Assembly: GCF_018977255.1 (NCBI RefSeq)
Contig: NW_024704772.1
Coordinates: 1,178,001 to 1,242,000, forward strand
Source of the DNA: Callorhinchus milii
Lineage: Eukaryota
DNA length: 64,000 nt
Direction of reading: 5' to 3'
Position numbers and translations under genes: made by a program. Shown here piece after piece: positions 1 through 64,000 of the stretch. A model generated the notes under the pieces. The model was not told the DNA's origin, made no database searches, and saw only the letters and a list, made by a program, of their open reading frames with translations. Each line of letters starts with the position of its first letter. Position 1 is the first letter of the stretch.

Positions 1-441
1 TTAAGGTGGAATTTAATGACAGATAGAGAGTGTGCTGGAAAGGAACATGGGAGGCGGGGGAGGGGAGCCAATCGGAGGGATAGAGGAAGAGGAGGAGGAA
101 TAGGGTGGCGAGAAAGAGCGATGAGGGGGAAGGCAAGACGGAGGGATGAGGGGCTGTCCTGTGTCACTGGCCGCACTCTGAACATTAAAGGTTTCGCCCA
201 CAAATATACAGTCAATTCACTTTACAGCATATTCTGTGAAGCGCTTTGAGACGTCAAGAAGACGTGAAAAGCGCTATATCAAATGCGCGGATTGTTATTA
301 TTATGTTATATTAATCTAATACTGGGGATATGTTGACATAGTTCTGAACGTTACACGCCCCCACACATACATGATTGCAGATGTGCCCACTGTGAGTTCG
401 ATGGCCCAGTCCTTTCGATGTCACTATCACGTCACTGATAC

Positions 442-3400
442 CTTTGTCTGGGGTTCCTGGAACCAGCATGGGAATCTCTTCCATGATGCCCTCCATCTCG
501 TCCACCTTCAGGTCCTCCCCAATCAGAATGAGTGCTTCCATACTCCCCACATCAAATGTTTCAAACGTTGGCATCGATAGCATCTCTTCCTGGTCAGTGT
601 GAGAAGGCTAATGGGACAGAAACACAGAGAGAGAGAGAGAGAGAGGAAGGGAGGGGCACAGACATAGACCAAGAGGGAAACAGACAGATAGGGGGACAGA
701 CAGAGAGAGGCAGAGAGGAACAGAGAGAGAGAGAAGGGGGTAACAAAGGCAAATATGTGGTACATGTGATAACAGAGACTCGCCTACTAGACAAACACAG
801 CACCAAAACAGACCCCTCCTCATCCCCTCTCCCTATCCCACCTTTCTGCTCCTCCATCTCTTAAGTGTCATTGATGTTGTCTCCTGGGAGAGGAGCTGAG
901 GGGAGAAGTGAACAGTGGTCCATACCCCCAGCGTGAGTTAGAGTCATCAGGTGTGGTGGGGGATAAAGACCCCAAATTATTCCCTGTGTCAAGTCTGGGT
1001 TGGTCAGAGACACACAAGAGTTCTCTCCACAAATCACTCAAAAAGTCACAATCTGCTGTACTCACTTCATCCCCGGTCTCAGCCGTCTGTGCCTCTTCCA
1101 CCGCTCCTTTGGTTTGAAAGAGAAAAAAAGTCAGTGTTACTGAGCTTTAAACCTCAACTTAACTTCATGTTTGCAATGTTAGATTCGATTAGAGAGACAA
1201 GAAAAAGATAAACTACAGTTTTTTGTGTTTGTGGGGGGGGGTGGGGGGGAGGGTTGGGGGGAACAAAAAATCCTCCTCCCCCCACTTCCCTTCCAGCTCA
1301 GTACCCAGACACTTCCCCCCCAAACCCCCACACTCCCACCCTACACACAGACACACACACTGGCTTTTACACACTCGCTCTCACACAGAAACAGTCACAT
1401 ACACTCACTCAAACAAGTGGCCATTGTTTTTTCTTGGGGAGGATTCCCAGGCAGAGCAAAACCTTAGGCAAGTTTCCTTACTCCACAGGGGTTATAACAT
1501 CTCCCCACTCGAAAATGGTCATGACTGTTTGTGGGGGCGCTGCTTGTGCGCAATTGACTGCCACGTGTCTCCCACAAAATATCCAGTCAAATCACTTTAC
1601 ATATTGTGAAGCGCTTTGCGACCCCTCGACAGCGTGATAAGGCGCTGTAGCAAATGCAATGGTCATTATCATTGAGTGATAAGGTCCTGCAGAAATATTG
1701 AAAAGTAGTTGACCTTAAACTAGAAGTTCTTTTTTTGGAAGAGAGGTGGGAAAATTGTTATTATTATTACCTGTGATTGTGACTGAAGGGGCCGACTCCT
1801 TGGGTGACAATTTGCTCATTTCTGCGTCGATCTCGTCGACTTCCTTCTTCTCCTTCGCTTCTTCGGGTACTTCTTGAGCATCGGTTGGGGGAGGTTCTGT
1901 CCCGGTATCTTCAGGGACATCGTGAGGGACTTCTTGAGGTTCACCCTGAGCGGTTCTAGAGCAACATCCTGAGGAGTTTCTTGAGCAATATCCTGAGCAG
2001 GTTCTTCAGCAATATCCTGAGGAGCCTCTTGAGGTGCCTCTTGAGGAGCCTCTTGAGGAGCAGATTCTTGCAAAGTTTCTTGAGGGGATTCAGGTTGCTC
2101 CTGTTTCCCTTCAGCCTGGACTCCGTCCTGTTCCTCTCCGGTTGTTTCTGGAGATCCAACTGTCACTGGAGCTAGGCAGACAAATGGAGCAGTTACTTTC
2201 TCTCGTGTGGGGCTCACAACTACCTGAATACCTCTGCCACCGTGTGGGTCAAACACTGCCATCTGGTCACACCATTGTCAAGGCTCAGTCACTAGCACTC
2301 TCGCCTCTGGGGCAGACATTTGTGGGTTTAAGCCCCCATGTTTGGGGACTTTGAGCTCACAGTCTGGGCTGACTCTCAGCATCGTGCGTGAGGGGCACTG
2401 TGTAAATGCAAGTTTTTGTTGTCTGTGTGAACCTTTGTGAAGTGCAGTCCAGAGTCAAAATGGCCAACGGTCTGAAAGTTAGGAATCCCCTGTGCCTCAC
2501 TTCCAGACTTTCCTCTCCTCTCTGAGATACATTGCTACATTCACACATTCCTCTCCTTCCTCCCATCACCTTGTTCGTCCGGCACAGCTGCTCCCTCCGC
2601 CTCCACCTTCACTTCCGCCTCCACCTTCACTTCCGCCTCCACCTCTTCCTCCCTCGGCTGTTCGGAGGCCTCCTCGGGAGACTTTGGTATTCCCTCATCA
2701 GCATCTTGGGTCACATTTGGTTCAGTGCTGTCTGCTGTGAAGAAAAATGTCTTTGTTAATCTCCCCTCCCCTCGGGCACTGGTCAGAGGGCCACATGGAG
2801 AACAAGCCCCTCCAGGCTGTGCTCCCCTCTCGATGCAAAGGCCTTTCTGGACACCACACGCCATGTTTTACTGCGCCAGTTATCGCCAGTTTACAGTTGC
2901 ACAAAGCTCCTGCTTATCCCTCCCGCCCTCCTCTCCACGCCCGAAGCTTTGGCACTCTCTCCTTCCCCTCATTTAGATCACGACTGAAGACCTTTCTCAT
3001 CGACCGGGCGTACGGTCACCTCCTCCCTACCACCGGCTCGCCGTCAGTCTCCGCCCCACCCCCGTTAAGCTCTCCGAGCCTCTGCCCTGCGTGAGGGCAC
3101 TGTATAAATGCAAGTTGTTGTTGATAACAATGTCCGGTGAGGTGTAATGGCCCGCGGTTGCCACAGGGTGGCGCCACAAACTCACGGCTGGAATGTCCGA
3201 GCCGGACGAACACCGGGAATTTTTACCGGACAGCGCTCTCAATGGCCGAGCTGTGTGGTGTGGCTTTAGCCGGTTAGACTCCAGCAGGTACCCCCAACGC
3301 ACACTCCGGGCTCCCCCCCACCCAAGCCTCGGCTCTCGTCAACCTGCGCCTAATACTTTCAGGAATTAGGTGAGCGGGTGGTGGTGGTGGGGGGGGGGGG

Positions 3401-3966
3401 TTCCTCCGGAGAGAGAGAGCGTATTCCATTCCAACAATCTGTCTCTGGGATTTCCGCGTGTAGGTGGGAGGCCGGGAATTCTCAGCCTGGTTTGGAGACT
3501 CTTGAGGCATCAGCGATGGGTTTCCGCGCGGCTGCGGCTGACCCCAACCCCCCCCCCCCCCAAAAAAAACAGACGCAGACGGTCACTCACGATTCTCGGA
3601 GGGTTTGGAAAGACCGGACTGCGACACCTAATAAGACATAAAGGCAGAATGACACTGACCGCTCCCTCCGCCACGCACCGTCCTGCTTCACGTCCCCCTC
3701 CCCATCCGCCCCACCACCGGCGGGGCAGCCTGTCAGCCATCCCAACCCGGGCTCTGGAGCTCCATCCCAGAGTCCCTCCGACTCCCCCCCCCCCCCCCCC
3801 CCCCCTCCGCTCCCCCCACTATCACAGCCCCTTTAAGACTTATCCCCGTCTGACCCTCAGTCATCATTTCCTCCCTCTCCCCCCGTAGAGTGCGTGTGTG
3901 TCACAGACAGACAGAGACAGACAGTGAGACAGAAGTTGGGACATTCACCTTCTTCTTCTTCGCCAT
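442..3966 (-). CDS. Unidentified multi-exon gene, 5' part; acidic Glu/Pro/Gln-rich N-terminus; continues off the left edge
   Basis: Phase-compatible GT-AG exons: 2570-2734 (ADSTEPNVTQDADEG...), 1771-2171 (APVTVGSPETT...PQEAPQEAPQD...; 401 nt, one base short of frame), 1066-1106 (GAVEEAQTAETGDE) and 442-589 (EEMLSMPTFETFDVGSMEALILIGEDLKVDEMEG...). Putative first exon 3949-3966 (MAKKKK) ends in phase 0 while the next exon needs phase 1, so the start is tentative. Confidence 0.6.
2880..3125 (+). mobile_element. L2-type LINE 3' fragment
   Basis: Degenerate '...LKTFL' ORF2 end followed by the tail gcactgtataaatgcaagttgttgttg. Confidence 0.55.
3250..3525. repeat. Unclassified interspersed repeat, about 270 bp (copy 1)
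   Basis: Shares ggttagactccagcag...aacctgcgcctaatac...ggaattaggt...gtaggtgggaggccgggaattctcagcctggtttggagactc with ~20290-20545, ~30825-31075 and ~48620-48850. Confidence 0.7.
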
Positions 3967-3978
3967 CTTGTTGTCCTC

Positions 3979-3992
3979 GTTACCATGGAGTC
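3979..3992. promoter_or_regulatory. RFX X-box-like palindrome next to a YY1-like AAGATGGCG start context
   Basis: GTTACCATGGAGTC compared with X-box consensus GTTRCCATGGYAAC; about 13 nt upstream of the putative ATG at 3966. Confidence 0.4.
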
Positions 3993-4720
3993 TGTGCTGC
4001 TCCCGTCACCGTGTTCCACCACTCCAGTTAAAGGGCCATTCCCCTTTCTGCAGACAACCTCCCCCCTCCCCTCCTCACGGCAGTCGGGTTACCTTTGTAT
4101 TTAAAGTCCCCCTCACCCCCCCCCCCACCCCTCCCCGCGCCCCCACCTTACTGCAGGCAGGTACTTTGAATTTATTATTTATTATTACTAATTAAATGAT
4201 CGCTTTCCAGGGGTAATCCCTCCAAATTAATAATCCGGTCACTCAAATCCACGGCTGTTTGTGGGGAACGCTGCTGTGCGCAATGGGCTGCCGCGTTTCA
4301 CCCACAAAATACAGTTGATTCACTTTACAGTATAGTCTGTGAAACATTTTGAGACGTCGCAAAGATGTGATAAGGCGCTCTTATCAAATGCCAGGATTAT
4401 TATTATTATTATTATTATTAACAACCGGGTACCTACTTATTATTAGGTAAACAGAGGCACGTGGAGTGTGTGCCCTGTGACAGTTACGTTTGACTTGGAG
4501 CGAAGTGAGGGTTCATTTACATTTACATTACATAAATTTTCTCCAATTTTTTTTTACAGAATCCATTTATGTGGTTTCGTTGCTACAAACAGACCTCAGC
4601 AAACATTGATCGCAAGATTTTCTCATCTCACCCGGCAAAGGTCAACAATGAAGGTAAACTAACTTACAATCATGGGAATTAATTACAAGACACAAACGCA
4701 TGTAAAAAGCACAACAGTAT

Positions 4721-4726
4721 TTTATT
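4721..4726 (-). terminator. Probable WBP11 polyadenylation signal AATAAA
   Basis: tttatt on the + strand about 510 nt downstream of the WBP11 stop codon. Confidence 0.5.
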
Positions 4727-5233
4727 AACATGGACAATGCAAATCATTATAACGGGTTTTCAAATGATTATAAGACCGGTACTAAAATTTACTAGTTACT
4801 GATCCAGTCTGTTGAGGCCAATGGATCTATTGATTGATGCAGAATATTACTCAAATCCCGAACACTTTTCCCTCTCTCTTTCTCCACAAAATGACGACTT
4901 TGTTTTAAAATAAAGAGGGCTATATAGTGTGCAACTCCCAACGAACGTGTCCAAGGTTGTGGAAACTCGAAGATGAAGAGAGAGTGCAGCAGGAGGGGGG
5001 GAGGGAGGGTGGGGGAGGGGGGGGGAAAGGAGGGGAAGGATTGGTCTGGTCTCAGATACACTTTTTGTCCACGCCAGCTCAGTGCACAAGTGCTGCCACC
5101 CGAGTGCGGGTCAGTCCACTGTGTACTGAGAACTGGGTTTGAAAGGAACACGGGACAAACACAGGAGCGGACAAGTGTGTAAATCTCAGAACACCGAGCC
5201 ACAGCGGGAGGTCAGAGACGAGCAGTGGGCCGG

Positions 5234-6073
5234 TTACAAGAGCCCCTCCATCTCCTTCATAAAACTCTCGTAAATATCGTCCTTGGTTTGGATGGAGACG
5301 GGGGGAGGTTTGGACACGGGTTTCAGGGGGACGACCATCTCCTCTTCTCCCTTCTTGACCGGTGCCTGTCCCTTGCTCTCCCGCTTGACCCTCAGGGCGG
5401 TGGGCACAAAGCGGGTGATCTCGGCTTTGGGGTTGGTGATCTGGGGCTTGGCGCTGATGGTGGCCGTGGCTTTCTTCTCGATGGTGGCCACGTGCTCGTC
5501 CAGCTTTGGCCGCTGGATCAGACTGGGGGGCGCACTGAGCACGCCCGGGTTTGGTATGGGGGCGGGGGGGAACAGCCCCGGGGGGGCCGGGCCCAACGGA
5601 GGTGGCGGCCGCATCATACCAGGCCGAGGTGGGGGGATACCTACAGGGAGAGAGAAGGGTCATTTCAGAGAAGGGGGATTGTAGAACACTGATCGGGTGG
5701 GAGAGAGAGAGAGAGACACACACACACACACGCAGTCACAGAGAGAGAGAGACACACATAGAGACAGACAGACCGACGGGAGATGGAGACAGAGAGAAGA
5801 GAGGAAAGAAAAAGAAAGAGAAACCGATAGACAGGATAAAGGAAGAGACTGACAACCAATAAGCCTGATAGCAGAGCTGGGATCTTACCTGGGGGTGCTG
5901 GGGGTGGGAGCCTGGGTGGTGGGCCGCGAGGTGGGGGGCCTGGGGGAAGGCCTGGTGGGGGTCCGGGTGGGGGTCCGGGGGGGCGGCCAGGTGGGGGGCC
6001 GGGAGGGAGGAGCCGGGGCATTGGCCCCCTGATCCCAGGCATTCCTGGTGGCCGGATGAAGGGAGGAGCACCT

Positions 6074-6108
<35 letters not shown>

Positions 6109-9100
6109 ACATCAGTTTAGAGAGAAGCAAACATCACATAATACAACCAACACCACAGGCGACAGAATAATAATCCTCACATTTGATACAGCGCCGTATC
6201 CTGTCTTCGAGACGTCTCAAAGAGCTTCACAGGATACACGTCACAGAAGATATCACGCGTGAAGGGCACTGTATAAATTAATGTTATGGTGTGTGTATGG
6301 GGGGGTGGGGGGGAAGGATCTGGGTCTGATGGTGGAACCTACACAGTATTCTGTTCGGAGTTGCTAACCTGGTGGTGGTCCGGGGGGCAGACCGGACGGG
6401 GGTCCTGGAGGTCTCAGTGGAGGAGCGGGTGGGGGTCCCAGTGGTGGGGGGCCGGACATCGGTGGTACTTGCATCGGGCCCCGAGGTGGCATCTGGGTTG
6501 GCGGGGGCATCAGGATGCCATCCGGCCGCGACTCCTCCCCCCGCCGTTTCATTTCGTCCCCGTCCATCTTTCCATCATCCCCCTCTTGATTGCCATCTTC
6601 CTCCTCATCCTCCTCCTCCTCAGGGATCTCCTGTCCTGTAGGGAGACAAGTCGGTTTGTGTTATTCCCTAACACAGGATGTCCTTAATAATAAGAATAAT
6701 TATCCTTGCATTTAATACAGTGCTTTACCACGTCATCGAGACATCTCACAGTGCTTCAAAGGATTTATTGGAATGTGTAGTGACTGTGTATTTTGTGGGC
6801 GAGCTGGGCAGGGAGTTTGCACACAGCCGCATCCCCACAAACAGCTGCAGAGGGAATGAGTGATTGTATCGGTGGGATTGTGTTGTGCAGACAGGAAGCA
6901 GGAGAGAACTGCCTTCTCTTTACCAACAGCGCCTTTTAATGGGATCTTTTAATGTCCCCCGAACAGTACAGACAGGAACTTGGTGCTTGCGCTGTATTGG
7001 AGCATCAGTCTGGGCTGTGAGTTCAAAGTCCCAACAATCCTCTGACCGACTGAGCCACAGGCCGACACCTTAGCCAATGTCCTTCAGATCCCCTCGGTCA
7101 CTTGTCACCAGTTCTATACCGTGTGAAGTCTCACAGCATCCATCACTCACCCGCCATCCGGAGCATCATGGCTTGCAGTGGCGTTATCTCCTTGAGGTTT
7201 TTCTTCTTCCTGTACTTGTCCTGCATGTCTGCGAACCGCACTATCCGCCCTGGGGAAGGACCACAATATCGATCACAACACAGGCATCAGGCAAACCGAC
7301 ACAGGCAACAAACCACAGGCAACAAGCCACCAGCAAAGACGAACACACCTCGACCACGCTCTCCTGTCACCTCTCAGCTGGGAGAACGCTTTGTTTTGCA
7401 GGTCAGGAAGAATTTATCTAATTACTCCACCCACTAACGGCGCTCACAGTATTTGAATCCATAACCTTCTGAGCTACAGACGCGAGTTCTGGCTGCTGAG
7501 ACAGAATATGGGGAGTGTTGAGGGTGTGATTTGCGTCCAACTTGCGTTGCTGACAGTCGTTCACACGGGACTATGTTGCTTATAAGGTCAGGGCAGCTGT
7601 GGACATGATTCCACATTACTCCATCCATGCTGTGCCCTGATAGCAAACAATGTTGGTGTTTCACTGCAAACTACTGTACTGGCTGTAAAGCTGCCCTTAC
7701 CCTGGGACAAGTGTACAGTGTCTGTACCACACACCTGGCTTATCATCTTCCTTCCTGATGCTGTCATCATCTTCATCGCGGTGTCGGAAATCATCCTCGT
7801 CGTCATCCTCGCTGTCTCTGTCCTTCCCGTCCTCACTGTCATCGTCCCGCTCCTCCTCCCCGCCCTGCTCCATGTCCTCAGGATAATCCTCGTCCCCACT
7901 CAGCTCCTCCTCCTCGTCCTGCTGCATGTCCTGGATAGCTGTGGGCAGAGAAAGGTGGGGGTTATCAGCCTGGCATAGAGAGCGAGGGTGTTAATCTGGC
8001 ACAGAGAGAGAGAGAGCATCAGCCTGATATGGAAAGAGAGAGGGTTAGCCTGGCATAGAGAGATAGACCATTAGGCTGGATGGAGGAGGCATAGAGAGAG
8101 AGTCAGCTTGGCATAGAGGGGGCATAGAGAGAGAGAGAGCGTTTTATCCTAGCAGGGGGCAAACTCTTATGTTGTTATGTCTCTCTGTCTCTTTACGTGC
8201 CCTCTTACCCGTTTCAGGATCGTAAACGTTGTCTTCGTCCAGGCCCCTCAGACACATGCCGGGCGGGGGTCCCAGGCGCCGGGCATACATGGCCAACACC
8301 TGGGGTGGGGGGGGCCCAGGGGGTGGGCCGGGCGGCTTCTTGCCGGGGGGTAACCGTGGGACTCCATGGAAAGGGGGGGGCATGAGCATGACCGGTTTTG
8401 AGGCGGGGCTGCAAGAGAAAGATAACAATCATTAGGAATATATATTAAAAACTCTATGGCTTGTCGACAGCAACAACAAACAACAAATTACATGTACGCG
8501 GTGCCTTTCACGTCGGGAGGACGTCCCAAGTTTGCTGCACAAGTTTGAACCCGAGCTGGTGGTTGGGATCAGGAGGGCAGTGAGGGGGGATGGGGATAGG
8601 AGGGTGGCTGAAGGAGGCGAGGGAGGGAGCGAGGCCAAGGAAATGTGGGATGGAGTTCCAAAGAGTGGGAGCAGAGAAACTGAAGGACCACCGAGGGTGT
8701 GGCGGGGCAGGCGGGGGACGTGGAGCAGGCCGGATCCTGCTGACCGGAGGGAGCGGACAGATTGATATGGTCGACAAAATAAGCACCGAAACCGAGCGGA
8801 ACCCAACCCCAAAAGACCCACGACAGCCACAGAACCAACAAGCACACCTCAACCACACAAAATCCATCTCAAACGGCCGCTGCTCACCCGTACGCTGAAG
8901 TCTTCTTCAGTATAGACGGAGGCTGAGCTCCTGGGAGAGGGATGTCCTGGATCATGATGTTGGATGGTGCGTGAGGCATGTCAGGCAGAGGAATGCTCTC
9001 CACCTCCACGTGCTGGGCGTTCTACACACAGGACAGGAGGGAAAGTTACTACTACACTGACAAAAACTTGCATGTGATATAGCATCTTATCACGTCTTCG

Positions 9101-12100
9101 AGACGTCTCAAAGCGCTTCACAGAATATACCGTGAAGTGAATTGACTGTATATTTTTATGGGTGAAACGCGGCAGCTGATTGCGCACAGCAGGATCCCAC
9201 AAACAGTCGTGGATTGAGTGACCACACATTTTTTTGGAAGGGATTTTTACCCTCAGAAAAGCCAATCGACTAACAACCGGGTTCCTACTTATTCCTCTGT
9301 AAACAGAGACGTGTGTGTGGAGTAAGGAAACTTGCCTGGGAATTGAACCCAGGTCCTCTCACTTGCAAGGTGAGTGATCTAACCACTGAGCTACAGGATT
9401 CCATGACCAAAACTCACCACCTTCGGGGAGGAGTTAAATGAAGCAGGACCGACACGATTGACTGCTCACCTTGACAGCGTCAAAAAACTGGCAGAGTTGG
9501 GATCGTTTCTGCTCGTATTCCGTCTCGAGTTTCCTCAACTCCTTGTAGAAATCCGGGTTTTCCTTCTCGTACAGCCGCAGGATCCGCTCAAACGTCTCGC
9601 GCAGTTTTTTCCGCTTGTCCTTCAGCACCTTCTCGTTCAGCTGGGGCTGCTGCACGGGATTAAACTCTGTGCGAGGACAGTAAACACAAGCTCATAACTA
9701 GGATCAAAGGCACGGTGAAGAGCACTGGAAGCACTCAACAACAACGCATTACATTTACAGTGCCCTTCCACATCCCAAAGCGATGGACAGTCAGGGATTT
9801 GGACCCGAGCTGGGGGGTTGGGATCAGGAGGGGTGGGGGACAGGGAGAGTAAGGGGTAGGAGGGTGACCGAAGGTGCAGTTAAAGAGGGACTTGAGATGG
9901 CCTTGAAGAAAGCAAGGGAGGGAGCGAGGCAAAGGGACCGTGGGATGGAGTTCCAAAGGGTGGGGGCACTCAGACTTTCTGTATACATCACAAGATGGAC
10001 AACACCAACTCTGGGACAGTCAGATCATGGTCATGTGTATCCCTCTGGGGGTTACAAGCTTCTGATGTGTCTCTTTAGAAAGCCGCTACGAAGGTTTGTC
10101 CGGGAAAATTCCCACTCATTACCCATCTCATCCAGCTTCTCCATGTCTTTGATGATCTGTTTGGGATCCTTCATCTTCAGCACCGCGGCCCGCACCATCA
10201 TTCGCTGCTTCTTGTTCTGGAAAACGGTGGGAGACAGAACAACTCAGCAGCCGCTTCCGCCCGAGCCCTCCCTTCCCAGGACGTCCCGGTGTTAGAGACC
10301 CTCACCCATCGCATTGCATCGTCCGTATCTGTGCGGCTGCCAAAGTCACTCGTTTGCAACCAGGCTGGTCACACTGTCTACTGTCTGTAGGCAGTTTTTG
10401 TTTAACATCAGAGAATCAGCCCCAACAAACCACCAAATAAAAGGCCGGATGATATTAAAACCCTCCGGATTCATCTCTGCTGCACAGTATTTCTATGTGG
10501 AGTTGTTAAAAGATGTACATGAGATATGTGCAAGGCTCAGGAGTTTCGGGTCACTTGTGGTGAAGTGCATGATATGACACCCCATCACATCTGACACAGC
10601 GAGTGGATGGAGGAAGGTGTGAAGAAAGAAAATATTCTTTAGTTTAGATGCAAAACAAAACTACTTGGAAAAGTTGTCCCCACGACAAATGAGGTGTTAA
10701 ATAAGTTTGTATTTGGCTTCTCCCCTCCTCTCAGCACTCAGTCGATCTCTCATCTTCTGAACCATACAATCTATACAGCGCTTTCCCATCAGAAGGCATC
10801 TCAAACAGTTTACAACCGGAGTTACTGAACTAAGCTGACTGGTTCTGCAATTATTCTCTCCTCTTTGGTGCTGGCAGTCTGTGCAAGCACATCTCCGCCT
10901 GTCTGAACGGTGGCCTATATATCACCTTGGTCTCTGGTGCTCATTACGGAATCCTTCCAGCAGTTCTGGCTTTAGGTCTGGAGAAGTGGCAGACTCCGAG
11001 ACAGCAGTCTGCTGGAACAAATCTATAGCAAACCTCTACTGGTCGGAGCCAAGTCTACACACATCGCTCTGGTTCTGATTTAAAAGAGTTCCTGAGCCAT
11101 GCCCACATATCATGCACATCTTTAACAACTCGCAGGACTATCAGAGACCCTGCACAAGAAAGCGCCGGAAACGCCGTGCACACAAAGTCACTCTTTACAC
11201 CACGGAGCATGCTGCGACTGTCCTCACCTTCTTCAGCTCCCGTTTCCTGGCCTCCTTTCCTGTTGTAAAAGAAATCAATATCAAGCTCAGAAACTTGGAC
11301 CTCAAAACCCTCAATGGCACAAAGCTGCACTCACACCTTTAGGAAAGTCTACTGAGAATACAAGCATCCTCATTTTGGTCAGAGTTCCACCTATGTACGC
11401 CATCTGCACATGGACAGTATAATCGGGTCTGGAATGGCACACACACTTTCCCTACAATAATAATAATCCTTGCATTTGATGCAGCGCCTTATCACGTCTT
11501 TGAGACATCTCAAAGCGTTTCACAGAATATACTGTAAAGTGAATTGACTATATATTTTGTAGGCGAAAAGCGGCAGCCAATTGCTCTCAGCAGCGTCCCA
11601 CAACCAGTCGTGCATTGAATCCCAAATTACTATTGATTTTTAAATTTTATTTTGCAGGGGTTATTACCCCCGGAAAAGTGAAAACAGGTTCCTACTAACT
11701 GCTGGGTAAACAGAGGTCCTCTCGCTTGCGAGGCGAGTGCTCTACCCACAGGGCTCCACACACATCCCAGGATGAGAGGGATGTATTCTGTTTACTTAAT
11801 TCTGAGGACTGTCAGGCACAGGTTGGTGAGACCTGAGGCTCGGAGGAGTCCCAGAATCCGTGTTCAGGTGCTGCCGGAGTTGAAGCAGCTAAAACAGCAA
11901 CTTCTGTACTAACCCTCACTGGTTTCCCACACCTCAAATGCTTATTGTAAAACTAAATGCATCACATTTTCTTGGCCTGTGATCTCTGCCCTGACGCGGG
12001 GCTTGAACCCACGTCCCCGTGTCCCAGACGGTAACATTCTATCTGAACCAGTGACTGTCGTCAGCAGTGACCTCTGATGGCTTCCCCCCCCCCAGTTTAT

Positions 12101-13093
12101 CTGCTCAGTGTAACGAGAGCCGAGGACTGGAAACGATGCAACTTTATAAAGGAAATAAAGTTTTAAAATTGATTTCAACCAAAGGAGGGCAGGGGATGGG
12201 GGACTGTGTGTGGGTGTGGAATGGAGGGGGGGGGGCGTCTATGTTTGGGGATGTGGAGGGATAGGGCTGTGTGTCTCTGGAGATATCTCTGTGGGGAGTG
12301 GGGGAACTCTGTGGAGGGGTGTAATGGGGGTATCCATGTGCCTGTGTTTTTGGAGATGGCTGTCTGTGTGTGAGGCAGTGTATGGGGGGGGGGGGGGGGG
12401 GTTGCTTGTGTCTGTCCGTGTTTGGGGGGCGGGAGGGGGGGTTATGGGGTGTGTATTGGGGTGTCTGTGCGTATATCGGTGTTGGTTGTGGGGGGGGGGT
12501 CGGTGACGATGTCTGTGTGTGTATATGGGGCTGTGAGGTGGGGGGGGTTATGTGGTGTGTATTGCAAGGGGGTGGGTAGGGGGTGCATTGTCTATGTGTG
12601 TATCTCATGGGGGGTAGAGGGGGTGAGGGGGGGTGGAGGGGGTGAGGGGGGGTGGAGGGGGTGAGGGGGGGTAGAGGGGGTGAGGGGGGTAGAGGGGGTG
12701 AGGGGGGGTGGAGGGGGTGAGGGGGGGTGGAGGGGGTGAGGGGGGTAGAGGGGGTGAGGGGGGTAGAGGGGGTGAGGGGGGGGTGGAGGGGGTGAGGGGG
12801 GGTGGAGGGGGTGAGGGGGGTGGAGGGGGTGAGGGGGGTAGAGGGGGTGAGGGGGGTGAGGGGGGTTCGGTTGGGGGTAGAGGGGGTGAGGGGGGGTGGA
12901 GGGGGTGAGGGGGGTTCGGTTGGGGGTAGAGGGGGTGAGGGGGGGTGGAGGGGGTGAGGGGGGTTCGGTTGGGGGTAGAGGGGGTGAGGGGGGGTAGAGG
13001 GGGGTCAGGGCGGCCGCGCGGTCACTCACGGGCCTGGTCTGTCGGGTTCATGAACTTCCCGCTCTTGGTGGAGCTGGTGGATCGCCGCCCCAT
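5234..13093 (-). CDS. WBP11: WW domain-binding protein 11 (splicing factor NpwBP/SIPP1), 11 coding exons
   Basis: Exons 13030-13093 (MGRRSTSSTKSGKFMNPTDQAR), 11228-11259 (KEARKRELKK), 10123-10216, 9470-9666 (QQPQLNEKVLKDKRKKLRETFERILRLYE), 8888-9021, 8209-8408, 7735-7938, 7151-7249 (VRF PP1-binding-like motif), 6369-6635, 5889-6071 and 5234-5640 (ATISAKPQITNPKAEITRFVPTALRVKRE...DDIYESFMKEMEGLL*). All GT-AG and phase-consistent. Confidence 0.97.
6695..7070 (-). mobile_element. SINE (Deu-domain-like) in a WBP11 intron
   Basis: Reverse complement of the attaaagatccca...aagagaaggcagttctc core seen at ~21480; L2-like tail ataattatccttgcattt. Confidence 0.5.
8480..8770 (-). mobile_element. L2-type LINE 3' fragment
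   Basis: Minus-strand frames give RSLRSAGSGLLHVPR and SFSFSAPTLWNSIP, typical of the L2 ORF2 C-terminus. Confidence 0.7.
9060..9402 (-). mobile_element. tRNA-derived SINE with L2-like tail
   Basis: Minus-strand head ggaatcctgtagctcagtggttag...ggttcaattcc (A/B boxes), body gtaggaacccggttgttagt, tail aagcgctttgagacgtc...atgcaag. Confidence 0.75.
11455..11760 (-). mobile_element. tRNA-derived SINE, same family
   Basis: Same tail (ataataatccttgcatttgat...gagacatctcaaagcg) and head (ggtcctctcgcttgcgaggcgagtgctct) motifs. Confidence 0.7.
12610..13010 (+). repeat. G-rich minisatellite, unit about ggggtgaggggggt(a/g)gag, in the intron after the WBP11 start exon
   Basis: Directly visible tandem array. 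Confidence 0.9.
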
Positions 13094-13199
13094 CCTGTGG
13101 CCGCCTCCCGCCCTCCCGCCCCCGGGCTCCCAAACACAGGCTCGGGCTCAGACTCGGGGCCGAGTCTCTCTCTCTCTGTGTCTCTGTCTCCGAGTCTCT

Positions 13200-13280
13200 C
13201 ACTTCAGCGCCGCCATCTTCAGCCCTTAGCAACGACCTCTGACCCCCCACTTCCGCTGCTCCACTTCCGCTCCTTCCAAT
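13200..13280 (-). promoter_or_regulatory. WBP11 CpG-rich promoter and probable non-coding exon 1
   Basis: YY1-type CGCCATCTT at 13211-13219, two ETS/GABP-type CCACTTCCG at 13247-13255 and 13261-13269, donor gtgaga near 13202. Confidence 0.65.
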
Positions 13281-13297
13281 GGCAGTTGTGTCTGTGT

Positions 13298-14275
13298 AGG
13301 GGGGGGTGTGGGGTTGTGTGTGTGGGGGGGTGTGCGTGTGGGGGGGTTGTGTGGGGGGGGGGTTGTGTGTGGTGGGGGGGTTGTGTGTGTGGGGGTTGTG
13401 TGTGTGGGGGTTGTGTGTGTGGGGGTTGTGTGTGTGAGGGGGTTGTGTGTGTGGGGGTTGTGTGTGTGGGGGGGGGTTGNNNNNNNNNNNNNNNNNNNNN
13501 NNNNNNNNNNNNNNNNNNNNNNNNNNNNNNNNNNNNNNNNNNNNNNNNNNNNNNNNNNNNNNNNNNNNNNNNNNNNNNNNNNNNNNNNNNNNNNNNNNNN
13601 NNNNNNNNNNNNNNTGTGTGTGGGGGGGGGTTGTGTGTGGGGGGGGGGTTGTGTGTGGGGGGTTGTGTGTGGGGGGGTTGTGTGGGGGGGTTGTGTGTGT
13701 GGGGGTGTGTGTGTGTGGGGGGGGTTGTGTGTGGGGGGTTGTGTGTGGGGGGGGGTTGTGTGTGGGGGGGTTGTGTATGTGGGGGGGGTTGTGTGTGGGG
13801 GGGGTTGTGTGTGGGGGGGGGGTTGTGTGTGGGGGGGGTTGTNNNNNNNNNNNNNNNNNNNNNNNNNNNNNNNNNNNNNNNNNNNNNNNNNNNNNNNNNN
13901 NNNNNNNNNNNNNNNNNNNNNNNNNNNNNNNNNNNNNNNNNNNNNNNNNNNNNNNNNNNNNNNNNNNNNNNNNGGGGGGGAGTTGTGTGTGTGGGGGGTT
14001 GGGTGTGGGGGTGGTGTTTGGGAGTTGGTTGGGTTTAGGGTGTGGGGTTGGGGAGGAGGTTTCGGGGCTGTGGGGGGGGTTTGAGGGAGTTTGTGAGATG
14101 TGCGGAACTGGGCAGAGGTTTTCAGCTGTGTGTGTGGGGGGGGGTTGTGAGGAAGTTGTGAGGTGGGGTGTTGTGTGGGGGGGGGCGTGTGAGGAAGTTG
14201 TGGGGGGGGTTGTGTGTGTGTGGGGGGGGGCGGGTGAGGAAGTTGTGAGGTGTGGGCTGGGGCGGGGGGGGGTTT
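13298..14275 (+). repeat. GT/G-rich low-complexity tandem repeat (ggggggttgtgtgt)n containing two N gaps
   Basis: Directly visible. Confidence 0.9.
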
Positions 14276-15139
14276 CTCATGGTCCGCTCTTCTCTCAGCG
14301 GCAATAATTCATACACAATCCCAGCATCTCACCCCCACAGCAGACGGCCTCCATTGGGAAGCCAACAGCACCCTAGACTTTTCAGCCCTTCGCTTCACCC
14401 ACGAAACTCAACAGTCACTACACTTGATAGTAAAGCCCCGCGAAGAGCTTTGAGATGTGATAAGGCGCTGTATCCAGTTCTCAGAGTTGGAACATAAGCC
14501 ACTTGCAGCTTGAACCATATCCTACTAACCCCTTAATAGCTTCACACAGGTCTTTCGACCACCTCCCACCTCCCCTCGGAGTCAGGCGCTGCCACTGTTA
14601 AGCGCTCTGAGACCCTACGCTGCGCGGAGGGCGCTACATAAGCGCGAGTTGTTGTCTTTGTTTCCACATTTGTTAAAAGTATCCGCAGTCACTCGGCCTT
14701 TTTTGTTCGTCGAGCATTTCTTATGTTCCTATGTAAGTCTCTGGTCTTCCCCCCCCCCCTCCCCCCGTCTCAAATTCTCTCTTTGTCCCTCGTAGAGGCC
14801 ACTGATCCCACCCTGACACACAGGTATATGCAAACGTCACTTGTGCTTGTTTTGTTTTGACCTTTATGAAAAGATTTGGGATCAACAAGTGGAATATGGT
14901 GGCATCCACCATTCCAGACAGTCACACACGGACAGTGCCTCACCGTTTCAATGTGGTCGTTATAGGTATACACCTCTGTCCTTAGCTCATAGGGAGAAAA
15001 AAAACACAGCGACACTGGAGGGTATTTAAGCCTTAAATATTGTAAGGTGTGGGATGGTGTTTGTAAAATGCTTAAGCTGGCTTCAGTGTTCATGATGTCA
15101 CTGAGCCACGACGCTCAGACTAATCTGTCACAGCGACGT

Positions 15140-18100
15140 TCAGAGTAGAGTAGGTTCATACTGGGGTGCTGTTTGGCCTGGCTGTGCGATCACACTGTGC
15201 GAACCGACGATCGCATAAGTCATACCACCGTCAGCATCTGGCATTAAAGTATTCGATTCCTGAAATGTATGAAAACAAGATCATTAGCAAAATAAACAAA
15301 ATAATTAACATCCACTGGACTGGCTCCAGCTTCCTGCATGTCCATTGGTGGCCACGCTTTCAGCCATTATGCTGTTTAGACTTCTTCACAACACATTAGT
15401 TCTTGAGTTTATTTTGACTTTAGTTAGTACTTGTGATATATTAGCCTCTGCAGTAAGCCCAGATATAGCCTTTGTTGACATACTTTCAGAAATACCTTTG
15501 CTGTAAAGTGATACATACCCTCTGTGGTGGGAGAGGGACGGTCCTGTGTGTCATCTAAACAAACCAAAAAAACAGAGCAGCAGTTAGGTGTTTCCACAGT
15601 GCACATCGGAAAAGAAAGTGTGACGTCAGAACGATTCCTAAATTTGTCATTTGCTGGGTTGAATCTGCTCTTCCCACAGCTTGGTAACACAGCCTCGTCT
15701 GGTCTGCTTCCTGTAGTCTCAGAGGGCACCTTATCGAGGAGCCAAGATCCTAATCGAGATTGAGAACCTGGAACAATACTTTAGGGACACACACGAGACA
15801 GCAGAACAAGAGAGCAGGTTAAGAAGCTGCAAGAGGGGAAATTTCAGGACGGACAACAGAAAGGTTGTCTTTACGCAGAGGGGAATTAACGGGTTGGCCA
15901 GAAAGGGTAGTTGAGGCTGTTTAAAAACACAGCTGGACGCTGGGATGGTGGAGACGGCAGAGAAGGAGTTCTGGAGGGATGAGATCAGATGGGCCGAAGG
16001 GGCTTTCTCCAGGTTGCACCGCGATATTTTATGATATCCAAGCAAGGAAGATGAAGACTAGAGGAAGGGCATGTGATTGTTAATGTGAATTGAAAAAATT
16101 CTTCATTTAACTCACACATTGGGATACTGTTGGTTCTATATTGTTGTCCTCCAGAGTCGGACCTACAAGAAAGAAATTGTCTTAATATTAAGCATTACAC
16201 TAGTTTACTAAGGTAGTTTCTGTCTCCCGGTGTCCTGGCCCACAACCCCACAGGTAAAATTGGTCGTTCACTTCACAGCTGTTTTCGGGGCTTTGCTGTG
16301 CGCAAATCAACTGGTTGTTTGCCCACAAAACACGCAGTCACTACTCTTCACAACACTTTTAGATGTTTTAACTGGGTAACAAGGCTCAATGTCCAATATG
16401 AGTTTTTTTTACAAGTTATTTCAATCCCACGCGAGCTGTCATTGAGGAGTTTTAAATAAATAAAATAAACCCGAGTGGAGGAAAACATACAGATTTCGCC
16501 ACAAAATACACAGTCAATTCACTTTACAGTTTATTCTGTGATGCGCTTTGAGCTGTCTCCAGAATGGAATATTTAGACTAATATTTACCTGCCATCTTGT
16601 CTGCTTGCTTTAACTGCAAAGAAACAACAATAGTTTAAAGTACTCTTTAAATGTGTTTATGCCCACCTCCCACCTCCTCCCATCAAGTCAGTATCCCTGA
16701 CAGTCAAAATCCTGCGGTGCATTTTGAGATGGTTTGATGATGTGATAAACCACGAGATCGAATACAAAGATGCTTCAACTCTCACTAATTACCCCTGGCC
16801 TTGCTGCCGACTGACGCTGAACGATTCAACCCAGCATCAATGAGGGCGTACATCACGTGGCTAATGAATTTTTGTACAACTTGCCTATTCCGTTCACCTA
16901 CCTTTCTTCAGCAGGCACAGCCACGCCATTCCAATAAGGAGGAGGAGGAGTATTACTCCAGCAGAGGCTATGCCAGCTGCTAGCGGGACATGAGAAGCTG
17001 TTGAAGAGAGAGAGAGAGAGAGATTAATGATCGGGATTACTCAGTGAGTGTTGGCCTGTTTTGCCTGCAGTCGCTTCACTTTACAGTAAACTTTGCATTT
17101 AATTTGCGCCTTATCATCATAATAATAATCCTTGCATTTGATACAGCGCTTTTCATGTCTTCTCGACGTCTCAAAGTACTTCACAGAATATGCTGTAAAG
17201 TGAATTAACCGTATGATTGTGGGCGAAACGCGGCGGCCAATTGCACACAGCAGTGTCCTACAAATGGTGGATTGAGTGACCAAATTAGAATTTTTTCGGG
17301 AGGGATTATAACCCCCAGAAAAGCTATCCTCTAATCAACTAACAACTGGGTTCCTACTTACTGCTAGGTAAACAACAACAACAACAACAAAATCAGACTT
17401 GTAAAGCGCCTTTCACGTCGGGAGGACGTCCCAAGGCGCTGGACAGACAAGAGTTACGGACCCGAGCTGAGGGTCGGGGTGGAGGAGTGGGGGAAGCTTG
17501 GAGATAGAAAGCACCGTCGAAGAGGAGGGTCTTGAGGTGGATCTTGAAGATGGCGAGGGAGGGGGCGAGATGGAGGGACTGCGGGAAGGAGTTCGAGAGG
17601 GTGTGTGCAGAGTGGTGGAAGACCCACCCGCCGATAGTGGGGCGAGCGAGGCGGGGGACGTGAAGCAGGCCGGAGCCCGCTGAGCGGAGGGAGCGAACAG
17701 GGTGGTAGGGGGTTAGGAGGTCAGAAAGGTAGGGGGGAGCAAGACAGAGGAGTGTGGAGAAAAGAAACTTGCCTAAGGTTTCACCCCGCCCAGGAATCAA
17801 ACTCAGGTCCTCTCGCTTGCAAGGCGAGCGTACTAACCACCACACTATGGGACTCCACATAAATCCTTTGAAGCGCTTTGGGATGCCCTCCCAACATGAG
17901 AGACGCTGTACAAGTATAAATTGTGTAGTATGTAGCAGCGGCAACAACATTCAGTAACAAAATGGAGTAACAGTAATAATGATAATAATCCTTGCATTTG
18001 ATATAGCGCCTTATCACGTCTTCGAGACATCTCAAAACTTTGCAGGATTAATTGTGGATGATACAGTTTGCAGTAACAGTAACACACTCCAGACTTCCCT

Positions 18101-21100
18101 AAGCTGTTCGATTTCTAAAGGGTGAGATCGTGTAACATTCTGGTACTGAGCCCTGAGTGCAAAGTAGCTATGATTACTTATTACTGCCTCAGTATAACTA
18201 ACCATCTCCCCAGCTGTTGTTTCCAGGCCACAGCAGAACCCATCTCTCGTGGTGACCAGCGCGCTCACAAGGCAGAGCAAAGGGACACGGATGTTAAAGG
18301 TTCAACCAGCCGTCTTGTGAACTGAATTTGCAGACAGCAGTGTGCGAACGAGAGAAGTGTGGGCATAAACATGGAGAGCAGTGGAAGAGAAGCCAAGGGC
18401 TCACTGACCTTTCAGGATGATGTCCACCTTGGCACTGGATTCAGACAGTATGGATCCTTCAACCTCGTACAGGCAATGGTAAGTCCCTTCATCTGACATG
18501 TTGATTTGTTTGATGGTGAAAACGAGTTGTTTTTCTTTGCTGTCTACACTATGCTTCACCTTCCCGTCTTTGTATAAACGAAATTGCATTACACGTTGTG
18601 TCTGTGCGGGAGCTTTGCAGGTGAATTGAACGGTGTCCCCTGGTGTTGCAGAGTCTGGCGAGGGCCTGGTAGACAGGATGGGCTGTGAGGGCTGTTCTGA
18701 AACAAGATGATTGAAGAAATCATGTGCATTTACTCCTCAACACCTCCCTCATCCCCTCTGTTCCACCATCGGCGGCTGTGCTTCCAGCCACAGCACTCCG
18801 TAACTCTGGAACTCTCTGCCTGAATCCCACTCCCCCACCCCTCTCCTTCACTACCTTCTGTCCTCAGATCACGACTGAAGACATCGCTCTTTTTGACCAT
18901 TTCTTTCAGCAGATTTGAGTTGTTATCACTCAGGCTGTGATTGAAATGGCTCACAGCCAGCGATTCCGCACTTGAAGCATTGTCGGACTCTACGCTGTGT
19001 GAGGGGCGCTATCCAAATGCAAGTTGTTGTTGTTGTTTGGCCCAGGGCCCTGTTTCCACCGTGTCCAAATTTGCAATTTCTGCACAGTTTGTCAAAATGT
19101 CTCACAGCGCTTCGCAGGCTTTTACTGTCATGTGTAGTGACTGTGTGTTTTGTAAGTGCCGGGCGTACAACATCAGGCCTCTGTTGCCTCAAAGGAACCT
19201 TGGCAAACAGGCACAGGAAGAGGCCATTCAACTCGCTGTCACTGAGCCTATTCTGTCAGATCTTTTAATCCCATTTCCCTGCCCAACCCCTTACTGTGGT
19301 TGCAACACTAAAAGATTGCAGTTCCTGGGTTTGTTTCACACACACTAACCTTCTGCGGCCAATTGTTTTACACCCATTATTTGAACTGGAAGAGAAAATA
19401 AAACATCACGATTACAATGAGAAGAATTACAGACAAATTAGACAATTACAGATCACAACCATGTTGTGCAGGAGCCACAGCCTGGCTCTGCGGCTTTGGA
19501 CAGTAAAGCTGGCCTTACCATGGGAGAGAGAAAAGAGCTGGGACTGGGAACGAAGGGCTTGTGGAGTCCTGTAGCCCAGTGGTTAGTGCACTTGCCTTGC
19601 AAGCGAGAGGACCCGGGTTATCCTGGGTAGGATGAAAAGTTAGTCAAGTTTCCTTCCATACACATGCTTCACTTAGTCAATTGGCAGATCACTTTCTGGG
19701 TCAGTAATAATCCTTCCAAAAACAAAATTTGATCACTCAATCCACGATTGTTTGTGGGACACTGCTGTGAGCATTTGGCTGTTGCGTTTCGCCCACAAAA
19801 TCCACTTCACAAATTATTCTGTGAAGCTTTGAGATGTCTCAAAGACGTGATAAGACGCTATATCAAATGCAAGAGTTATTATTACTATTGTAGGTGGGAG
19901 AGAAGGTACACTGTGGCAGGATGAATGTCAGATACAGAGAACACCTCTGATCTATACCTCAACTCCAATTGGCCGCCTTTGCCCCATATCCCTTAATACT
20001 CTTACACACAAAACCACAAATTGCATTTATATAGCACTCTGCACACAGGGGAGATACCTAACAAACATCTATCCACCTCAGTCAGTTTGAAAGGATCCAG
20101 CATCCACAGCCTTTTGGGGGTGGTACAGAGTTCCAGATATCCACTCCCCTTTGCATGAAAAAATTGCTTCCAATAAAAAATTTGATTTAACAACAGCCCC
20201 TTGCAGTCAGGCCAGTCCTTCCACTGCAACCATCCAGTCCTACCCCAATTTCCTCTACGTCTTTGTAATACTCCCCTTCAAAACAGTGGCAAGCTGTGTG
20301 GTTTTAGCTGGTTAGACTCCAGCAGTTTCCCCCAATGCACACTCTGGGCTCTCCCCCCCCCACTCCGCCCCCAGCCTTGGCTCTCGCCAACCTGCGCCTA
20401 ATACTCTCCGGAATTAGGTAACTAGGAAGAGTCCTTCCAGGGAGAGAGAGAGAAGAGCGCATTCCATTCCAACAATCTATCTCTGGGGTCTCGATGTGTA
20501 GGTGGGACGCGTGGAATTCTCAGCCTGGTTTGGAGACTCTTTTATATTATTATTATTAAGTATGGAAATGGGTTTTCGCATATGTCAGACAGACACCTAC
20601 ATGACCAAAGAAAAATTTCAGCTCTCAGAATTCCTTGTGGGTGTCTCGTCATGTCTTTCAAAAGACCTGAATTTGAAGGATAAAGGGACCACCATCAGTT
20701 TTTAAGCCTTCAGTCTCTCTCAGTTTCAGTCTAATTTTTTTTTCAGCGACAGTATAAAAGAGGATATAAACCACTCACTCACCGGCTACCAGAATAACAG
20801 CAAAGAAAAGCATCGTCAGGTCTGATGCTGGCATGAAACTTGAGGCGCACACGACAAAGTGAGATGGCGGTTCCCTTGCTCTTGTGAAATACCCTATTGT
20901 TTACTCTCCCCCGATGACGGGCTCCTTCTGTGATTCTGGAAACGGACCCTGCTTCCTCTTAAATCAGGCGTTTCACAACCAACTGCAAATTCAGACAATC
21001 AGCAGGAAATATCTTGGTGTGAAATCGCCTTATACCTTACGCTGGACCAGCCTCTCAAACCCACCTGCTCCCCCATTCTATGAAACCATGGCCGATCAGT

Positions 21101-21789
21101 ACCTCAGCTCCATTCACCCTTTTCTCCATCTATAATAACAACAATAATAATAATGATCCTTGCATTTGATATAGCGCCTTATCATGTCGTCGAGGCATCT
21201 CAAAGAGCTTCGTGATTAAATTTTAATGATTAAAATACCATCAACAAGGATCAGTGTAAATTGTGAGACAAATATTATGAGGTGTGTGGGGATGAGGTTC
21301 AGTGTCTTTAACCACACGGTCCCTCAGCTTCTGGGTCAGAAGGTTGTGGGTTCAAGCCCCACATTGGGATTTCAACCCACATCATCCAGACTGACACTCC
21401 AGAGCATTGTTGGGGAGGAGAGTTGTATTGTTGGGTTTGAAAGGCACAAGAGAAATGTCATTTTCTGTCGTTAAGGACATTAAAGATCCCACAGCGCTAC
21501 TTGAAAAGAGAAGGGAGTTTCCTCACTCTCCTGGTGTCTGGGTCAACAATCCCCCAAATAAAATCACTCATTCAATTCATGGCTGTTTGCAGCTTTGTCA
21601 CTGTGTGCAAATTGGCTGCCGTGTTCACCTACAAAAAACACAGTCACTGCACTTTACAGTGAATCCTCTGTAGCTCTCTGGGACGTCCTCCCGATTTGAA
21701 AGGTGCTGCATCAAACATTATTGTAATCCGCAGGAGACTTCAGAAAGACAACACTCACCGACCGCAGAAAGGATGATAAACAGCGACAT
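15140..21789 (-). CDS. Single-Ig-domain type I membrane receptor, LAIR/VSTM1/LILR (leukocyte receptor complex)-like, probably inhibitory
   Basis: Leader exon 21759-21789 (MSLFIILSAV) or 20783-20813 (MLFFAVILVA); 36-nt mini-exon 19350-19385 (VQIMGVKQLAAE); Ig exon 18409-18696 (QPSQPILSTRP...GDTVQFTCKA...FRLYKDG...FTIKQINMSDEGTYHCLYE...SESSAKVDIILK); TM exon 16902-16997 (ASHVPLAAGIASAGVILLLLLIGMAWLCLLKK); tail exons 16589-16613, 16116-16162, 15519-15554, tentative 15431-15447, last 15140-15259 (…GGMTYAIV…). Confidence 0.8.
15770..16020 (+). mobile_element. CR1-type LINE 3' fragment
   Basis: Degenerate aatttcaggacggacaacagaaagg...tttacgcagaggg ORF2 end and tail gatgggccgaagggg. Confidence 0.55.
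17115..17857 (-). mobile_element. tRNA-SINE (head ~17755-17857, body and tail ~17115-17372) interrupted by an L2 3' fragment (~17375-17752)
   Basis: Minus-strand translation LAPPYLSDLLTPYHPVRSLRSAGSGLLHVPRL...FKIHLKTLLF is an L2 ORF2 C-terminus; it is flanked by the two halves of the SINE. Confidence 0.75.
19563..19890 (+). mobile_element. tRNA-derived SINE, near full length
   Basis: Head ggagtcctgtagcccagtggttagtgcacttgccttgcaagcgagaggacccgggtt; tail tatatcaaatgcaagagttattatt. Confidence 0.75.
21320..21722 (+). mobile_element. Deu-domain-like SINE
   Basis: tcagaaggttgtgggttcaagcccca B-box head; ttaaagatcccacagcgctacttgaaaagagaaggg...ggtgtctgggtcaac core; L2-like tail. Confidence 0.55.
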
Positions 21790-23919
21790 CGTCCTTCGAG
21801 TGTGAGGGGAGTTGACGGCTGAATGTGTCTAACTTTCCAAAAGCGGCCCCCAAAATGATCGATCAATGTATTTCAGCAAACCTCCAGCCACGCACAGGGT
21901 AGGTTGATTTTAAAGTCTCCTCCGAAGGCAATGCTGCTGTCTCTCCTTCCAGTACTGCGCTGCAGCGTTAGCTCAAAGTCCCCCCAAAGTTGGGGCTCAG
22001 AACCTACAACCTTCTGACTCAAAGGTGATAGAGCCAGAACCCGAGCCAGTGGTTGAGCTCAAACCTATGAGAAACATCCAGGTTTAGACCTGACCAGGAT
22101 GGGTGATCAGTATTTTGCAACTCCAGGAAGTGACACACATCCCCAGGAATTTCATCACCAAACCGCTGAATTGCGGGGGACGGGATGGGGAGAATGGGCA
22201 GCAGGGGGAACGGTGTCAGGATGGTTTATTATAGGGGAGGCCGGAGGAGGGGGTGGGGGTGTAGTGTGTGGTCAAACTTGTGATGTGATGTTCGTCACCG
22301 GTGATAATTATTGCATCCCGGGACGCTTTGCCCCATCCGTCCAGGCAGTGTCTGCCTGTGTGTATGTGTGGGGGTGTAGGGATTGCAGGGGGGTTGGTGG
22401 GTGTGGTGGGGTGGTTATGTGACGGTGTGTGGGGGTGGTGGGGGGGTAGTCTACGTTGTCAGAGACACTGCTGTGCGGATTCTCGCAGTTGTTTTATTAA
22501 ATATTAGGTGTGTGTATGTCTGCGTTGCACAACGACAGGGTGGAAAATTGTGAGACCTTGCGTGTGCTGACGGATGGGCCCTAATGGACCCTTTGATAAA
22601 ACGGGGGAACTTGCTCTGTTTTACCTTTTCCTCAATCTTGTGGCTGAGGTGGCAGAGAGAGCTGAGCGTGACCACTGGTCGGGGAATGACATAGTGGAAA
22701 TGGCATTGCATTCTGTAGCTCCCTATTTGTCTCAGCCTTTGGCTGCCGCGTTTCGCCCACTAAATGTACAGTCAATTCATTTGCACTGTATTCTCTGAGG
22801 CGCTTTGAGACGTCTCGAAAAGACGCTGTATCAAATGCAAGGATTTTTACTAGTATTATTATTATTATTAGCCTGTGCCTCAGACGGTTGCACTCAAGCC
22901 TCTGAGAATATAGGAACAGGAGGAGGCCAGTCAGGCCTTTGAATGAGATATTGGCTGTCGTTTTCCCCTACAAAATAGACACTTGACAGTGAATCCTGCG
23001 ATGGTCTGGTTTTCCTTGGGACCTCTGTCAAGCATTGCCAAGGCTGAAAACTGGCCTTAGAAACCGCAGCACAAATATACATTAAGTGGATTGAAGCTCT
23101 CTTCTTCCCTATCCAGCCCAATGTGCCTCACAGCTGCCCTTTGATCATACAATGCTTCCAGCTGTGTCCAAATTGCCTCCAGGATTGGTCTGGCCTACAA
23201 AACAGGTTGGAGGGAGTGGAGGGCTTGAACCCAAAACCTTCTGACTCAAGAGACGAGAGTGCTACCAACTGAGCCAGGCTCATAAGAATAATCCTTGCAT
23301 TTGATTATGTCTTTGAAACGTCTCAAAGTGCTTCACAGAGTATATTGTAAAGTGAATTGACTATATATTTTCTGGGCGAAAAGTGGCAGCCAATTGCACA
23401 AACAGCAGTGGTCCCACAAACAGTCCTGGATTGAGTGACCAAATTATTATTATATATACTTTTTGTGATAATGCATTGGAACTGAGACTGAACTCAACTG
23501 CCAGTGAGGGTCTAAATCTACAATCCGCTGATCCAGAGGAGAGAGAGAGAGAAAGAGAGTGACTGAGCCAAAGGGGTGTGTGTGTGGCGGGGGTGGGATT
23601 ATAAACTCCGTTGGAAACACAGAATGAAGTGCTCCCTGGCTTAAGCAGGATCAAGCCATCTCCCCGTTTCCCCTAGTCCTGACCTCAGGCCTGCGTTACA
23701 CACACAGATCTGCTTCTCATCTGATGCACAGCACAAGCCGTTGTGGGCACATGTGATAAACATTCTGTCAGTGTATAACTCATGTATACAGTGCGAAGCC
23801 AGGAATGTAATGTCTGATGTGATGGGCTCCATCTGACTCCCAGCCCATCTGGTAATGTTTAAGACAATGTGTGTTGTCGCAACGAAAGCACCAGCGACTG
23901 CCACATTTTTACATTCGTA

Positions 23920-24185
23920 GAGTCCTGTGGCTCAGTGGTTAGAACACTCGCCTCGCAAGTGACAGGACGCAGGTTCGATTCCCGGGCAGGTGAAATGTTG
24001 GGCAAGTTTCCTTTCGCCACACACATCTCGCAGTAAGTAGGAACCCGGTTGTTAGTCCAGCAAGTCACAAACTCACCCAGCAATCACTCAGTCACACTTT
24101 ACGGTGAATCCTGTGAAGCGCTTTGAGACGTCCTCCCGCCGTGCAAGGCGCTGGGTCAGATGTAAGGATCATTATTATCGTCATT
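23920..24185 (+). mobile_element. tRNA-derived SINE
   Basis: gagtcctgtggctcagtggttagaacactcgcctcgcaag...ggttcgattcccggg (A/B boxes), gtaagtaggaacccggttgttagt body, gaagcgctttgagacgtcc tail. Confidence 0.8.
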
Positions 24186-24804
24186 ATAAATTGTCCCTCT
24201 CAGTGTGAACCGAGTTCACTGATCTGCTCAGAGGATTGACGGAGTGGGATATAATAATGGTGATTGACGGAGTGGGATGTAATAGTAATACACTTCATTT
24301 ATACATTATGTAGCAGTAAAAATTATGTACATTGCATTTGATATAGCCCCTCATCAGGTCGTTGAGACGTCTCAAAGCCTTTCACAGGATACACTGTAAA
24401 GTGTGGTGACTGTGTGTTTGGTGGATGAAGTTGTGACTTACTGAACTAACAACCAGGTTCCTACTTACTGTGAGAGAGGAGTGTGTGTGGAGTGACTGTG
24501 GGTGAAATGAGGCAGTCAGTTGGGCACAGCAGTATCCCACAAACAGTCGTGTCCCACAAACATGTTGAGTGAAGCGTGTGGTGAAGGTTTAGCTGAATAA
24601 CGTTCCGTGAGAGAGTTTACAGTTTCCTTTATGGACTGGGTTTGCAGTGTGTAAAAGTGTCTGCTCAAATCACACGTTTAGCAACCTGGAGTGCACATGG
24701 TTACCATCTGGGCTTCATTGTCACAGAATGGCATTGGTAAACAGCAGCAACAAAAAAACCTCTCCACGTCTCTTGGAACATTGGTAGATGAAAAAAGGAG
24801 GTGA

Positions 24805-25270
24805 TGCAGAGAGTGGGAGAGTGACAGTGATAGATATAGACAGTGAGAGAGACAGAAAGAGACAGTGTGAGAGAGAGAGAGTGACAGAGGGAGAAAGAGA
24901 GAGAGAGAGAGTGACGGAGAGGAGAGTGACAAAAAGGGAGTGAGAGAGCCAGAAAGAGAGGGGGAGTGACAGAGAGGAGAGTGGCAGTGAGAGGGGGAGT
25001 GGCAGAGAGAGAGGAGATTGACAGTGAGAGAGAGAGTGAGAGCCAGAGAGTCCGAGGCAAATTGAGAGAGACACCGAGAGAGTCAGAGATTGCGATAGAG
25101 TCAGTGAGAGACACAGACAGTGAGTGAGTGAGAGAGAGAGAGAGAGAGAAAATTAGAGAGGTTCAGACAGTAAGAGAGTCAGATACTCAGGTAGAGTGAG
25201 AGCGCGAGAGAGACCGACAGTGAGAGACAGAGATTGAGTTAGAGACAGAGAGAATCACAGACAGAGAGCG
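24805..25270 (+). repeat. GA-rich low-complexity tract
   Basis: (GA)n-dominated sequence; duplicated at ~35350-35820. Confidence 0.85.
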
Positions 25271-26085
25271 AGGGGAAATTTTGCCCGCGATCGATTGGGA
25301 AACAGAATTACAGGTGGTTTTTTTATTATCAATATTGTTATTACTATCCTTTTTAAGTGGAAAGAAAGTCTCCAAAGAGTCGCTTGAAGTTGGGTTAAAA
25401 CAGTGAAGCGATTCCAGTGATTCCGATTAACTTGGGAGGCTGTTCGCTTAAAGTGATCCAACGTTGAATTTGAAAGTAATTGTTTGCCGGTTTAAAAATC
25501 AAACTCTGGCAGATCAAACATCGGGTTTAACGGGGGATTTGGACTTTGACTGAATTGGACATTTGGGAGACTTGTGTCTTAAGTATTTTTTTGTGTGTGG
25601 GTGTCTGTGGTGTGTCTGTCTGTCTGTCTGTGTGTGTGTCTGTATGTACAGGAGTGCGGAGTCACTCTCTCTCTCTGACACGGAGTTGGGACGTCCTCCC
25701 GACATGAAAGGCGCTACGCAGATATAATTTTGTATTGTGTGTGTGCTGTGTGTGGGTGTCTTGATTCTCAATTTAGTTTAAATCTTACTGATTCACTGTA
25801 TTACTGTCTGTGGAGTCCTGCAGCTCCGGGCTGGAGGTTGGGATCAGGAGGGGGGGGTGAAGGGCAGGGACGGTGGGGGTAAGGGGGTGTGGGGGTGTGG
25901 GTGACTGAAGGTGCAGTCGAAAAGAAGGGTCTTGAGACAGGCCCTTGAAGGAGCCAAGGGAGGGAGGGAGGGGGCGCGAGGTGAAGGGACTGTGGGATGG
26001 AGTTCCCAGAGCAACACCAGGAACGTTCAAACAGGATGGCTTTAATGTATTGTGTCTCTTACACAGGATTGCTCAGTGGGTGAGG

Positions 26086-27453
26086 ATGAAGTGTGCTGCT
26101 CTGCCGGCTCTGGCTCTGGCTCTGGCTCTGGCACTTGCTTTAAGTCTCGAAACGGCACAGTGTAAAGAGCAACGGGTGACAGACAACTGGAAATGGAACT
26201 ACAGAGAAGGAGGTAATGGAGGGCGATTGGTGTCACGGCTGAAATCCCATCCAGTCTCAGCCTCTTGCACCGTCATTATCGTCTTAACATTTAAGAGCGA
26301 GCCAGGGAGCGAGCGAGCGAGCCAGGGAGCGAGCGAGCGAGCGAGTGAGTGAGTGAGTGAGTGAGCCAGGGAGGGAGGGTGCGAGAGAGGGATCGAGGGA
26401 AAGAGTGAGGGGCAGAGAGAGGAGTGCAGCTGCACTCTCTCTGACCGTGAGTGAGGAAGGGAGCGAGAGGAAGGGATGAGCGAGGAGCAGAGAGGTGAGT
26501 GCGGAGTCACTCTCTCTCTGACACGGAGCGAGGGTTAGGCTCTGTTTGGAGCTCCGTGGACAGTAATGGCTGTTTTCACAGTTGACCGGGTGAATATCCA
26601 GGGAGTGCGGAGTGTTTCCCGTGTCCTCGACCACTGGGGGAACAGGATCTTCAACACAATGAGGGACACCATCATCAACCACCCCCAGGACGTGCTGCCC
26701 GACTACTCCAGGTACACACCCGCTCTGCACCCCTATACGCTCGTGTACTATTCCAGATACGGGAGGAGTGTAATGCACTTAAGAGAATGTAACAGCCAGT
26801 GTTTCCCTCTCTGCACTACAATAATAATCCTGACATTTGACACAGCACCTTTCACGTCGGGAGGACATCTCACAGCGGTTCACGGGACATGACTGTACAG
26901 TGGAGTGACTGTGTGTTTGTGCGGGAACGCAAACTGCCGTGAAGTGACTGAGCAAGCTAGCAAGTGATTTGATTGTCTGGGGGATTGTCAGTCAGAGAAT
27001 GAGCTGTGCACCCTCTCACTCTCTCTCCGTCCATTTCCCTCCCTCTCCCTCTCTCCTCCATCCCCCTTCTCTCTCCCTATATCTCCTTTCCTCTCCCCCT
27101 CCCCACGCTCTCTCTCTCTCTCTCAACGCAGGATCAGGCCACTCTCTGAAGCCCTGGATGATTTGTTCCGGGAGGTGAAGACCCTGAAAAAACACCTGTT
27201 GTTGCTGAACGAGCGTTGGGGGGTCTCGAGAGTGACCTGACCTCCGGTGGGCTTCGGCAAACCCCTGAAGGTGGAAGCGGGTGGTGATGAGGAGGGTCCC
27301 ACAGAGAGCCGGGGGCAGGATTCTGTCCAGGAGAATGAGACTCCAACCCAGACAGAGGGGGCGGGGGGCATATCGCACCTCCCAGCGCCAGCCCCAGGGC
27401 CTCCCAGGCACACGGGAGAGGATCGTGCCACGCCAAATTCCACCTATACTTAG
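26086..27453 (+). CDS. Uncharacterised secreted protein, duplicate copy 1, with indels in exon 3
   Basis: Exons 26086-26212, 26582-26711 and 27132-27453. Exon 3 is frameshifted relative to the intact copy at 37656-37974, probably through consensus errors near the contig end. Confidence 0.6.
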
Positions 27454-28168
27454 ACGGCGGATCTTAAAATGGTAGGAAAGAGAAACGGTCGAACGGCTAA
27501 GACTAGGCGGAATTCAGGGCCTCTTGTTTGTGGGAGCGAGTTTCACACGCGCTCCTCCCACCCCCCACCCCCCACCCCCCCCACCCCCACCCCATCCATC
27601 CGAGGTGCAGTGCGTCACCACCACGATGGTGACCAGAGAAAACACCAGTTGTGAGCTTGTTTTTTTCCATCTTTCATTAAACGTTTTTAATCCGAATAGA
27701 AAAAGTGTCACTTTCTCTCCCTCTCTCCCTCCCTCCCTCTTTCTCTCCCACTCCCTCTCCCCCTCCCTCCCTCCCCCCCACAATCAGGCTCCAGCAGGCA
27801 TACCTATGTGAACGAGATGCTCCTGGCCAGTGAAGAGTTAATCTTGCGTGTGAGTGCGAGACCGCGGGGGACGCTGACCCCTCCCTGGTTGGCTCCACCT
27901 GTTACAGATGTTAACCAGACTCGGGCTGATTTATCACCCATCTGGAGCCCGGAGCTGAGGAGCCTCTGGTTACATACCACACTGCTGACGTCTCCCCATT
28001 CTCTCCCCCTCCACCCCGCCAGACAGCTTCCTCTCCCCCCCCCACCACCCCGGCAGCTTCTCACCCTCACCCTCACCCCCACCACCCCCACCACCAATCA
28101 ACACCCGCCCCCACCAGCTCCGGCCTCGCTGCAAACCGGGCAGGTGGGGGTCTCAACGGTGTGTGCGG

Positions 28169-28867
28169 TCACTCCGGGGCTCCTGCCTGACCAGCCAGAC
28201 CTCGTTCCTCCTCCCAGAGGCTTCATGGGGGGTCGTAGCCGGCGCACAGGAAGTGTTCCGGTGATAAGGCCGCCTGCTCCCCCCAGCGCCGCGCACAGAT
28301 TGCCGGCGTGTTCCACCAGTCCGCTTCTTTAGCGTAGCCTCCGAATGCCTGCGGGAGCCAAGGGCACATCAGCGACACGCCTCAAACACGCCACCGCGTC
28401 TGTGTGTCTCACCTCACCCGTCAGATCCCTGCCCCACCCCCCCCCCACCCCCCACCCCCGCCCCTCGCCCATACACTATAATAATAATCCTTGCATTTGG
28501 TACTGCGCCTGATCACGTCATCGAGACGTCTCAAAGAGCCTCACAGGACAGACTGTAAAGTGTAGTGACTGTGTATTTTGAAGGCGAAATATATATAAAG
28601 GAACACAGGAACAGGAGGAGGCCATTCAGCCCATTGTGTCCGCTCCGGCTCCTTGATCTGTATCTCGACTGAGCGCGGTGACACTCACGTGGAGTAGACG
28701 GTGAAGCCCTCCTGGTGCTGGACGGTGATGCTCTGGTCCGTGGGCCGGGGCGGCTCCTCTGGTATTTGCTGGGGATGCGGATCTGCACGAGGACCCGGGC
28801 TGTAGGCCGCCCTGGTCACCGCGGTGGGCACGGATGGTGACCGGAGCCGTCATCCCCATTCCCACAC
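28169..28867 (-). pseudogene. HEBP1: Partial HEBP1 copy (exons 3-4 only, with indels) inside the duplication
   Basis: Exon 3 at 28689-28867 and exon 4 at 28169-28348 match 39230-39410 and 38709-38892 but carry several single-base indels; probably an assembly artefact. Confidence 0.6.
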
Positions 28868-28920
28868 CTGGCAACGAGAGGAGGAGGAGAAGGTGCTCAC
28901 AGCCGGGAAGAGACTGGGAC

Positions 28921-28950
28921 NNNNNNNNNNNNNNNNNNNNNNNNNNNNNN
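28921..28950. other. 30-N scaffold gap at the duplication junction
   Basis: N run. Confidence 1.
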
Positions 28951-29021
28951 CATTGTACTAATTTATGAATACAATATCAGACGCTGCCTGCCGATGATTC
29001 GATCTCCGCGGTAGGACGCAA

Positions 29022-32000
29022 CCCTTCATCTGACATGTTGATTTGTTTGATGGTGAAAACGAGTTGTTTTCTTTGCTGTCTACACTATGCTTCACCTTCC
29101 CGTCTTTGTATAAACGAAATTGCATTACACGTTGTGTCTGTGCGGGAGCTTTGCAGGTGAATTGAACGGTGTCCCTGGTGTTGCAGAGTCTGGCGAGGGC
29201 CTGGTAGACAGGATGGGCTGTGAGGGCTGTTCTGAAACAAGATGATTGAAGAAATCATGTGCATTTACTCCTCAACACCTCCCTCATCCCCTCTGTTCCA
29301 CCATCGGCGGCTGTGCTTCCAGCCACAGCACTCCGAACTCTGGAACTCTCTGCCTGAATCCCACTCCCCCACCCCTCTCCTTCACTACCTTCTGTCCTCA
29401 GATCACGACTGAAGACATCGCTCTTTTTGACCATTTCTTTCAGCAGATTGAGTTGTTATCACTCAGGCTGTGATTGAAATGGCTCACAGCCAGCGATTCC
29501 GCACTTGAAGCATTGTCGGACTATACGCTGTGTGAGGGGCGCTATCCAAATGCAAGTTGTTGTTGTTGTTTGGCCCAGGGCCCTGTTTCCACCGTGTCCA
29601 AATTTGCAATTTCTGCACAGTTTGTCAAAATGGTCTCACAGCGCTTCGCCAGGCTTTTACTGTCATGTGTAGTGACTGTGTGTTTTGTAAGTGCCGGGGC
29701 GTACAACATCAGGCCTCTGTTGCCTCAAAGGAACCTGGCAAACAGGCACAGGAAGAGGCCATTCAACTCGCTGTCACTGAGCCTATTCTGTCAGATCTTT
29801 TAATCCCATTTCCCTGCCCAACCCCTTACTGTGGTTGCAACACTAAAAGATTGCAGTTCCTGGGTTTGTTTCACACACACTAACCTTCTGCGGCCAATTG
29901 TTTTACACCCATTATTTGAACTGGAAGAGAAAATAAAACATCACGATTACAATGAGAAGAATTACAGACAAATTAGACAATTACAGATCACAACCATGTT
30001 GTGCAGGAGCCACAGCCTGACTCTGCGGCTTTGGACAGTAAAGCTGGCCTTACCATGGGAGAGAGAAAAGAGCTGGGACTGGGAACGAAGGGCTTGTGGA
30101 GTCCTGTAGCCCAGTGGTTAGTGCACTTGCCTTGCAAGCGAGAGGACCCGGGTTATCCTGGGTAGGATGAAAAGTTAGTCAAGTTTCCTTCCATACACAT
30201 GCTTCACTTAGTCAATTGGCAGATCACTTTCTGGGTCAGTAATAATCCTTCCAAAAACAAAATTGATCACTCAATCCACGATTGTTTGTGGGACACTGCT
30301 GTGAGCATTTGGCTGTTGCGTTTCGCCCACAAAATCCACTTCACAAATTATTCTGTGAAGCTTTGAGATGTCTCAAAGACGTGATAAGACGCTATATCAA
30401 ATGCCAGAGTTATTATTACTATTGTAGGTGGGAGAGAAGGTACACTGTGGCAGGATGAATGTCAGATACAGAGAACACCTCTGATCTATACCTCAACTCC
30501 AATTGGCCGCCTTTGCCCCATATCCCTTAATACTCTTACACACAAAACCACAATTGCATTTATATAGCACTCTGCACACAGGGGAGATACCTAACAAACA
30601 TCTATCCACCTCAGTCAGTTTGAAAGGATCCAGCATCCACAGCCTTTTGGGGGTGGTACAGAGTTCCAGATATCCACTCCCCTTTGCATGAAAAAATTGC
30701 TTCCAATAAAAAATTTGATTTAACAACAGCCCCTTGCAGTCAGGCCAGTCCTTCCACTGCAACCATCCAGTCCTACCCCAATTTCCTCTACGTCTTTGTA
30801 ATACTCCCCTTCAAAACAGTGGCAAGCTGTGTGGTTTTAGCTGGTTAGACTCCAGCAGTTTCCCCCAATGCACACTCTGGGCTCTCCCCCCCCCACTCCC
30901 CCCCCCCAGCCTTGGCTCTCGCCAACCTGCGCCTAATACTCTCCGGAATTAGGTAACTAGGAAGAGTCCTTCCAGGGAGAGAGAGAGAAGAGCGCATTCC
31001 ATTCCAACAATCTATCTCTGGGGTCTCGATGTGTAGGTGGGACGCGTGGAATTCTCAGCCTGGTTTGGAGACTCTTTATATTATTATTATTAAGTATGGA
31101 AATGGGTTTTCGCATATGTCAGACAGACACCTACATGACCAAAGAAAAATTTCAGCTCTCAGAATTCCTTGTGGGTGTCTCGTCATGTCTTTCAAAAGAC
31201 CTGAATTTGAAGGATAAAGGGACCACCATCAGTTTTTAAGCCTTCAGTCTCTCTCAGTTTCAGTCTAATTTTTTTTTCAGCGACAGTATAAAAGAGGATA
31301 TAAACCACTCACTCACCGGCTACCAGAATAACAGCAAAGAAAAGCATCGTCAGGTCTGATGCTGGCATGAAACTTGAGGCGCACACGACAAAGTGAGATG
31401 GCGGTTCCCTTGCTCTTGTGAAATACCCTATTGTTTACTCTCCCCCGATGACGGGCTCCTTCTGTGATTCTGGAAACGGACCCTGCTTCCTCTTAAATCA
31501 GGCGTTTCACAACCAACTGCAAATTCAGACAATCAGCAGGAAATATCTTGGTGTGAAATCGCCTTATACCTTACGCTGGGACCAGCCTCTCAAACCCACC
31601 TGCTCCCCCATTCTATGAAACCATGGCCGATCAGTACCTCAGCTCCATTCACCCTTTTCTCCATCTATAATAACAACAATAATAATAATGATCCTTGCAT
31701 TTGATATAGTGCCTTATCATGTCGTCGAGGCATCTCAAAGAGCTTCGTGATTAAATTTTAATGATTAAAATACCATCAACAAGGATCAGTGTAAATTGTG
31801 AGACAAATGGGCCGTATTATGAGGTGTGTGGGGATGAGGTTCAGTGTCTTTAACCACACGGTCCCTCAGCTTCTGGGTCAGAAGGTTGTGGGTTCAAGCC
31901 CCACATTGGGATTTCAACCCACATCATCCAGACTGACACTCCAGAGCATTGTTGGGGAGGAGAGTTGTATTGTTGGGTTTGAAAGGCACAAGAGAAATGT

Positions 32001-32331
32001 CATTTTCTGTCGTTAAGGACATTAAAGATCCCACAGCGCTACTTGAAAAGAGAAGGGAGTTTCCTCACTCTCCCGGTGTCTGGGTCAACAATCCCCCAAA
32101 GAAAATCACTCATTCAATTCATGGCTGTTTGCAGCTTTGTCACTGTGTGCAAATTGGCTGCCGTGTTCACCTACAAAAAACACAGTCACTGCACTTTACA
32201 GTGAATCCTCTGTAGCTCTCTGAGACGTCCTCCCGATTTGAAAGGTGCTGCATCAAACATTATTGTAATCCGCAGGAGACTTCAGAAAGACAACACTCAC
32301 CGACCGCAGAAAGGATGATAAACAGCGACAT
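29022..32331 (-). pseudogene. 3'-truncated duplicate of the Ig receptor gene (two leader exons, mini-exon, partial frameshifted Ig exon)
   Basis: Same exons as 18485-21789; no TM or cytoplasmic exons; likely artefactual. Confidence 0.55.
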
Positions 32332-35300
32332 CGTCCTTCGAGTGTGAGGGGAGTTGACGGCTGAATGTGTCTAACTTTCCAAAAGCGGCCCCCAAAATGA
32401 TCGATCAATGTATTTCAGCAAACCTCCAGCCACGCACAGGGTAGGTTGATTTTAAAGTCTCCTCCGAAGGCAATGCTGCTGTCTCTCCTTCCAGTACTGC
32501 GCTGCAGCGTTAGCTCAAAGTCCCCCCAAAGTTGGGGCTCAGAACCTACAACCTTCTGACTCAAAGGTGATAGAGCCAGAACCCGAGCCAGTGGTTGAGC
32601 TCAAACCTATGAGAAACATCCAGGTTTAGACCTGACCAGGATGGGTGATCAGTATTTTGCAACTCCAGGAAGTGACACACATCCCCCAGGAATTTCATCA
32701 CCAAACCGCTGAATTGCGGGGGACGGGATGGGGAGAATGGGCAGCAGGGGGAACGGTGTCAGGATGGTTTATTATAGGGGAGGCCGGAGGAGGGGGTGGG
32801 GGTGTAGTGTGTGGTCAAACTTGTGATGTGATGTTCGTCACCGGTGATAATTATTGCATCCCGGGACGCTTTGCCCCATCCGTCCAGGCAGTGTCTGCCT
32901 GTGTGTATGTGTGGGGTGTAGGGATTGCAGGGGGGTTGGTGGGTGTGGTGGGGTGGTTATGTGACGGTGTGTGGGGGTGGTGGGGGGTAGTCTACGTTGT
33001 CAGAGACACTGCTGTGCGGATTCTCGCAGTTGTTTTATTAAATATTAGGTGTGTGTATGTCTGCGTTGCACAACGACAGGGTGGAAAATTGTGAGACCTT
33101 GCGTGTGCTGACGGATGGGCCCTAATGGACCCTTTGATAAAACGGGGGAACTTGCTCTGTTTTACCTTTTCCTCAATCTTGTGGCTGAGGTGGCAGAGAG
33201 AGCTGAGCGTGACCACTGGTCGGGGAATGACATAGGTGGAAATGGCATTGCATTCTGTAGCTCCCTATTTGTCTCAGCCTTTGGCTGCCGCGTTTCGCCC
33301 ACTAAATGTACAGTCAATTCATTTGCACTGTATTCTCTGAGGCGCTTTGAGACGTCTCGAAAAGACGCTGTATCAAATGCAAGGATTTTTACTAGTATTA
33401 TTATTATTATTAGCCTGTGCCTCAGACGGTTGCACTCAAGCCTCTGAGAATATAGGAACAGGAGGAGGCCAGTCAGGCCTTTGAATGAGATATTGGCTGT
33501 CGTTTTCCCCTACAAAATAGACACTTGACAGTGAATCCTGCGATGGTCTGGTTTTCCTTGGGACCTCTGTCAAGCATTGCCAAGGCTGAAAACTGGCCTT
33601 AGAAACCGCAGCACAAATATACATTAAGTGGATTGAAGCTCTCTTCTTCCCTATCCAGCCCAATGTGCCTCACAGCTGCCCTTTGATCATACAATGCTTC
33701 CAGCTGTGTCCAAATTGCCTCCAGGATTGGTCTGGCCTACAAAACAGGTTGGAGGGAGTGGAGGGCTTGAACCCAAAACCTTCTGACTCAAGAGACGAGA
33801 GTGCTACCAACTGAGCCAGGCTCATAAGAATAATCCTTGCATTTGATTATGTCTTTGAAACGTCTCAAAGTGCTTCACAGAGTATATTGTAAAGTGAATT
33901 GACTATATATTTTCTGGGCGAAAAGTGGCAGCCAATTGCACAAACAGCAGTGGTCCCACAAACAGTCCTGGATTGAGTGACCAAATTATTATTATATATA
34001 CTTTTTGTGATAATGCATTGGAACTGAGACTGAACTCAACTGCCAGTGAGGGTCTAAATCTACAATCCGCTGATCCAGAGGAGAGAGAGAGAGAAAGAGA
34101 GTGACTGAGCCAAAGGGGTGTGTGTGTGGCGGGGGTGGGATTATAAACTCCGTTGGAAACACAGAATGAAGTGCTCCCTGGCTTAAGCAGGATCAAGCCA
34201 TCTCCCCGTTTCCCCTAGTCCTGACCTCAGGCCTGCGTTACACACACAGATCTGCTTCTCATCTGATGCACAGCACAAGCCGTTGTGGGCACATGTGATA
34301 AACATTCTGTCAGTGTATAACTCATGTATACAGTGCGAAGCCAGGAATGTAATGTCTGATGTGATGGGCTCCATCTGACTCCCAGCCCATCTGGTAATGT
34401 TTAAGACAATGTGTGTTGTCGCAACGAAAGCACCAGCGACTGCCACATTTTTACATTCGTAGAGTCCTGTGGCTCAGTGGTTAGAACACTCGCCTCGCAA
34501 GTGACAGGACGCAGGTTCGATTCCCGGGCAGGTGAAATGTTGGGCAAGTTTCCTTTCGCCACACACACATCTCGCAGTAAGTAGGAACCCGGTTGTTAGT
34601 CCAGCAAGTCACAAACTCACCCAGCAATCACTCAGTCACACTTTACGGTGAATCCTGTGAAGCGCTTTGAGACGTCCTCCCGCCGTGCAAGGCGCTGGGT
34701 CAGATGTAAGGATCATTATTATCGTCATTATAAATTGTCCCTCTCAGTGTGAACCGAGTTCACTGATCTGCTCAGAGGATTGACGGAGTGGGATATAATA
34801 ATGGTGATTGACGGAGTGGGATGTAATAGTAATACACTTCATTTATACATTATGTAGCAGTAAAAATTATGTACATTGCATTTGATATAGCCCCTCATCA
34901 GGTCGTTGAGACGTCTCAAAGCCTTTCACAGGATACACTGTAAAGTGTGGTGACTGTGTGTTTGGTGGATGAAGTTGTGACTTACTGAACTAACAACCAG
35001 GTTCCTACTTACTGTGAGAGAGGAGTGTGTGTGGAGTGACTGTGGGTGAAATGAGGCAGTCAGTTGGGCACAGCAGTATCCCACAAACAGTCGTGTCCCA
35101 CAAACATGTTGAGTGAAGCGTGTGGTGAAGGTTTAGCTGAATAACGTTCCGTGAGAGAGTTTACAGTTTCCTTTATGGACTGGGTTTGCAGTGTGTAAAA
35201 GTGTCTGCTCAAATCACACGTTTAGCAACCTGGAGTGCACATGGTTACCATCTGGGCTTCATTGTCACAGAATGGCATTGGTAAACAGCAGCAACAAAAA

Positions 35301-36638
35301 AACCTCTCCACGTCTCTTGGAACATTGGTAGATGAAAAAAGGAGGTGATGCAGAGAGTGGGAGAGTGACAGTGATAGATATAGACAGTGAGAGAGACAGA
35401 AAGAGACAGTGTGAGAGAGAGAGAGTGACAGAGGGAGAAAGAGAGAGAGAGAGAGTGACGGAGAGGAGAGTGACAAAAAGGGAGTGAGAGAGCCAGAAAG
35501 AGAGGGGGAGTGACAGAGAGGAGAGTGGCAGTGAGAGGGGGAGTGGCAGAGAGAGAGGAGATTGACAGTGAGAGAGAGAGTGAGAGCCAGAGAGTCCGAG
35601 GCAAATTGAGAGAGACACCGAGAGAGTCAGAGATTGCGATAGAGTCAGTGAGAGACACAGACAGTGAGTGAGTGAGAGAGAGAGAGAGAGAGAGAGAAAA
35701 TTAGAGAGGTTCAGACAGTAAGAGAGTCAGATACTCAGGTGGAGTGAGAGCGCGAGAGAGACCGACAGTGAGAGACAGAGATTGAGTTAGAGACAGAGAG
35801 AATCACAGACAGAGAGCGAGGGGAAATTTTGCCCGCGATCGATTGGGAAACAGAATTACAGGTGGTTTTTTTATTATCAATATTGTTATTACTATCCTTT
35901 TTAAGTGGAAAGAAAGTCTCCAAAGAGTCGCTTGAAGTTGGGTTAAAACAGTGAAGCGATTCCAGTGATTCCGATTAACTTGGGAGGCTGTTCGCTTAAA
36001 GTGATCCAACGTTGAATTTGAAAGTAATTGTTTGCCGGTTTAAAAATCAAACTCTGGCAGATCAAACATCGGCTTTAACGGGGGATTTGGACTTTGACTG
36101 AATTGGACATTTGGGAAACTTGTGTCTTAAGTATTTTTTTGTGTGTGGGTGTCTGTGGTGTGTCTGTCTGTCTGTCTGTCTGTCTGTGTGTCTGTATGTA
36201 CAGGAGTGCGGAGTCACTCTCTCTCTCTGACACGGAGTTGGGACGTCCTCCCGACATGAAAGGCGCTACGCAGATATAATTTTGTATTGTGTGTGTGCTG
36301 TGTGTGGGTGTCTTGATTCTCAATTTAGTTTAAATCTTACTGATTCACTGTATTACTGTCTGTGGAGTCCTGCAGCTCCGGGGCTGGAGGTTGGGATCAG
36401 GAGGGGGGGGTGAAGGGCAGGGACGGTGGGGGTAAGGGGGTGTGGGGGTGTGGGTGACTGAAGGTGCAGTCGAAAAGAAGGGTCTTGAGACAGGCCCTTG
36501 AAGGAGCCAAGGGAGGGAGGGAGGGGGCGCGAGGTGAAGGGACTGTGGGATGGAGTTCCCAGAGCAACACCAGGAACGTTCAAACAGGATGGCTTTAATG
36601 TATTGTGTCTCTTACACAGGATTGCTCAGTGGGTGAGG

Positions 36639-37974
36639 ATGAAGTGTGCTGCTCTGCCGGCTCTGGCTCTGGCTCTGGCTCTGGCACTTGCTTTAAGTCT
36701 CGAAACGGCACAGTGTAAAGAGCAACGGGTGACAGACAACTGGAAATGGAACTACAGAGAAGGAGGTAATGGAGGGCGATTGGTGTCACGGCTGAAATCC
36801 CATCCAGTCTCAGCCTCTTGCACCGTCATTATCGTCTTAACATTTAAGAGCGAGCCAGGGAGCGAGCGAGTGAGTGAGTGAGTGAGCCAGGGAGGGAGGG
36901 TGCGAGAGAGGGATCGAGGGAAAGAGTGAGGGGCAGAGAGAGGAGTGCAGCTGCACTCTCTCTGACCGTGAGTGAGGGAGGGAGCGAGAGGAAGGATGAG
37001 CGAGGAGCAGAGAGGTGAGTGCGGAGTCACTCTCTCTCTGACACGGAGCGAGGGTTAGGCTCTGTTTGGAGCTCCGTGGACAGTAATGGCTGTTTTCACA
37101 GTTGACCGGGTGAATATCCAGGGAGTGCGGAGTGTTTCCCGTGTCCTCGACCACTGGGGGAACAGGATCTTCAACACAATGAGGGACACCATCATCAACC
37201 ACCCCCAGGACGTGCTGCCCGACTACTCCAGGTACACACCCGCTCTGCACCCCTCCACGCTCATGTGTACTATTCCAGGTACGGGAGGAGTGTAATGCAC
37301 TTAAGAGAATGTAACAGCCAGTGTTTCCCTCTCTGCACTACAATAATAATCCTGACATTTGACACAGCACCTTTCACGTCGGGAGGACATCTCACAGCGG
37401 TTCACGGGACATGACTGTACAGTGGAGTGACTGTGTGTTTTGTGCGGGAACGCAAACTGCCGTGAAGTGACTGAGCAAGCTAGCAAGTGATTTGATTTGT
37501 CTGGGGGATTGTCAGTCAGAGAATGAGCTGTGCACCCTCTCACTCTCTCTCCGTCCATTTCCCTCCCTCTCCCTCTCTCCCTCCATCCCCCTTCTCTCTC
37601 CCTATATCTCCTTTCCTCTCCCCCTCCCACGCTCTCTCTCTCTCTCTCAACGCAGGATCAGGCCACTCTCTGAAGCCCTGGATGATTTGTTCCGGGAGGT
37701 GAAGACCCTGAAAAAACACCTGTTGTTGCTGAACGAGCGGTTGGGGGGTCTCGAGAGTGACCTGACCTCGGTGGGCTTCGGCAAACCCCTGAAGGTGAAG
37801 CGGGTGGTGATGAGGAGGGTCCCACAGAGAGCCGGGGGCAGGATTCTGTCCAGGAGAATGAGACTCCAACCCAGACAGAGGGGGCGGGGGGCATATCGCA
37901 CCTCCCAGCGCCAGCCCAGGGCCTCCCCAGGCACACGGGAGAGGATCGTGCCACGCAATTCCACCTATACTTAG
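36639..37974 (+). CDS. Uncharacterised secreted protein (~191 aa): signal peptide, helical core, coiled coil, Arg-rich tail; intact copy
   Basis: Exons 36639-36765 (MKCAALPALALALALALALSLETAQCKEQRVTDNWKWNYREG), 37102-37231 (VDRVNIQGVRSVSRVLDHWGNRIFNTMRDTIINHPQDVLPDYSR) and 37656-37974 (IRPLSEALDDLFREVKTLKKHLLLLNERLGGLESDL...RNSTYT*). Phases 1 and 2 are consistent. An acceptor (ttacacag) just upstream of the ATG implies a non-coding first exon. Confidence 0.8.
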
Positions 37975-50169: not shown

Positions 50170-53100
50170 TTTTGTTTTTATTAAAAACAGTGCTTTATTA
50201 CTGTTGGGAAGGGTGTCCCCTCCTTCGAGTTTATAAAAGCCAGCAACAAGATCAATAATTTATACATGGGAAGTAATACAAAAGGAATAATAGTCCATGT
50301 CCTATCTACTTAACATTCATGATTATATCTAATTATAACCCAATGAATACTGCTCGGTGATGAAGCTACTACAACAGCTATCATATACCACACTTCCAGG
50401 GAAACGTTCACAAAACGAAGCAGAAAGAAAGATCGTTTTCACACTAAGTTGAGTTTTTAAATGAAGGTTAAAATACCATCTGCTTAAGATTTTGCTTTGA
50501 GCTTTTTTTTTAATATATTTTAGTGTTTTTGTTTTAAATTCCCTTTCCAACTTCTCCCACATCACAGCCTCCCCGACCCCTCGCCCTTCCCCACTCAGGG
50601 ACACCTCACACCACAGACCTCTCTCTCTCTCTCTCTGACTGACAGCTCAAGATGTGGTTCCTTTTGACAGAGGGCAACTGTGCCTCTCACCCTCCAACTT
50701 TGGTTTGCCTTCAGGGGAGGGTGGGGAGAAAGAATGACGGGGAGAGAAAGGGGGTGGGGTTGGGGGAGAGAGGACACTGTGGAATAGTGCTGCTACAGAG
50801 TGAACTGCGTGAATGTGAACGGGAAGAACCAATTTAAGCAAAAACAAGGACAAATCGTTCAAGTATCAGCATCGTCCCCTTCACTGAGAGCGGCTCCAAC
50901 TCACTCACTGCCGTCTAAACAAAGCGAGTTTCCTATTCTGGCAGTAAAAGGGCAAAAGCACACGGATACCCTCTCACACACTCACACACACACTCACTCA
51001 CTCACACACCCACTACACTCAGTCCCACACAACCGGACTACACCTAAATGGTGTTCCATCATGATTTACTCCCTACAGGAAAGCTGTGAAGTGCCAGTTC
51101 CTGATGGAAGTGAGATTTGTTTCCTCTTCCTTCCTTCCTTCCCTCTCTCTCTCTCTCGCTCACAGTCACCAAATGAGCCTTGAAAACGCAAAGCAAAACA
51201 TTTCACTACAAAATAAATCGGTAAATGAAATAAGATTGTTCTAGTTATCTGCTCAGCAGTGAAGCAAACTGTAGCTGTAGTGCAAAGGCACTGAACCAAT
51301 AACTGGTCACAACACCATAAAACAGATTCAAAGTAAAATCGTGATTTGTAGTCAATACATACACACACATATATATAATAATAATCCTTGCATTTGATAC
51401 AGCGCCTCATCACGTCTTAGAGACGTCTCAAAGTGTTTCACAGAATATACTGGAAAGTGAACTGAATATACTTTGTGGGCGAAACTTGGCCGGCAATTGC
51501 GCACAGCAGTGTGCCACAAACAGTCAGTCGTGGATTGAGTGACCCAATTATTATTATATATATATATTATATATTTTGGTTGAAGGGATTATTAGATTAT
51601 TATAAAGTCAATGACATCTCAGCGTCGCACACAATATCCCCCGCTAATATATGCCAGTTGTGGGTCTACTTTTCCTCTATTGTCATTTAGTGTGGTTACA
51701 CTAGTCGTGAGAGCTACCAGGGGACAACATGGAGCAGGACGCTAAGTTACCTTTTATTTATAAGGTCCGTTCCTCAGAGAGATGAGACGTTTGTGTGAAG
51801 GTTTCCCCATTACAATGACAACTAAAATATTTATATACAAAAAACATAATTGTCATAACAGCGATAAACCACGCTTTGGCTTGCAAAAACAATATTATAA
51901 TTTAAGGTGGCCAAAAGGGCGGCAGTTTGTGTCCACTACTCTAATGTCCCTTTTTTTTTCTTCCAAAAAACAAAACAATGTTTGAATAGCTTCCTAAACC
52001 GGTGGGAATACAGAGCACAGTGTGGATACCACGATCAGAGTAAGTGATCACATTCCACAATGCTAACTAACGTGCACAGCTCAATCCCTCTCCACCCCGA
52101 CCGCCAACCGAGTTCCTACACCGGCACTGGGCTGACTAACAGATGGAATATCCTTGATAGACTGAGGGTTTGGGGACAGCACGAGGTTAGCAACACTGAG
52201 AAGCTCTCCAGCTCAGCCAGCGAGAGACTGGGCCGGTGATGAGTGTGTTTGGCCGGCATTGGGTTCTGCCGAGCAGGTTTTTCCACGCTCCTTTTAAAGG
52301 TTTTCAAGCATCTTCAATGCCTCTAAAAGGTTTGCCAACATCACCAGTAGTGGCTTCTTGTTAAAGAAACAGACTTGCTCTGTGTCCCTCCCTCCCTCCC
52401 CCTCCACAAACCATGAATATCCTACAAATCTCTGCTGGCTTTGAGCTCGTACTCACTCCCACAATCATCCCCTTCCCATTCCCCTTTCCTTTCATCTCTT
52501 ACAAGTGAGTGCAACCCAGAAGCTAATCCATACATTTCCTGCACAGCACCAACAAGATTCCTAGTCTGTGTAACTGATCAGAAACAGCGGTCAATGAAAT
52601 AAAGGCCTCAAAACAACAACAACAACAACAACAAAAATCAGAACCATTGCACCAGGTGATCGAGTCGGACAAGCGTTTGATTGAAAAAGTCACCAATTTT
52701 CAGACTGAAAGTAAAGAGCACATTCCCTGGGTTGTGACTCCCTTCACCATCTATCTTAGGCTACACTGAAAAGAACACACTTTCCACAGGATAGTTTGAC
52801 TGGGTAATAACATCAGTATGTTTACAATAGAGGCCTGACATCATTAAAAATAACACAGATTTAGTGCCAACGTTTTTAAACTGTGTCACATCGAATGTGT
52901 AGTGTAATACCAGCCCTGCGTCCACCACCAGGGCACGAGGAGGCAAGCTACATGAAACTGGGATCCCAATGCATTTGATCCTCAACAAAACTGTTTGGGG
53001 GGTCAAAGAAAATAAAGTAATTAACAACCTTGCTTTGTAAAGCCACCGAGTCTGAGGCACGAGCAGGAACAGAAAATAAACAAGCCCCGTGTGCCAATGT

Positions 53101-53838
53101 GCACATCCTTTGCTGTTCACTGGCTGCTCAGACAATGTGAAACATCAAGGTTTCTCCCCCCTTACTGTGTTGCTGTCATCAGCTCGGTGCAATTTAGCAG
53201 CGTTAGGAACAGGCTGACAGTCTTCCCCTTTGGATATGCACAAGCGCAGACACATCCGTCTACTCTTAGGAAAATAGGCCATTATTGTTTTCAACCCAGA
53301 TGTGCGCAGTGATGTCTCCAAGGTGTAATGAAATTGAGCTCCATTGTAGCCTCTCACACACTGCAGGCCGCCCCCCTCGGCCTCCCCAAGCATCACCTCC
53401 CACTCTGGACTTTCACTAACCTCTACTTGTGACTTAAGTTGTTTTGTTTTTTTTTCCTGTTTGTTTCACTCTCTTCTCTGCTGAACATGATTTCATAAAT
53501 GTCACTACACACACACACACGCACGCGCACACACACTCACACACGCGCGCGTGCGCACACACACACACAAAGAAATGCACTTTATACCACAGTTAAAAAC
53601 TGTTTTGCACAATCTTTGGAACAAAAAAAAATAAAGGCAGAAACGTAAGGAAAAAAAATACATGTTTAGAAGAACATAATGAGGTATAAAAAAGTAGCTT
53701 TCTCTCTTGTGGATTGTTTTTTTCCTCTCTTTTTCGTGTATTTCTCATGTGAAGTTGCTATAAAGTTCCACTACTCGTAATATTGCAACACCCAGGCCTT
53801 GGGAAAGGGCTGTTCCCATTGCAGGAGTTCACATCACT
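50170..53838 (-). other. RBFOX2: RBFOX2 long 3' UTR; distal end uncertain
   Basis: Follows the FAPY stop; AATAAA signals (tttatt on +) near 50177 and 50194; let-7 7mer-A1-type match TACCTCA at 53680-53686. Confidence 0.55.
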
Positions 53839-56800
53839 TTAGTAGGGAGCAAAACGGCTGTATCCGCCTCGGTATAAACTAGCCTGAAAAAGAGAGAGCT
53901 CGTTAGAAAAGCACAGCACATCGGCAATATACCCTTCTAATCAGCCTACGATTAGCGCGAGATTGATTATAAGTCGGTGCTGGTGCAAGGCAGCAGCACA
54001 GGACATGTACACAGAGCTTTTCACGTTGTGTCTAAGGCACCGGACAGTCATGGATTTGGCCTCGAGCTGGGGGTTGGGATCAGGAGGGATGGAGGGCAGG
54101 GAGGGTAGGGGTAGGAAGGCGACCGAAGGTGCGCTCGAAGAGGAGCGTCTTGTGACGACGGGCTGTGCTGAACTCTGTGCTGCCTTACCGCTCACAGCTG
54201 CCGAAGCAGAAAGCAGAACACTGTGCAAAGGTAAATCGGATACATACTTAAGGAAAAATAATATTAAAGGGCACAGGAGAAAGAGCAGGGGCTGGGACAG
54301 TCAGAGTTCCAGTGAGGGAGCTCGCACCAGCAGACACGATGGGCCAAATGACCTTTCTCTGGTAATACAAATGTTCTCGGGTTCCTCCAACAATTACCCA
54401 GTTGGGTGAATATCAGTAGGTAAACACATGTGGCACAAACAGCTACCGTAACCTCCTGATCCACCATCAATCAAACAGCTGTAGGACTTCAGGTCAAGTC
54501 AGTAAAAGGCAGTGGGGAAGTACAGAGAATTGACAATCGGGGGTGTAGGAGCGTCTACAGCTGCCATTTGGGGGTAGAACAGAGATAAACACTTTGGTCC
54601 AGACTGATTAATAGCGCGGGATCCAATTGAATCTCGGGAGTACGTCTTCCCCTCCCATTCCTGGTTTCAATTGCAGATAAACTATTATGTTTTTAAAGAA
54701 TCCGGCCCTTAACCGTGCATTTGTTTCTTGAGTAGATATTTATCCAATTCTTATCTGAAGGGGTTAATTCGCATCAATTGCTTTTGTGATGCATTAACCA
54801 ATCAAAACCTAATCCATCACTTAAATTGAACGCAGTGCCTGTATGTACGTTGCAGAGATTTGCCGATCAGATAGCAGCGGACACCGGCCACACAGATATG
54901 GCAAAATTAAACCATTTCTCAGCTTGCCTGATAACACTAACAGGTTGCCAGGCTCCAGACAGATTCAATTAAGGAGGATGGATGGCACCTCGGCTGCAGT
55001 CACATCAAATGTGAACCATTTCACTTTCTGATTGCTTATCAGCGCCTTTGCTTCCCAAAGAATTACCGACTAACAGCAGACAGGCCGTTGCTTTGATTAA
55101 GCCACCAAGTGCAGATAATTTACTCCACTCCGCCTATTAAAAGTTCTTCCTAAATTCCCATTGTGTGCTGCACTGCCTCTGCCCACTGTGTATTCAAGCT
55201 GCTTCTCTGCTTCAGATACTCTGTGCCCTGTTTCCTTCTTGCTCCCCAAAGCCTTTAATATTCAGGCGTCTATCCAATTCCCATTAATCTATGGCGTCTA
55301 CTTTAATGAGTTGGCAGCAGATCGCTGTGTGTTGGGGCATTATTCCAGTTACGTACATCGAGAAGGTCAACATCGGAAAGCTTGACCAGTTGACTTACCA
55401 CAGCGCTGACTCCGTAGGTGGGAGCAGGAGCGAGCGTGTGGTAGGGGTCCGCTGTGTAAACCCGCCCATAGCTGTGGAAAAGACCAACACAAATCAATTG
55501 ATTACAATTGCAGAGGCAGAAATGCATTCGTTAGTCGATTGGGGAATGGCTTATCGGGGGTAATAATCCCTTCACTCAATCCACGACTGTTTGTGGGACG
55601 CTGCTGTGCGCAATTGGCTGCCATGTTTTGCCCACAAAATATACGAGCACTATACAGTATATTCTGTGAAGCGCTTTGAGACGTCTCAATAACTTGATAA
55701 GGCCCTGTATCAAATGCAAGGTTTGGTTCGGGTCCTTTCAGAGAATGACAAGTGATGTTCCACTAAGGTAATACGCACAGTTCATAGTTCCCTCACTAAC
55801 AGGCAATCAAATTGAAAGCACTTTTTCAATAATGCAGGTTTCATGAGAACAAACTCAGAAATAACACACCCAGTTTATGGCTGTGACGGCCTTGCCCATC
55901 CCTTGCGAAGGAAACAGTACTGATGAATGTGAGAGCTGCTGTGAGGTGAGCTCAGGCCCTTATGTGACGTTGAATGCCACTGCAGTGTCCAATTGCAAAC
56001 GCACAGAGTGAAAGGAGCCAGAGCTGGGGAGTGCGGGTGGCACTTACCTGTCACTGTACGCTGTTGCGGTGGCAGTTGCTGGCTGTGCATATCTATAAGC
56101 TGCATATCCTCCCTGGAACAAACAAGAACCTGCTTAAGTATCGTGGAGACACACTGTCTGTCAGCAGAGCAAATCAATAGCAAAAACTGCATTTGTTTGG
56201 TATATTCCAGACTTTTCAAAGCCAAAAACACTGATGGGGAGCAATACTTTGTTGTGGTTTGACACCAGATTTCAGTTAGCCTTTTGTTGCTCATGTCCTC
56301 GCATATGACTTGACGTGTCTCACCAGAACAATTTAGAAAGCCTGACCATCCCGATTCTCAAACTACCCAGTGGAGGATTGTGGACAGAGGATGCCGTGGC
56401 GGTTAACCTGGGACTGGCTCAGCACTGTGCATTAACTCCACTTTCAGTCTGCTCTGCACCGTGCGATAAAGTCAGGTCTCCAGACAAGCTCACTCATCAC
56501 TGTGCGAATGACTCAAGTCTTGGCCAACATTCCCACCTGCTCTGCACCAGGCAATAATCCTGATCTCAGCTAAAAAAAAACTCCCATCTGCTCAACAGCC
56601 TCCAGTACAGAACCATTCACCTTCAGCTGCTCGGGCCCTGCCTTACCAGTGAAGTCCCTGGGGAAAATGTAGATGGGGAGTGAGGATGGGATCAGAATTG
56701 CCACCCTGGCAAAAAATTGGAAGAGGACAAATCCAAGAGGTTTTTGTGGTGAAACTAATCTAGCGAGTATTCAAGTTAGAGCAAATTCTCACTAGAACTC

Positions 56801-59800
56801 CTGAAGCAATTTTCTATCATTGTTGCAGTCTTCCCTCGGGGATGTAGCTGTGCACTGCCTACTGAACGATATATAAACAAATGCAGTTTTTGAACAACAG
56901 TTCTATGTGAGTAGAATTGAGTCCTTATTGTATAAACAGTCAAGCTGTGGGTATCCATCAATCAGGAGAAATCGGAGCATGCGAACATCCGAATCTACAG
57001 CACTAGCAATCACCAACCAAATGAACCACAGGCTAACTCTGGCCGTCCCAGCATTCTCCAGAGGATGGCCCTCAGCCCTATTCTCTATGGCAAGCCGAGT
57101 GAAGGAAACAGCCTGGATTACTAGAGCGTGCAGCAGGATCTCGAGTATTATATATATATGTATATATATGGAGATAAAAAAAACATTCACGATCACCATT
57201 CACTCATTGCAGCTTCTCCCGCGTACCTGAGAGGTTAACATTCACATCAAGCAAACCACATTAAAGGTTCTTGCTGCAGTTAGAGATGGGAGCCAGGATA
57301 CTAACCAACCTCCAGACTGTTTAGCTGGTATTGTAGGAATTCTGTGATTTGATGGGAGTAGCGCCTTCGGGATTCCTTCCTTTAGCACAAACGTTTACTA
57401 CCAACCAGGGAAAGCAAAATCCCAACATGTTATTAGTGGTCAAACTACATTGTCTACCACAACAGCTGAATTCTATAGCTCCCCATATTGCCTGATGGGT
57501 AAGAAGCCCTAACGTTGCACATTTGTATGTTGGATCAGTGGAGAAAGGGGGGCCCGTGGGGAGTAATGACAAAGTCTGCTCTACTCACTCGGCTCCTGCA
57601 GCTGTGTGTGAAAAGAAATCAAATAGCCACAATTCAACCAAAGTGCACCTAAATATTCATTACCCATCTCCAGAAAAAGATTTCAGTGCATTAACAAGAA
57701 AGCTCAGAACATTCGCTGCTATCTTTAGCAGACGTTACGTATGAAAGCAGTATCAGTCGGGTGCTGATCTGAGCACTGAAGCTATGTATAGATGGGGAAG
57801 GAGACTGTATTTGTGGCACATTGTACTGAATGGAAGTGACTTGCTTCAATTGGAATTCGATGCTTGAATTGCATTACGTTCCTATCCGCAGGCTCCTGTA
57901 TGATTAACGCACTGCAGAGATGCTTCCATATTTCCCAATGATATCGCTGCCTCCTTTTTAAATGCAATATATATATATATATATTAAATGACATGATTCA
58001 TTTCTCTTTACTGATTTGTATCCACTCACCAGAATGGAATCATTCTCTTTTGTGCTTGGATGAAGCCTGAGTTCTCAAACTCTGAGCTCACTGATGATAT
58101 GAGGACTGGGGGGAGTCCAGGGTTAAAGCAGTGTCTGGCTCCTCACCACCTGTACAGCACCTTCTGATGGAAGTGAATGAACTGAAGGGTGACTCACACC
58201 AGTCCACTCCTGCACAGCTCAGTGACTGGTCAGATTGAATGGGATCACTGAAGCCTAGCGGGAACGCGCCCCCCCACCTTCGCGACAGAATGGTGAGGAT
58301 ATTTTTAACTCTTCGTCTGCTGAAGGGGCAGGCACATGCACTGAGGCGGATAGATTTCTGTTAGGTCAGGGTATCAAGGGATATGGGGCCAGGGCAGGTA
58401 ATTGGGAGTTGAGGTGCAGATCAGCCATGATCTTACAGAATGGCGGAACAGGCTCGAGGGCTGAATGGCCTCCTCCTATGCTGGGATCTGGTAGCCCTTC
58501 GCTGTGAGAACGCACAGAGAGCGAGGCCACGGGCTATGTGATATTTGAGCTCAATGGGAGTGAACCTCAGACTTTCCTGGTCTGAATAGCTTAGCTTGAT
58601 ATTGGGCAGTGTGTTTACTGAGGAACTATAAAGCTTTTTATAAAAGGGAAGAGGGATGGGGGGACATAAGGCACAGAAATCTCTGGGACTGCCAAAATGT
58701 AGTGGTTCTCTGGTGCCGCTTCCATCTATGAACTCCAGCTTCATCTCCAACATAAAGGTAAGATAAGAAGCTTTATCCGATGTGATTTGGGTGTTGGAGT
58801 ATGCTGGATCACAGCCTTTAACCTAAGTCAATCAGATAGGATGAGCTACTGGTTCTCCGGTGAAGTACTAAGTGTTCTAAGTAAAATGCGTTATGCAGTC
58901 TCAACCCAGCCCAGAATAGGTAGCATTAGCCACCCTATACTTTGGCCACTGGAAGAATAAGAAAAAGGTTAAGAAGAGAAACTCAAGTCCACAAGTTGTG
59001 AAACCAATTGTTTAGCTTGATTTAGTGCCCGCTCCCATCCGTAACTGCAGTCTTGCTGTTAGTAGGATTTGTCACTGCAATCACAATCTGTGCGATTGGT
59101 CTCCACACATTTCCATCATACCTGCGGTAACTTACTGCTATACACTGGTTCCTGATACACTATTCTATAACAAAACACAGGGGAGAATATTGGCGACGAG
59201 GCTGGAAAAGAAATAACTAAAAAGAGTAGAGACCCTTGTTGGATAAAGCCATTCTGTTATTAGAGTATGCTTCACACCGAGGGAGCTGAATACTAACACA
59301 AGTGAAAGCCGTGTCATTAGAACTGCATGCATTAGAAACTCATGGATTAAGTTTGCTCTGTGAGCCTAGGGCATTCTTGTGCTAAATGCTCCTGTTTCAT
59401 TGTGAAACCTTTAAGGAAACTTAAAAAGAAAATTAAAAATATAAACAGCAATATTATAGAGCACGGACATCAAGCCTCCCCACATGACTTTATCAGCAGC
59501 TCAGCTCAGCTCCCTCAAGTGTGTAACTGTGCTGAATACTGCAATCATCAGCTTACAGCATGCTTGTTGCCACAGAATAAACAGAATACCTGACTGAATG
59601 GGAGTCGGAACTCAGATTTATGTCATAATCTTAATCTAGCAATGCCATGCTAACTAACTATGAAATTAGTGAAAGGCAGGCTGGCCAAAGACATCACTGC
59701 AAGCTAAGACGAGGTTCAGCATACTGGTTTGAAGAATGGCTTCATCAACACAAGAGGGACAAGGTGAAATGGCGTTGATACTTACATAGAGGTCGGCACC

Positions 59801-62800
59801 ATAAAATCCATCCTGGTAAACCACACTGCAGGGATGCACACAGAAACACTCTCATTACTGCAATTCCAACATGCAAGGGCTCACAAAGGCAAGGTTTGTC
59901 ACAGCACCCGAGAACATTCTCTCTCCACTGGAGACTTGCTAGTTTCAAAGTAACTTGGATTAAATAGGGGTCATTTCTTTTCAACGTGTATAACTCCAGG
60001 GTTTAGACTATTTAACCAGAAGACAATCCGAACGGTTGCCATCTTTATCCGTCTATTTGTTACAAAGAAGCAGCACAATATTTACACTGCCTCGTTCAGA
60101 GATGTGTGGGAGGTTGTTCTACATTGCTGTACTTTTAGGACTTGGAGAAGGTTCCCTTTGGGTTAGACTGCAGGTAAGCCGAGACTCTGAAAGTTTCTTT
60201 AACCCTCAAGCTTTTCATCTCAATTACACCTTTCAAAATGTAACACTTGCAACAGATCAGAAACACAACAACAAACTGCTTCAGAGATTTAGAGAAAACT
60301 AAGAGTGGGAGATGAGAAGGCACATGACATGTTTAAGTATCTCAAATGAACAGACCTACAAAGGTCTCAGGCTCGTGCACACACGACCAGTTTACTGTTC
60401 AGATGCTGACAGCCAAGTCATTGTTACCCAGATTCTGTCTGGCCTTTTGCTCAGGGAAACATGCATGAAACGGGGAAGAAAAAACTTGGGGATATTACAG
60501 AAGTGCCACCAAGAAGTATGCGTGCGTACCTATAAAATCGACAAAGTAATGCAGAGAATTTGACACTGAATTAACGTGTCCGATCAATGCAACTCCCCTA
60601 TGCCTGAATTCTTTATGGGCACTCCAAATGAAATGCTATTATAACAACCATCAATTTAATGTAAAATACATTCCACATGAGTGCAGGAATAAGGGTTTAA
60701 GTCAAGTCTTTGGTCCTAGCTTATCTCAGCAATTCCTCTGCCCCATTGACAGTGTTCAGTGTATTTCAGATGTCAGTTTGACAACTCTACTTCTCTTTCA
60801 CTTAAGACAAACCTTGCCTCTAAGCCATCAGTGTCAATGTTAGTTAACATATCTACATGCTTCTACAAGTACAGCCCTGAAGGCTAATATTATCAGTAAA
60901 CCATGCTTGTGCTAGGGTTCCTGCTGAATACCTATCTCCGAGATTGGTAAAGCTTTCTCCCTCTCCCACCCCTCCTCTCTCTCTGTGAGACACATCTCTT
61001 TATGCCAAGATCACCCAGGCTTCCTGATCTCTTGCAATAACCACTACAAGATGTTTGAAAGCAGCCCCAAATGACCAACTCCCTGACTGAAGGAAGTCAC
61101 CAATCCGGCACTCAACAGCTTTCTTTGACTTGTCAGATGCTGAGCTCACTGCATGGGGAGAGTGTAGGAATAAACCCAGGCTCTGGCACTCTGTGCCAAC
61201 TATAGTGCTGCAGCTTACCACAGCAAAGCACAAGACAATGCTGTCTTAGAGATAGCTCGCATTGGGACCAACACCCAGACTCTTATCTCCCATGGCACTG
61301 CTCAAGTATGCGTGGTCCTGCCAATACGTACAGTGGAGAGAGCCCAGAAAACCTGAATAGGGAGCAATCAGGAGAACTTTTAATTGGATTCTGGGACCCA
61401 GGCAATTTATAAATCTCTGTTTCCTTTGAGAGGTTTATTTTTAAAGCAACTGTGTAACATGCAGGTATTTGAGAGAGGAAACACTTTATTGCTTGTAAAT
61501 TCACACAACTTTAGATGCTGTTGGGAGTTAACGTTTTGGATCAGAAATATATAATGTACGGCTAAGAAACGATTGACAAGACACCAACTGATAATCAGGG
61601 CCACATTTGGACTTCCCCAAACAGCATGTGCACAAAGTGCTGTTGCTGGAATTCCAACATAAATCACTCCAGTGAGTGGAGATCAGCTATTCAGACCCCT
61701 GATCCCTCACATGATGTGTGTGCTGTGATGAGAAGCCAGGTCAGGCGCTCGCTCTCCCTCACACACACACACAGACACAGACAGGGAAGATCAGAGGAGC
61801 AGATATCCGGAGCTGCTTTCATGTCTCGCTCGCAGGCCTGAATGGCGCACTAAGGACAATTTGATATGGAGCAGCAACCCTCATTCACTGAAGGGCACTC
61901 AAATAAAGTAAGTTATGTCACACGTACGTAGACACCAGCATCACATGCCATGTTACAGGAGATCTGACCACTAGCATCTATAAAGGAATCTCTGTTTTGC
62001 TTGGGAAGACAGAAGAAGATTTTTTNAAAAAAAATAAAGAGCTAAATCAGGAAACTGTAAAGCCTGAAACACTGAGAGTCAGAGACTCCTACTGTTACTA
62101 AAACAAAATGCTTAATGTCAGCTATCATTCAATTTCTATATTAACAGGAGATTAGGAATATGAGGAATGGGACAGTGAATTTAATACTGTTAAACCTTCC
62201 AGTCACCTTGTACTATTTTTCAGTGGTTATTCTATTAATACCCAGACTAAAAGCAATGCATCACAAGTATATGTAACATTATAATCAATATTACCAGAAT
62301 CCACACATGCAGTTTGAAGGCTGGCACTCAGTTACTTTAGGTCAGGGACGTAACAGCTGATGTCCCCCCTCCACAGACCTGGGCCCGAAGGCCACTGTTA
62401 GCCGGCTAACCCCACACCTTCCAAACCCACACAACTCAAGACTGCTGTTAGTGGTGAGGTTACAAGCTGAATCATCGGGGAAATGGAATGATTGGGTGTC
62501 TGTCTCTATTGTGTTAGGTTTGTATCACAGTTGTATTTCTTTGTAAATTTCATGCACGGATGAAGCGAGTTCACACCCAGGCAAGAATCCTTACCCTCCA
62601 TAGGTGGGGATGGCTGTAGGAGGTGCTGCTGCCCGGAATGCACTATACACTGCCCGTCCGCGACCTCTCAGGGCACCTCTGAGCGCGGCTGCAGTGGTGG
62701 CTGCGGGGTAGGGGAAGCCAGGCACTGTGGATGTGGAGAAAGCAGAGGGAAAGAAAAGTAACGTAGTTATGACTCAATTAGATGGGAGGATAGCCAACCA

Positions 62801-63327
62801 CACCGAACTCCCAGAGTGATGGGAATCAAACCATCACAAAAACACAGAGGCAGACAAGGGGATATCGTAAAGCAAACATGACATTTTATTGTTTAAAACA
62901 AAATTAACACACGGGTTCTATAATAATAATTATGTTTGCATTTGATGTAGCACTTTATCACGTCGCTGAGACGTCTCAAAGTGCTTCACAGAATATATTG
63001 TAAGGTGAATTGACTGTGAATTTTATGGGGGGAAATGCAGCAGCCAATTGCACGCAAAATAAGTCTAATTTTAATTAACAGGCAACAATTTGAAATTGCT
63101 TTAGGTGCATCAACTCGCACACAATAGCAAACCATCATGAACTCGTTCAAGAGGCTAAACCAGTGACTTGAACTCACCCACTGCTGCAGGCTCTCCACAA
63201 TATCTGGGGGGTACAGGAGGCAAAAGGAACATCCGTTATCAACTTTTCTTACCGTTATGTGTCGGGCTGAGTGCTGTCGAGGCGACAGGATGTAGGTGAA
63301 AGGGTAACGATGATAACGATGCAGGAC
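53839..63327 (-). CDS. RBFOX2: RNA-binding Fox-1 homolog, C-terminal exons; RRM and 5' part lie beyond the right edge
   Basis: Exons 63253-63327 (candidate), 62595-62724 ([43 protein letters not shown]), B40 59786-59825 ([13 protein letters not shown]), M43 59122-59164 ([14 protein letters not shown]), 56048-56112 ([21 protein letters not shown]), 55399-55471 ([25 protein letters not shown]) and 53839-53883 ([14 protein letters not shown]). ADLY, RVYTAD and [11 protein letters not shown] favour RBFOX2 over RBFOX1. Confidence 0.92.
58340..58480 (+). mobile_element. CR1-type LINE 3' end
   Basis: gggtatcaagggatatggggc...agatcagccatgatct...gaatggcggaacaggctcgagggctgaatggcctcctcct. Confidence 0.65.
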
Positions 63328-64000
63328 CTGAAAACAGCGAACAGTATAACTGGTAAAATCTCAAAGGATTTGGGCACCAACTTACGTGAGAAATAAACTG
63401 TATATATTATATCTATATTGGGGCACAGAATCTCTTAGCCAAGGTTAATGGCACAGATTTTGTCCAGCACAATATAATTGGGATACAGCACTGAAAAGTT
63501 GCATTACATGAATAAAGGCAGTGACAATTCCCAGGAACAAATAATAATAATCTTTGCACTTGATATTGCCTTATCGTGTCGGACAAACATCTCCGAGCAT
63601 TTTTACTGCAAAGTCCAGTGACTATTTGTAGGCAAACGGTAAATTTGTCTGCACAATTTAAATGGATTCATTCCAGGTCATCCCCCTTCTTTTGTGAGCA
63701 AGGTGTTGGCTTAACGCCTTATAATAATACATTGTTGATGCCTTATTAGAAGTTTTATGTACTCTTTGCCCTTTTTGAGGTGGGAGCCAAAGTGTCTCAA
63801 TGGAGCCAAATTTCAACTGTGAACATGGCGACATTTAGACAGAATCATAGTTACTTTTCTTTCTGAAAAACAGCCACACATTTAGACAGCGAGAGTCCTC
63901 ACCTGCATAAAATTCAGGGCTATAGACGGCACCAACCACTGGACTCAGCTTCCAGCCTGAAATAATTCAATCAAAAGGGAGGTGAAACAGAGCATCGATA

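Follow-up and report, generated by a model that had tools for sequence, protein, structure and literature searches.

In receptor genes of the KIR/LILR type the second leader exon measures 36 nt, a size for which no source was found in the literature that we searched. The splitting of the signal peptide over two exons has been described for CHIR and TILR (PMC3601082), FcRL genes follow a 30/21-bp leader-exon rule (PMC2413239), and the framework genes of the leukocyte receptor complex (LRC) comprise Cnot3, Prpf31, Rps9, Ndufa3, Ttyh1, Mboat7 and Tmc4 (PMC6557307). KIR/LILR-type receptors had been reported missing from sharks: Akula et al. 2014 found no C2-only LRC homologues there and dated the family to bony fish (PMC4016189), and according to Guselnikov and Taranin 2019 the fish counterparts of the LRC are uncertain and automatic 'IGSF1-like' names are misleading (PMC6557307). 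Here we describe an elephant-shark (Callorhinchus milii) gene, LOC103189542, located in a window of 64,000 nt (the whole stretch of DNA that was analysed), which probably belongs to the LRC receptor family in the wider sense and is likely related to human KIR/LILR. Our best explanation, in which we place moderate confidence, is that it encodes an LRC-type receptor with one C2 domain, the annotated transcript of which uses a shifted reading frame for the last exon and carries no ITIM, so that the product would likely act in a non-inhibitory manner (i.e. as a decoy or an adaptor-binding receptor).

The locus is a real, spliced elephant-shark gene, and its product is a type I membrane protein with a single C2 Ig domain. 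RefSeq labels it 'uncharacterized' and lists one transcript form with a product of 202 aa (XP_007908165.2; the same length in two RefSeq versions), of which the Ig exon is 100% identical to that in the window and leader B, mini-exon, TM and tail map into the window (Table 1). A well-annotated known orthologue would have spoken against the preliminary description; the gene carries no named-gene orthologue annotation, and the XP_007908165.2 record gives no family, no function and no mention of a lost ITIM frame. No description of LOC103189542 or of any shark LRC was found in the literature covered (subscription journals lay mostly outside; one supplementary file of the elephant-shark genome paper gave 0 matches). 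Word-index searches with the Ig exon (1/68 candidates) and with the whole protein (1/370) recovered the protein itself only, and HMMER against 1.84 billion representatives gave no single-Ig orthologue among the best 150 of 1294 matches (ranked by summed domains), an absence that is weakly supported, the searches being blind to single-domain relatives below ~40% identity. At the transcript level, contigs from 4 of 7 runs assumed to be RNA (type guessed) were compared with the locus.

Table 1. Features of the LOC103189542 locus, in window positions
Feature	Position	Strand	Evidence or remark
Leader exon A, 31 nt, ATG, phase-1 donor	21759-21789	-	sequence; lies within antisense exon; transcript use not seen
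Leader exon B, coding stretch of 52 nt (counted from first ATG) or 31 nt (from second)	20783-20834	-	used by RefSeq XP_007908165.2
Second leader exon, 36 nt, phase 1/1	19350-19385	-	in RefSeq model; 23/36 nt identical to C15 paralogue exon
C2-type Ig exon, LRC type, 288 nt, one N-glycosylation sequon	18409-18696	-	RNA-type contig starts at 18696
TM exon, 96 nt, no charged residue within helix	16902-16997	-	58/96 nt identical to paralogue TM exon
Cytoplasmic exon 1 of 25 nt (28 nt in paralogue)	16589-16613	-	RefSeq model
Cytoplasmic exon 2 of 47 nt (35 nt in paralogue)	16116-16162	-	RefSeq model
Cytoplasmic exon 3 of 36 nt (32 nt in paralogue), site of frame change	15519-15554	-	33/36 nt gapless under run X2 contig
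Last exon, annotated reading: 9 codons then stop	15230-15259	-	RefSeq and run X4 contig
Last exon, ancestral frame: 39 codons with vestigial ITIM MTYAIV	15140-15259	-	paralogue homology; out of frame in annotated transcript
Antisense exon of plus-strand neighbour, overlaps Ig exon	18227-18478	+	spliced 5' exon of neighbour
Antisense exon overlapping leader exon A, spliced to 26068 and beyond	21734-21897	+	spliced 5' exon of neighbour
Second copy of 18485-28920	29022-39463		98.7%, 17 mismatches, 66 gaps

The signal peptide had been proposed to be split over a 31-nt ATG exon and a 36-nt phase-1 exon, and both are indeed found on the minus strand; the 36-nt exon stands as the second leader exon in the RefSeq model, but RefSeq starts in leader exon B, the peptide of which resembles the leader of a sawshark paralogue, instead of in leader exon A. 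When a donor score of at least 8 is required, the two strands of the window yield no 36-nt mini-exon candidates other than this exon and the one in its duplicate (candidates of any length from 18 to 60 nt number 4 in total), and between leaders and Ig exon no 21-nt leader-exon candidate passed the splice filter; the second leader exon is thus of 36 nt and not of the 21-nt FcR/FCRL type. One phase-1 exon encodes the whole Ig domain, in which both cysteines are kept, YxCxY is present and the C-strand Trp is absent. The motif of this 288-nt exon, the uncharged TM exon and the small cytoplasmic exons are as described earlier, and from the leader through the mini-exon and the Ig exon to the TM exon the gene is intact, with GT-AG splice sites.

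The Ig domain was modelled by AlphaFold with a pLDDT of 94.7 (a single-sequence model, pLDDT 45.8, was set aside). The first 24 rows listed by Foldseek were all LRC proteins, the first Fc-gamma receptor following at rank 29, and VIA-align gave Z 16.1 for PirB (rmsd 1.1, 90 aligned), 14.8 for CHIR-AB1, 14.6 for LILRB4 and 13.8 for LAIR1, against 14.1 for PECAM-1, 12.6 for FCRLA and 12.1 for FcRL5. The fold search leans to the LRC because LRC-type rows abound in the alignment underlying the model, and the Z of PECAM-1 is tied with those of CHIR and LAIR1 and within 1 Z of ranks 2-8. As modelled, the domain is nearer to those of the LRC than to folds found elsewhere in the IgSF, with PECAM-1 nearly tied.

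In a first tree of 109 rows the split from FcRL had a support of 8. For a second tree, of 74 domains, 37 of the rows were removed (those on long branches, near-copies, a protein of prokaryotic source and a PECAM-like shark protein) and 2 added; here FcRL/LITR and sialoadhesin separate from the remainder at 90/95, with LOC103189542 on the LRC side and C15 paralogues as its nearest rows. The amniote LRC clade (LILR, IGSF1, CHIR-like; 21 rows, 99/99) excludes the gene, and a constraint joining it to FcRL, at a cost of 16.5, is not rejected (p-AU 0.11). Joining it to the amniote LRC carries no cost (lnL +0.34, p-AU 0.49), and a sister position is allowed. On this tree LOC103189542 lies outside the amniote LRC crown and is not placed within LAIR/SIRL.

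The paralogues on contig C15 share the 36-nt mini-exon in 8 of 8 units and include 5 intact genes with a Lys in the TM and 1 gene with two canonical ITIMs, of which LOC103189542 is an exon-by-exon paralogue; by its sequence features C15 is a paired activating/inhibitory receptor cluster. The gene, which had been thought to lie alone, does so locally (no further LRC-type Ig exon was found in 864 kb of the 4.04-Mb contig) but not genome-wide, given this cluster. Likewise, of its supposed place between WBP11 and HEBP1, both genes are confirmed by Pfam (the latter as a SOUL gene, HEBP1-like), but an unnamed plus-strand gene intervenes before the SOUL gene, with spliced 5' exons that overlap LOC103189542 antisense and no Pfam match for the single exon searched. 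The second copy in Table 1 includes the two leaders and the mini-exon along with an Ig exon that is cut and frameshifted, and is likely an assembly overlap. The nearest neighbours are not LRC framework genes; Not3 (CNOT3), however, lies ~130 kb away on the same contig (C31:1050855-1054271). It is the only one of the seven framework families searched that matched there; three matched only other contigs, and PRPF31, RPS9 and NDUFA3 gave no match in this assembly, which is not taken as gene absence.

The three cytoplasmic exons sum to 108 nt (25+47+36), so that the last exon is entered in phase 1 and the protein ends after 9 further codons; relative to the paralogue the tail has two frame changes, with a net +4 nt in cytoplasmic exon 3. 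Between 16902 and 15258, contig 21 of run X4 counts 109 letters, a spacing in keeping with the 108-nt form and with none of the forms that bring MTYAIV in frame (84, 132, 144 and others), this tail form being based on one contig (depth 2.3, run assumed to be RNA, read from spacing) and the gene model. An assembly error behind the frame change was considered and rejected, since the two RefSeq versions are of equal length and contigs from two studies fit. The tyrosine motifs PMYDT and MTYAIV pointed out earlier are thus present in the DNA but do not share a frame in the supported transcript; they do so only via putative downstream donors of exon 3. The proposal of an inhibitory, LAIR/SIRL-like receptor fails for this transcript, because the tail enters the last exon one frame off and leaves MTYAIV out of frame; the 202-aa protein contains no ITIM or ITSM, and LOC103189542 is probably not an inhibitory receptor.

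The old motif nevertheless remains legible. MTYAIV corresponds to VTYAVL of the two-ITIM C15 paralogue, has a Met at -2, outside the ITIM consensus (I/L/V/S)xYxx(L/V) (PMC6182393), and is what remains of a genuine ITIM; the paralogue's second ITIM has disappeared from the ancestral frame. In that frame the last exon shares 54/117 nt with the paralogue in an ungapped alignment (0/20000 shuffles as good), identities falling by codon position as 15/24/15 (17/26/15 in the TM exon), and it is open over 39 codons, as are 25.8% of such stretches in the window by chance. Pairwise BLASTP between the two last-exon peptides gave no alignment. Against 269 C-termini, the four best matches of the ancestral-frame tail are reptile-type LILR-like ITIM tails (top score 53, reached in 0/150 shuffles, also with TYA kept fixed); the paralogue's last exon scores 70. 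The LRC-type kinship, as was proposed, is supported by the fold, the gene structure common to the paralogues, this tail homology to turtle LILR-like proteins and the CNOT3 linkage.

Could the motif still be used? A downstream exon-3 donor (15496 or 15484) would put MTYAIV in frame and yield an inhibitory form alongside the ITIM-less one: both putative donors score 7/9, the same as the annotated donor, they would give open products of 233 and 237 aa with PMYDT and MTYAIV, and the ancestral frame is open with its second-position excess kept. We consider such a form rather unlikely, however, as RefSeq has a single form, the sole spanning contig fits 108 nt, the Met at -2 is off consensus and the paralogue's second ITIM is gone from the frame. 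The opposite view, that of a transcribed gene in decay, in which the frame change in the tail would be an early stage of loss and the protein would have no selected role, draws on the two tail frame changes, the low contig depth, the overlapping antisense transcript and the orthologue not found in other sharks (word index and best 150 of 1294 HMMER matches); yet the exons from leader to TM are intact, cysteines and fold are kept, the stop falls in the last exon and the orthologue searches have the blind spot noted above, which makes decay very improbable.

The remaining alternatives concern kinship. HIDE1 (C19orf38) is a single-Ig membrane protein without a classic ITIM, and adjoins CARM1 in human gene order. 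That LOC103189542 is its chondrichthyan orthologue is suggested by Pfam Ig_C19orf38 (34.2 bits, above cut-off), by HIDE1 clusters at ranks 1 and 3 in the ESM Atlas and by the fact that the 120 kb surrounding CARM1 on C29, the expected place of HIDE1, contain no Ig exon of LRC type. The Pfam model, however, is unspecific (21/47 alignment members and 45 places in the elephant-shark genome match it, a C15 exon at 38.3 bits), the Atlas score of 0.96 is shared by HIDE1 with allergin-1, TARM1, IGSF1, FCRL2 and VSTM1, CARM1 matches lie on C29 and C1 and not on C31, and exon by exon LOC103189542 is paralogous to a gene with two ITIMs; we regard the HIDE1 identity as very unlikely. Least credible is a separate C2-Ig lineage (of FcRL/LITR or PECAM-1/allergin-1 type) with LRC likeness by convergence. 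The p-AU for the FcRL placement and the Z of PECAM-1 would allow for it, FCRL5 comes first in summed sequence searches, and against the paralogue's exon two non-LRC tails from fish reach 50 and 46; but FCRL5 owes its rank to a sum over nine weak domains, the best of which has 8.6 bits where PirB D1 has 22.0, the second exon has 36 rather than 21 nt, YxCxY occurs without the C-strand Trp, and tail and fold favour the LRC.

Returning to the non-inhibitory LRC-type receptor, we propose that an ancient duplication of an inhibitory receptor gave rise to the gene and that the frame change came late in its history, because the old frame still has a coding pattern; LOC103189542 would then be an inhibitory receptor that is losing its brake through a frame change in a small tail exon. 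The product may be expressed on leukocytes and bind some surface or matrix molecule, and any signalling would proceed via three tail tyrosines, one of them in a YxN context (a Grb2-type motif), and not via SHP-1/2. Four name-independent lines (fold, 36-nt exon, ITIM-exon homology and CNOT3 linkage) indicate that a chimaera has receptors of LRC type, and this with both activating and inhibitory forms, and the C15 paired cluster contradicts Akula et al. 2014, by whom no C2-only LRC homologues were reported from sharks. The LRC family quite probably dates to the jawed-vertebrate ancestor, and these are concrete genes by which to date the origin of paired receptors that read MHC or collagen. A proto-LRC in the elephant shark, in which LOC103189542 marks the ancestral site beside CNOT3, the paired cluster sits on another chromosome and the ITIM is switched on or off by 5' splice-site choice, strikes us as unlikely.

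Among known systems, the C15 cluster (RefSeq XP_042196746.1, which bears the name 'immunoglobulin superfamily member 1-like') and UPI00398EF37B of a sawshark resemble LOC103189542 in Ig sequence (35-41% identity), 36-nt mini-exon and 96-99-nt TM exon, and the last gene of the cluster has homologous tail exons. They differ in having two or three Ig domains, in lying on another contig, and in a TM with Lys or Arg (activating type) or a tail with two canonical ITIMs (inhibitory type), neither of which LOC103189542 has. HIDE1/C19orf38 shares the single Ig, TM and short tail and the Pfam and Atlas matches, the Pfam model not being specific. The turtle LILR-like inhibitory proteins (P0213 and P0234, named; P0258 and P0056, unnamed) have a similar uncharged TM and a TYA-type ITIM exon, but several Ig domains and both ITIMs in frame. 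Chicken CHIR-AB1 and human LAIR1 and VSTM1, the top Foldseek matches (TM 0.78-0.84), likewise combine one C2 domain with a split leader; at 22-30% identity, however, LOC103189542 falls outside the amniote LRC clade, and it has neither an in-frame ITIM nor a charged TM residue. With the LAIR1/SIRL-1 inhibitory type, finally, it shares the uncharged TM but not the canonical ITIM in the tail.

A splice-site scan of the window's minus strand yields a complete receptor gene, with small tail exons besides the Ig and TM exons (see table), and its Ig exon matches a stretch of RefSeq XP_007908165.2 at 100% identity, a 202-aa Callorhinchus milii protein listed as 'uncharacterized protein LOC103189542'. 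The preliminary description, most of whose observations hold, had proposed a 36-nt mini-exon and a 288-nt Ig exon, and both are present. Its exon 1 also exists as a candidate leader, but the RefSeq model begins with another one. Both leaders have a phase-1 GT 31 nt past an ATG, and that of a sawshark relative resembles the one at 20783. The similar 31-nt exons (20783-20813 and 21759-21789) stand in tandem and are possibly alternative first exons.

Features in the window and on related contigs (window positions unless a contig is named; C31, contig of the window; C15, contig of its relatives)
Feature	Position	Strand	Source
Annotated leader	20783-20834	-	RefSeq model of XP_007908165.2
Preliminary leader (candidate, differs from RefSeq leader)	21759-21789	-	
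Second leader exon, 36 nt, phase 1/1	19350-19385	-	splice-site scan
Ig exon, 288 nt	18409-18696	-	splice-site scan
TM exon, 96 nt	16902-16997	-	splice-site scan
Spliced transcript exons (window 18227-27541)	18227-18478, 21734-21897, about 26068-26210, 26580-26712, 27129 on	+	
tRNA-Leu(aag) genes, two, head to head	43972-44053, 44634-44715		
tRNA-Ala-like calls, two	9326-9399, 17782-17853		
Not3 domain of CNOT3	C31:1050855-1054271		profile match
LRC-type paired-receptor cluster, 8 tandem units	C15:1745670-1799830 (L002-L007)		

The plus-strand transcript is antisense to the Ig exon and the 21759-21789 leader, and continues into an unnamed ORF whose start resembles a signal peptide; the one exon of this ORF that was tried gave no Pfam match. 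A near-identical 10.5-kb duplicate (18485-28920 versus 29022-39463), whose copies meet at a run of 30 N and differ by 66 gaps and 17 mismatches, likely represents overlapping contig ends, and the tRNA-Ala-like calls are probably repeat heads.

The 108 nt between TM exon and last exon lead into the latter in phase 1, with a stop after nine codons. The tail of the 202-aa product has three tyrosines (174, 182, 197) and one YxN, and a motif check found no ITIM (as defined in the available part of PMC6182393) and no ITSM in it, so that 'inhibitory', as the receptor had been called, is wrong for the supported transcript. Contigs from four of seven sequencing runs were compared with the gene; the runs are presumed to be of RNA type, which is a guess, none being recorded as RNA, and the evidence consists of spacings and not of displayed splice joints, because repeats filled the joint table. 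In a contig of run X1 the Ig piece begins at 18696, i.e. the acceptor, preceded by 134 letters. In X4 contig 21, a TM piece up to 16902 and a last-exon piece from 15258 lie 109 letters apart, the combined length of the three tail exons (25+47+36) and the last exon's initial base. An assembly error as the source of the frame is contradicted by the older RefSeq version, of equal length with one substitution, and by a second study, one contig of which spans tail exon 3 ungapped over 33 of its 36 nt.

The closest genomic Ig relatives (18 of 20 matches) form the tandem cluster on C15, in which all eight units have the 36-nt mini-exon. One unit consists of leader and mini-exon only; the TM exons are intact with a lysine in five units, damaged in one and uncharged in the last gene. 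The latter has three Ig domains and aligns with the window gene exon by exon over all exons; read in phase 0, its last exon encodes VTYAVL and TVYASV, both canonical ITIMs. Compared with the window gene, the cluster is the stronger candidate for an inhibitory LRC receptor of sharks. It is flanked by a MORC gene and COX11 (L052-L057), and a tandem glypican pair lies elsewhere on C15 (10.26-10.42 Mb); together with what we take to be an RBM41-like gene, these suggest homology of C15 to human Xq, the location of IGSF1.

Relative to this paralogue (tail exons of 28, 35 and 32 nt versus 25, 47 and 36 nt), phase is kept by tail exons 1 and 2 and broken by tail exon 3. In its old frame, i.e. the ancestral one containing MTYAIV, the last exon shares 54 of 117 nt, ungapped, with that of the paralogue (0 of 20000 shuffles as good), versus 32 in a 3' control and 42 in an intron control; by codon position the identities are 15/24/15, the same pattern as in the TM exon. 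Local protein alignment in this frame scores 45, equalled in 2 of 2000 shuffles versus 337 and 125 of 2000 for the other frames, and BLASTP of the two last-exon peptides gave no alignment. Given this match to a two-ITIM exon, MTYAIV is a vestigial ITIM: it is in the DNA, as had been observed, but out of frame in the supported transcript. The paralogue's second ITIM is absent from the old frame.

Leader and mini-exon would take a one-domain receptor to the cell surface. Since its TM lacks a charged residue, it would not pair with an ITAM adaptor as expected for the lysine-bearing C15 genes (such pairing is established for paired receptors, according to the available part of PMC1458963), and since the annotated tail lacks an ITIM it would not recruit SHP-1/2. 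We moderately favour a non-inhibitory receptor descended from an inhibitory ancestor. That splicing restores an inhibitory form is rather unlikely: donors 15496 and 15484 downstream equal the used donor on a crude 9-point scale, and predicted use of either would restore the old frame, but MTYAIV-in-frame forms require spacings other than that of X4 contig 21. HIDE1 orthology draws on the Pfam match of the Ig domain to Ig_C19orf38, found besides generic Ig families, but this family matches 21 of 47 related domains too; we hold it, like gene decay and convergence, less likely than both these readings.

On C31, where the window occupies 1178001-1242000, the C-terminal domain of CNOT3 lies near 1062500. 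On the opposite side, 140-340 kb off, Pfam matches to BTB, Ribosomal_S17_N, GFO_IDH_MocA, PP1c_bdg, SAPS, Fes1, Adaptin_N and a methyltransferase presumably represent ZBTB45, RPS11, DHDH, PPP1R15A, PPP6R1, HSPBP1, AP2A1 and PRMT1 (paralogues being inseparable by Pfam), which we assign to human 19q13.3-13.4; the immediate neighbours (WBP11, SOUL, helicase, 7tm_3) we assign to 12p. Throughout C31:778001-1642000, genes of several human regions are interleaved, presumably 22q12-13, 12p12-13, 7q and 19q13.3-13.4. Nearby on the same contig, a sacsin domain belongs to a very long open reading frame (L043:3605 to L044:4410). Six further LRC framework families have no match in the assembly, or match on contigs other than C31. 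The receptor had been described as lying alone, which holds locally, with no second LRC-type Ig exon in the 864 kb searched of the 4.04-Mb C31, but not genome-wide given the C15 cluster. Cnot3 is part of a conserved gene group within the mammalian LRC (PMC6557307, available part), and the small, gene-dense C31 is compatible with the proto-gnathostome microchromosome to which Nakatani et al. assign the LRC (PMC8302630; receptor not named in the available part).

For shark genomes, that of the elephant shark among them, Akula et al. 2014 report finding no C2-only LRC homologue (PMC4016189, available part), and the question of LRC counterparts in fish is left open in Guselnikov and Taranin 2019 (PMC6557307, available part). 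RefSeq already names many shark proteins 'IGSF1-like', and the domain type is therefore already in databases. A literature search, with subscription papers outside its reach, found no paper on the window gene or the C15 genes; terms on these genes have no match in PMC3964593 (main text and one supplementary file), PMC9162367 and PMC5290243, and the available part of PMC9652883 does not mention sharks.

The family assignment of the preliminary description was largely right, and is now better supported by fold, the mini-exon in paralogues and tail homology. The structure model of the Ig domain (pLDDT 94.7) derives from a 47-row alignment in which LRC-type rows are numerous, a possible source of bias of the fold results toward the LRC; as a Foldseek query it ranks CHIR-AB1, LAIR1, LILRs, PirB, OSCAR, KIR and NKp46 at the top, with Fc-gamma-RIIb at rank 29, and VIA-align Z scores are 16.1 (PirB), 14.8 (CHIR-AB1), 14.6 (LILRB4), 14.1 (PECAM-1), 13.8 (LAIR1) and 12.6 (FCRLA). 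In a tree of 74 Ig-domain rows, FcRL/LITR and sialoadhesin domains split off (90/95), and the window domain falls outside the amniote LRC clade (99/99), among YxCxY domains of sharks, coelacanth, teleosts and one turtle lineage, the C15 genes being nearest. Constraining it to amniote LRC domains is equally good (p-AU 0.49); constraining it to FcRL costs 16.5 log units and is unrejected (p-AU 0.11). LRC-type YxCxY domains also occur mixed with SRCR domains in large proteins, auto-named DMBT1-like, of sharks (fetched proteins P0004, P0015, P0159, P0160) and teleosts, among them many of the carp family.

When the old-frame last exon is compared with the C-terminal 200 residues of each of 269 fetched proteins, its four top matches are reptile-type LILR-like ITIM tails (scores of 53, 51, 45 and 40); for shuffled sequences the best-of-set score averages 39, and none of 150 reaches 53. 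Neither of the two remaining frames stands out. The paralogue's last exon, similar to turtle LILR-like tails, scores 70 on this group of tails. Such tail homology supports LRC kinship separately from fold and tree, and the window gene is very probably LRC-related in the wide sense. KIR and LILR genes have a second leader exon of 36 nt. In the available parts of the respective papers, a split leader is described for CHIR/TILR and other LRC genes (PMC3601082), and a 30/21-bp leader rule for FcRL genes (PMC2413239).
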